Shown here: piece by piece, positions 1 to 15,384 of the stretch
Numbering within the stretch: position 1 is the first letter of the stretch
How the letters are laid out: the number at the start of each line of letters is the position of its first letter
DNA from: a virus
Strand: one strand, 5' to 3'
UHGV virus genome: UHGV-1769846
DNA: 15,384 nt
The notes under the pieces: model-generated
Databases searched by the model: none
What the model was told of the DNA's origin: nothing
The model's input: the letters and a program-made list of their open reading frames with translations, nothing else
Made by a program: the position numbers and the translations under genes

Positions 1-55
1 GACTATCACTTATTTAAGTGATATTGGTTGTCTGGAGATTCAGGGGGCCAGTCTA
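1..55 (-). mobile_element. Terminal 55 bp of an IS2 element (left inverted repeat end); the element continues beyond the window start
   Basis: Reverse complement of 1-55 is TAGACTGGCCCCCTGAATCTCCAGACAACCAATATCACTTAAATAAGTGATAGTC, which matches the IS2 left end as I remember it from E. coli. Orientation puts the IS2 transposase ORFs on the minus strand, off-window. Confidence 0.8.
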
Positions 56-83
56 CAATCACATTGGCTGTAATGTCTGTCAT
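56..83 (-). pseudogene. 5' remnant of the tailspike gene (P22 gene 9 homolog), interrupted by IS2
   Basis: Minus-strand ATG at 83-81 with GGAG about 8 nt upstream (92-95). It encodes MTDITANVI, matching the conserved P22/Sf6 tailspike N-terminus (MTDITANVVV...). The reading frame then runs into IS2 sequence and stops after 25 codons. Confidence 0.65.
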
Positions 84-141
84 TTAATTTGCTCCAGATG
101 CAAAGAATCGCCGCAGCATGGCCACGGTGAATTTTGGGCAT

Positions 142-164
142 AAAAAAACCCAGCCGAAGCTGGG
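142..164 (-). terminator. Rho-independent terminator downstream of ant
   Basis: On the minus strand: stem CCCAGC, UUCG tetraloop, GCUGGG, followed by UUUUUUUA (plus-strand A-run 142-148). Lies about 20 nt after the ant stop at 184-186. Confidence 0.7.
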
Positions 165-183
165 TCGTTGCGTTGGTTATCTG

Positions 184-1086
184 TCAGTAATTATGTACTG
201 AAGGAGGTAATTCTTTATTCTTAAGTCTCATCCATGCGGAAAGATTCGTTGGTCCGTCTGGCTCATTGATATCAACATCTCGTGTGTGATTGATTAAAAC
301 GTCTCTCGCCATATCGATAATACGGGAGAACTCATAACCGCAGTCATGACATCTGCCGGAATAGTTCGATTGAATTTGTTTTAGCGCCGGATACAGTTCG
401 CGGAATAATGCCTGTGAGCGGTTGGCATAATCCCATAGCCATACAAGGCTGTTTGCTTCTTTTGCAGAAAGCTCGTTGGTTTTCTTCTCTTGTTTGCCGA
501 TGAACTCACCTTCAAGCACTACCCTGTGGATGTACTCTACTGCTTGTGGTATCTGAGATGCATCAAGCTCTTCAATACTTTCCACATTGAAACGCTGATG
601 AATCATTGCATAAGCTTCTGGGTACATTAGATGCTTTTTGCTGACTAGCATATTTACAGCATCACGAAGCGGAGTCCTGTCATCAACAGATGTTTTCTTC
701 CGTGCATTTGCTGCCTCTCCCTTTGTCCAGTAGTCATGCAGCACAGTAAAGCATTCTTCCTGGTACTGAATCAGTTTATCGCGGATGTCAGCACGAACTT
801 TCTCAGGGTTGATGCTGAACAGCCATCCATTTAACTTCTTCAAAGGAAGGCAGAGTAGCTTACGAAGCTTACCATCAGCGGCAACCATGTTCATATGAAC
901 ACAGTTGAATTTGCTAATCTGCTTCATGAGTTTTGTTTGCTGCGTTGACCAGCTCATTCCGAGGTTTTCAACGATTGGCTTCATCGCAACATATGCAACT
1001 CCGGCAGCCATGGCGGTGATAATTTGCTGACCGTTGAATGGCACGTAAGAGGTGTTCACTGCTTCTAAAATTGCTATACTATTCAT
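184..1086 (-). CDS. ant: Antirepressor (Ant-like, 300 aa)
   Basis: Downstream of arc as in P22 immI. The track ORF begins at a GTG at 1152, but the ATG at 1086 has a GGAGA Shine-Dalgarno 9 nt upstream and gives 300 aa, the length I recall for P22 Ant. N-terminal region resembles phage antirepressor (AntA-type) domains. Confidence 0.75.
1072..1080 (+). promoter_or_regulatory. Candidate extended -10 promoter (TGcTATACT) for an antisense sar-like RNA
   Basis: TGCTATACT on the plus strand inside the first codons of ant, pointing away from ant toward arc. Position is analogous to Psar of P22. Confidence 0.35.
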
Positions 1087-1087
1087 G

Positions 1088-1166
1088 TTGGTTTTTCTCC
1101 ACGGATTTACCGACAACCGAAGCCCTGACTGTTCCAGCAGTTGGGGCTTCACTGTTTTGATTTCTT
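1088..1166 (+). ncRNA. Putative sar-like antisense small RNA covering the ant ribosome-binding site
   Basis: Candidate promoter at 1072-1080 and a plus-strand-specific terminator: 13-bp stem 1119-1131/1138-1150 with two G-U wobbles (A-C mismatches on the other strand), 6-nt loop, then ACUGUUUUGAUUUCUUUG. The transcript would be antisense to the ant SD at 1091-1100. Confidence 0.4.
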
Positions 1167-1318
1167 TGCCGCATCAAGCATCACTTCTGAAAACGTGCGC
1201 TTGCCACTGAATACTCTTTCTCTTCTCAATTTTTCGTTCGTGCCAAATGATTCGCCATGAACAAAATTTGGTCTTAAAATGGTAATCGCAATCTCTTTGA
1301 CTACTGCATCCAAGCGAA

Positions 1319-1471
1319 TCACACCGTTACCCCCTCTCTCTTCAGGCTGTCTATCAGGCGCTTGATAACCTCTGAGTTAAACGACCTGCACTCTTCCTTT
1401 GCCCTGCTACCGATAGCATCCTTTAACGACTGCGGCATCCTTACCAAAATCTTACTTATTTCTTTCTCCAT
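1319..1471 (-). CDS. arc: Arc-like ribbon-helix-helix repressor (50 aa)
   Basis: Translation ISKILVRMPQSLKDAIGSRAKEECRSFNSEVIKRLIDSLKREG aligns with P22 Arc (FNLRWPREVLDLVRKVAEENGRSVNSEIYQRVMESFKKEG). Start taken at the ATG at 1471 with GGAGGG 4 nt upstream, not the TTG at 1507 used by the track. Confidence 0.8.
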   Translation of the reverse strand: MEKEISKILVRMPQSLKDAIGSRAKEECRSFNSEVIKRLIDSLKREGVTV

Positions 1472-1507
1472 GTTACCCTCCACGCAAACAACTCTTTTCG
1501 AATACAA

Positions 1508-1565
1508 AAGATAGCAAAGTGAGTATATCTAGTCAAAATTTTTTTGCATACACTTTGCTATCAAA
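1508..1565. promoter_or_regulatory. Divergent immI control region (Pant-like promoter and candidate Arc/Mnt operators)
   Basis: Minus-strand promoter TTGACT (plus 1531-1536), 17-bp spacer, TATCTT (plus 1508-1513), upstream of arc. Inverted repeat arms ATAGCAAAGTG (1511-1521) and CACTTTGCTAT (1551-1561) flank a 29-bp AT-rich core. The plus-strand mnt promoter is not cleanly resolved. Confidence 0.5.
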
Positions 1566-1585
1566 TTGAATACCAAAGGTGTTAT

Positions 1586-1834
1586 ATGGCAAAGGGTGTG
1601 TCAATTTCTCCAACTACGGTAAGAATCCCTGAATCTTTACGCGAGGCTCTTGCTGTCAGAGCATCAAAAAATGGTCGCTCTGTTAACTCCGAGATCGTCA
1701 TGATTTTGCAAGCCGCGATTGATGAAGATAGGTCGCCAAAGTCAGTTGAGTCATTTGCTCAGCAAGAAGCTGATAAATTCAAAGAGGCGCTACTTGAGAC
1801 GCTAAAGACCATGTATGCTAAGGATGAAAAATAA
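1586..1834 (+). CDS. mnt: Mnt-like ribbon-helix-helix repressor (82 aa)
   Basis: Translation MAKGVSISPTTVRIPESLREALAVRASKNGRSVNSEIVMILQAAI...FKEALLETLKTMYAK resembles P22 Mnt in both the RHH region and the C-terminal helix. ATG at 1586 is preceded by AGGTG; the track's TTG start at 1544 is rejected. Confidence 0.8.
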   Translation: MAKGVSISPTTVRIPESLREALAVRASKNGRSVNSEIVMILQAAIDEDRSPKSVESFAQQEADKFKEALLETLKTMYAKDEK

Positions 1835-2370
1835 TGCTGCACACAATTCATTTCTTATGCCCTGTTAACACTGCCACTGTTGGGCAACTTCAGAACCACT
1901 GTCTCACCGCATTATCTCAAGGCGCAACTGAATTAAATATCCATATATCAAGTCAGGGAGGGGAAACTGCTGCTGGCTTTACTGCGTATAACTTTCTTAA
2001 GTCACTCCCTGTTACCGTTAGAACTCACAACATAAGCAATGTTGAATCCATAGCTAATATCGTTTTCCTGGCTGGCTCAGAACGTTTCGCAAACCCATTA
2101 TCAAGATTCCTGTTACATCCTCTATTATGGTGCTTTGCCTCCCCAGCCGCCGACCATGCCAGATTGAGAGAGTACGGGAAATGCCTCGATAACGATCTTG
2201 ATCGCTTCGTTGAGACGTTCAATATCGACATCGGAACCCATATTAGGTGGGCATCCCTGATAGCAGACTCGACCATTTTGGATGCTAACAAGGCTCTTGA
2301 GCATGGCATAATTAATTCCATAAAAACTGCAAGGCTGGCATCCAATCAGGCAAACTGGTGGGTTGTTTGA
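1834..2370 (+). CDS. ClpP-like (S14-type) serine peptidase homolog, 178 aa
   Basis: Start overlaps the mnt stop (TAATG). Sequence NIHISSQGGETAAGFTAYNFLKSLPVTVRTHNISNVESIANIVFLAGSERFANPLSRFLLHPLL parallels the ClpP core (YINSPGG...AG..IYD...V.T.C.GQAASMG..LL.AG....R...P.SRVMIHQP). Candidate triad Ser72, His95, Asp145. Confidence 0.7.
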   Translation: MLHTIHFLCPVNTATVGQLQNHCLTALSQGATELNIHISSQGGETAAGFTAYNFLKSLPVTVRTHNISNVESIANIVFLAGSERFANPLSRFLLHPLLWCFASPAADHARLREYGKCLDNDLDRFVETFNIDIGTHIRWASLIADSTILDANKALEHGIINSIKTARLASNQANWWVV

Positions 2371-2394
2371 TGGGTAAATCATGATTACTCCTTA

Positions 2395-2420
2395 TAAAAA
2401 ACCCACCTGACGGTGGGTTT
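2395..2420. terminator. Bidirectional rho-independent terminator between convergent operons
   Basis: Stem CCCACC (2402-2407), loop TGAC, GGTGGG (2412-2417). Flanked by an A-run (2395-2401), giving a U-run for the minus transcript, and TTT on the plus side. Confidence 0.65.
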
Positions 2421-2868
2421 AGTCAAACATAGTGTTTCTAAAGTCTCTCGCATACCCTGCTAACACTCTCATTCTATTATGATTGTTAGCAGACATGTGA
2501 GCTACAGGATGAAAAAGAGCAATCAATGAATACCTGTTCTCATCAAAAAGATTTTGTGCATAAACGAGAGCGGTATTGGATGTTTTATGCCACTGCAACT
2601 TTTGCGGTGTGCTGATATCTGTGCCATTTTTTATTGGCTCAAATTTATTTTCACCAATTGCTAAATGAAGGTGCATAAGGCCTGCATCTTCAATATCAGG
2701 AGGTCGATGATAAGAGGTGTCTCTGCCAAAATAGCTGGGCAACGTTCCCGTAGACTTGTAGATGATAAAATCATCTACAAGTGTTTGTTTTAAATCAGGA
2801 AACTCAACAAAAACCGGGGAGAAAAAATAGTCAAAACTATCCTGATTATATTCCACGGTTACTTGCAT
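2419..2868 (-). CDS. YafO-family toxin-like protein (149 aa)
   Basis: Motifs DDFIIYKSTGTLPSYFGRD, HLHLA, ALVYAQNLFDE, LIALFHP and NNHNRM line up with E. coli YafO as recalled (FISYKRDGVLPDIFGRD, HIHLA, HLVYCQGAFDE, LIAILKP, NNQMH). GAGGT sits 5 nt upstream of the ATG, and the start is 8 nt after the upstream gene's stop. Confidence 0.7.
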   Translation of the reverse strand: MQVTVEYNQDSFDYFFSPVFVEFPDLKQTLVDDFIIYKSTGTLPSYFGRDTSYHRPPDIEDAGLMHLHLAIGENKFEPIKNGTDISTPQKLQWHKTSNTALVYAQNLFDENRYSLIALFHPVAHMSANNHNRMRVLAGYARDFRNTMFD

Positions 2869-2876
2869 GTTTTACC

Positions 2877-3443
2877 TCAGTGGAAGTTACCAGAGTGAAA
2901 CACACGAGTCCCGTGCTCAGCAAGCGCACGCAAACCAGCCATATCTACGGAACTATCAAAAACAACCGGAACACATGAGCGTTGTTTAATAAGACTATTC
3001 AGGTTGGTTACGGCAGATCTGGCATCAGCAACAACGATATAGATATCTCTTGCGATCTCTTTAAAATCAGCAGAAGCTTCTTTGAATACCGATTTCATTG
3101 CCCCTTCAAGTCCTCTCAATTGATGCTCTATCAATCGAGACTTTTCTGGTTCAATGATAGACAACACATTGTCTACATTCTCATCGGTAGCGTTTGCAAG
3201 AACACGATAAGCGTATTTCAGCATTCGAGACAATTCTTTAATCGAAGACACCGCCTCATGAAGCTCATCATTAGCCCGTTCACTGCTGAATGAGGATTGA
3301 TGGTAAGCGTGCTGAACGTTATCAGTAACAACCACCTCACAACTGAACGCAGAAGCTTGCTGTAATAGCAAACCTATTGCGACTCCAGCTTTGGCAGCGT
3401 TCAAGCTAAACATTTCATCAATCCCATTAGTCTCATTGCTCAT
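2877..3443 (-). CDS. Hypothetical protein (188 aa), upstream partner of the YafO-like gene; no recognisable family
   Basis: ATG at 3443 with a strong AAGGAGG Shine-Dalgarno 5 nt upstream; the track's TTG at 3473 is rejected. Predicted largely helical, with no DNA-binding antitoxin fold that I recognise. Confidence 0.65.
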   Translation of the reverse strand: MSNETNGIDEMFSLNAAKAGVAIGLLLQQASAFSCEVVVTDNVQHAYHQSSFSSERANDELHEAVSSIKELSRMLKYAYRVLANATDENVDNVLSIIEPEKSRLIEHQLRGLEGAMKSVFKEASADFKEIARDIYIVVADARSAVTNLNSLIKQRSCVPVVFDSSVDMAGLRALAEHGTRVFHSGNFH

Positions 3444-3510
3444 ACAAACCTCCTTCTTATCGGAGATTATCAATAGCTATGCATCCATTGAATACACGCT
3501 ATGCGCAATA

Positions 3511-3539
3511 AGTTTACGTCACGTGATATCATTATGCAA
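3511..3539 (-). promoter_or_regulatory. Sigma70-like promoter with palindromic operator candidates for the 188-aa/YafO-like operon
   Basis: Minus strand TTGCAT (plus 3534-3539), 17-bp spacer, TAAACT (plus 3511-3516). The spacer holds overlapping palindromes TCACGTGA (3519-3526) and TGATATCA (3524-3531). Confidence 0.5.
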
Positions 3540-3618
3540 CCACCGTTCTATCACCGACTAACTTTACTCCCACTCCTATACATCATCTGGTATCCTGCGC
3601 AAAACTAAGGAGGTTGGT

Positions 3619-3969
3619 GTGAATGCTCAGTCTGTCATCATGGTTTTCCTTGGGCTGATTGTCGCAAAACTATATCCAGACTGGTGGAAAGGGGCATTAG
3701 CTACTGTCGCCATCTATTTGCTTTTATCCATCGTTAAGCGATCACTCGCTGAGACCGTAAATCAAGCAAAACGTTTCTCATTTAAGAGTTTAATAAACTA
3801 TGTTACTGGGCTTATTTTTTGCCTTTCAATTCTGATCGCTTCGGCTTTTTTGCCCGTATCAATAGCTAATTTTTTTGGCGCACCATATGAGGTAGGTTAT
3901 CTATTCTCTGTTTCCTGTCTTGCCATTGCTCTTCTTTACCTGTGGACGAGATCAAAGAATAAAAATTAG
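3619..3969 (+). CDS. Small integral membrane protein (116 aa, about 4 predicted TM helices); possible superinfection-exclusion type moron
   Basis: GTG start at 3619 with a near-perfect TAAGGAGGT 5 nt upstream. Four hydrophobic segments and a basic C-terminal tail (RSKNKN). Convergent with gene 16. Confidence 0.65.
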   Translation: MNAQSVIMVFLGLIVAKLYPDWWKGALATVAIYLLLSIVKRSLAETVNQAKRFSFKSLINYVTGLIFCLSILIASAFLPVSIANFFGAPYEVGYLFSVSCLAIALLYLWTRSKNKN

Positions 3970-3986
3970 CCATCCGTGGCTGCCAG

Positions 3987-6002
3987 TTATTGAGCTTCTT
4001 TTTGTGATGCCTGTGCGACTCTGGTGAGCGATTGTGTGACCGTACTGATCGCTATGTCATATGCTGTGCTACCTTTTGGCGTATTTGCCAGACGTAACAA
4101 GGCATTTCGTATAACAGGGCTTTCGTATGCCTTCGCAGCTCCTCCTACGACACCAGCAGCAGGAACAACAAACGCAGCCGTTTTTAGCATCCCCGCTAAT
4201 ACTGCTGCGTTTATGATGCCACCACCAACTAACAATCCATAAAGCTGCTGACCATTTAAGTTTTGAACGTTCGCTTTTGCCGCGTGTCTTGTATCGTTGA
4301 GGTATTTAATAACGCCGTCCAGTTCCTTTCCATGTACGCCTTTAAAGAAAGTTGCTGATTGCTTCCTGTTCCGGTGTAACGCATTAATAAACTTTTCAAC
4401 ACTAATATTTCCAGACGGATCAGTCGCCTTATCTACAGCATTCTGAACTATGGCTGCTCGTGCGTTTTGCCTACCATTGTCATCCAGAAGCCTGTAAAGC
4501 TGAGAACGTTCTGATGGGTTTTGGCTAAAAACGAGTTTTGTTACATCCTCAGGTGTAGCCTTGCCGCTGGCTATTGCCTTTTGAACGCGCGTTCTTCCCA
4601 TCATGTCATTGAATCTAGCCCATGAGCGATCAACCCTAGACATATTGGCAGCTTCTTCTGAGCCTAGTTTTTGGGATACTGCTTTTTTCATATCCGCTGT
4701 ATATGCCTTGTAGACAATATCGCTGGCTTTCTGGAGCGTGTCTTTATCAACAGTCTCGTTTGAATTCATGAACCGCTTTCGAAGGTCAGTTCTGTTTTCT
4801 CTCGCCAGACGCAGGTCATTGGGTCCGCTGGTGATATCGTCTTTAAATTGCTGCAAGACTTTTACCGCGGCTCTATCCTGAGATTTGCCCGGGCGGCTTA
4901 ACACGGCAATCTGATTGTCGATAGCTTTTACCGTGTTTGAGAGATCGACAGGGGTATCCCCCATAGCGTCAATTATGCGGTTATATCGCTTTCCTGCTGC
5001 CTCAATGAATTTTTGTTGCCCTTTAGTCGCAGATTCATAAAGCTGTTTATCAGAAATGCCACCCAGACCATCGCTAAATGTTCTGACTAAATTTTCTCGT
5101 GCTTGTTGTTGATTCAGCCGATTCTTACCGGTTCCAAAAAAAGGAACTCTTTCGCCTAATGTCTGAGCCTGACTCTGCATAAAGGTTTTATCTTTCAGCG
5201 TGTCACTGGTCATTAACGGCAGGTTTCTTTCCGACGCAAAATCGACAGCAGCCTTTGCTTCCGGTGACATCTCACCGCGAACAGCCCTGGAAACCGCACT
5301 AACTGTATTTTCCAGCCCCTTGCCAACACCACCAATGCCAGCAGAAATTACCGTTTGTGCAGGATCAATATCTTCTCCGCCAGCAAGGCTGGTGCCACCC
5401 TGTAGTGCTAAATCTGTAGCAGCTGATTTCCCTATGGCACCAAGCACCGTTCCAGCCCTGCCCGCTGGTGTGAACGCTAACGCATTAGCAAGAAACGAAG
5501 TCAGGTCTTGCGGTGATAAACCTGGCTTGTTCAGGGCATAATCACCGGATGGCAGGGAAACGATAGTGTTACCCTTCTCATCCTGCCTTAATTTCGCCCC
5601 CATACTCTGAAGAATCTTTTCCTGAGACGCGTCGGAGCCGAAAAGTTGAGACCATCCAGCCTTCAGGGCATCCATGCTTAGTGAGTTCAACTCAGGGGCA
5701 GCCCCAACATTTTGCAGTCTCTCCATTTCTGGTGTCATTCGGCTTTCACCGGTAACGGCATCGCGCATTGCAGCACCTAAAACAGCCCCTTGCTCAGCAG
5801 AGCGATCTAGTCCTTCCTTCTGCTGAGTGGCAAGCTGTGCATATCCTGATGCAAGTGAGTTGTCTGCTGGCGATTGCTGAACACCTTGTTGTGTTGGCGC
5901 TGACTGACCAGCAAAATACTCATCAATGGCGGACCCAATATCTTCCGTGCTCGTACCATCAGGAAAGGTAAATGTCTTACCATTTGCAGTTACTTTCATC
6001 AT
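3987..6002 (-). CDS. Ejection (injection) protein, P22 gp16 homolog (671 aa)
   Basis: Last gene of the gp7-gp20-gp16 trio by synteny. ATGA start/stop overlap with the upstream gene at 5999-6002. Large Ala/Gly-rich protein. Confidence 0.8.
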
Positions 6003-7450
6003 TCCACCGTAAATTGAATGCCTGATTTTGACGTGTAGCTACCTCCTGCTGATTGCTGAGTAGCTGGCTGTTGCCTTGATGATTTCTTCCCGCCATTACC
6101 AACATTAACGTTATATTGCTGGTTGTAATTGTCGGTATATTGCTGAATGTCGCGCATTGATTGTTGCAGCGCTTCAGGACTTGAGAAATCAGGCTTTGGC
6201 ATACCCTGAAAATACCTATTGGCCTCTGCTTCGGTGTTGATGCCAGATGCCCCCATATCTCGGGCTGCTGCAATCCCCTGATTTTGCATTTTGCCCATGA
6301 TTCGCTGTGCAGCGTTGTATAGCCTCCTCTCCTCAACACCAGATGCCCTGCTACGAATATCTGCACCAAGAGCAAAAGAACCTGAAGAACCTGTAATACC
6401 TGTCATGAAGCCAAGATCGTCAATTGATGCGCCAGAAATTGCATCAAGATCTTTCTTCATTTCGTAATTCTGTGCATTAGCTGCCGATGTAGCCGGAGCA
6501 GCAATAGAACTGGCGGGGACGCGAATCATATTGCCCTCGTTGTCTATTCCTTCGTAGAACGCATTAGCACCAGCGCCGTGAAGCTTCCTACCAACCGTTA
6601 CCGTTCTGCCATCTGCCAGTTGCACAACATTCTCCCCGCCAGCATCAGGACGACCTCGAACACGAAGATATGTCTTTTGTTGCTCTGGAGACAGGCTGTT
6701 GAAATATTGATATTCTTTAACAGATGCAGGAACAGCACCTCCAGCAGTGCGCAGGGAGTTTTCACGGCTAACAGCAATGCTTTGCGCCTTTAAACCTTCC
6801 CCAGCTTTATTGCTGCGAATCGTCTCTGCCAACTTGCCACGCTCAATATCCCGACCTTCCATTTGATCTTTGATATCGAAATACTTCTCATGACCGAGAG
6901 AAAATAGTGCCAGATTACCTGCGAAGTGCTGGAAGCCCTGCGGGTCATTAACCTGCATTTCCGCAATAGTTTCTGGAGGGATACCTAAACGACGCATCTC
7001 CTTTTCGTTATCCATCATGAACCTGCCAAATGCACCCGGACCAAGCGACGAAGCGACCTGAGCCTTAAGCGCCAGATTGCCAAAATCATCCCGCTGGGCG
7101 TCATCGACATACCCCATGCCTTTACGGACTTCCTCAAACTCTTCGGGGAATGCTGTAATAAGATTACGCATCTGCTCCCTGTCGCCGGACGCATAAGCAT
7201 CCGCATAACCTTTCTGGAATGCCGCTTTACGCTCCTGCTTTTGCTGCTGCTTATAAATATCAGCAACTCCAGCCAGACCACGAAGACCTGTCAGAGCAAC
7301 GTTATTTGCACCTGATCGAGCCAGTTCATTGTTTTCGCGGATCAGACCAAGCGTTGCGTTAATGTCGCTTGCCTTTGGCGCATTCTCATTTTGCGTACCG
7401 ATGCCAGCCAGAAACCCACCAGAATTAATACCCTGTTGCCACGTAGCCAT
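5999..7450 (-). CDS. Ejection protein, P22 gp20 homolog (483 aa)
   Basis: Synteny and size (P22 gp20 about 471 aa). AAGGG Shine-Dalgarno upstream of the ATG at 7450. Confidence 0.8.
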
Positions 7451-7460
7451 TGATTAACCC

Positions 7461-8150
7461 TTAAAACAGTGAACCAAGCAGACCAAGACCAGCACCAATA
7501 CCAGCCCCCCACGGAGTTGATAGCTCGAGAGCACTGGCTATGCCACCACCCAAAAGCGCACCGGATGCAGCACCACTAACACCCTGCTGCAATGCTGACG
7601 GTCGGTTGGCGTTTGCCGCCGCCAGTGCTGCACTTTGCTGCGAAATCTGACTCATGTTGTTGGCATATGTCTGCCCGGCGTTTGCCTGACCTTGCAGTGC
7701 GCCAAGACCAATATTTGCCAGATTCTGGTAGTTGTTCATTTGTCCAGATAGCCATTGCTGACCAAGCGTTGGTGCGATTGTTGCTAACTGATTACTGGTT
7801 GAGGTGGAACCCAATCCACCTGTTGCTTCCGCTGCCGCCAGACTCTGATAGCGAGCCTGACCTGCAAGGTCTTTATACTGCTGAGAGTTGTAATACTGGT
7901 TAAGTGCCTGACCTTGCCCCTCCAGAGACGATAAGTTCTCGAGGCTGCCGACATACTTCTCAGCCAGAGGAGTAAACGGCTTCAGGTTATTCATGATGGT
8001 GTTGAACTGCTGATTTTGCAGGTCTGCGGCATACTTCTGAGCTTCTGCGGCATACTTTGCACTTTTATCGGAGCCACCTTTCCCGCCTTTTTCAGGGCAA
8101 TAAGGTTCCTCGCCGCGCAGTTTTCTGCCCAGCTTAAATGCATATAACAT
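7461..8150 (-). CDS. Ejection protein, P22 gp7 homolog (229 aa)
   Basis: Same length as P22 gp7 as I recall it. Gln/Gly/Ala-rich with a Gly-rich hydrophobic C-terminus. GGGAGA Shine-Dalgarno upstream. Confidence 0.8.
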   Translation of the reverse strand: MLYAFKLGRKLRGEEPYCPEKGGKGGSDKSAKYAAEAQKYAADLQNQQFNTIMNNLKPFTPLAEKYVGSLENLSSLEGQGQALNQYYNSQQYKDLAGQARYQSLAAAEATGGLGSTSTSNQLATIAPTLGQQWLSGQMNNYQNLANIGLGALQGQANAGQTYANNMSQISQQSAALAAANANRPSALQQGVSGAASGALLGGGIASALELSTPWGAGIGAGLGLLGSLF

Positions 8151-8152
8151 GG

Positions 8153-8608
8153 CTATCTCCCGTGATTCAGGAAGTCGATTAGTTCTTCGCGTGTGGCGCT
8201 GTAAAACGTCACGTCATCCACGCCTTTGAAGTATTTCTTGATGGTTCCTACACGCTTAAGGCCAACCATTGCGCAGTACATCTGACCGTGGCGGAATTTG
8301 CGTGCAGCGAACGATGTGACGCACTGAACGGTGGTGTTAGTCAGAATGTATCGCCAGAACGCCAGCCCGATTTCCTTGCTGAATCCACGAACCTCTGGCA
8401 GGTACATGGCGTGGCAATCGAATGTCAGCGGCTGAATCTCCTGATAGTAAACAATGCCGCCGAACTGACCGTGCACGTTAACCTCAAAGTAACGGCATTC
8501 AGGTTTGTAGTCGTATCCATCACCGTTGTTGCTCCCGGCGATAATGTCAGGGTGATTTCCTACGGCTTCTATCAGGTCGATGTTTCGCGTTGGTTTGAAT
8601 GTAATCAT
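8153..8608 (-). CDS. P22 gene 14-like protein (151 aa), position-equivalent virion or ejection-assembly factor
   Basis: Lies between the tail-needle gene and the gp7 homolog, as gene 14 does in P22. ATGA overlap with the needle gene stop indicates translational coupling. Confidence 0.65.
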   Translation of the reverse strand: MITFKPTRNIDLIEAVGNHPDIIAGSNNGDGYDYKPECRYFEVNVHGQFGGIVYYQEIQPLTFDCHAMYLPEVRGFSKEIGLAFWRYILTNTTVQCVTSFAARKFRHGQMYCAMVGLKRVGTIKKYFKGVDDVTFYSATREELIDFLNHGR

Positions 8609-9309
8609 CAGTCAATCAGCCCATGTAATCTAAGTGCTGTTTCAAGCGCCAGAATACGCTGCCGCGCCTGCTCCAAACCTGTAGCGAGAGCTGCGACTTC
8701 GGATTGTGTGTACGTAGTGCCGACCGTGTATGACTGGTTAGCGTTGAATGAACCAAGAAGTGGCGTACCTGTGGCTGCAGTCCATCCGCTCTGCCTTGCT
8801 CCAACGACCTGAATTCCATCAACTGAATATGATGTTTTTACATCCAGCGGTGACGCAAGAGACTGCAATTCGGTTACGGTTTTCGATACGTAATCACTCT
8901 TAATGCCAGAGACATCGTTTTCTACGTCATCCAGTCTTTGGTCAACAGTGACCAGATGCGCCTGAATATCGATAACCTCATCCAGCAAGTAATCAACATC
9001 GCTACGCAGTACGACTATCTTCCCTTCGGCAGTTGTTAACCTGACCTCAAGTAGATTTATCGCTTTTGTGTTTGCGGTGATTCTTGCGTCGTGATCAGCC
9101 AGTTCGACATCCTGTTCATCGTTTTTTACCTGGGCATCGTAAGCGCCCTGACCAGCCTGATTTGCCTTCCCGGCAATTGCGCCGACATCAGCCCCCTGAT
9201 TAATGACATACAGCAGGTAAGACTGGCTGAATATATTGCGTGGAAGGATTGATGTATCGAGTCGTGTAGCCTGAATTGTTACCGGCTCATTGAGATTCGA
9301 ATCAGCCAT
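8608..9309 (-). CDS. Tail needle protein, P22 gp26 homolog (233 aa)
   Basis: N-terminus [77 protein letters not shown] is close to the P22 gp26 N-terminus as recalled. Same length, with a central coiled-coil-like heptad region. Confidence 0.9.
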
Positions 9310-10727
9310 TACTCAATCCTTATCTGGCAACCAGACAGAGTGACAGGTGACTTCGTGATAACGCGCAATTTGAAGCCGACATTTTTCCTGATGCGCCCTA
9401 CTCGCTTCCACAAAACACGTTTGTCGTAAACGAACGGTTCATTCTGCTCAATCATCTGCTCACGCCCGTAATTGATGCCGTCAGTGGTTGCAGAGAGAAA
9501 AAGGCGGTCAGCATACTGCGCAACGCCAGTTGACGACTCAACCTCAAGGTCGAAAACTCTGGCGTTATCCGCTTTGAACAACGGAGTAAACAGCAGGTGT
9601 TCCTGTTGCCTGTCGTACTGGCTGCTGATATCGAACTGCAATTTCCCTGTCATCGATTCAAGCTTATCGCCGCACGTAATTTGGTTGCCTTCGTAAATGA
9701 AGTCGATAGCGCGGTACACATCGTCATACAGGCCTGTTTTCAGTACACACCATTGCGGACCATTGGCGCTTGAAGATGCGTCGTACACGAGGACGTGGCG
9801 CGGCAGGTGAATAATCAGCAACTCATGAGCATCAAACCGCAACGATTCCATCACGCCATCAGCCAGTTCATCAGCAGTGTAGGAGCGGAGGATTTTCTCA
9901 ATGCTCGCGCTGGCTATTGGTGATACCTGACCGGAGCCGATGATGTATACAGAAGGCGCGCCTGTTGCCGGATTGCTGATGAACGCATACGAATCAGCAA
10001 ACGGCGTTTTGCAGTAAGTCCCGGCAATACCTTTCTGCACCATCAGCGATGGCTGTGCGACATACAAAGCGGCACCAACAGTGGTTGCACCAGTCATGGA
10101 GAAATATTCAATCGTTGATGAACCAAAGCAGACAATGAAGTCTCGCCATGTTCCGATGCCGATAATGCCGTCAGGCTGCGATTCTGCGCGATATTGTGCG
10201 CTGTATCGGTCAGGGTGCGATTCGTCTTCAAGGTCAGTAATAAACCATGAATCCGTGCCGTCTTTTGACCACGCATAACGCCCACGTAAGCGTGTAATGT
10301 CGCGGACTGAACCTAACTCATACTGCGTAAATCCGCTGTCTGCAGGCCAGTTTGAGACGGTTTTAACCGTGCCATCATAGCGATACTCAACCAGTTGACC
10401 ATTAACGCCTACAGCCTGAGATGTTCGACCATGCGCCATTGATACACGACCACTTCCGGCAACATCACCGACTTCACTTTCTCCTTTGTACAGCTTGCCG
10501 CCACACACGCGATAAACAGCATTCTGCGCCATGTTGTACTCAACTCCGCGCGATACACCGTTTACATCAGAGCGTTTGGCAATGCCCGGGAATGAGCGAA
10601 GATATCCGCTGCTGTTAAGGATTTCTTTGGGTGTAGCCAACATATTCACTGGCAGATAGTCGATATAGTCGGCGTTTCTAAAGTCTTTGCCGACACCTTT
10701 CATAAGCGGAAGTTGCTGAATCGGCAT
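9309..10727 (-). CDS. Tail accessory / head completion protein, P22 gp10 homolog (472 aa)
   Basis: Same length as P22 gp10 and same position between the gp4 and gp26 homologs. GAGGTG Shine-Dalgarno upstream. Confidence 0.85.
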
Positions 10728-10736
10728 TTATTCACC

Positions 10737-11198
10737 TCACGTACTCGGATCATCTTTCTCGATGTAAAACCGATTCCACGTAAACGCGCTTTTGTTACCA
10801 TTACCGCGAGGCATGTCATTTCGCCGCTCAAGTGGTGGTATTTTGGTTAAAGCGATACAGATTGTTTGATATGCACTGTCAGCAGCGGTAAGGAGAGCGT
10901 CTGACGGCTGAATGACGTTATCCATGCACACTTGCACAGCGAGTTTCAAAGCGACGCCATCATTTGCCCATGCAGGGATGCCTGAATCATCGTCAGGTAA
11001 CGGCATGATGCCGTTTTCTGTATCAGCAAACTGATACCCAAGCTCGATACCTTTCGCCTGCCATGCTGCCATCATGTCTTCGAGGTCATTAATGGCATCT
11101 TCAATTGCCTGAGGGTCAGCATCTGTCAACGTGGCATTGGAATACAGCCCAGCTTTTCGTAAAGCCTTTAGAACGAGATCACCCTTCGTTTTCGCCAT
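10737..11198 (-). CDS. Tail accessory / head completion protein, P22 gp4 homolog (153 aa)
   Basis: Immediately upstream of the gp10 homolog; size close to P22 gp4 (about 166 aa). Confidence 0.75.
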   Translation of the reverse strand: MAKTKGDLVLKALRKAGLYSNATLTDADPQAIEDAINDLEDMMAAWQAKGIELGYQFADTENGIMPLPDDDSGIPAWANDGVALKLAVQVCMDNVIQPSDALLTAADSAYQTICIALTKIPPLERRNDMPRGNGNKSAFTWNRFYIEKDDPST

Positions 11199-11367
11199 CT
11201 TCTTCCGCCTTAGCCACTTTTTGCTTCGTTGCGGTTTCTTCAGGAGTTTTTACCCAACCTTTTTTCAGGTGAGATTTAACTTCTTCGTCATCAACAATGA
11301 TGTAATCGACAGCAAACTGACCGCAGGTGATCATGTTGCCTGGCTTATAGAGCATTGTTCGTGCCAT
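11179..11367 (-). CDS. Small hypothetical protein (62 aa) between the coat and gp4 homologs
   Basis: ATG at 11367 preceded by GGGAGAAG, directly after the coat terminator. Acidic C-terminus. Overlaps the gp4 start by 20 nt. Confidence 0.4.
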   Translation of the reverse strand: MARTMLYKPGNMITCGQFAVDYIIVDDEEVKSHLKKGWVKTPEETATKQKVAKAEEDGENEG

Positions 11368-11380
11368 TGTCTTCTCCCAA

Positions 11381-11401
11381 TAAAAATGGGGCCGAAGCCC
11401 C
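11381..11401 (-). terminator. Rho-independent (probably partial) terminator after the coat gene
   Basis: On the minus strand: GGGGC, UUCG tetraloop, GCCCC, then AUUUUUAUU. Begins 8 nt after the coat stop at 11409-11411. Confidence 0.65.
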
Positions 11402-11408
11402 ACCAAAA

Positions 11409-12662
11409 TTACTGCCCAGCAATAACGATGCCCGTATATTCAGGAACCAGTACAGAGCAACCGTACAGAGTGGTGAAACGCGCAGTGGTTACGCCTTTGA
11501 TGTGGTCGAAGGAGTAAGACATGATCAGCGTAGCGCCCTGCTCGGTGGTTGCTGTCATTACCTGTGGACCCTGACCAGTTGGGAACGCCAGTTTGCCGTA
11601 CATCAGTTCAACAGAACCATCAGCCCAGAACAGGTTAGCAGGTGCTGCGTTCTTGTTGAGAATGGTGATTGCTGCTGATTCTGCCGGTTTGGCATCGACG
11701 TTTGCATATGGACGACTCGCAACATCAGTATTTTCAACAGGGAGAATCTTTGGAGAAATTGTTACGGTAGTTCCGCTAACAGCCAGAACACGGAATACCT
11801 GCGGTTGACCGGTGGTATCTTTTGTGATCTGGTGTACGGAATTCACACCGGCAATGGTGAACGCATCACCAACCTGCAAGCCAGATGCAGATACCGTAAT
11901 AGTCCCCTGTCGGTTATCAACTGGCATACCATTTGAATCTTTCGCTTCAACCTTGTGTTCAGGTTGGCCTGATACTGTCAAGGATTCAGTGCTTCCTTTC
12001 GGTAATCGACCAGAAATATCGGTCTTGTAGCTATCAAAGGAAGCAACCGGAGGGATCTGCGCTTTTTCGTATGCTGTCAGGGTTGCGCCCTGAGCGTAGG
12101 CTCGGTGACCAAGCTCGCCAGCAAGGTCTTTGTAGTTGAAGGGGTTCCAAAAAGAGCGGCGGTTGATACCCTGTGGCACACCAATCGCCGTCATGGTGGC
12201 ATCAATACCTGCCGCACAGTTCCACAAATCACGGCCCTGTGAACCAGTGGTTGAGTCAGCCATTGTGATCACGTTAGTAGCACGCTGCGTGACCATGGAA
12301 ATCAGGTCAGAGTCAATCTGTGCAGCAAGGCGCATACCTGCGGCGCGACCAGCTTCAGTTTTATGTTCCGGATCACGCATTTCACGCGCATCCAGAGTGT
12401 ACAGAATGTTTTTCGGCTCCTTGAACACTGAAGGAACAAGGCGCTGAACCAGTGCTGTTGGCGTTTTGCTGCTGAGGTCGAGGCCTTCCTCAATATTCAT
12501 GTGGTAATGCTGCGGACGATACAGAACATCACCTGCTCGCTGCATTGCTGTATCACCGGGACGGAATTTTTTAGCGTTACGGGAAACTACGCAGGCGGCC
12601 TCAAAGCCTTCAACGTAGTTTTCGAACATGATTTCAAGGTCTTTTGCTAATTGGTTAGCCAT
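11409..12662 (-). CDS. Major capsid (coat) protein, P22 gp5 homolog (417 aa)
   Basis: Follows the scaffold gene; size close to P22 coat (430 aa). Shares short motifs with it (FWAD, YANV). TGGAG Shine-Dalgarno upstream. Confidence 0.9.
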   Translation of the reverse strand: MANQLAKDLEIMFENYVEGFEAACVVSRNAKKFRPGDTAMQRAGDVLYRPQHYHMNIEEGLDLSSKTPTALVQRLVPSVFKEPKNILYTLDAREMRDPEHKTEAGRAAGMRLAAQIDSDLISMVTQRATNVITMADSTTGSQGRDLWNCAAGIDATMTAIGVPQGINRRSFWNPFNYKDLAGELGHRAYAQGATLTAYEKAQIPPVASFDSYKTDISGRLPKGSTESLTVSGQPEHKVEAKDSNGMPVDNRQGTITVSASGLQVGDAFTIAGVNSVHQITKDTTGQPQVFRVLAVSGTTVTISPKILPVENTDVASRPYANVDAKPAESAAITILNKNAAPANLFWADGSVELMYGKLAFPTGQGPQVMTATTEQGATLIMSYSFDHIKGVTTARFTTLYGCSVLVPEYTGIVIAGQ

Positions 12663-12680
12663 GCTTAATGCTCCAATAGG

Positions 12681-13574
12681 TTATTTTTTTGCCTTTTTAG
12701 CGGCGAAATACGGCGTCCAGTCACCAGTTTCCAGCGCCTTGGCTTTCAATTTGTCGAGGTTGTTGATTACTGCGCCGTTGCTCCCCTTAACCGTCGGGGT
12801 TGTGGCTGCCGTGGTTTTTGCTTTTGGCATGATTCTGGCCTTCGATTCGATACGTTCCAGCAGACGACCAATTGCTACGGGGTTGGTAGCTTCTGCCAGT
12901 TGCTTGCGCAGTTCAGCGTTGCGACCAAGCGCCAGAACAACGATTTCCGGCTTCTCTGACTCAAACAGGATCGCGTTTTGTGTCTCGATGGGGATTTCCT
13001 CGAGTACGGCCTGCTCAGCTTCCTGATAGCCAGGAACTTTGAGAGCCTTAACACGTTGCTGATATTTGGATAATCGCTCTTGATAGGCAGCCTGAAGCTC
13101 CTGCTCCTTCTGCTTGCGAGCCATCTCCTGTTGCTGGTACTTGCCATTATCCTCTGCCCACTTAGCCATGCGTTGCTGGTAGATTTCTTCATCGAAACCG
13201 ATGTCCTCATCATCCAGTTTTGGCATTCGCGGTGGTTGAGTGATTACCGGCTGCTGCTCGACGGGTTTCTGAGACTGACGCATCAGCTCTTTCAGCTCGC
13301 GGTCTTTCTCTTTAATCGTCTTGCGCAGGTGTTTTACCAGTCCATGCTCAGCGCCATCTTCGCTGGTTGGCGAATCCAGCTTTTCGTCACCAAAGTAGAA
13401 TTCCTGTTCTGATTCGTCGTCATCAGTTTCAGTAGCCTCCTCTGCATCATTGCCTGAGGACTCACTGCCATCTTCTGTTTCGACTTTTTCAGCCAGTTCG
13501 ACATCATCAGGAATCTGCTCTGACGCGTCGGTTTCGATTTCAACTTCTGGTGTGTTTTCTGCCATCTGGTCCAT
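12681..13574 (-). CDS. Scaffolding protein, P22 gp8 homolog (297 aa)
   Basis: Between the portal and coat genes. Highly acidic N-terminus, long charged helical middle, basic C-terminal tail (FAAKKAKK) consistent with a coat-binding helix-turn-helix. Confidence 0.85.
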   Translation of the reverse strand: MDQMAENTPEVEIETDASEQIPDDVELAEKVETEDGSESSGNDAEEATETDDDESEQEFYFGDEKLDSPTSEDGAEHGLVKHLRKTIKEKDRELKELMRQSQKPVEQQPVITQPPRMPKLDDEDIGFDEEIYQQRMAKWAEDNGKYQQQEMARKQKEQELQAAYQERLSKYQQRVKALKVPGYQEAEQAVLEEIPIETQNAILFESEKPEIVVLALGRNAELRKQLAEATNPVAIGRLLERIESKARIMPKAKTTAATTPTVKGSNGAVINNLDKLKAKALETGDWTPYFAAKKAKK

Positions 13575-13664
13575 TTGTTACCCCTGTTTACTCGATGTTC
13601 AGCCCATCGGAAGGCAATAGGGTGCCAGGCCTCATAAAGACAGCCATTGCACGTTATGGGTTAA

Positions 13665-15314
13665 TTACTGCTGTGGTTGTTGCTGAGTTGATTTTTGCAG
13701 GATGCTGCTGATGTCCATGCGCTGCGCATGGCCCTGTGCCTGACTTTTCAGGACAAGCTCTGCATCAGCACGGGCATTGTCTCCTTGCTGTTGCTGGAAC
13801 TGTCCGAGCAGTTTCAGAGCCTCGCGGATATCAGATTTCTGCTGGCTATCGGCAGATGCGAGGATTTTCACAACATTTGCCGCTGCAACCTGAGCATCAG
13901 TCTGTGCCTGGAATGCTTTAACCTGAATGGCTGCCTGCTCGTTCTGCGCTTTCTGCAATTCAGCCTGACCAGCAAGAAGCTGACCTTGCGCAGCAACCAT
14001 AGCCGGATCTGGCTGACTGGCCTGTTGTTGTTTCGCCTGCTCAACCATCTGCTGTTCTTCTGGCGTTCTCGGCTTGATAACTCCAGACAGAAGCAACTGA
14101 TTGCGGTTGTATTCTTTAAGGTCGTCCATCCCTTCGCCGTCCATATTGTCGAGGATCATCGACGATACAAGGTCGTGTTTCGGCGTTCCGGGCGGGATAA
14201 GTGCCAGCATGGAAAGTAACGACTTAACCGTTGCGTCACGGCGAGTAGCGAACGACTGACCGACATCGACAGTCACTTCATAGTTACCCTGCGAAAGGTC
14301 GTTAAGCGCGATAACCTGCCCTGTCTGACGGTCAACCACTTCACCAGTCATCAGCGCCACGTCATCGCTGCCATCCTCATTAACGATGCGCATTGGCGTA
14401 TCGCTGCCATAGACTTCACGAGCCATAGAAAGCCACACGACGCCAGCACGGCGCATGGATTTAGCCATGTTGTCCATGTAGATATAGGACTGCGTGTCCA
14501 TCCGGTTAAAGATGCTATCAACGGTATCGGTAGCGACGTTGCTCGGCATGTTCTCAAGCTGCGACGCACCTGTAATTTGCTGAATAGCCGTTCCGGTGTA
14601 CTGCAATAGCCCGGCAAGAGCTGGCGGCATTTGTGTCGGAGGTGTCCAGCCAGCAACCTGAGCTTCTGAAATGACTGTTCCGTTTTTGTCCTTCTTGCTG
14701 GTCATAGGAAGAACTGCAGGTCTTTTCTTATTCCTCTCTGCCCAGTGATTCATTAATGGGCCGGGAATGAAATCAACATCCACGATAGGAATGCCATCAC
14801 CGCCAGCCTGAGTGGCGTTATCTGCAATCATGGAAACCATCAGGTTCTCAAGACGCTGTGCATCCATCGCTTTTGCTGCGTGGCCTTCGATTCGCTCCTG
14901 ATTATCAACAAATGAGCGACGCCCATATACCGGGATGAGTGGAATATGTTCGCCCGGAATACGCTTCGGTTCTTCCAGCCATTCAGCGCCAGACAGAAGG
15001 CCGCAATAAACGCGGCGTTTCTTCACCGTTCGCTCACCAATCAGTTCGAATGCGCCATCGGTTAGCTCGTCGACAATATCTTTGATTTGATCTTCATCAT
15101 AGATTGCCGTTTCTCCGCTAACAGGGTTGCGCCACGCCGTGAGCTTCACCTTCTCTATGCGGACTTCGTAGTAACGTCCAACATAGATGGCATCTGGCGT
15201 TGACCAGTCATATTGAGTGCCAGTGTCATCACGAGAAAGGCTTGCCGCGATGGAATCAGGGTATTCAGCCTCGAACGCTTTAGGCGTCATGGAGAACATT
15301 TCCATAGCCCACAT
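13665..15314 (-). CDS. Portal protein, P22 gp1 homolog (549-aa ORF; appears to lack about 175 N-terminal residues)
   Basis: Strong similarity to P22 portal as recalled (GERTVKKRRVY, PGEHIPLIPVYG, and the Gln/Ala-rich C-terminal barrel segment DPAMVAAQGQLLAGQAELQKAQNE...RMDISSILQ). The first ATG at 15314 aligns near P22 residue 176. In-frame stops lie upstream at 15339-15341 and 15375-15377. Confidence 0.8.
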   Translation of the reverse strand: MWAMEMFSMTPKAFEAEYPDSIAASLSRDDTGTQYDWSTPDAIYVGRYYEVRIEKVKLTAWRNPVSGETAIYDEDQIKDIVDELTDGAFELIGERTVKKRRVYCGLLSGAEWLEEPKRIPGEHIPLIPVYGRRSFVDNQERIEGHAAKAMDAQRLENLMVSMIADNATQAGGDGIPIVDVDFIPGPLMNHWAERNKKRPAVLPMTSKKDKNGTVISEAQVAGWTPPTQMPPALAGLLQYTGTAIQQITGASQLENMPSNVATDTVDSIFNRMDTQSYIYMDNMAKSMRRAGVVWLSMAREVYGSDTPMRIVNEDGSDDVALMTGEVVDRQTGQVIALNDLSQGNYEVTVDVGQSFATRRDATVKSLLSMLALIPPGTPKHDLVSSMILDNMDGEGMDDLKEYNRNQLLLSGVIKPRTPEEQQMVEQAKQQQASQPDPAMVAAQGQLLAGQAELQKAQNEQAAIQVKAFQAQTDAQVAAANVVKILASADSQQKSDIREALKLLGQFQQQQGDNARADAELVLKSQAQGHAQRMDISSILQKSTQQQPQQ

Positions 15315-15384
15315 AGCATCAGAGCGGTCTGAAGTGGTTTACTGAATTTGGCCACCTGAACAGAGGTGATATGCTCACCTCAGA

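Follow-up and report, generated by a model that had tools for sequence, protein, structure and literature searches.

Gene content of the prophage segment

The window, by which we mean the whole stretch of 15,384 nucleotides analysed here, carries on its minus strand, in this order, the genes for the portal, the scaffold, the coat, gp4, gp10, gp26, gp14 and three ejection proteins, followed by the immI region, a terminator and the start of a tailspike gene (Table 1). Positions 54–15329 (15,276 nt) are colinear with, and 98.2% identical to, the prophage located at argW/dsdC in E. coli S88; the same prophage is found at argW/dsdC in APEC O1 and in other K1 strains. By its sequence, the window belongs to the CUS-3-like prophages of E. 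coli, a P22-like type specific to K1 strains. CUS-3 is the P22-like prophage of K1 strains that carries neuO, and the synteny of the window with its S88 copy, at the identity given above, is complete. The capsule type of the strain, neuO and the attachment site lie outside the window, as does most of the endosialidase tailspike gene; S88 has this tailspike, neuO and the integration at argW next to dsdC, and a sister contig described below carries an endosialidase tailspike, the neuO region, intS and yfdC.

The agreement with S88 is not uniform along the segment. Positions 54–7000 contain a single mismatch, and the differences are clustered at 7.4–11 kb and 14.5–15.1 kb. The pattern is that of a mosaic: between 7400 and 11000 and between 14500 and 15100, up to ~12% of the positions per 500 nt differ from the CUS-3 of S88, and these segments span gp7, gp14, gp26, gp10 and a portion of the portal gene; outside them the window is almost identical to S88.

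All the genes of the immI/moron region are as in the CUS-3 of S88. The cargo genes of this region, at 1834–3473, likewise correspond to those of S88 and comprise a ClpP-like protease gene on the plus strand and, on the minus strand, a YafO-family toxin gene with the 188-aa ORF upstream of it. The sar RNA is full-length and overlaps the 5′ end of ant, as it does in P22 and epsilon34. An HNH/NUMOD4 homing-endonuclease gene that adjoins gp10 in related P22-like phages is absent from the window; it lies upstream of gp10 in two of these phages (L010, 5073–5657; L011, 6892–7476) and downstream of it in a third (L018, 6150–6695).

Table 1. Coordinates of the features of the window, with one junction of a related contig (last line, in the numbering of that contig).
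Feature	Position	Strand	Basis
IS2 left end (IS2 nt 55 to 1 on the plus strand)	1..55	-	55/55 identity, alignment boundary, published numbering
Start of the inward extended -10 promoter P_IRL (TGAT)	5-8		
Fusion ORF, 25 codons: MTDITANVIV + DWPPESPDNQYHLNK, stop inside IS2	6..83	-	
OrfA docking site TAAATAA	about 10-16		
IS2 42-bp IRL	14-55		
Tailspike gene, first 28 nt (codons 1-9 plus one base, MTDITANVI)	56..83	-	Identical to the annotated S88 start and to the intact 981-aa sister gene
Predicted 5-bp target-site duplication, CAATC on the plus strand, GATTG on the gene strand (tailspike nt 24-28)	56..60	.	Predicted; one copy visible
Shine-Dalgarno GGAG, 8 nt 5′ of the tailspike ATG	92..95	-	Direct sequence reading
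Intrinsic terminator between ant and tailspike	147..166	-	Terminator scan; Rho-independent terminator of phage epsilon34 annotated at the same position
Antirepressor ant, 300 aa, intact	184..1086	-	Identical S88 protein (Ant); Pfam P22_AR_N and P22_AR_C on identical sister contig
sar antisense RNA, immI	1087..1153	+	Rfam RF00262, 83.9 bits against a gathering score of 43
Rest of the immI/moron region	1319..3969	minus: arc, YafO-family toxin, 188-aa ORF; plus: mnt, ClpP-like protease, 116-aa ORF	RefSeq S88 annotation, exact protein matches
P22-type virion genes gp16, gp20, gp7 (ejection), gp14, gp26, gp10, gp4, coat, scaffold; intact	3987..13574	-	ORF list; Pfam families on the 100% identical sister contig
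Portal gene, 3′ part, codons 179-732; first 178 codons missing	13665..15329	-	S88 alignment ends at 15329; PF16510 on sister contigs
ISEc52 left end, 55 nt; the remaining element lies beyond the right edge of the window	15330..15384	+	Exact 55-mer in AHB22; multi-copy in E. coli genomes
ISEc52 junction in Logan contig ERR4162066_105	16697-16723		

Insertion sequences at both ends of the window

Window positions 1–55 (GACTATCACTTATTTAAGTGATATTGGTTGTCTGGAGATTCAGGGGGCCAGTCTA) are identical at 55 of 55 positions to the left end of the IS2 copy of MG1655, where the match adjoins the 5′ side of the gene annotated as ‘IS3-like element IS2 family transposase’. The preliminary description had assigned the first 55 bp to the left end of IS2; this identity and the position of the tip of the element at window 55 bear it out, and the search of this stretch against IS2 that it proposed returned a 100% match (E=3e-20). 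Among 5,426 complete E. coli genomes, 4,702 contain the match, at a total of 20,394 places, many of them 100% identical.

The tip of IS2 was set by aligning the window with the IS2 copies of MG1655 and VTB97022v and with the intact tailspike region of S88. The IS2 copies (n=3 aligned) agree through ...CCAGTCTA, i.e., up to window position 55, and diverge beyond it. The intact phage sequence matches the window from position 54 on, the two bases TA being common to IS2 and to the phage by chance. In the published layout of the left end (PMC3299598), TTAA occupies IS2 residues 39–42, ATAAGT residues 43–48 (the OrfA site) and TGAT residues 48–51, and the window read from base 55 to base 1 matches this layout over residues 39–51. 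The left terminal inverted repeat of 42 bp, starting with TAGACTGG, is thus present and is followed by the OrfA site and by the extended -10 of P_IRL.

The same terminal 55 nt, with the 42-bp IRL, the OrfA site and the start of P_IRL, are found in simple insertions by which IS2 inactivates genes of E. coli. As in IS2 gene knock-outs, the element is oriented here in such a way that transcripts of the host gene enter IS2; its body extends leftward beyond the window and has the transposase on the minus strand, like the tailspike gene. Unlike the cases in which the full element is available (1,331 bp with orfA/orfB and a programmed -1 frameshift), the window holds the left end alone.

At the other extremity, positions 15330–15384 are the left end of ISEc52, an element of the IS3 family (55/55, two annotated copies in strain AHB22). 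The alignments to all relatives end at 15329, and the portal protein, which has 732 aa in S88, is cut in the window after codon 178. The prophage stretch enclosed between the IS2 left end and the ISEc52 left end amounts to 15,274 bp. We take the window to be an entire short-read contig, built with k=55, which ends where unique sequence meets repeats, because both of its ends consist of exactly 55 nt of a repeated IS, as is the signature of de Bruijn assembly. A de Bruijn assembler operating at k=55 leaves repeat ends of 55 nt on its contigs. Read in this way, the assembly broke off at a repeat on either side of the window, and claims that reach past these points need long reads.

The tailspike start

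The ATG at positions 83–81 of the minus strand opens a reading frame that begins MTDITANVI, and a GGAG (95–92) precedes it with a spacer of 8 nt. Many K1 strains have an ant/tailspike junction that matches positions 54–400 at 100% identity, and in them the gene is annotated as ‘phage tailspike protein’, and the order ant, terminator, tailspike ATG is that of S88 and epsilon34. These data agree with the earlier proposal that the IS2 end abuts the N-terminus of a tailspike gene equipped with its own ribosome binding site. The nine remaining codons are too few for a profile search with PF09008; the intact sister gene hits this family (Head_binding).

The phage-derived part of the tailspike gene is limited to nt 1–28, that is nine codons and one base. 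Codon 10 (GTA, Val) is recreated by chance by the terminal TA of IS2, and the residual ORF has 25 codons (83..6), MTDITANVIVDWPPESPDNQYHLNK. Truncation of the gene after codon 9, as previously described, is therefore correct at the visible junction, located at nt 28. Two further ORFs span this junction (18..143 on the plus strand and 40..141 on the minus strand), and exact-protein look-ups found neither of them on record.

Sister contigs and relative age of the two lesions

An exact look-up of the gp7 protein led to the Logan contig ERR583637_36, which is identical to window positions 54–15359 at 15,306 of 15,306 nt. This contig starts in an ISEc52 end at the same portal position as the window; on the other side, its tailspike gene is intact and encodes 981 aa with Head_binding, endosialidase and Peptidase_S74 domains, and it is followed by intS and yfdC. 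Since ERR583637_36 has the same ISEc52 insertion in the portal gene together with an intact tailspike, the portal lesion is shared and older, and the IS2 junction arose later.

A second relative, contig k127_51197 of the ENA assembly ERZ918210 (human gut metagenome, 15,526 bp), shows 0 mismatches to window positions 3665–15329. ISEc52 accounts for 126 nt at its portal end, and the contig is just long enough for exactly 126 nt more past window position 56. Probably, this independent assembly holds the same segment bounded by the two insertion sequences, a reading in which the left end is deduced from the length of the contig. If k127_51197 carries the same allele, its left end should consist of 126 nt of the IS2 left end and then continue with CAATCACATT....

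Probable insertion of IS2 into an already inactive prophage

Taken together, the explanation that we favour, with a probability of about 0.8, is that IS2 inserted into the tailspike gene of a CUS-3-like prophage that ISEc52 had already inactivated. According to this scheme, ISEc52 would first have cut the portal gene, leaving the prophage inactive, and IS2 would later have entered the tailspike gene by its usual copy-out/paste-in transposition, in the orientation of the gene and with duplication of the 5 bp GATTG. From then on, the tailspike start would yield at most a peptide of 25 codons, late transcripts would read into IS2, and the downstream remainder of the gene, lacking both a Shine-Dalgarno sequence and a start codon ahead of Met12, would give no functional tailspike. 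The IS2 hit would be a second lethal lesion in a prophage that was no longer viable, i.e., a case of neutral decay that creates no new function.

Two complete IS2 copies served as a guide to the structure expected at this site: each is 1,331 bp long and sits between 5-bp duplications, CAAGG in MG1655 and GACAT in VTB97022v. By analogy with them, the target duplication would correspond to window positions 56–60 (Table 1), and the right junction is predicted to read ...GGGGCAAATCCA GATTG TATCGATGCC.... This right junction, consisting of tailspike sequence, CAATC and the IS2 right end, was not found in genome_contigs, and the exact IS2::tailspike junction of the window is absent from genome_contigs, viral_contigs and metagenome_contigs. 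An IS2 junction at tailspike nt 28 occurs in 0 of 5,426 complete E. coli genomes. No protein on record corresponded exactly to the downstream part of the tailspike when it was taken to start at Met12, Met19 or Met90, or at GTG codon 51 or 85. A form of the remainder starting at GTG-106 is on record and was set aside; it stems from another event, in which an ISEc52 right end lies at ~nt 300 of the gene (SRR13992797).

Of the IS2 ‘insertion’ announced in the preliminary description, the junction between IS2 and the tailspike gene stands; the far end of the element, its 5-bp duplication and what follows of the gene lie beyond the data, and with a single junction visible a simple insertion falls short of proof. 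It is the most likely reading, because the event is very recent, with zero substitutions relative to the intact sister. Alternatively, the far side of IS2 could be something other than the rest of the tailspike gene, the remainder, possibly with neuO and int, having been lost or relocated through the activity of IS2 or through recombination of IS2 copies with one another. Such a deletion or rearrangement would fit with the single junction in the data and with the fact that neither the predicted right junction nor a remainder starting at Met12 or Met19 was found. Furthermore, large IS-bounded deletions occur in related CUS-3-like prophages: ISEc52 joins erf to the middle of ant in 19AR1321 and the lysozyme gene to cII in AHB22, and DETEC-P829 has a tailspike gene with an IS3-family element and with most of the remainder gone. 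On the other hand, the sister contig, identical at every base, retains the full tailspike, the neuO region and intS, which indicates a very recent event; recent IS2 events mostly take the form of simple insertions that duplicate 5 bp; and the negative look-ups are weak evidence, given that the source genome is in no searchable collection. We consequently hold a deletion or rearrangement to be unlikely and keep the simple insertion as the working interpretation.

Consequences for the prophage

The preliminary description had attributed to the disruption of the tailspike the inability of the prophage to produce infectious particles, unless complemented. This attribution does not hold: the portal gene was already cut by ISEc52, also in sisters with an intact tailspike, so that the tailspike lesion, real as it is, is not the cause of the prophage defect. 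For the same reason, a supply of tailspike protein alone would not rescue the prophage, the portal gene being disrupted as well. Loss of gene 9 in P22 gives DNA-filled, non-infectious particles that can be rescued by added tailspike protein, which is the phenotype foreseen in the preliminary description. The prophage of the window differs from such gene 9 mutants in that no particles are expected from it, since it lacks an intact portal gene too. Annotation should mark this copy as defective and name both IS lesions, one in the portal and one in the tailspike gene, and the IS2 and ISEc52 junctions constitute handy clonal markers of the lineage.

Insertion sequences in related tailspike genes

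Five other prophages of the P22-like, argW type carry an insertion sequence in the tailspike gene, as the window does; the positions differ from that in the window and the IS types mostly differ too, and all of them are independent events. In VTB97022v, a full IS2 of 1,331 bp (4725–6055) is inserted at codon 140 of a different P22-like tailspike at the argW locus, with the GACAT duplication mentioned above; this IS2 has the same orientation as that of the window and lies at another position. The Logan contig ERR4162066_105 differs from the window by one base, and its tailspike gene breaks off after nt 1422 (codon 474), where the left end of ISEc52 begins. In a further Logan contig, SRR13992797_204, the right end of ISEc52 (1–46) abuts ~nt 300 of the same tailspike allele. 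In MS1657 (5001–10653), ISCro1, of the IS66 family, is found at ~nt 1525 of the endosialidase tailspike gene, both halves of which are present, and in DETEC-P829 the IS3-family element is located at ~nt 249.

Contig SRR13992797_204 ends in the heptanucleotide repeat of neuO, (AAGACTC)n, at 2835–2864, the known phase-variation tract. Two other prophages are remodelled by ISEc52 outside the tailspike gene. In 19AR1321 (17205–20001), the ISEc52-bounded deletion extends from erf to the middle of ant, with a tailspike 100% identical to the sister allele and with neuO and intS kept; AHB22 has ISEc52 copies in ant and in the lysozyme gene and has lost Q, nin and the replication regions.

CUS-3-like phages are prone to decay, and their structural genes are often pseudogenes (PMC9659370). 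We read the IS2 hit as ordinary neutral prophage decay caused by active insertion sequences, and the kind of event is already known. Insertion of an IS is a routine route of decay of resident prophages, and since decay of CUS-3-like prophages in K1 E. coli has already been described, we attach little importance to this single case. One could also imagine a selected knock-out, in which the loss of the endosialidase tailspike would be favoured in K1 hosts with a virion-less prophage while the neighbouring neuO cargo is retained, the benefit being, for example, that no capsule-degrading enzyme is released. What speaks for this idea is the number of independent IS hits in the same or homologous tailspikes (IS2 at nt 28, ISEc52 at nt 1422 and at ~nt 300, ISCro1 at ~nt 1525 and IS2 at codon 140); however, these cases were found by looking at the tailspike gene and are thus subject to ascertainment bias, and insertions are also present elsewhere, in ant, in the lysozyme gene, in the portal gene and, as ISEc12, in MS7163. 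Moreover, at least 80% of the tailspike lies in one place in 181 complete genomes, and 8 of 8 sampled matches with 100% coverage are a single uninterrupted piece annotated as tailspike protein. Finally, 19AR1321 has lost almost the whole prophage and has kept an intact tailspike and neuO. Selection for the loss of the tailspike is thus very improbable, and neutral decay remains the interpretation that we adopt.

That the 55 nt of IS2 were misjoined to the prophage during assembly, the real tailspike being intact, is hardly credible: the junction does fall at the end of a contig, and IS2 is present in many copies, but de Bruijn contigs end inside repeats only if reads link the unique sequence to the repeat, the same regular overlap of 55 nt is seen at both window ends, the length of the contig from the independent assembly (k=127) fits both boundaries to the base, and with an intact gene the contig would run on into the tailspike, as it does in ERR583637.

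Transcription from the IS2 end

It had also been suggested that the IS2 end may supply outward transcription. The outward-facing -35 of hybrid or junction promoters is located in the right end of IS2 (PMC3299598, PMC9330008), as in the hybrid promoter of ampC, whereas the window holds the other end, which contributes only P_IRL, a weak and inward promoter (PMC3299598). A scan of positions 1–290 of the plus strand with the promoter consensus gave no promoter-like site, and the suggestion is not sustained. Downstream of the IS2 end, no plus-strand gene is encountered for about 1.5 kb, and any transcript that left IS2 on this side would be antisense to ant. With a simple insertion, it would be the right end of IS2 that faces the tailspike remainder, itself devoid of a start before Met12 and of a Shine-Dalgarno sequence.

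Follow-up and report, generated by a model that had tools for sequence, protein, structure and literature searches.

A sar antisense RNA gene and a probable additional small cistron between arc and ant in the immunity-I region of a P22-like Escherichia coli prophage

The immunity-I locus and its features

The DNA analysed here, referred to throughout as the window, is one strand of 15,384 nucleotides of the virus genome UHGV-1769846. It comes from a P22-like (Lederbergvirus) Escherichia coli prophage, of which it represents the late-operon and immunity-I part. In DNA comparisons, Escherichia phage phiv205-1 shares 99.5 % identity with positions 900-1700, and positions 1040-1480 are 100 % identical to prophages of E. 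coli APEC O1 and ATCC 11775. The features on which the following account builds are, in order of position:

147-166, minus strand: intrinsic terminator 3′ of ant, GACCCAGCTTCGGCTGGGTT followed by TTTTTAT (terminator scan)
184-1086, minus strand: ant antirepressor gene, with ATG at 1084-1086 and Shine-Dalgarno GGAG at 1097-1100 (Pfam P22_AR_N 153 bits, P22_AR_C 98.5 bits)
1072-1080, plus strand: Psar extended -10, TGcTATACT, within ant codons 2-5; sequence TGCTATACT
1087-1153, plus strand: sar antisense RNA in the extent of the Rfam model (RF00262), with a two-hairpin fold
1087-1114, plus strand: sar 5′ stem-loop (from the fold), its loop carrying CUCC, which is complementary to the ant Shine-Dalgarno GGAG
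1119-1166, plus strand: sar intrinsic terminator, a 14-bp stem (1119-1150) and the T-rich tail ACTGTTTTGATTTC (terminator scan, folding)
1149-1322, minus strand: ORF57, a small cistron of 57 codons (ORF list; phrog_17642 match)
1319-1471, minus strand: arc, a 50-aa ribbon-helix-helix (RHH) repressor (Pfam Arc 45.8 bits; annotated 'Arc protein')
1508-1536, minus strand: candidate Pant promoter, TTGACT, 17-nt spacer, TATCTT, with TG before the -10 (promoter scan)
1586-1834, plus strand: mnt-like RHH repressor (Pfam Arc and FitA-like RHH; phrog_2685, E = 1e-31)
1834-2370, plus strand: ClpP-like gene

The mnt-like gene is divergent from arc, and the candidate Pant is the sole minus-strand promoter site returned by the promoter scan of 900-1700. 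With Pfam Arc matches on both of the divergent RHH repressors, Arc and Mnt, and with P22_AR_N and P22_AR_C on Ant, whose gene shares 98.4 % DNA identity with epsilon34 ant at its 5′ end, the locus has the repressors and the antirepressor of a P22-type immI region. It departs from that type in the path from arc to ant: rather than arc, sar terminator and ant following each other directly across a spacer of about 68 bp, the arc TGA stop (1319-1321, minus strand) is separated from the ant ATG by 232 bp, a distance that the preliminary description of this DNA had given exactly, and ORF57 lies within the gap. That description had also read the interval as a long non-coding spacer holding 10-codon mini-ORFs alone, which proved wrong on both counts: a 57-codon ORF spans 1149-1322 on the minus strand, its GTG start evidently having been overlooked, and the extra DNA of about 165 bp is one small cistron that overlaps the arc stop.

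ORF57 and the variable slot between arc and the sar terminator

ORF57 begins with a GTG (1320-1322) that overlaps the stop codon of arc in the sequence GTGA, and 5 nt upstream of this start lie the final codons of arc, AGAGAGGGGG, which are Shine-Dalgarno-like. Because of the start/stop overlap and the Shine-Dalgarno-like codons, ORF57 is probably translationally coupled to arc. At the other end, the TGA stop of ORF57 (1149-1151) is the foot of the sar hairpin, and its last codons, AAA-TCA-AAA-CAG (K-S-K-Q), are the complement of the sar terminator T-tract. Mosaic break points lie at the same two borders. Similarity to epsilon34 and P22 ends at the hairpin base, window position 1151. Similarity to phage EC.P3, which has the same arc and mnt, begins at 1319, at the arc stop; the segment between 1151 and 1319 is exactly one ORF on the arc-ant strand. 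Within 900-1700, a consensus scan, which a weak promoter could escape, found no second minus-strand promoter between Pant and ant, and a terminator scan found no terminator after ORF57 on its own strand.

The ORF57 product is a basic protein of 57 aa, and the GC content of the gene is 0.40 as compared to 0.478 for the window. It is annotated as a hypothetical protein in GenBank (QGF19908.1, phiv205-1) and in RefSeq, and is left unannotated by PGAP in O104:H4 genomes. In O104:H4 outbreak strains, ORF57 and sar are part of a related prophage whose arc and ant genes are different. ORF57 furthermore fits the 57-position profile of phrog_17642 end to end (E = 1.3e-43, residues 2-57 on profile positions 2-57 of 57), a membership that adds no mechanism, since this family is without assigned function. 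ORF57 is a small annotated cistron in a variable slot, and with it the locus departs only modestly from the P22 immI operon.

Searches of Pfam, NCBIfam, PADLOC and PDB sequences gave no match to ORF57. When 5.8 billion proteins were searched by word index, about ten close clusters of relatives and nothing further were obtained; HMMER, run exhaustively on 1.84 billion representatives, yielded no credible remote relative, and species-representative genomes yielded none either. Several candidates were tried and rejected: the long repeat proteins P0011-P0014, the sole additions from the HMMER search, match through a repeated short motif (LRPxFVxGxSF) and were judged spurious on reading the sequences, two metagenome matches at 46 % identity (L036, L037) were discarded as DNA without real ORFs, and the idea that arc and ORF57 are the halves of a split, longer Arc-like protein was abandoned, given that none of the PHROG profiles for longer Arc-like proteins was matched by ORF57. 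Close copies were found in one of 50,697 phage records, in 93 of 5426 complete E. coli genomes (a single copy each) and in a Klebsiella aerogenes prophage, where ORF57 stands beside a KilA-N-type ant; none was found in plasmids. As judged from these sequence collections, ORF57 is confined to enterobacterial prophages. The copies differ in their neighbours, with arc in three types, the sar 5′ end in at least four and ant in two (P22_AR_N and KilA-N).

The interval between the arc stop and the sar hairpin was measured in at least 120 IMG/VR stretches chosen by the exact sar-hairpin pattern, and all frequencies given here are conditional on that pattern. Among the matches listed, the slot is empty in 65 of 120 (54 %), which corresponds to the P22 type, the arc stop lying 3-4 nt before the hairpin TGA or arc using the hairpin TGA itself. 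It is occupied in 48 (about 40 %) and holds a 32-nt remnant in three; in four, two of which are truncated contigs, an arc ORF upstream of the hairpin was undetected. The occupants belong to at least eight families of small ORFs with no evident mutual similarity, as follows (all numbers are for the matches listed):

ORF57 family (the gene of the window): 9 loci
60-aa family: 2 loci; a Pfam zf-C4_ClpX match of 43 bits (cut-off 27); one copy frameshifted
63-aa family: 1 locus; CxxC...CxxC
67-aa family: 15 intact and 4 frameshifted copies; CxxC...CxxC
73-aa family: 6 loci
74-aa family: 2 loci; CxxC...CxxC
80-aa family: 2 loci
89-aa family: 7 loci; hydrophobic N-terminal segment and heptad-like tail; phages EC.P3 and S.Kent 1-2-1 carry it as well

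Every intact occupant starts on the arc stop as ATGA or GTGA, ends on the hairpin TGA and has A-rich last codons. The C-terminus of Arc reads ..DSLKREG[IV]x[VI] in occupied loci, with minor variants only, and has other sequences, for example ..FKKEGRIGA, in empty ones. Since the exchanged ORFs are flanked by a conserved arc 3′ end and by the sar terminator, these two elements resemble the recombination arms of a cassette slot. The slot moreover imposes a dual-use constraint, in that the last codons of the cargo gene are the terminator tail of the antisense RNA. A literature search for a gene between arc and ant, or for the phiv205-1 immI region, gave general discussion of an 'ant moron' alone.

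Between the window and the K. aerogenes prophage, arc shows a pS of 0.54 and a pN of 0.031 (pN/pS 0.06), as compared to 0.084 and 0.061 for ORF57 (pN/pS about 0.72, calculated from 11 differences only, 8 non-synonymous and 3 synonymous). It follows that the cassette was exchanged recently between operons that diverged long ago. Since this exchange, ORF57 seems to have evolved almost neutrally or under diversifying pressure and would be weakly constrained. Intact copies are all at least 86 % identical, and the lowest full-length match (78 %) is an insertion variant. Two indels were observed, an insertion of 45 nt in L006 and a deletion of 135 nt in L064, L095 and L152, which at these three loci falls between TTGGATGC and CTTGATGC repeats. 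Frameshifted or read-through copies occur as well (P0004, P0006, P0008-P0010), and the AlphaFold2 model of ORF57 consists of three low-confidence helices (mean pLDDT 53.5, pTM 0.25).

An alternative to a translated gene is that 1152-1318 is non-coding filler or a decaying remnant, with ORF57 as an untranslated chance ORF and an insert that alters arc-ant mRNA spacing or stability only. The pN/pS of about 0.7 next to the 0.06 of arc points in this direction, as do the orphan status of ORF57, which is without detectable homologues beyond close copies, its poor structural model, the frameshifted copies and the deletion derivative, and the dispensability of the insert that follows from an empty slot in 54 % of the loci among the matches listed. 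However, a 57-codon frame stays open in 1.1 % of composition-matched mononucleotide shuffles (p about 0.01 for an open frame by chance), ORF57 starts on the arc stop and ends on the hairpin TGA exactly as do seven other single full-length-ORF inserts, both of its indels are in frame, and the E. coli and Klebsiella copies differ by zero indels across 171 nt. Weighing these points, we regard an untranslated remnant as unlikely and predict, with fair though not high confidence, that ORF57 is a translated gene.

A translated ORF57 could also be one half of a type II toxin-antitoxin-like pair, Arc being the RHH antitoxin and ORF57 the small toxin behind it. In gene order and in its 4-nt overlap, the pair has the classic layout of antitoxin and toxin genes, and Arc weakly matches the RHH families of the FitA and VapB antitoxins. 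Yet no toxin family in Pfam, NCBIfam or PADLOC matches ORF57, and 57 aa is short for an RHH-partnered toxin. The partnership is furthermore far from obligate: the same arc types are found with eight different partners or with none among the matches listed, ORF57 pairs with three different arcs, and the deletion removes ORF57 with arc retained. We consider such a pair very improbable, and ORF57 as a coupled cistron carried in an exchangeable slot remains the preferred reading.

The sar antisense RNA

On the plus strand, the preliminary description had proposed a sar-like antisense RNA, and the likeness to P22 sar is borne out beyond that claim. The Rfam sar model RF00262, whose gathering score is 43, matches 1087-1153 with 83.9 bits (E = 9e-17) and over its full length (model positions 1-68 of 68), which is the sole Rfam match in the window. 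At the equivalent position, the model scores 97.8 bits in P22 and 95.6 bits in epsilon34, and it scores 62.6-83.9 bits at every independently retrieved ORF57-bearing locus. The match start at 1087 adjoins the ant ATG and the match covers the ant Shine-Dalgarno GGAG, a geometry as in the epsilon34 annotation.

The extended -10 proposed at 1072-1080 is likewise present and invariant in P22 and epsilon34, the alignment showing TTGCTATACT to be identical in all three. The epsilon34 annotation includes sar and assigns it a promoter 'located by similarity with P22 Psar', which maps to window positions 1052-1080. A TTGCTAnACT motif is retained across at least five different ant N-termini. The -35 position (1052-1057, GTGTTC) is poor; Psar would therefore rely on its TG-extended -10, and the weak -35 also explains why a generic promoter scan of 900-1700 did not call it.

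The minimum-free-energy fold of the RNA comprises two hairpins (-32.4 kcal/mol, z = -5.2). In the 5′ stem, four pairs show compensatory changes among ten sar variants. The second hairpin is the single terminator-like site in 900-1700, and the terminator scan called it on the plus strand alone. Its stem is unchanged between the window, P22 and epsilon34 in the alignment, an invariance that in the larger sample is partly by construction, as the loci were pulled with the hairpin pattern. The hairpin and the T-rich tail at 1119-1166 stand as first described, with a stem of 14 rather than 13 pairs. Folding of both strands also upheld its strand specificity: the plus-strand hairpin has a continuous stem and reaches -23.5 kcal/mol (z = -4.6, none of 200 shuffles folding as well), whereas on the minus strand it reaches -18.2 kcal/mol, with A-C mismatches inside the stem in place of two G-U pairs and with the U-tract absent. 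A sense-strand role of the hairpin instead, in termination, attenuation or processing between ORF57 and ant and with no functional plus-strand RNA, would suit the position of the hairpin between two cistrons and its ability to fold on the minus strand too, but is hardly credible in view of these mismatches, the missing minus-strand U-tract, the plus-strand-only terminator call and the match of the whole 67-nt unit, with 5′ stem-loop and promoter, to the experimentally proven P22 sar.

Because the RF00262 score, the position relative to the ant start and Shine-Dalgarno, the promoter and the two-hairpin fold all agree, sequence evidence makes the plus-strand RNA almost certainly a true member of the sar family and not merely sar-like. 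The 3′ end of the transcript is probably located in the T-run, at about 1153-1160, giving a predicted length of some 67-75 nt; an earlier estimate of about 80 nt was somewhat too long, and its placement over the ant Shine-Dalgarno was correct. The sar antisense RNA is already known biology. That of P22 has been characterised experimentally, according to PMC2629481 and the studies cited therein (Liao et al. 1987, Wu et al. 1987, Schaefer and McClure 1997), and is visible in recent small-RNA sequencing (PMC13397905). Taken alone, the sar call is minor, namely a textbook antisense regulator that is intact in a common E. coli prophage (APEC O1, S88, ATCC 11775). More is gained from the finding that the 'long spacer' is a slot for genes within an early operon under tight autoregulation.

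Proposed mechanism and comparison with known systems

In P22, Pant is active right after infection until Arc represses it, and in lysogens Mnt keeps it silent. In the window, sar would be transcribed from the extended -10 in the first ant codons, starting at about 1087 next to the ant ATG, and would run antisense over the ant ribosome-binding site up to the 1119-1150 hairpin and its T-tract. The resulting RNA of about 67-75 nt would pair with the ant leader and block ant translation as in P22, a function that its family membership suggests. ORF57, seated in the recombination slot between the arc 3′ end (..DSLKREGxTV) and the sar terminator, would be read from the Pant mRNA arc-ORF57-ant without a promoter of its own and translated by coupling to arc. 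Since, by what is known from P22, Pant fires early, is shut by Arc and held off by Mnt, ORF57 would be made together with Arc in a short early burst and be absent in the lysogen. We consider this explanation as a whole, a genuine sar gene plus the extra cistron ORF57 in a recombination slot, to be probable.

ORF57 seems not to belong to the core of the immunity circuit and is most likely a dispensable, fast-evolving accessory protein that may act early on the host or on competing phages. Its predicted timing, optional presence, apparently unrelated alternates and fast evolution would be consistent with an accessory early effector in counter-defence, host takeover or phage-phage competition, a role that we propose tentatively. 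A more far-reaching scenario, which we think doubtful, is that the slot between arc and sar is a cargo site for immediate-early, self-limited small effectors in the manner of acr-aca operons, with Arc as the autorepressor. ORF57 might then inhibit a host defence or takeover target, alternates including free-standing ClpX-type zinc fingers might aim elsewhere, for example at ClpXP, and cargo genes would have to end in A-rich codons because their 3′ end doubles as the sar terminator U-tract. If the occupants are indeed early-acting effectors, the slot would be a convenient place to look for new small phage proteins.

The antisense RNA shares with P22 sar the covariance-model family, a promoter in the first ant codons, a start adjoining the ant ATG, two hairpins with an anti-Shine-Dalgarno in loop 1, and a terminator stem without base differences. 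It differs from P22 sar in one pair of stem 1 (G-C here, G-U in P22), in loop bases and in a longer T-run tail (ACTGTTTTGATTTC as compared to AACTTTACG), and its 3′ end overlaps the last codons of ORF57, whereas that of P22 sar abuts the arc stop. The locus around it resembles the immunity-I regions of P22 and epsilon34 in its divergent mnt and arc-ant, its RHH proteins Arc and Mnt, its P22-type Ant and its location between the ejection-protein genes and the tailspike position. Unlike P22, it has a third cistron between arc and ant, with a gap of 232 instead of 68 bp, and an Arc that differs in its body and C-terminus (..SLKREGVTV here, ..FKKEGRIGA in P22). In P22 and epsilon34, the slot is empty and the arc stop abuts the sar 3′ end.

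For the wider region, Villafane et al. 2008 described an 'ant moron' in rapid flux and listed the APEC O1 prophage as a type with six predicted genes (PMC2629481); in the passages searched, that paper does not point to a variable slot within the operon. As expected of a moron, ORF57 is inserted between genes that are adjacent in related phages, the slot being empty in 65 and occupied in 48 of the 120 loci among the matches listed. It falls outside the strict definition of Juhala and Hendrix, because a promoter and a terminator of its own were not found in the consensus scan, and unlike morons it is predicted to be off in the lysogen. Anti-defence homology was sought in PADLOC and Pfam, both negative for ORF57. 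As in morons and acr-aca operons, small, apparently unrelated and fast-evolving ORFs swap between conserved flanks. The likeness to acr-aca operons further extends to a strong promoter that is quickly repressed by a small repressor of the same operon, and to a lower GC content, with the difference that the repressor gene comes first in the operon here and last there.

ORF57 variants and remnants

An intact copy of ORF57, the 57-codon cistron lying between arc and the sar hairpin (window 1149-1322, minus strand), is carried with 98.2% DNA identity by the 2011-outbreak lineage of E. coli O104:H4 (e.g., L039 1470-1710; hits H93-H96), where the neighboring arc and ant both differ from those of the window and the RefSeq genomes leave ORF57 without annotation. 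In three related loci (L064, L095, and L152), the interval between the arc stop and the hairpin holds a 32-nt remnant, GTGATTCGCTTGGATGCGGCAAAGAAATCAAAACAGTGA, which corresponds to ORF57 minus 135 nt. This deletion is in frame, leaves a 12-codon mini-ORF and has short direct repeats at its endpoints, namely TTGGATGC (codons 4-6) and CTTGATGC (codons 49-51). An in-frame insertion of 45 nt, which duplicates the RRERVF codons (RRERVFMALKGCIKWRRERVF), was found in the 72-aa variant of L006 (1542-1760). The C-terminal end is not invariably kept, because two 77-aa variants from E. coli (P0004 and P0006) shift out of the TGA frame at around codon 54 and continue through the sar hairpin.

Zinc-ribbon-like slot genes and Clp-related neighbors

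Of the eight gene families that occupy the slot separating arc from the sar hairpin, four encode zinc-ribbon-like proteins.

Slot families with a CxxC...CxxC pattern
60 aa: L087 and L116
63 aa: L065
67 aa: L038, L050, L059, and others
74 aa: L080 and L091

The 60-aa protein passed the Pfam model zf-C4_ClpX with 43 bits (cut-off 27) and aligned with the ClpX N-terminus in NCBIfam. If produced in an early burst, such a ClpX zinc-finger domain standing on its own could disturb the recognition of substrates or adaptors by ClpXP.

Further genes lie beyond mnt:

1834-2370, plus strand: 178-aa ClpP-like protein (Pfam CLP_protease, E = 2e-11)
2419-2868, minus strand: 149-aa homologue of YafO-family toxins (Pfam YafO_toxin, 78.9 bits)
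2877-3473, minus strand: 198-aa ORF immediately upstream of the YafO-family homologue

The start of the ClpP-like gene overlaps the mnt stop codon (TAATG), and both genes would presumably be co-expressed in the lysogen. This is an unusual location for a Clp-type protease subunit, and the gene adjoins an operon whose relatives encode ClpX zinc-finger mimics. The 198-aa ORF and the YafO-family homologue may form a toxin-antitoxin or defense pair within the ant moron.

Left edge of the window

For the leftmost stretches (1-53 and 54-183), comparison of the whole window with related E. coli prophages gives matches that start at position 54. Thousands of genomes match part of the window, suggestive of an insertion-sequence end at its left edge or close by. 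The terminator that follows ant on the minus strand (147-166) is undamaged. In phage phiv205-1, a truncated gene for the tailspike and genes for transposases are located just past ant.

Promoter motifs within ant and between arc and mnt

Codons 2-5 of ant (region 1072-1086) contain the -10 motif of the sar promoter, TTGCTAnACT, which is kept at equivalent positions in L004, L014, L009, L023, L099, and L094. The motif persists in ant N-termini of at least five kinds (MNSIA, MKSIA, MTSVA, MTSLA, and MSSLA); these codons are therefore under constraint from the antisense promoter.

The region of the divergent arc and mnt promoters harbors a perfect 12-bp inverted repeat:

1510-1521: arm GATAGCAAAGTG
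1551-1562: arm CACTTTGCTATC, 29 bp apart from the first

One arm overlaps the -10 of the candidate promoter Pant. The arms are probably the operators of the window's own Arc/Mnt pair, and these putative operators differ from those of P22.

Follow-up and report, generated by a model that had tools for sequence, protein, structure and literature searches.

Why should a temperate phage with a P22-type capsid carry a gene for a ClpP-like peptidase directly behind its maintenance repressor gene? The question is raised by a 15,384-nucleotide stretch of the virus genome UHGV-1769846 (hereafter the window), the source of which is a CUS-3-like, P22-like prophage of E. coli K1 strains. The initial annotation had described an 82-aa and a 178-aa ORF joined at a TAATG, the second a ClpP-fold peptidase translationally coupled to the Mnt repressor, and both ORFs were found as claimed (Table 1), the second being WP_000903306.1 in the RefSeq annotation. 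The junction reads ATAATG at 1831–1836, so that the mnt stop codon TAA (1832–1834) and the ATG of the ClpP-like ORF (1834–1836) have one base in common, and a Shine-Dalgarno-like AAGGA lies at 1820–1824 within the 3′ end of mnt, 9 nt 5′ of the ATG. The same junction, AAGGAT.A.AAATAATG, is present in Pectobacterium (L087) and in the lambda-like phage PhiR12_1 (L002), at saturated synonymous divergence, and the stop codon of a Mnt-like gene overlaps the ATG at offset 0 in 44 of 80 IMG/VR loci. The overlap and its recurrence in these two settings bear out the proposed translational coupling. Comparison of the ClpP-like ORF with its Pectobacterium orthologue gave a dN/dS of 0.075 at a dS of 1.7; the gene is under strong purifying selection and a chance ORF is ruled out.

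Table 1. Coordinates of the mnt–clpP operon and its flanking elements in the window.
Feature	Position	Strand	Evidence
Arc–mnt intergenic control region, perfect 12-bp inverted repeat	1510–1521 / 1551–1562		Repeat search
mnt homologue, 82 aa, first of two operon genes	1586–1834	+	Pfam Arc, 9.5e-11
Translational-coupling junction: AAGGA, mnt stop and ClpP-like ATG	1820–1836	+	Read from sequence
ClpP-like peptidase subunit, PpClpP1 type, N-terminally truncated, 178 aa	1834–2370	+	PF00574, E=2.2e-11
Hairpin (9-bp stem, 4-nt loop) between an A-run and a T-run	2399–2420		Repeat search and fold

By sequence comparison, the gene upstream of the ClpP-like ORF is a genuine P22-type Mnt homologue encoding an RHH protein and predicted repressor: its product shares 36.5% identity with P22 Mnt over residues 11–79, and the Pectobacterium orthologue matches PF11423 (Repressor_Mnt). 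It is divergent from the adjoining arc, sar and ant, with an Rfam match to sar RNA (83.9 bits) at 1087–1153. The arms of the arc–mnt inverted repeat are GATAGCAAAGTG and CACTTTGCTATC, and the minus strand has a promoter-like site (1536–1508) that would be Pant; by analogy with the layout of Pant, Pmnt and operator in P22, positions 1510–1562 make up a candidate operator/promoter region for divergent Pant and Pmnt. Downstream of the operon, the hairpin with arms AAACCCACC and GGTGGGTTT folds as RNA at −23.3 kcal/mol (z = −3.3). In position it corresponds to P22 t_mnt, and it is likely to be a bidirectional terminator ending both the mnt–clpP transcript and the convergent YafO-like operon. A simple promoter and terminator scan listed neither Pmnt nor this hairpin, whose terminator activity is therefore putative. 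P22 immI and the window thus share ant, sar, arc, a divergent mnt and a small cargo slot between mnt and the terminator, whilst the contents of the slot differ. In P22 it holds orf59a (59 aa), followed by t_mnt and then sieA; in the window it holds the ClpP-like gene, and the sieA region is replaced by a YafO-like toxin pair, which adjoins the mnt–clpP operon, and a 116-aa membrane-protein ORF. The initial annotation had called for a comparison with P22 and Sf6: nothing homologous follows mnt in P22, and of 50,697 phage records searched by tblastn only 6 contained the protein, with neither P22 nor Sf6 among the six.

The 178-aa ORF encodes a true ClpP-fold protein, as judged by profile and model together, and on this point the initial annotation was right. 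Pfam PF00574 (CLP_protease) matches residues 24–165 at 44.4 bits, well above its gathering score of 20.2, and the AF2 monomer model (pLDDT 90.2, pTM 0.87) was matched by Foldseek to the ClpPs of E. coli, Thermus and Mycobacterium with TM scores of 0.76–0.81 at a probability of 1.00, its long helix 108–132 corresponding to the ClpP handle. Against E. coli ClpP (S14) itself the likeness extends to the fold (TM 0.76–0.80), to the positions of the catalytic Ser and His and to a GG motif (G42–G43, aligned with G67–G68), although identity to canonical ClpPs in structural alignments is only about 20–23%. A fold search of BFVD yielded only distant matches (≤26% identity) to generic ClpP and prohead-protease proteins and no informative viral relative. 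The closest solved structure is that of PpClpP1 from Pseudomonas plecoglossicida (PDB 9UXT), which was matched over residues 3–175 by phmmer (E=1.6e-35) and by Foldseek (9uxt_A) with TM scores of 0.92/0.90 and an rmsd of 1.7 Å. Of the 291 proteins that a profile search of a representative library returned at E≤1e-30, the best 150 are mostly 180–200 aa long.

Ser72 (codon TCC, 2047–2049) and His95 (CAT, 2116–2118) align with ClpP Ser97 and His122, and the catalytic pair that had been picked out by eye is indeed intact, since both residues, together with G43, R84 and F92, are invariant among 91 family representatives (clusters at 50% identity). The third triad residue named with them, Asp145, did not hold: it aligns with Arg170 of E. 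coli ClpP, not with Asp171, in a column that is variable in the family. The true Asp171 column is occupied by Ser146 in the window protein and, across the same 91 representatives, by G in 42, A in 20 and D in just 2, so that the family is effectively Ser-His, without the full Ser-His-Asp triad. The N terminus and the unfoldase-binding surface differ likewise from those of E. coli ClpP. The alignment begins at the first beta-strand, leaving the first ~38 residues of E. coli pre-ClpP, and with them the propeptide and axial loops, without counterpart, and the residues of the IGF-loop pocket are mostly polar (Y60→N35, Y62→H37, F82→S57, I90→H65, L114→N87 and L189→K164). On this alignment the axial N-terminal loops and most of the hydrophobic ClpX/ClpA-docking pocket have been lost, in keeping with the failure of ClpX to pull down PpClpP1.

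This combination of a short chain, an N-terminal truncation, a retained Ser-His pair and a non-acidic third residue is that of PpClpP1. PpClpP1 is an N-terminally truncated ClpP that forms a homotetradecamer with a 42.7 Å pore; its Ser and His are indispensable, mutants of either losing activity, and the third residue is dispensable (PLoS Pathog 2026; PMC12900304). Its peptidase activity is ~13-fold below that of PpClpP2, on its own it left casein and GFP-ssrA undegraded, and it was absent from a ClpX pull-down; with canonical ClpP, however, it forms a stable heterotetradecamer that binds ClpX and degrades substrate slightly better (PMC12900304). The window protein shares ~38% identity with PpClpP1 and is of similar length (178 against 183 aa), both lack the N-terminal axial region, and S72/H95 correspond to S73/H96, with the Asp column non-acidic in each. 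They differ in the third position (Pro151 in PpClpP1, Ser146 here) and in setting, PpClpP1 being encoded by a lone chromosomal gene whereas the window gene lies in a temperate phage and is probably co-transcribed with a repressor. By analogy with the cryo-EM 14-mer of 9UXT, the phage protein may also assemble as a double heptamer. The PpClpP1 kind has been characterised only recently and its phage setting is undescribed; our literature searches (prophage-encoded ClpP, CUS-3, defence/moron, WP_000903306, PhiR12) returned nothing on the gene.

Current annotation names the gene an ATP-dependent Clp protease subunit or a head maturation protease, and wrongly so. P22-type capsids recycle their scaffold, undergo no proteolysis and need no prohead protease. 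That the gene is nonetheless a displaced or relic ClpP-type prohead protease, as annotated in phage phiv205-1 (GenBank product name in MN340231), is scarcely credible. The name has a basis in similarity, the best PHROG being phrog_94 (head maturation protease, 7e-21) and NCBIfam Clp_rel_HeadMat matching at E=5e-13, but this likeness to the phrog_94 and NF045542 proteases is confined to a detectable resemblance of the protease domain and lies below the family cut-offs (49.3 bits against 120 for NF045542; 49.4 against 475 for NF045540). The protein consists of the protease domain only, with no C-terminal scaffold or capsid-targeting extension, its closest match is a cellular ClpP paralogue, and a relic would sit poorly with the purifying selection on the gene. 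The gene lies, moreover, inside immI on the strand opposite the head genes and indeed the whole late operon, and the capsid gene of the source phage is P22-type; it is therefore not the prohead protease of this phage, as the initial annotation had argued. Position, score and architecture all contradict that reading.

The relatives of the gene narrow its possible roles further. Within the E. coli and Pectobacterium clade an Arc/Mnt-type RHH gene lies directly upstream in 45 of 46 loci, in at least three alleles, but 34 of the 80 viral loci (clades of 52–75% identity) have neither an RHH gene nor an immI region. These more distant relatives lie alone and antisense, either between the lysis and terminase genes or within tail modules. 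In Massilia and Pseudomonas the family is represented by chromosomal genes that have metabolic but no RHH neighbours, which suggests a cellular origin of the family. Across 160 loci we found no conserved partner gene beyond the RHH association of the one clade. In the E. coli clade of 52% identity, an upstream ORF of 182 aa gave only a sub-threshold match to Abi_2 (E=0.04). In phage E212 the gene appears to occur without mnt; judged by eye, a transposase-like insertion seems to replace part of ant and the arc–mnt region, and because of this insertion we treated the locus as uninformative.

The occurrence of stand-alone relatives in other prophages and in chromosomes argues against a morphogenetic, a toxin or an immI-specific role. 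An RHH gene followed with a 1-nt overlap by a second gene is the typical layout of a type II toxin–antitoxin pair, in which the ClpP-like protein would be the toxin, yet the chance of this is very slight: in many prophages (34 of the 80 viral loci) and in chromosomes the gene is alone, with no RHH neighbour, the gene upstream of it in the window encodes a full-length Mnt homologue and occupies the usual place of mnt in immI, and the C-terminal sequence of Mnt is unchanged in Kapi1, a phage that lacks the ClpP-like gene. The toxin reading is largely refuted by the stand-alone distribution.

The RHH association has also to be weighed as a sign of regulation within immI, where the peptidase might cleave, or help to degrade, Ant, Arc, Mnt or a C2-type repressor and thereby set the threshold between maintenance and induction. 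Besides the 45 of 46 loci, the movement of an entire ant–arc–mnt–clpP cassette as a unit into a lambda-like phage fits such a role, as does a ClpX-type zinc-finger gene between arc and ant in some related immI regions. We nevertheless consider it improbable. The same mnt allele is found without the ClpP-like gene, so immI works without it; P22 itself lacks the gene; the 34 viral loci mentioned above have the gene but no RHH gene and no immI region; and by alignment the protein has no surface on which an unfoldase bringing a folded regulator could dock. The action on Ant or Arc that had been suggested at first is weakened by the relatives of 52–75% identity, which stand alone in prophages without an immI region. 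The 45/46 association may still mark a functional link to immI that the reading preferred below ignores.

A second early suggestion, superinfection exclusion or abortive infection, would make the protein a stand-alone, gate-less peptidase that does without host ClpP and attacks unfolded or ejected proteins of incoming phages. Its setting gives this some appeal, for the interval from mnt to gene 16, in which the gene lies, is a cargo hotspot: P22 has sieA there, and in relatives that share this mnt the position is taken by a Panacea-domain TA pair or a P63C protein; the YafO-like toxin pair is next to it; it is antisense to late genes in all contexts and probably expressed in the lysogen; and the missing N-terminal gate predicts an open pore. 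Direct support was lacking, however, in the scan of PADLOC-DB v2 (E≤0.1), which gave no defence match for the protein, for a 52%-identical relative or for the neighbours. The inability of PpClpP1 alone to degrade casein or GFP-ssrA, the position of the Massilia and Pseudomonas members as ordinary chromosomal genes outside defence islands, and the want of a conserved sensor or partner gene alongside likewise count against a defence role, which we regard as unlikely.

Our preferred reading, to which we give slightly less than an even chance, is that the gene encodes an accessory truncated ClpP isoform of the PpClpP1 type, carried as cargo of the mnt operon (a moron) and expressed in the lysogen, where it modifies the host ClpP core. 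The gene would be transcribed together with mnt from Pmnt, and its translation would be coupled to that of the repressor through the TAATG; sharing transcription and translation with mnt, its product would be made in the lysogen and not with the late genes. The shared operon, the orf59a slot and the strand opposite the late genes are the basis for this expectation. By homology with PpClpP1, the protein would assemble into heptameric rings and 14-mers whose pore is wide open; its peptidase activity would be weak, and alone it could not recruit an unfoldase. Its most likely action would be the stacking of a phage ring onto a host ClpP ring, giving a hybrid core still fed by host ClpX or ClpA through the host ring, and Clp proteolysis in the lysogen would thereby change in amount or in specificity, which would amount to lysogenic conversion. 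That the protein forms hybrids with E. coli ClpP is an extrapolation across genera from PpClpP1, at ~38% identity, and any phenotype is conjectural. The Arg170 inter-ring sensor is Asp145 in the window protein, in a variable column, which makes the fit between phage and host rings uncertain, and since the PpClpP1 hybrid was only slightly more active in the published study, what a phage would gain from it is uncertain too.

Atypical second ClpPs with comparable behaviour are known elsewhere. In P. aeruginosa, ClpP2 modulates ClpXP assembly via ClpP1P2 hybrids (PMC13056064), and an atypical ClpP paralogue is the concept common to this protein, Listeria ClpP1 and Mycobacterium ClpP1P2; such isoforms have poor or no activity alone, do not recruit ClpX themselves and form ring-on-ring hybrids with canonical ClpP (PMC13056064; PMC12451819). 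They differ from the window protein in being full-length and chromosomal, whereas the latter is truncated, phage-borne and of another lineage. The effect reported for P. aeruginosa ClpP2, being one on ClpXP assembly, would also suit a protein whose catalysis is irrelevant and which serves only as a modulator or poison subunit that titrates or caps host ClpP rings, and the missing canonical Asp and ClpX pocket, like the low activity of PpClpP1, point the same way. We attach little probability to this, because the invariance of Ser72, His95, G43, R84 and F92 in the 91 representatives is hard to explain without catalysis; the Ser and His mutants of PpClpP1, moreover, lose activity.

ClpXP and ClpAP control many E. 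coli regulators, among them RpoS, fragments of LexA and of phage repressors, lambda O and several antitoxins. The accessory-isoform reading can be taken further, in a form that we offer only tentatively and hold to be rather doubtful: temperate phages of Enterobacterales may have captured a cellular, ATPase-blind ClpP ring which, expressed from lysogenic transcripts (here that of the mnt operon), caps host ClpP heptamers and reprograms proteolysis by ClpXP and ClpAP. If so, the phage would be exchanging part of the protease core for its own version, and this would tune the stability of the prophage, host traits of stress or virulence, or what becomes of the regulators of superinfecting phages. 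A second, unfoldase-blind ClpP ring would then be a new route of lysogenic conversion, and the protein the first phage-borne example of an atypical second-ClpP isoform, a kind now linked to virulence phenotypes in Pseudomonas. For phiv205-1 the reported phenotypes (biofilm, adhesion) are those of the whole prophage, so none is assignable to the ClpP-like gene. About 2% of the complete genomes of E. coli carry the gene, K1 strains such as APEC O1 and the type strain of the species, ATCC 11775, among them, and the Enterobacterales phage clade, unlike PpClpP1, has a conserved C-terminal (N/R)WWV motif.

The window is the immI end (the immunity-I region) of a P22-like prophage, and positions 1500-2420 are 100% identical to a prophage of E. 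coli APEC O1, the type strain ATCC 11775 and further strains, several of them K1. In APEC O1, ATCC 11775 and others this prophage is integrated beside a tRNA-Arg gene and an intS integrase. It encodes a large tailspike and an acetyltransferase (APEC O1/ATCC 11775), and we take it to be a CUS-3 type of K1 phage. The sar antisense RNA at 1087-1153 places the start of ant at 1086, as in RefSeq, rather than at the GTG of the 322-aa ORF given by the ORF finder. The 82-aa ribbon-helix-helix (RHH) protein aligned with P22 Mnt over its whole length (36.5% identity), and this comparison identifies it as a genuine homologue of Mnt. Between arc and mnt, the two arms of a perfect 12-bp inverted repeat (1510-1521 and 1551-1562; GATAGCAAAGTG / CACTTTGCTATC; spacing 29 nt) are candidate operator half-sites at which this immunity type's Arc or Mnt would bind.

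Features of the immI region in the window
Feature	Position	Strand	Evidence or remark
ant	1086 (RefSeq start) to 184	-	RefSeq
sar antisense RNA, full-length	1087-1153	+	Rfam, 83.9 bits
57-aa ORF	1149-1322	-	phrog_17642, no cysteines; between arc and sar/ant
arc	1319-1507	-	
mnt homologue, 82 aa, ribbon-helix-helix	1586-1834	+	Pfam Arc 9.5e-11; divergent from arc
ClpP-like ORF, 178 aa	1834-2370	+	starts at the ATG of ATAATG (1831-1836)
Hairpin, 9-bp stem, between A-run and T-run	2399-2420		29 bases past the ClpP-like stop

The initial annotation had the ClpP-like ORF overlapping the mnt stop codon (TAATG), and the two do share a base at 1834, the last of the stop codon and the first of the ORF, with AAGGA 9 nt upstream. 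RefSeq lists the ORF as WP_000903306.1 (‘ATP-dependent Clp protease proteolytic subunit’). It is a genuine gene under constraint, with dN 0.129, dS 1.72 and dN/dS 0.075 against an 80%-identical orthologue from a Pectobacterium P22-like prophage. The coupling junction AAGGAT.A.AAATAATG is retained in Pectobacterium and in a lambda-like phage despite saturated synonymous sites. P22 carries orf59a in the slot that follows mnt, and then t_mnt, which is equivalent in position to the hairpin of the window, with sieA further on under its own promoter. The GC content of the cargo region (0.38-0.45) is below that of the late genes (0.50).

The protein matched Pfam CLP_protease at 44.4 bits (threshold 20.2), and an AlphaFold2 model using 27 homologues (mean pLDDT 90.2, pTM 0.87) superposed on the ClpP of E. 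coli, Thermus and Mycobacterium with TM 0.76-0.81. In a family alignment of 91 proteins from the best 150 of 291 (profile search, 50%-identity cluster representatives, E<=1e-30), G43, S72, R84, F92 and H95 were invariant and G42, G48, Y52, N66, A80, E113 and A154 nearly so. The Ser72/His95 pair proposed from the sequence was the right one, aligning with Ser97 and His122 of ClpP, whilst Asp145, listed with them for a conservation check, was not the third residue and aligned with ClpP Arg170 in a column of E, Q, K, R or S. The column of the canonical Asp171 holds Ser146 in this protein, mostly Gly or Ala in the family and Asp in two of the 91; these are effectively Ser-His enzymes. By alignment, E. 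coli pre-ClpP has ~38 residues at its N-terminus (propeptide and axial loops) without a counterpart here, and six residues of the hydrophobic pocket for the ClpX/ClpA IGF/IGL loop are replaced (Y60N, Y62H, F82S, I90H, L114N and L189K). A C-terminal (N/R)WWV motif (window 2353-2367, residues 174-178), often with one extra residue after it, is conserved in the Enterobacterales phage clade and not across the wider family; modelled as a terminal beta-strand, it could make a contact near the apical surface. Database names for the gene are generic or, in MN340231, wrongly ‘head maturation protease’. A relic prohead protease is a weakened reading given the NCBIfam score of 49 (cut-off 120), the lack of a targeting domain, the wrong strand and the fact that P22-type capsids need no protease.

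By far the best PDB match (E=1.6e-35, the next at 2.5e-07) was 9UXT, ClpP1 of Pseudomonas plecoglossicida (PpClpP1; PLoS Pathogens 2026, PMC12900304), which superposed on the model with TM 0.92 and rmsd 1.7 Å at 38% identity. PpClpP1 is N-terminally truncated and forms a homotetradecamer with a 42.7 Å axial pore; its Ser73-His96-Pro151 active site requires Ser and His and can do without the third residue, and its peptidase activity is ~13-fold below that of its canonical paralogue (PMC12900304). Alone it neither pulls down with ClpX nor degrades casein or GFP-ssrA, whilst with canonical ClpP it forms a stable heterotetradecamer that binds ClpX and degrades substrate slightly better (PMC12900304). 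The window protein has all of the sequence features underlying this behaviour. P. aeruginosa ClpP2, of a different lineage yet a functional analogue, works via ClpP1P2 hybrids, altering ClpXP assembly (PMC13056064). By homology with PpClpP1, and with slightly less than an even chance of being right, the ClpP-like protein would form heptameric rings unable to recruit an unfoldase and exert its effect chiefly by joining a host ClpP ring, altering Clp proteolysis in the lysogen; of the mechanisms considered this has the best support, and it comes from the one homologue so far characterised. The main rival, a stand-alone exclusion or defence peptidase, seems unlikely: its one support is a hotspot location, the position of P22 sieA being held here by a YafO-like pair and in relatives by a Panacea-domain pair, whereas PADLOC gave no match, PpClpP1 is inactive on proteins by itself and the family has housekeeping-type contexts in other bacteria. 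In Massilia and Pseudomonas its members are ordinary chromosomal genes, with neighbours including an HIU hydrolase, a polysaccharide deacetylase, a CNNM transporter, an aldo/keto reductase, an MFS transporter and a LysR regulator.

By tblastn, only six of 50,697 phage records encode the ClpP-like protein: the P22-like phiv205-1, EC.P3 and E212 and three lambda-like PhiR12 phages. P22 and Sf6, with which the initial annotation had asked for a comparison, were not among the matches. In the lambda-like siphovirus PhiR12_1 (PV340549.1, 3606-5618) tail genes K and L are separated by a single block of antirepressor gene, small ORF, mnt homologue and ClpP-like gene, a transfer of an immI-type module into a different phage type. 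In E212 (MZ043897.1), positions 4680-5000, where the record annotates no gene, read by eye as the putative end of an IS21-type istB transposition-helper gene replacing part of ant and the arc-mnt region, which would leave the ClpP-like gene without its normal promoter.

In 44 of 80 IMG/VR loci the stop codon of an Mnt-like ORF exactly overlaps the ATG, and in another (L137) a different Arc-type RHH gene overlaps the start, which brings the E. coli and Pectobacterium clade to 45 loci with an RHH gene out of 46. The remaining 34 (52-75% identity) have none, and wherever a downstream ORF of 120 aa or more exists (33 loci), the first such ORF lies on the opposite strand. In Leclercia, in Klebsiella and in those IMG/VR loci that were read closely, the gene is solitary and antisense, lying either between lysis cassette and terminase genes or, in Pantoea-type prophages, inside tail modules. 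In one E. coli lambdoid-prophage clade (L166) a 182-aa ORF (3374-3922, +; Abi_2 sub-threshold only, E=0.04) lies upstream of a 52%-identical ClpP-like gene (4001-4561) on the same strand, and the two may be a two-gene moron between terminase and lysis genes. Of 5,426 complete E. coli genomes, 126 have the gene at a coverage of 80% or more, always on the chromosome, and ~48 more carry a divergent paralogue. The upstream mnt occurs as several alleles, with recombination joints within its 3' end (matches starting at query 254 and 295), and where the same allele lacks the ClpP-like gene a P63C-domain gene or a Panacea-domain pair follows instead.

This distribution is described by a moron, a cellular accessory ClpP paralogue acquired by temperate phages and placed outside late transcription, which in the E. 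coli and Pectobacterium clade would be carried on the lysogenic mnt transcript; it agrees with the main point of the initial annotation, that the gene is not morphogenetic. Its suggestion of a regulatory protease dedicated to Ant or Arc is weakened, as the gene thrives in phages without immI and immI works without the gene, and a toxin neutralised by Mnt fits poorly with the many genomes in which the gene is alone. According to PMC10052878, which cites Liu et al. 2020, removing the entire phiv205-1 prophage reduced biofilm formation and adhesion, an effect of the prophage as a whole.

PpClpP1-type truncated ClpPs have been known since 2026; what this analysis adds is the occurrence of one in a phage, its conserved coupling in translation to Mnt and its behaviour as a moron, and a literature search found no paper on any of the three. 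With its function proposed by homology, the gene offers a clear, testable lead on how phages may manipulate the host Clp system.

Other cargo lies near immI. In a convergent two-gene unit (2419-3473, -), a 188-198-aa protein lacking any Pfam domain (phrog_8416) comes first, followed by a 149-aa homologue of YafO-family toxins (YafO_toxin in Pfam at 3.4e-22, yet only 79 bits in NCBIfam, where the cut-off is 153); the unit looks like an atypical toxin-antitoxin or defence pair. A hydrophobic 116-aa ORF with no family match (3619-3969, +), directly adjoining the gp16-like ejection gene, probably encodes a multi-pass membrane protein and, sharing position and orientation with P22 sieA, may function in exclusion. 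Some related immI regions have, in the slot of the 57-aa ORF, a stand-alone C4 zinc-finger protein of ClpX type (zf-C4_ClpX in Pfam, 7e-11; locus L094 3641-3823, L122 3307-3489, L137 3028-3252), a second Clp-related cargo in immI, which co-occurs with the ClpP-like gene in L122 and L137.

Follow-up and report, generated by a model that had tools for sequence, protein, structure and literature searches.

A probable three-cassette arm of the 'ant moron' in a P22-like prophage of Escherichia coli

The window analysed here, the whole 15,384-nucleotide stretch of UHGV virus genome UHGV-1769846, carries at 1834–3969 what is likely to be the mnt-to-gene-16 arm of the 'ant moron' of a P22-like (Lederbergvirus) prophage from the E. 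coli ST95/K1 lineage (APEC-1 type), composed of three exchangeable cassettes. The original prediction had placed three unrelated coding units in this interval, between mnt (1586–1834, + strand) and the gene 16 homologue (3987–6002, − strand), and we recovered all three: a short ClpP paralog (cassette A), a YafO-type toxin gene with an upstream partner (cassette B) and a small membrane protein (cassette C). Fast-changing ant moron cargo of this kind is already described, and here it consists of three unrelated add-on cassettes with no demonstrated defence role; the functions we infer for them are modulation of ClpP, toxin–antitoxin activity and SieA-like exclusion, respectively.

Prophages in S88, APEC O1 and ATCC 11775 are 100% identical to positions 1500–4000 of the window, and our gene calls agree with the RefSeq annotation of E. 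coli S88. The mnt homologue encodes an 82-aa Arc/Mnt ribbon-helix-helix repressor (Pfam Arc, 41.8 bits; 'Arc family DNA-binding protein' at identical coordinates in RefSeq for S88), resembles P22 mnt in position and orientation relative to arc and ant, and is the first gene of the operon that holds the ClpP-like gene. To the left of the cargo, the rest of the immI module (184–1471, −) comprises, in RefSeq coordinates, ant (184–1086, −; Pfam P22_AR_N and P22_AR_C domains), a 57-aa open reading frame (1149–1322, −) and arc (1319–1471, −; Pfam Arc domain), together with the sar antisense RNA (1087–1153, +; Rfam RF00262, 83.9 bits against a gathering score of 43). The island is bounded on the right by the gene 16 homologue, which codes for a DNA ejection protein (RefSeq 'P22-gp16 family phage DNA ejection protein'). 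The genes run in the order ant, arc, mnt, cargo and gene 16, with a tailspike gene after ant in the S88 record, and the cargo, which has no assembly or lysis function, lies between gene 16 and gene 9 homologues, matching the position of the ant moron.

The 'ant moron' was published in 2008 (Villafane, Casjens et al., BMC Microbiol; PMC2629481) as ten types among sixteen genomes, in rapid flux, with the APEC O1 prophage (APEC-1) included and shown in Figure 3. The present region resembles it in occupying the interval between gene 16 and gene 9 homologues, in holding immI (mnt, arc, sar and ant), in having no assembly role and in carrying variable genes. In that paper the genes were drawn as unknowns; the present assignments add a short ClpP of PpClpP1 type, a YafO pair whose partner family is without a match in Pfam, and three separately exchangeable slots with conserved junctions. 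The proposal of a moron-accumulation hotspot is borne out by this publication, by a gene set that varies among P22-like phages and by a GC content unlike that of the structural genes (41.8% in 1834–3969, compared with 49.7% in 3987–15384, where every 2,136-bp segment has at least 47.3%). The proposed AT-richness relative to the structural genes is therefore real but not peculiar to the island: immI genes on its left (1–1833) are low as well, at 43.4% GC. In the suggested check of GC content and codon usage, it was GC content that set the region apart from the structural genes, although the ClpP-like gene (45.1% GC) has a GC3 of 0.44, inside the structural-gene range of 0.405–0.618.

The cassettes use two orientations, not the three once proposed, and alternate +/−/+. 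Strong terminators had also been expected between the units, but only one strong hairpin was found, at 2399–2420 between the convergent ClpP-like and YafO-like genes, with a 9-bp stem (AAACCCACC/GGTGGGTTT) and, on the minus strand, a T-run. Its folding energy is −14.5 kcal/mol for the + strand (z −3.2) and −14.9 kcal/mol for the − strand (z −2.6), and it is probably a terminator on both. The 42-nt block at 2379–2420 recurs with 100% identity in Salmonella phage Emek, whose annotation marks it as a terminator, and in E. coli genomes without the flanking genes, while ClpP-like matches to phiv205-1 and EC.P3 stop exactly at the hairpin, at position 2420. Judged by these alignments, the hairpin is a conserved boundary sequence. 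After gene 16 there is a terminator-like site of five pairs (3968–3981, −), a weak hairpin followed by a T-run, which folds at −7.4 kcal/mol on the minus strand (z −0.9) and −8.4 kcal/mol on the other.

Cassettes B and C are parted by a putative divergent promoter region of 175 bp (3444–3618) common to both, rather than by a terminator. This conserved linker aligns in the window and in three Salmonella-type prophages (L019, L020 and L021) despite their differing slot genes, and its conservation spans the ribosome-binding site of the slot gene (AAGGAGGTTGGTG, + strand of the window), a block of putative promoter and ribosome-binding site being kept ahead of four different slot genes. On the strand of the 188-aa gene of cassette B, a candidate −35 element (TTGCAT) and −10 element (TAAACT) are separated by a 17-nt spacer, with TA.ACT invariant; a consensus sigma-70 promoter scan of the gap gave no site of at least 9/12.

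The cassettes have different distributions. Among 5,426 complete E. coli genomes, cassette A is present in 155, cassette B in 55 (all copies at least 99% identical) and cassette C in 280, with all three together in 51; K1 ExPEC/APEC strains carry the complete island in near-clonal form. Other genes occupy the same three slots in P22, CUS-3, EC.P3, E212, phiv205-1 and the three Salmonella-type prophages. At the cargo position, P22 has orf59a and sieA; in CUS-3 there are a second mnt, genes of 199 aa and 139 aa, the latter YafO-like, and hkcB; in EC.P3, E212 and phiv205-1 a PanA (SocA_Panacea) gene with its partner comes after the ClpP-like gene; and the Salmonella prophages have the 188-aa/YafO pair with different neighbours. 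The comparison of the gene 16–gene 9 interval across P22-like phages, another suggested check, accordingly returned no conserved gene set. The original prediction of a combined exclusion/defence locus fares poorly: each unit is found without the others, and their independent distribution argues against one combined system. The defence-system check pointed the same way, PADLOC-DB v2 models giving no credible match to any of eight proteins. At E ≤ 0.1, PADLOC-DB v2.0 yielded nothing for the ClpP-like, YafO-like or membrane proteins, and the only matches were a ZorA coiled-coil tail to the 188-aa protein (14 bits) and BrxA to Mnt (12 bits). We propose that the region would be not one system but three independently exchangeable cassettes inserted at conserved boundary sequences.

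Cassette B is a strictly paired set of two genes on the minus strand. The downstream gene (2419–2868) encodes a 149-aa YafO-family toxin (PF13957, 78.9 bits against a cut-off of 25) whose match is full-length (profile positions 3–101 of 101); it belongs to phrog_1651 and is named 'type II toxin-antitoxin system YafO family toxin' in RefSeq. Against the NCBIfam YafO equivalog model (NF007377) it scores 79 bits, under the cut-off of 153, so it is not the chromosomal YafO equivalog. The upstream gene (2877–3443), which ends 8 nt before the YafO-like start codon, encodes a 188-aa all-alpha protein, the putative cognate antitoxin. This protein matches phrog_8416 (function unknown) over its full length and has no assignment in Pfam, NCBIfam or PADLOC; a Pfam search of 18 family members (the window protein and 17 relatives) also gave no match. 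The family is rare, with 19 representatives at E ≤ 1e-3 among 1.84 billion proteins. A YafO_toxin gene lies 8–9 nt downstream of the 188-aa homologue in every context read (n = 6 independent), and partner homologues at 65%, 54%, 36% and 26% identity are all paired with a PF13957 gene, toxin and partner identities declining together across the pairs. Such pairs occur in P22-like, lambdoid and other prophages, and in HK639 and prophage L022 the pair stands alone within tail gene clusters. In the slot of cassette B, CUS-3 carries another YafO pair and EC.P3 a PanA-type antitoxin gene (PF13274) followed by another gene without a Pfam match. The 188-aa family, found upstream of a YafO-like gene in phage DNA wherever examined, seems to be unreported.

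The AF2 model of the 188-aa protein has a helical core (pLDDT ~88), and its predicted fold has no significant match in the PDB. Most type II antitoxins have a DNA-binding domain, and none was recognisable in this protein; the N-termini of its most distant homologues resemble signal peptides, which would be odd for a cytoplasmic antitoxin. Cassette B shows the generic type II layout of two adjacent co-oriented genes, with the partner upstream, tight spacing and conserved pairing. It shares with E. coli YafN–YafO a full-length Pfam YafO_toxin protein, the order of partner first and toxin second, and an 8-nt gap. Unlike YafN–YafO, its toxin is not the YafO equivalog, its partner is a 188-aa all-alpha protein without a Pfam match where YafN is a small canonical antitoxin, and the module is found in phage contexts only. 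The PanA (SocA/Panacea)-type toxin–antitoxin cassettes of EC.P3, E212 and phiv205-1 share its slot, strand and two-gene layout and likewise sit between the conserved hairpin and the gene adjoining gene 16, but their proteins, a PF13274 antitoxin and a different toxin, are unrelated. YafO-family toxins are ribosome-dependent mRNA endonucleases. Cassette B would be read as a two-gene operon of type II toxin–antitoxin architecture, in which the 188-aa protein most likely neutralises the toxin, perhaps through an invariant C-terminal segment; should the partner be lost or inactivated, for example during phage infection or when the prophage is lost, translation arrest would follow.

Cassette C (3619–3969, +) is convergent with gene 16, and its product, 116 aa long from a GTG start or 109 aa from the RefSeq ATG at 3640, is a predicted membrane protein. 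Description of the island as replacing the usual sieA region was overstated: the slot and orientation are those of sieA, the gene of the P22 superinfection exclusion protein, but sieA occurs in only 22 of 66 P22-like phages and is not usual (Leavitt et al., mBio 2024; PMC10883804). The 116-aa protein resembles P22 SieA in adjoining gene 16 in convergent orientation, in having a putative promoter region of its own and in being a small polytopic membrane protein, in its case by prediction from four hydrophobic segments or helices. SieA differs in its 164 aa and three transmembrane domains and has no sequence similarity to the 116-aa protein (BLASTP E 0.29), from which the FxRYPxEAxxFNK motif of SieA types A to C (PMC10883804) is missing; on these two grounds we rejected homology to types A to C.

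The 116-aa protein belongs to no family in four libraries, with only sub-threshold Pfam and NCBIfam matches, and its own narrow family takes in E. coli, Edwardsiella, Yersinia and Salmonella, at identities of 71% or more. A low-confidence AF2 model (pLDDT 58) gave no structural relative among viral proteins. Copies at ~88–90% protein identity adjoin gene 16 homologues in other E. coli prophages, and of the six unrelated families seen in this position, five are predicted membrane proteins (SieA, the 116-aa protein, HkcB, and proteins of 75 aa and 297 aa). The cassette C product would most likely work at the inner membrane, where it might oppose the entry of DNA from related phages.

Cassette A (1834–2370, +) encodes a 178-aa ClpP-like protein (Pfam CLP_protease, PF00574, 44.4 bits against a cut-off of 20.2). 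The gene shares one base of its start codon with the stop codon of mnt, which makes it a member of the mnt operon and not a free-standing unit. The profile match covers positions 37–180 of 182, the N-terminal axial region for ClpX/ClpA docking being absent. The best solved relative is PpClpP1 of Pseudomonas plecoglossicida (PDB 9UXT; PLoS Pathog 2026, PMC12900304; E 1.6e-35 over residues 3–175), to which the match is full-length with an equal N-terminal truncation. Residues S72 and H95 correspond to catalytic residues in alignments with solved ClpPs and are invariant in 20 family members, and the catalytic Ser and His are invariant in homologues down to ~52% identity in many genera; the column of the canonical catalytic Asp varies, with D, N, S, Q and K among its residues, and is followed by a column of S or A. 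PpClpP1 likewise conserves Ser and His with a non-canonical third triad position, a Pro, and keeps its activity (PMC12900304). Its N-terminal truncation abolishes ClpX binding, and it forms a homotetradecamer as well as a heterotetradecamer with canonical ClpP (PMC12900304).

Across the P. putida group the chromosomal surroundings of PpClpP1 orthologues are syntenic, whereas the enterobacterial short ClpPs occur in prophages as single-gene morons or else coupled to mnt. The homologues of Klebsiella, Chromobacterium and Proteus prophages are single genes antisense to neighbouring lytic genes, and recurrence of a short ClpP as a single-gene moron of enterobacterial prophages seems to be unreported. 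In NCTC11151 the ClpP-like gene is interrupted by an IS3 element and the 188-aa/YafO pair is intact, which indicates that the ClpP-like gene is dispensable; IS3 transposase also lies inside split matches in E10 and FY26. From its apparent translational coupling to the gene of the Mnt maintenance repressor, we infer that the paralog is made in the lysogen. By analogy with PpClpP1, it would most likely form tetradecamers, possibly mixed with host ClpP, and alone would most likely be unable to dock ClpX.

Other readings concern either single genes or the island as a whole. It is highly improbable that the ClpP-like gene encodes a head maturation (prohead) protease serving virion assembly and is not accessory cargo. 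Although phrog_94, 'head maturation protease', is its best PHROG match (E 7e-21) and the phiv205-1 record MN340231 annotates it in this way, we rejected the assignment because the NCBIfam head maturation model (NF045542) gives 49.3 bits, below its cut-off of 120, and because the gene lies outside the morphogenetic cluster, in the mnt operon and in the opposite orientation to the morphogenetic genes. The cellular-type paralog PpClpP1 matches far better, P22, CUS-3 and most relatives building the same virion lack the gene, and its IS3 disruption in NCTC11151 sits badly with an assembly role, as does the exit of P22 scaffolding protein from the procapsid without proteolysis. Cooperation of all three units in one integrated exclusion/defence system, with the ClpP-like protease, for example, degrading the 188-aa antitoxin so that the toxin fires and the membrane protein serving as sensor, is also very unlikely. 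Such a design would fit with the units being adjacent and 100% identical in 51 E. coli genomes and outside lytic operons, and Lon or Clp proteases classically degrade type II antitoxins. The unequal distributions (155, 55 and 280 genomes) count against it, as do Salmonella-type prophages with the 188-aa/YafO pair and other slot genes but no ClpP-like gene, EC.P3 and phiv205-1 with a different two-gene cassette beside the ClpP-like gene, the solitary pairs of HK639 and L022, the intact pair beside a disrupted ClpP-like gene in NCTC11151, and the lack of a credible PADLOC match for any protein.

A selfish or neutral cargo, in which the YafO pair is solely a prophage-stabilising addiction module and the ClpP-like and membrane genes are passengers without a phage-exclusion role, perhaps acting on host physiology or virulence in ExPEC, is rather unlikely. 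Toxin–antitoxin modules on mobile elements often act as addiction systems, and the PADLOC result, the IS3 insertion in NCTC11151 and the near-clonal occurrence of the complete island in K1 ExPEC/APEC strains are in keeping with this account. Set against it are the invariant Ser and His of the ClpP-like family down to ~52% identity in many genera, which indicate selection for activity; the membrane proteins of five of six families in the slot adjoining gene 16, one of which, SieA, is a proven exclusion protein; and the neighbouring slot, which repeatedly holds toxin–antitoxin-type pairs, a class with documented anti-phage members. At the opposite extreme, it is possible, if doubtful, that the 188-aa/YafO pair is a phage-restricted toxin–antitoxin or abortive-infection module with a new antitoxin family, that the enterobacterial short ClpP is a subunit brought in by prophages to re-tune host ClpXP, that the 116-aa protein is a fourth non-homologous SieA-like injection blocker, and that the ant moron is a three-slot defence hotspot comparable to those of P2 and P4.

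We favour the ant moron arm with three exchangeable cassettes. The region as such is textbook phage mosaicism and adds little on its own. If the reading of cassette B holds, the 188-aa proteins would be a new cognate partner family for YafO-type ribosome-dependent toxins, the pair lying in phage or prophage DNA in every examined context. If that of cassette A holds, temperate phages would spread PpClpP1-type truncated ClpP subunits in Enterobacterales, and prophages may tune regulated proteolysis in their hosts. Non-homologous membrane proteins in the sieA slot, if cassette C acts as proposed, could be compared with SieA to learn how the entry of DNA from short-tailed phages is stopped. ST95 K1 ExPEC/APEC strains commonly carry the prophage, and any exclusion phenotype would therefore bear on phage therapy there.

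The window carries a P22-like prophage in reverse, with structural genes on the minus strand (3987-15314) and the immunity I (immI) region in the leftmost 4 kb. That region includes ant (184-1086, minus strand; P22_AR_N and P22_AR_C domains), the sar antisense RNA (1087-1153, plus strand), arc (1319-1471, minus strand) and mnt (1586-1834, plus strand), and the gene 16 homologue follows at 3987-6002 (minus strand). The sar match is full-length (Rfam RF00262; 83.9 bits against a gathering score of 43), indicating that the immI module retains P22-type antisense control of ant. Between sar and arc lies a 57-aa open reading frame (ORF) (1149-1322, minus strand) that overlaps the arc stop codon; P22 has only sar between arc and ant. 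This ORF is a full-length match to phrog_17642, is ‘hypothetical’ in RefSeq and had no match in a Pfam search. Prophages of E. coli S88, APEC O1, ATCC 11775 and other ST95/K1-type strains are 100% identical to the window at 1500-4000, and the RefSeq annotation of the matching E. coli prophages gives the same genes as those called in the window.

Three units occupy 1834-3969, and their coding content, as originally predicted, is borne out by Pfam scores, ORFs and hydrophobic segments. Unit 1 is a ClpP-like gene (1834-2370, plus strand; Pfam CLP_protease), whose start codon overlaps the mnt stop codon and which therefore belongs to the mnt operon. Unit 2 is a minus-strand pair, in which a 188-aa ORF (2877-3443) ends 8 nt before a 149-aa YafO-like gene (2419-2868; YafO_toxin, PF13957). 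Unit 3 encodes a 116-aa membrane protein with four hydrophobic segments (3619-3969, plus strand). The units thus lie in two orientations (plus, minus, plus) rather than the three initially described. At 41.8% GC, the interval is AT-rich against the structural part (49.7%, lowest segment of the same length 47.3%), but low GC is shared by immI (43.4%), and the ClpP-like gene (45.1% GC, GC3 0.44) falls inside the structural-gene GC3 range. Strong terminators had been proposed between the units; one boundary has a strong hairpin (2399-2420, folding at -14.5 and -14.9 kcal/mol on the two strands), but the site at 3968-3981 is weak and the gap between units 2 and 3 is a divergent promoter region with no strong hairpin. 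Folding the sequence recovered the 2399-2420 hairpin, which the built-in terminator scan had not called, probably since extension of the stem takes up the T-run.

Comparison with the P22 gene order (16, sieA, orf59a, mnt, arc, sar, ant) resolves the interval into three slots. The ClpP-like gene takes the orf59a position downstream of mnt, the YafO pair lies between the positions of the mnt terminator and the sieA promoter, and the membrane protein gene has the position and orientation of sieA. Other phages fill these slots differently. CUS-3 carries a second mnt, a 199-aa gene with a 139-aa YafO-family gene (PF13957, 43.6 bits), and hkcB; EC.P3, E212 and phiv205-1 keep mnt and the ClpP-like gene, followed by a SocA/Panacea antitoxin gene and a Pfam-less gene; and Salmonella-type prophages have the 188-aa/YafO pair with different neighbours and no ClpP-like gene.

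The junctions between the slots are abrupt. Alignments of phiv205-1 and EC.P3 to the window stop at the hairpin, and the 42-nt block that contains it (2379-2420) recurs at 100% identity in Salmonella phage Emek, whose annotation calls it a terminator, and likewise in E. coli genomes devoid of the ClpP-like and YafO genes; the block behaves as a conserved recombination boundary. On the other side of unit 2, window 3444-3625 aligned with three prophages (L019, L020 and L021), and conservation takes in the divergent promoter region as well as the ribosome-binding site in front of the slot gene (the gene adjoining gene 16). The genes behind this ribosome-binding site differ, encoding 116-aa, 297-aa, 140-aa and 107-aa proteins, which places an exchange point at the start codon.

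The original prediction was largely right in its observation. Because the interval differs in GC content from the structural genes (41.8% versus 49.7%), and because no one gene set is syntenic across P22-like phages, its reading as a moron hotspot stands. That reading is, however, already published: the interval was named the “ant moron” in 2008 by Villafane, Casjens and colleagues, who recognized ten types in sixteen genomes, the APEC O1 prophage among them (PMC2629481). Nor does the interval replace a ‘usual’ sieA region, since only 22 of 66 P22-like phages carry sieA (PMC10883804). For the three units themselves, no prior description turned up in literature searches on prophage ClpP paralogs and on YafO in phage defence, or in two E. 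coli defence-discovery papers.

The ClpP-like protein scores 44.4 bits against CLP_protease (cut-off 20.2), with a match that starts at profile position 37, so the N-terminal 30-35 residues of ClpP are missing. Among solved structures, by far the nearest is that of PpClpP1 from Pseudomonas plecoglossicida (PDB 9UXT, E = 1.6e-35; canonical ClpPs, about 1e-7). PpClpP1 is a truncated paralog with a Ser-His-Pro triad, low intrinsic activity and no ClpX binding; together with canonical ClpP it can form mixed tetradecamers, with enhanced ClpX-dependent degradation (PMC12900304). Ser72 and His95 are invariant across 20 family members, and the canonical Asp column is variable. By analogy with PpClpP1, we infer that the unit 1 protein may co-assemble with host ClpP. 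A role as head protease was rejected, as the NCBIfam head maturation model gave 49 bits against a cut-off of 120 and the gene lies outside the assembly cluster.

The enterobacterial relatives of unit 1 differ from PpClpP1 in genomic setting. In Klebsiella, Chromobacterium and Proteus the homologue is a lone gene antisense to the lytic genes beside it, with a different location in each of three prophage types, and lambdoid PhiR12 phages carry an ant, arc, mnt and ClpP-like block within the tail gene cluster; together these identify the enterobacterial branch as phage-borne cargo. In the long-tailed lambdoid Escherichia phage PhiR12_1 (L003 2606-4618), the block, with an arc-like gene, lies between tail genes K and L and is 97.9% identical to the window in a match that starts inside mnt, which implies that an immI module with the ClpP-like gene moves between phage morphotypes. 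PpClpP1 itself is chromosomal: at least 80 species genomes, almost exclusively from the P. putida group, carry orthologues at 80-99% identity, and the flanks are syntenic in the eight genomes compared, so PpClpP1 is not prophage-borne. The E. coli copies also include disrupted ones. In NCTC11151 (L106 705-2484), an IS3-family element at the 5' end has made the ClpP-like gene a pseudogene beside an intact YafO pair and membrane protein gene, and in strains E10 and FY26 split matches overlie an IS3 transposase.

The YafO-like protein of unit 2 is a full-length family member (78.9 bits, cut-off 25) but not an equivalog of chromosomal YafO (79 versus 153 bits), and it had no match among PDB sequences at E ≤ 1. 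Its 188-aa partner is unassigned in Pfam, NCBIfam and PADLOC, and 18 family members likewise had no Pfam match. This family is rare, with 19 representatives at E ≤ 1e-3 among 1.84 billion proteins and three matches in 50,697 phage records (HK639 twice and, in part, a Pseudomonas phage). The AF2 model is all-alpha, with confident core helices (pLDDT about 88) and a poorly modelled C-terminal helix; conservation within the family is highest over the last 28 residues (VFDSS...FHSGNFH). When this model was compared with the PDB by Foldseek, only generic helical bundles came up, none significant (best E = 0.06).

The pairing of the two genes is conserved. Partner homologues at 65%, 65%, 54%, 36% and 26% identity to that of the window have a 144-149-aa PF13957 gene 8-9 nt downstream in all five contexts fetched, which span P22-like, lambdoid and other prophages, and identity declines in parallel for toxin and partner. 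In HK639, a 145-aa gene begins 8 nt after a 38%-identical homologue. Given this pairing, and the PanA-type antitoxin pair that sister phages carry in this slot, unit 2 is most economically read as a type II toxin–antitoxin-like module with a putative new antitoxin family. The antitoxin assignment calls for caution on two grounds: no DNA-binding domain is recognisable in the 188-aa partner, and its distant homologues begin with what resemble signal peptides. In five of these (P0104, P0106, P0108, P0109 and P0111) the N-terminus is Sec-like, basic at first, then hydrophobic for ~13 residues, with an AxA-like site; one of them, P0106, whose context was read, pairs with a YafO-like gene, an odd feature for a presumed cytoplasmic antitoxin. 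For the window protein, reading of the sequence led us to reject a lipoprotein or secreted protein: the N-terminal region is net acidic, the hydrophobic stretch spans about 9 residues (mean hydropathy estimated at close to 1.1), and Cys35 is not conserved in the wider family.

A similar pair in CUS-3 (L006 4578-5581) occupies the same interval on the opposite strand, its genes ECRS218_0007 (199 aa) and ECRS218_0008 (the YafO-family gene) being annotated as hypothetical. The 199-aa protein is not detectably homologous to the 188-aa family (pairwise E = 0.011; profile comparison probability 0.4%, E = 0.15), and the two pairs have architecture alone in common. Within lambdoid tail clusters, HK639 (L107 2962-3980) and a further sequence (L022 2586-3613) each encode a 190-aa homologue and, downstream, a protein of ~145-148 aa; the downstream gene in L022 is a PF13957 YafO_toxin, and in HK639 the pair is flanked by the tape measure and minor tail protein genes. 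Such placements mark the lambdoid tail gene cluster as a second moron site for the 188-aa/YafO module.

The unit 3 family is narrow (at least 71% identity; E. coli, Edwardsiella, Yersinia and Salmonella), and its members are named ‘hypothetical protein’ at most in every source. Other E. coli prophages and remnants have copies at about 88-90% protein identity, adjoining their gene 16 homologues. BLASTP found no similarity to P22 SieA, and the low-confidence AF2 model (pLDDT 58) had no significant match, SieA included, among BFVD viral structures. In the contexts examined, five of six unrelated families adjoining gene 16 are predicted membrane proteins (SieA, the unit 3 protein, HkcB, and two proteins of 75 aa and 297 aa, the latter tail-anchored). 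SieA is proven to act against the gp16/gp20 ejection conduit (PMC10883804); together with this, the pattern makes a SieA-like role for the unit 3 protein plausible but unproven.

A combined exclusion and defence locus, as had been suggested, is unsupported. In PADLOC-DB v2, the ClpP-like, YafO-like and membrane proteins matched nothing at E ≤ 0.1, the 188-aa protein had only a 14-bit match, and none of the eight window proteins scanned had a usable one. Among 5,426 complete E. coli genomes, unit 1 was matched in 155, unit 2 in 55 and unit 3 in 280, with all three together in 51; their independent distributions and many partial combinations argue against functional integration. The interest of the interval lies in two unannotated features, a phage-restricted family of YafO-like partners and a prophage-borne family of short ClpP proteins.

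Follow-up and report, generated by a model that had tools for sequence, protein, structure and literature searches.

The DNA analysed here, called the window, is a stretch of 15,384 nucleotides from the virus genome UHGV-1769846. It derives from a P22-like prophage of E. coli and carries on its minus strand a two-gene cassette, in which a gene for a helical protein (the partner) precedes a toxin gene of the YafO family. The elements of the cassette, all on the minus strand, are as follows.

2396-2420, minus strand: intrinsic terminator, with a 9-bp stem AAACCCACC/GGUGGGUUU, the loop GUCA and a U6 run
2419-2868, minus strand: toxin gene, an open reading frame of 149 aa, YafO family (RelE/ParE superfamily), phrog_1651
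2869-2878, minus strand: junction, with an 8-nt gap (2876-2869) from the partner stop to the toxin ATG
2877-3443, minus strand: partner gene, an open reading frame of 188 aa with its ATG at 3443
2880-2933, minus strand: conserved C-terminal tail of the partner (L..LA.HGT..F.SG.FH), from alignments A1-A3 and the conservation profile
3339-3389, minus strand: hydrophobic signal-peptide-like segment, partner residues 19-35 (AGVAIGLLLQQASAFSC), from an n-h-c plus (-3,-1) test
3449-3455, minus strand: Shine-Dalgarno sequence AAGGAGG, 5 nt ahead of the partner ATG
3511-3539, minus strand: candidate sigma-70 promoter, with -35 TTGCAT (3539-3534), a 17-nt spacer and -10 TAAACT (3516-3511)

Gene organisation and DNA signals

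Both open reading frames lie where the original prediction had placed them, and the 8-nt gap and the GAGG at the junction are read directly from the DNA. This GAGG (2878-2875) shares bases with the TGA that ends the partner gene. Phage HK639 has the identical 8-nt junction, TGAGGTGAAGGATG, and the same architecture. The junction is predicted to be one of translational coupling. In the Shine-Dalgarno sequence of the partner, GGAGGTT is invariant and the full AAGGAGG is found in four of five sister cassettes.

The candidate promoter keeps its TTGCAT and TAAACT hexamers, together with their spacing, in four diverged P22-type cassettes. It is not called by a consensus promoter scan, because its -35 hexamer matches at only three of six positions. 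Its spacer contains GATATC (3530-3525) and TCACGTGA (3526-3519), as read from the sequence; a search with a repeat finder returned no inverted repeat. These palindromes had been taken as the signature of an autoregulated operon. They are present in the window but absent from the four sister cassettes that retain the -35 and -10 hexamers, and autoregulation is therefore unsupported. Nor does the partner family lend support to that reading, since no DNA-binding domain is detected among 23 members.

At the opposite end, the terminator hairpin begins within the toxin stop codon. Its predicted strength is borne out by the RNA fold, at -14.9 kcal/mol with a z of -3.26, and the record of phage Emek has a terminator annotated beneath its match to the 2396-2420 stretch. 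The terminator is also the left recombination boundary of the cassette: in phiv205-1 the flank is common up to this point, and different genes then fill the slot. The cassette behaves as an exchangeable moron.

The interval from promoter to terminator holds two genes only. A hidden third gene encoding an antitoxin was considered and rejected, because the only further open reading frame on the minus strand upstream of the partner has just 20 aa. No LexA-box-like site was found near the pair in a search allowing one mismatch, and no meaningful Rfam match was found at the cassette.

A divergent YafO toxin

The 149-aa protein scores 78.9 bits (E 3.4e-22) with the Pfam profile YafO_toxin (PF13957), whose curated gathering cut-off is 25, and the match covers profile positions 3-101 of 101. 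This was the search proposed along with the original claim of YafO likeness, which it upholds. The protein is 38% identical to K-12 YafO over 120 residues and falls below the NCBIfam equivalog cut-off (NF007377/PRK09885), with 79 bits vs 153. Judged by its sequence, the toxin is a true but divergent YafO member that belongs to a distinct phage clade and is not the orthologue of K-12 YafO.

YafO is counted among 13 families of the BECR fold (PMC11980606). The AF2 model of the toxin is of low confidence (pLDDT 52). Its top six structural neighbours are all toxins: HigB1, HigB2, RelE3, HigB, YafQ and an H. pylori toxin.

A small family of helical partners

The partner belongs to phrog_8416 (E 2.2e-96), whose function in PHROG is given as unknown, and has no significant match in Pfam, NCBIfam, PADLOC or the PDB. 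Three faint similarities were judged to be noise: a PADLOC match to the helical tail of ZorA at just 14 bits, an LTXXQ match in a single family member and a weak match to DUF745. Against the defence models of PADLOC-DB v2.0.0, the toxin has no hit and the partner none at a meaningful level. The family is a small one and accounts for only 24 representative clusters in a set of 1.84 billion proteins; word-indexed protein searches return close relatives only.

As had been proposed, the upstream protein is not a canonical YafN: the hhalign probability against YafN is 0.3%, and there is no Phd/YefM match in Pfam. Its helical nature was also rightly foreseen, since the AF2 model is an all-helical bundle (pLDDT 70). 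The conserved tail L..LA.HGT..F.SG.FH runs to the last residue of the protein.

Partner and toxin occur together

A partner homologue lies upstream of the toxin in 93/93 further loci (78/78, 13/13 and, on phage-plasmids, 2/2), counting those that have upstream DNA. The gap between the two genes ranges from -4 to +21 nt, barring one locus where a frameshift shifts the called toxin start. The reverse check agrees: each of six partner homologues examined initially, with 19-34% identity to the partner in the window, has a PF13957 gene directly after it. With such recurrence in all 93 loci, the pairing of partner and toxin is not due to chance.

The survey of P22-like prophages that had been suggested was run, and the pair proved to be conserved far beyond them. 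Its hosts include Escherichia, Salmonella, Enterobacter, Proteus and Pseudomonas, and partner identity spans 19-100% among 22 representative pairs, the phage-plasmid members being remoter. Among complete E. coli genomes, about 1% carry the cassette; APEC O1 and S88, which are extraintestinal pathogens, are among these strains. The pair occupies at least five kinds of phage position: the immI region of P22-like phages, between gene 16 and mnt; a place among tail genes; the site after a cI-type repressor on P. aeruginosa-type prophage contigs; the prophage end adjoining dusA; and SSU5-like phage-plasmids. The window had been said to carry the pair in the sieA slot. The immI location between gene 16 and mnt is correct, but the cassette lies beside that slot, not inside it. 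Partner and toxin match PHROGs other than that of SieA (phrog_7745), and the neighbouring 116-aa membrane protein has no similarity to SieA. Morons accumulate side by side in the immI slot.

Partner identity falls below toxin identity in all 231 of 231 pairwise comparisons, with means of 27% vs 49% over the 22 representative pairs; the faster divergence of the partner looks like the evolution of an antitoxin. The pairwise identities of the two proteins correlate (r = 0.74). Co-divergence is also expected of any adjacent genes that are inherited together. Two cassettes are disrupted, and in both the toxin is frameshifted and the partner intact; both frameshifts lie in homopolymer runs, where sequencing errors are possible. 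Neither the 55 E. coli genomes nor the other loci include an intact toxin next to a disrupted partner. The partner is a dedicated, co-evolving mate of the toxin and takes the place of the usual YafN antitoxin.

Existing annotations

Two GenBank phage records, PhiR40_1 and PhiR55_1, label a homologue of the partner 'YafM antitoxin' beside a 'YafO toxin'. The 'YafM' of PhiR40_1 matches the partner family with an hhalign probability of 99.8%, and a toxin of the YafO clade follows 16 nt after its gene. We count the label given by these annotators in favour of a toxin-antitoxin reading. The K-12 gene formerly named yafM is a REP-associated transposase, unrelated to the phage 'YafM'. In RefSeq (PGAP), every partner copy is a 'hypothetical protein'. 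'YafO/YafM' is listed in a Pectobacterium pangenome paper. Our literature searches found no characterisation of the partner and no published evidence for the label 'YafM antitoxin'. The module had been called undescribed, which holds only in part, given these labels and the Pectobacterium listing. YafO toxins of prophages have been reported as orphan 'toxins alone' (PMC10449497). When YafO-type toxins were surveyed in E. coli, only 8% of their partner clusters corresponded to known antitoxins (PMC10790755).

A signal-peptide-like segment at the partner N-terminus

Residues 19-35 of the partner form a hydrophobic segment that resembles a signal peptide and precedes a poorly conserved linker. 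The AF2 model has a helix at residues 16-35, then a low-confidence stretch at 36-53. We scored the segment with a crude home-made test that combines an n-h-c layout with the (-3,-1) rule, and not with SignalP. It is passed by 21 of the 22 partner representatives vs none of the 22 toxins; among K-12 controls, 11/12 exported and 4/66 cytoplasmic proteins pass. The partners score 2.0-2.8 for hydrophobicity, and the four cytoplasmic proteins that pass falsely lie within this range, at 2.04-2.39. A toxin-antitoxin reading is weakened by this Sec-signal-like N-terminus in 21/22 representatives.

The partner N-termini cannot be aligned across subfamilies, and what is kept is their layout, in which a charged start is followed by a short hydrophobic core of 9-14 residues and a small-x-small site. 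Examples, with a slash at the predicted site, are MNPFNAITFAALCGPLAQPAAMA/Q and MNLSLRNCLAVVLFGGVLSVPSFSA/G; the partner at an Orbaceae locus has an N-terminus, MAYSLVNTAIIAALFAFSSQA/N, that is similar by eye. In the subfamily of the window, a net acidic segment lies ahead of the core, and the motif GLL(M/L)QQ is conserved more than is usual in signal peptides. The AFSC of the window partner was also considered as a lipoprotein signature, but this was set aside because close relatives have P, H or N immediately ahead of the Cys.

One branch of the family, found on phage-plasmids and outside the 22 representatives, has no signal-like N-terminus. It is still paired with the toxin, retains the core domain (RGLEG region) and is compatible with a cytoplasmic function of the partner. 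If the signal is functional in the other members, most of the partner would be removed from the compartment of the toxin.

Interpretation of the cassette

We give a probability of about 0.5 to the reading that the cassette is a self-contained mobile moron in which a dedicated helical partner controls a YafO toxin, as in a type II-like toxin-antitoxin module. As many unrelated phages carry this pair, it probably joins a toxin and a dedicated controller for phage exclusion. Both genes would be expressed in the lysogen, where the toxin would act as an mRNA endoribonuclease and the partner would restrain it, most simply through binding. Infection or stress would then free the toxin and shut down translation, so that superinfecting phages might be excluded by abortive infection, the prophage stabilised, or both.

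The N-terminal segment complicates an antitoxin role of the partner. It is conceivable, though we think it somewhat unlikely, that the partner is truly exported or associated with the envelope, as an exclusion factor or envelope sensor linked to the RNase by something other than cytoplasmic sequestration; the operon would then provide exclusion and abortive infection in two layers, or a sensor-effector pair. The test results (21/22 partners, with 11/12 exported and 4/66 cytoplasmic controls) argue for export, as do the layout retained in unalignable N-termini, the cores of 9-14 residues, which are signal-like and presumably too short to span a membrane, the N-terminal helix followed by a low-confidence linker in the AF2 model, and a location typical of envelope-acting prophage exclusion genes, sieA among them. 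However, the test is home-made and its scores overlap those of cytoplasmic false positives, the window subfamily has an acidic segment before the core and an over-conserved GLL(M/L)QQ, and the phage-plasmid branch is paired with the toxin yet lacks the segment. Export would, moreover, leave an active YafO homologue in the cell without a neutraliser. More doubtful to us is a combination of both roles, in which an antitoxin-like controller has a functional Sec-type signal that ties control of the toxin to export or to export chaperones. The pre-protein might neutralise the toxin while being continually drained by secretion, or the stability of the partner might depend on the host SecB/SecA, making the pair a two-gene counterpart of the toxin-antitoxin-chaperone (TAC) systems; either way, the toxin would be freed once a phage interfered with translation, the Sec pathway or the envelope.

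Two further explanations concern the pair as a whole. That it serves only for the addiction, and so the stabilisation, of prophages and phage-plasmids, with no role against other phages, seems improbable. Its presence on SSU5-like phage-plasmids, where maintenance matters, and at prophage ends adjoining the attachment site would fit such a module, which is also consistent with the generally known biology of classical type II toxin-antitoxin systems; most copies, however, are in integrated prophages at the positions of exclusion genes (post-repressor, immI and tail-region morons), and post-segregational killing would be of little use to an integrated prophage. The pair is very improbably a chance neighbourhood of functionally unrelated morons or an ordinary copy of yafN-yafO. 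Morons do pile up side by side in the immI slot, but 93/93 co-occurrence across five kinds of phage position and the conserved 8-nt coupled junction speak against independent genes, and a yafN-yafO copy is effectively refuted by the lack of YafN similarity, LexA box and dinB context.

One whole phage-borne YafO clade is thus served by a single dedicated partner family that has no description in domain databases. If the partner is an antitoxin, it represents a new antitoxin fold and a probable prophage defence module missed by current defence-finding tools; if it is truly exported, it points to a new principle for controlling a cytoplasmic RNase toxin.

Comparison with known systems

The closest known system is K-12 YafN-YafO (dinB-yafNOP), which has a homologous toxin and shares with the cassette the partner-then-toxin order and a very short gap. 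In contrast, K-12 YafN is a Phd/YefM-type protein of 97 aa and the partner is an unrelated helical protein of 188 aa; the cassette is phage-borne and has no DNA-binding domain, LexA box or dinB context. HigBA, RelBE and DinJ-YafQ come from the RelE/ParE (BECR-fold) superfamily that supplies the neighbours of the toxin model (pLDDT 52). Unlike in RelE/ParE modules, no customary antitoxin fold (RHH, HTH, Phd or AbrB) is present in the partner. [quoted passage not shown]

P22 sieA and lambda rexAB are accessory genes that are expressed in the lysogen and have their own promoter and terminator; the likeness of the cassette to them is positional only. In TAC (HigB-HigA-SecB-like chaperone), the toxin is of the RelE superfamily and the stability of the antitoxin depends on recognition of the export-chaperone type (PMC11980606). 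Its likeness to the cassette is conceptual only, by way of the export-signal-like segment of the partner. The cassette has no SecB-like third gene, and this segment is N-terminal in the partner, whereas the TAC antitoxin carries its chaperone-addiction tail at the C-terminus.

Prophage setting and gene order

The window matches a P22-like prophage of E. coli. A 1,401-nt query (2300-3700) that takes in the pair has 100% identity to APEC O1, S88, ATCC 11775 and others; in APEC O1, the prophage adjoins a tRNA-Arg gene and intS. With the late genes read on the minus strand, the gene order is:

3987-6002, minus: gp16-like ejection protein
3619-3969, plus: 116-aa membrane protein (109-aa in RefSeq)
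3443-2877, minus: partner gene, 188 aa
2868-2419, minus: toxin gene, 149 aa
2370-1544, plus: ClpP-like gene and Arc/Mnt-like gene
Beyond these: arc, ant and tailspike

The P22 order, 16 - sieA - non-coding gap - orf59a/mnt - arc/ant - 9, places the pair beside the slot of the exclusion gene sieA, between this slot and the end of the mnt operon. The original prediction, which had put the pair in the sieA slot, was thus right about the neighbourhood and wrong about the exact position. The slot's position and orientation are those of the multi-span membrane protein at 3619-3969 (plus), which shows no similarity to SieA and has no match in PHROG, Pfam or PADLOC. Sister prophages carry other small genes there, one with a Rap1a domain, and have the ribosome-binding region of this gene (CCAACCTCCTTAGTTTT, minus strand) in common.

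At 1544-2370 (plus), in the immI region, a stand-alone gene for a ClpP-like serine protease (178 aa; Pfam CLP_protease, 2.2e-11) takes the position occupied by orf59a in P22. It shares 1 nt with the stop of the gene for the Arc/Mnt-like lysogeny-control repressor, with which it is co-transcribed. Phage phiv205-1 has the same arrangement of the two genes, and its 3' end is also found in phages EC.P3 and E212.

A YafO-family toxin and its partner

An HMM search places the 149-aa protein well over the Pfam YafO_toxin gathering score, confirming the predicted family. Its score is under the NCBIfam equivalog cut-off for K-12 YafO, with which it shares 38% identity. Residues H66, H68, Y103, E110 and Y113 and a P-x-A-H motif are kept in eight toxins sharing only 33-61% identity; judged from sequence, they fit the published placement of YafO in the BECR-fold RelE/ParE superfamily (PMC11980606). 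The only two damaged copies seen, in E. coli SF-088 and one IMG/VR viral contig (L095 and L021), are toxin frameshifts with an intact partner. Both are 1-nt indels in the region of T6, C4 and T5 runs in the 5' part of the gene (2813-2828, codons 14-19). They may reflect genuine inactivation, slippage-prone switching or, given these homopolymer runs, sequencing errors.

The sole match of the partner is PHROG 8416, of unknown function; nothing significant was found in Pfam, NCBIfam, PADLOC or PDB by sequence or profile, in line with its description as a new protein. Its AF2 model is all-helical (pLDDT 70), with generic structural neighbours. Among 1.84 billion representative proteins, only 24 clusters matched in a profile search; their named members are all labelled 'hypothetical protein', the RefSeq name of the family everywhere; hosts include Escherichia, Salmonella, Enterobacter, Proteus, Providencia and P. 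aeruginosa. The family profile has no similarity to YafN, the usual antitoxin of YafO, as had been expected of a non-canonical partner.

The YafO-family gene is strictly coupled to this novel partner. A PF13957 gene directly follows the partner homologue in all six first-pass look-ups (19-34% identity to the window partner). A toxin-based scan of IMG/VR gave 125 viral contigs, and a partner-family gene lies directly upstream of the toxin in 78/78 loci with upstream DNA, a count that excludes the other 13, cut at a contig edge. The gaps range from -4 to +16 nt, except in one locus with a frameshifted toxin. Thirteen further loci have the same arrangement: nine species-representative genomes (including Buttiauxella, Serratia, Pluralibacter, Pseudomonas putida and an Orbaceae bacterium), three Salmonella-type P22-like prophages and a second E. 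coli type. The pair recurs among P22-like prophages and also outside them. Pairing is likewise kept in SSU5-like phage-plasmids. The most divergent pairs come from those of Klebsiella and E. coli (L112 868-1905; L113 883-1911), with a toxin about 32% identical and a partner of 202-205 aa that keeps the core RGLEG region and has neither the signal-like N-terminus nor the C-terminal ...FH tail.

The cassette moves as one unit. It occurs in at least five kinds of position in phages, of the sort where lysogen-expressed accessory genes typically lie. In phage HK639 the pair lies between tape-measure and minor-tail genes, with the same 8-nt junction (partner 38%, toxin 59% identical to the window). 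In phiv205-1, the slot that holds the pair in the window is taken by other genes, and the same terminator bounds it. In each of the 231 comparisons among 22 representative pairs, conservation is lower for the partner than for the toxin (mean identity 27% vs 49%), and the two sets of identities are correlated (r = 0.74). The pair is found at ≥99.5% identity in 55 of 5,426 complete E. coli genomes; four more carry a 70%-identical version.

Promoter and terminator

Both ORFs, the 8-nt gap and a GAGG over the first stop codon are present as predicted, and a strong AAGGAGG precedes the partner ATG. The terminator starts within the toxin stop codon (9-bp stem and U-run); its fold, at -14.9 kcal/mol (z -3.3), upholds the strong terminator proposed to bound the pair.

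A consensus promoter scan called no promoter upstream of the pair. An alignment of five P22-type cassettes (partner identity 54-100%) revealed the hexamers TTGCA(T/G) and TA(A/G/C)ACT at a constant 17-nt spacing, which makes a candidate promoter plausible. Conservation also extends to GGTGATAGAAC upstream, to CATAGCGT downstream and to the ribosome-binding site serving the divergent gene. GGTGATAGAAC (3548-3558, minus) stands shortly before the -35 in each of the five cassettes, with 10 of 11 positions invariant, and may serve as a regulator site or belong to the promoter of the divergent membrane-protein gene. The spacer itself is variable, so that the GATATC and TCACGTGA palindromes of the window are missing from the other four cassettes. 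They are most likely due to chance, and their proposed role as an autoregulatory operator finds no support.

HK639-type cassettes (L002 4900-4960; L026, L027, L004) have a terminator-like hairpin, GCCGAAG...CTTCGGCC followed by a T-run, directly before the partner ribosome-binding site, and a conserved TTGCTC-N17-TATTAA-like element ~70 nt upstream. This may represent an attenuator or a small leader RNA, and the window cassette lacks it.

Possible function of the pair

We give a probability of about 0.5 to the pair being a toxin-antitoxin or abortive-infection module. The toxin would be an active mRNA interferase restrained by the partner, and its release on infection or stress would block translation.

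Most partner N-termini, however, resemble Sec signal peptides: a brief initial stretch that is often basic, then a hydrophobic core of 9-14 residues and, in many cases, a proline with a small-x-small site after it. In a crude, home-made layout test, calibrated on two annotated K-12 regions (11/12 exported and 4/66 cytoplasmic proteins pass), 21 of 22 partner representatives pass, against none of 22 toxins. The layout persists across subfamilies with N-termini too different to align, which suggests that it is under selection. An exported or envelope-associated partner, with a non-classical mode of action, nevertheless seems less likely to us: the partners and the cytoplasmic false positives have overlapping scores, the window subfamily combines an acidic leader with a GLL(M/L)QQ motif of unusually high conservation, and the phage-plasmid branch is entirely devoid of the segment, yet keeps the core domain and the pairing. 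Readings other than these two carry small weights. Whether the partner is really exported is what decides the mechanism.

Relation to described YafO systems

The module had been proposed as undescribed. No paper characterising the partner family was found in the literature, but the antitoxin idea already exists as an annotation label: phages PhiR40_1 and PhiR55_1 have the pair annotated as 'YafM antitoxin / YafO toxin' (in PhiR40_1, PV340560.1, locus L110, at 222-1212), and 'YafO/YafM' appears in a Pectobacterium paper. With 99.8% probability, the 'YafM' of PhiR40_1 belongs to the partner family. The label conflicts with the former use of yafM for another K-12 gene, a REP-associated transposase.

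In a survey of E. coli toxin-antitoxin systems, YafO toxins had 13 clusters of partners, 8% of them known (PMC10790755). In P. aeruginosa prophage papers this YafO is given as a toxin without partner (PMC10449497); phage vB_PaeS-D14L, one of these cases, carries the partner at 99.4% identity.

Follow-up and report, generated by a model that had tools for sequence, protein, structure and literature searches.

The inactivation and erosion of prophages by insertion sequences (IS) is a general phenomenon, and the disruption of prophage genes by such elements is a well-known, textbook type of event. In the P22-like Shigella phage Sf6 (AF547987), gene 54, the ninG homologue, is interrupted by an IS3-family element of the IS911 type, namely IS911 proper; both ends of that element and its 3-bp duplication (AAC) are visible. 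The closely related ISEc52 is represented in E. coli AHB22 (NZ_OZ547099) by a 1250-bp element labelled 'IS3-like element ISEc52 family transposase' in RefSeq, with a 100-aa OrfA and an OrfB scoring 307 bits against NCBIfam transpos_IS3; ISEc52 and the Sf6 IS911 are 94.9% identical across 1250 bp. One ISEc52 copy of AHB22 lies in the ant gene of a prophage, and another adjoins a lysozyme gene without its N-terminus.

Intact portals of the group are known from CUS-3, Sf6 (gp3, PDB 7SFS), P22 (gp1, PDB 3LJ5 and 5GAI), phage phiv205-1 (MN340231) and E. coli PA45B. The intact relatives of the locus described here encode a 732-aa portal directly downstream of the large terminase gene. Its alignments with the Sf6 portal (E=4e-249) and the P22 portal (E=1e-117), both of solved structure, extend over the full length.

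We analysed a stretch of 15,384 nt (the window) that ends within such a portal gene. We consider it highly likely, from sequence comparison, that a copy of ISEc52, a 1250-bp IS3-family element of the IS911 type, has interrupted the portal gene between codons 178 and 179 in a P22-like E. coli prophage (Lederbergvirus, CUS-3/phiv205-1-type). Codon 179 would adjoin the left inverted repeat of the element, and the TAA and TGA codons found upstream of the remaining reading frame would be the terminal repeat as spelled in the portal frame. The features discussed are collected in Table 1.

Table 1. Features of the window (positions in the 15,384-nt window; a dot marks a feature without strand)
Feature	Position	Strand	Description
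IS2 left end, 55 nt	1..55	-	reverse complement TAGACTGGCCCCCTGAATCTCC...
Tailspike remnant	54..83	-	first 10 codons only, MTDITANVIV; cut by IS2
Clp-protease-like ORF	1834-2370	+	PF00574, E=2e-11
YafO-family type II toxin	2419-2868	-	PF13957, E=3e-22
ORF of 188-198 aa, upstream of the YafO-family toxin	2877-3473	-	no Pfam match
Portal gene, 3' three-quarters, P22-like (CUS-3/phiv205-1-type)	13665..15329	-	codons 179-732 and stop codon
549-aa ORF, mechanical	13665..15314	-	starts at internal Met184 of the portal; without Shine-Dalgarno or promoter-like site
Portal/IS breakpoint	15329..15330	.	between portal codons 178 and 179
Left end (IRL, orfA-proximal) of IS3-family element, IS911 type (ISEc52)	15330..15384	+	first 55 nt, TGAAGTGGTTTACTGAATTTGGCCACC...; holds both in-frame stops

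The portal remnant and the adjoining insertion sequence

The 549-aa ORF matched the Pfam family PF16510 (P22_portal) with E=5.2e-116 and 388.9 bits (cut-off 26.1), and it covers profile positions 159-594 only, compared with 2-594 in the intact 732-aa relatives. The full-length domain, including the N-terminal region (about 725-732 aa in total), is not present in it: the portal of the window is without residues 1-178 (P22 1-165), a part of the single P22_portal domain that corresponds to profile positions 1-158. By these comparisons the ORF is a gene fragment and no short portal variant. The retained codons 179-732 are identical to those of the intact phiv205-1 and PA45B portals, with 0 mismatches in 1665 nt. 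In the alignment the ORF Met corresponds to P22 residue 171 and phiv205-1 Met184, and the insertion point to P22 D166, the offset to full-length P22 numbering being hand-counted in both cases.

Upstream of the ATG, translation in the ORF frame meets TAA at 15339-15341 and TGA at 15375-15377; read from the window end, the portal frame gives LR, a stop, AYHLCSGGQIQ, a second stop and TTSDRSDA, which runs into the ORF start MWAMEMF.... The two other frames of 15330-15384 contain nothing resembling a portal. No AGGAG-like Shine-Dalgarno motif was found in the 17 nt 5' of the ATG (CAGACCGCTCTGATGCT), and a consensus scan of the IS end and the ORF start, extended through an identical contig (L005, see below), detected no promoter-like or terminator-like sites.

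These results agree with the first-pass annotation in the position of the ORF, the two in-frame stops with TTSDRSDA between TAA and ATG, the lack of a convincing Shine-Dalgarno sequence and the N-terminal truncation of the portal; its placement of the Met near P22 residue 176 was close to the aligned residue. The peptide TTSDRSDA had been taken as portal-like, which holds for the five codons DRSDA, while TTS and both stops belong to the foreign IS repeat.

The boundary between the two parts was located by searching the last 785 nt of the window against complete E. coli genomes and phage genomes. All portal matches (419 E. coli and 11 phage records) begin at query base 56, which is window position 15329. 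The first 55 query bases are covered by no portal match and match unrelated loci instead, including the annotated end of the Sf6 IS911. Across the breakpoint (marked by a slash) the window reads ...AAACCACTTCA/GACCGCTCTGATGCTATG and the intact phiv205-1 gene ...AGCAAGCAATAT/GACCGCTCTGATGCTATG; the longer base-level comparison is ...GGCCAAATTCAGTAAACCACTTCA/GACCGCTCTGATGCTATG for the window and ...GACAGCAAGCAATAT/GACCGCTCTGATGCTATG for phiv205-1. The portal residues 5' of the ATG are thus DRSDA only (15315-15329), where P22 and Sf6 read DKSDA. The intact relatives read KQY (...DQDSKQY) where the window has IS sequence, and it is the terminal-repeat bases (...AAACCACTTCA) that encode TTS and both stop codons. 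By our own estimate about 0.8 stops are expected in 18 codons of unrelated non-coding DNA, so two are in the range of chance.

The plus strand of 15330-15384 is TGAAGTGGTTTACTGAATTTGGCCACCTGAACAGAGGTGATATGCTCACCTCAGA, with the TG... terminus and the inverted-repeat pattern of the IS911 group of the IS3 family (5'-TG...CA-3' type), and it matches ISEc52 copies at 55 of 55 positions. Thousands of E. coli records contain this 55-nt end, at up to 24 places per genome, and in about 2400 records the identity is at least 99%. The AHB22 element opens with these bases and closes with ...CCACTTCA. The window itself holds only these 55 nt of the IS, and the body, the right end and any target-site duplication lie beyond it. 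An ENA gut-metagenome contig from a separate public assembly (L005; ENA ERZ918210, k127_51197, 15,526 bp) shares this junction exactly, agrees with the window at every one of the 11,720 nt compared and reaches 126 nt into the IS; these 126 nt are identical to the AHB22 ISEc52 (126/126) and match the Sf6 IS911 at 118/126. In this contig the OrfA start (ATG AAA AAA AGA..., MKKRNFSAEFKRESAQLV) lies 73 nt from the IS tip, with the first 18 codons visible, and the end abutting the portal is therefore the left, orfA-proximal repeat. Relative to the phage late operon the IS transposase genes are antisense, and they are read in the direction leading away from the portal remnant.

The exact 549-aa product was found on 19 contigs of the Logan and ENA assemblies, compared with at least 1000 contigs for the intact 732-aa allele; the 24 contigs with this ORF that were read are mostly of 10-20 kb, and the samples ERR912202 and ERR4330103 contain the contig. 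By the count of 19 against at least 1000 the remnant is a rare derived state. The absence of changes in the retained 1665 nt argues against gradual point-mutational decay: by this measure the break is recent, and the remnant is free of further mutations.

The left end of the window and the contig boundaries

The other end of the window lies in an IS as well. Positions 1-55 have 55/55 matches in thousands of E. coli records, identifying them as an IS2 terminus; in SK1144 this IS2 end adjoins a transposase that scores 687.6 bits against NCBIfam 'IS2 transposase TnpB' (cut-off 597). In the relatives a 981-aa endosialidase tailspike begins at the site of the tailspike remnant. Only 2 nt, the TA at 54-55, are ambiguous between IS2 and the tailspike gene.

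Exactly 55 nt of a multi-copy IS at each end suggests that the window is probably one whole short-read contig, assembled from a de Bruijn graph with k=55 and bounded by two repeated IS elements. The k127 contig L005, running 126 nt into the IS, is a parallel to these ends. A k=55 contig would be unable to cross multi-copy repeats and would stop inside the IS, which would explain both ends and the odd length of the window. This points to a general trap: where a gene seems truncated or interrupted by in-frame stops within a few tens of bases of the end of a short-read contig, the cause is often a stub, of k-mer length, from a mobile repeat.

In a further contig (L006; Logan ERR4330103, 7894 nt) the start corresponds to window position 15315, so that the IS junction is missed by 15 nt. 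This start outside the IS may reflect a mixed population or low coverage of the junction in that sample.

Fate of the portal 5' part and other readings of the junction

Whether portal codons 1-178 lie beyond the IS, as expected from a simple transposition, or have been lost is a roughly even question. A simple insertion should have produced a 3-bp duplication, GAC, giving ...CAATATGAC and then the right repeat (TGAAGTGGTCAAC...). The 5' fragment would have 179 aa and end QYD-stop, and the far junction would read ...AGCAAGCAATATGAC/TGAAGTGGTCAAC..., in which the IS right end comes directly after portal codon 179; at the read level, ...AGCAAGCAATATGAC would be joined to TGAAGTGGTCAACAAAAAC (IS right end).

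The alternative, to which we give nearly an even chance, is that the IS was already in or near the prophage and that an adjacent deletion, or recombination between IS copies, removed upstream genes (terminase, lysis genes and others) along with codons 1-178. DNA other than the portal would then lie beyond the IS, and this is a variant of the explanation by an IS junction. IS hits and deletions bounded by IS elements recur in other genomes with this prophage family. Two of these, L015 and L020, have lost the entire block of head and ejection (morphogenesis) genes, so that only an IS911-like element separates the early genes (ERF, anti-RecBCD) from ant or clp, and the truncated lysozyme gene beside the same-orientation ISEc52 of AHB22 is also consistent with loss of this kind. 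Both halves of the gene, however, flank the IS in the tailspike of L014 and in the AHB22 ant gene. IS3-family elements can produce adjacent deletions that leave no target duplication; of 83 IS events in the long-term E. coli evolution experiment, 14 were of this kind, and simple insertions were commoner, with 69 (PMC11708052).

Seventeen N-terminal fragments of the portal were predicted, with target duplications of 0 or 2-6 bp, two variants of the N-terminal sequence, an alternative start and truncations at contig ends; an exact look-up in a collection of 15 billion proteins returned none of the 17, compared with 19 contigs for the 3' fragment. These look-ups assume that the unseen N-terminal sequence is exactly as predicted and that the gene caller behaved accordingly. 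Clusters of homologous proteins do not separate such fragments from the full-length portal. The JGI metagenomes contain neither the predicted 5' junction pattern nor the known junction, and the lineage as a whole is missing from them. The missing fragments argue weakly against a simple insertion, and not against the IS junction.

An assembly or sequencing artefact, in which a chimeric portal-IS join or a base-calling error hides an intact gene, is very unlikely. The window does look like a draft contig, and the junction 30-mer was not found in complete E. coli genomes, genome_contigs, viral_contigs or JGI metagenomes, so these collections offer no long-range assembly confirming the architecture. 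However, the portal and the IS have nothing in common at the join by which a k-mer assembler could have been misled, the separate k=127 assembly contains this junction too, with 126 nt of the IS, and the ORF recurs on 19-24 ENA and Logan contigs.

Practically no weight can be given to slow cryptic-prophage decay in which the portal sequence continues upstream, altered by a frameshift or by two nonsense mutations. TAA and TGA do lie in the ORF frame, and the DRSDA before the ATG matches portals. But no frame upstream of 15329 shows homology to portals; IS sequence stands there instead, its 55 nt identical to IS ends at thousands of loci, and slow decay is incompatible with 0/1665 changes in the remaining gene.

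A natural portal of about 550 aa starting from this Met, with the terminase gene ending just upstream, was also considered and rejected. The first-pass annotation had named such portals in related phages, together with a terminase end at 15319, as the finding that would speak against a truncation; the relatives have 732-aa portals, and their terminase ends 534 nt further upstream.

Prophage context, consequences and comparison with known systems

The late module is collinear with that of Lederbergvirus, to which the prophage belongs (portal, scaffold, coat, gp4, gp10, gp26-region, gp7/gp20/gp16, immI with arc/ant, tailspike), and the gene order and Pfam families agree with the CUS-3/phiv205-1-type relatives. 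The window is 98.2% identical over 15.3 kb to prophages in S88, APEC O1, ATCC 11775 and others, and 97.7% identical to phiv205-1 across 71% of its length. All genes between the ISEc52 end and the IS2 end are full length compared with the relatives. Related E. coli genomes also carry an IS3-family element in this module, in the gp16 gene (L012) or inside the tailspike gene (L014).

The immI/moron region between the ejection genes and ant (1544-3473) carries cargo genes, namely the Clp-protease-like, YafO-family toxin and adjacent ORFs of Table 1, and Arc-family repressors are encoded in this region too.

Two labels in public records of the relatives deserve mention. The phiv205-1 gene that follows the scaffold gene (5668-6730 in MN340231) is labelled 'terminase small subunit'; judging by its position and by the PF11651 (P22_CoatProtein) match of the identical window gene at 11409-12662, it is the major coat protein gene, and the public record is misannotated. 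Beyond the window, a gene of 146 aa that overlaps the large terminase start (phiv205-1 613-1053; AHB22 23480-23920) bears the label 'HNH homing endonuclease' in the phiv205-1 record but is 'hypothetical' in RefSeq; it sits at the position expected for the small terminase.

With the portal broken by ISEc52, a full-length portal could not be made: the first 183 residues would be missing, and since they belong to the single portal domain, a functional portal would be impossible. The 549-aa remnant would have no ribosome-binding site or promoter of its own, and late transcription would reach the scaffold and coat genes only after passing through 1.25 kb of antisense IS. With the portal and the tailspike both destroyed, the prophage would be expected to yield no infectious particles. 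IS2 in the tailspike gene together with the truncated portal makes the prophage very probably defective.

The first-pass annotation was right about IS2, which cuts the tailspike gene after codon 10. Its proposal of a decaying, cryptic prophage is retained as far as the defect is concerned and abandoned as to gradual decay, the retained 1665 nt being 100% identical to the intact allele. The frameshift or sequencing error that it offered as another cause is not upheld, as the stops lie in an ISEc52/IS911-type element abutting codon 179.

It is extremely unlikely that the 549-aa remnant is expressed, by read-through of late or IS transcripts, and acts in a dominant-negative manner on the portal rings of superinfecting P22-like phages, which would make it a domesticated exclusion factor instead of debris. 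The missing Shine-Dalgarno and promoter-like sites and the rarity of the lineage (19 contigs, compared with at least 1000) lend no support to its expression.

The correct annotation would be a pseudogene of the portal, disrupted by ISEc52 where the contig ends, in place of a short portal variant or a gene carrying nonsense mutations; the locus has little significance beyond that. It would be a further example of a K1-type (CUS-3-like) prophage of extraintestinal E. coli put out of action by IS elements, and IS damage to a prophage can fix its cargo genes in the chromosome.

Taken together, the locus is close to both systems described at the outset. The Sf6 IS911 shares the terminal repeat architecture (TGAAGTGG...CCACTTCA), and its orfA-proximal end is 93% identical to window 15330-15384; Sf6, however, is viable and the nin-region gene affected in it is non-essential, whereas the gene struck here is essential for the virion. 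AHB22 has the identical IS end and the same CUS-3-like prophage type (98.2% identity over the window), and differs in the genes hit, ant being split there and the lysozyme gene lacking its N-terminus, while its 732-aa portal is intact. Compared with IS-driven prophage erosion in general, nothing is notably different in the present case, in which IS2 and, in all likelihood, ISEc52 lie in two essential late genes of one prophage.
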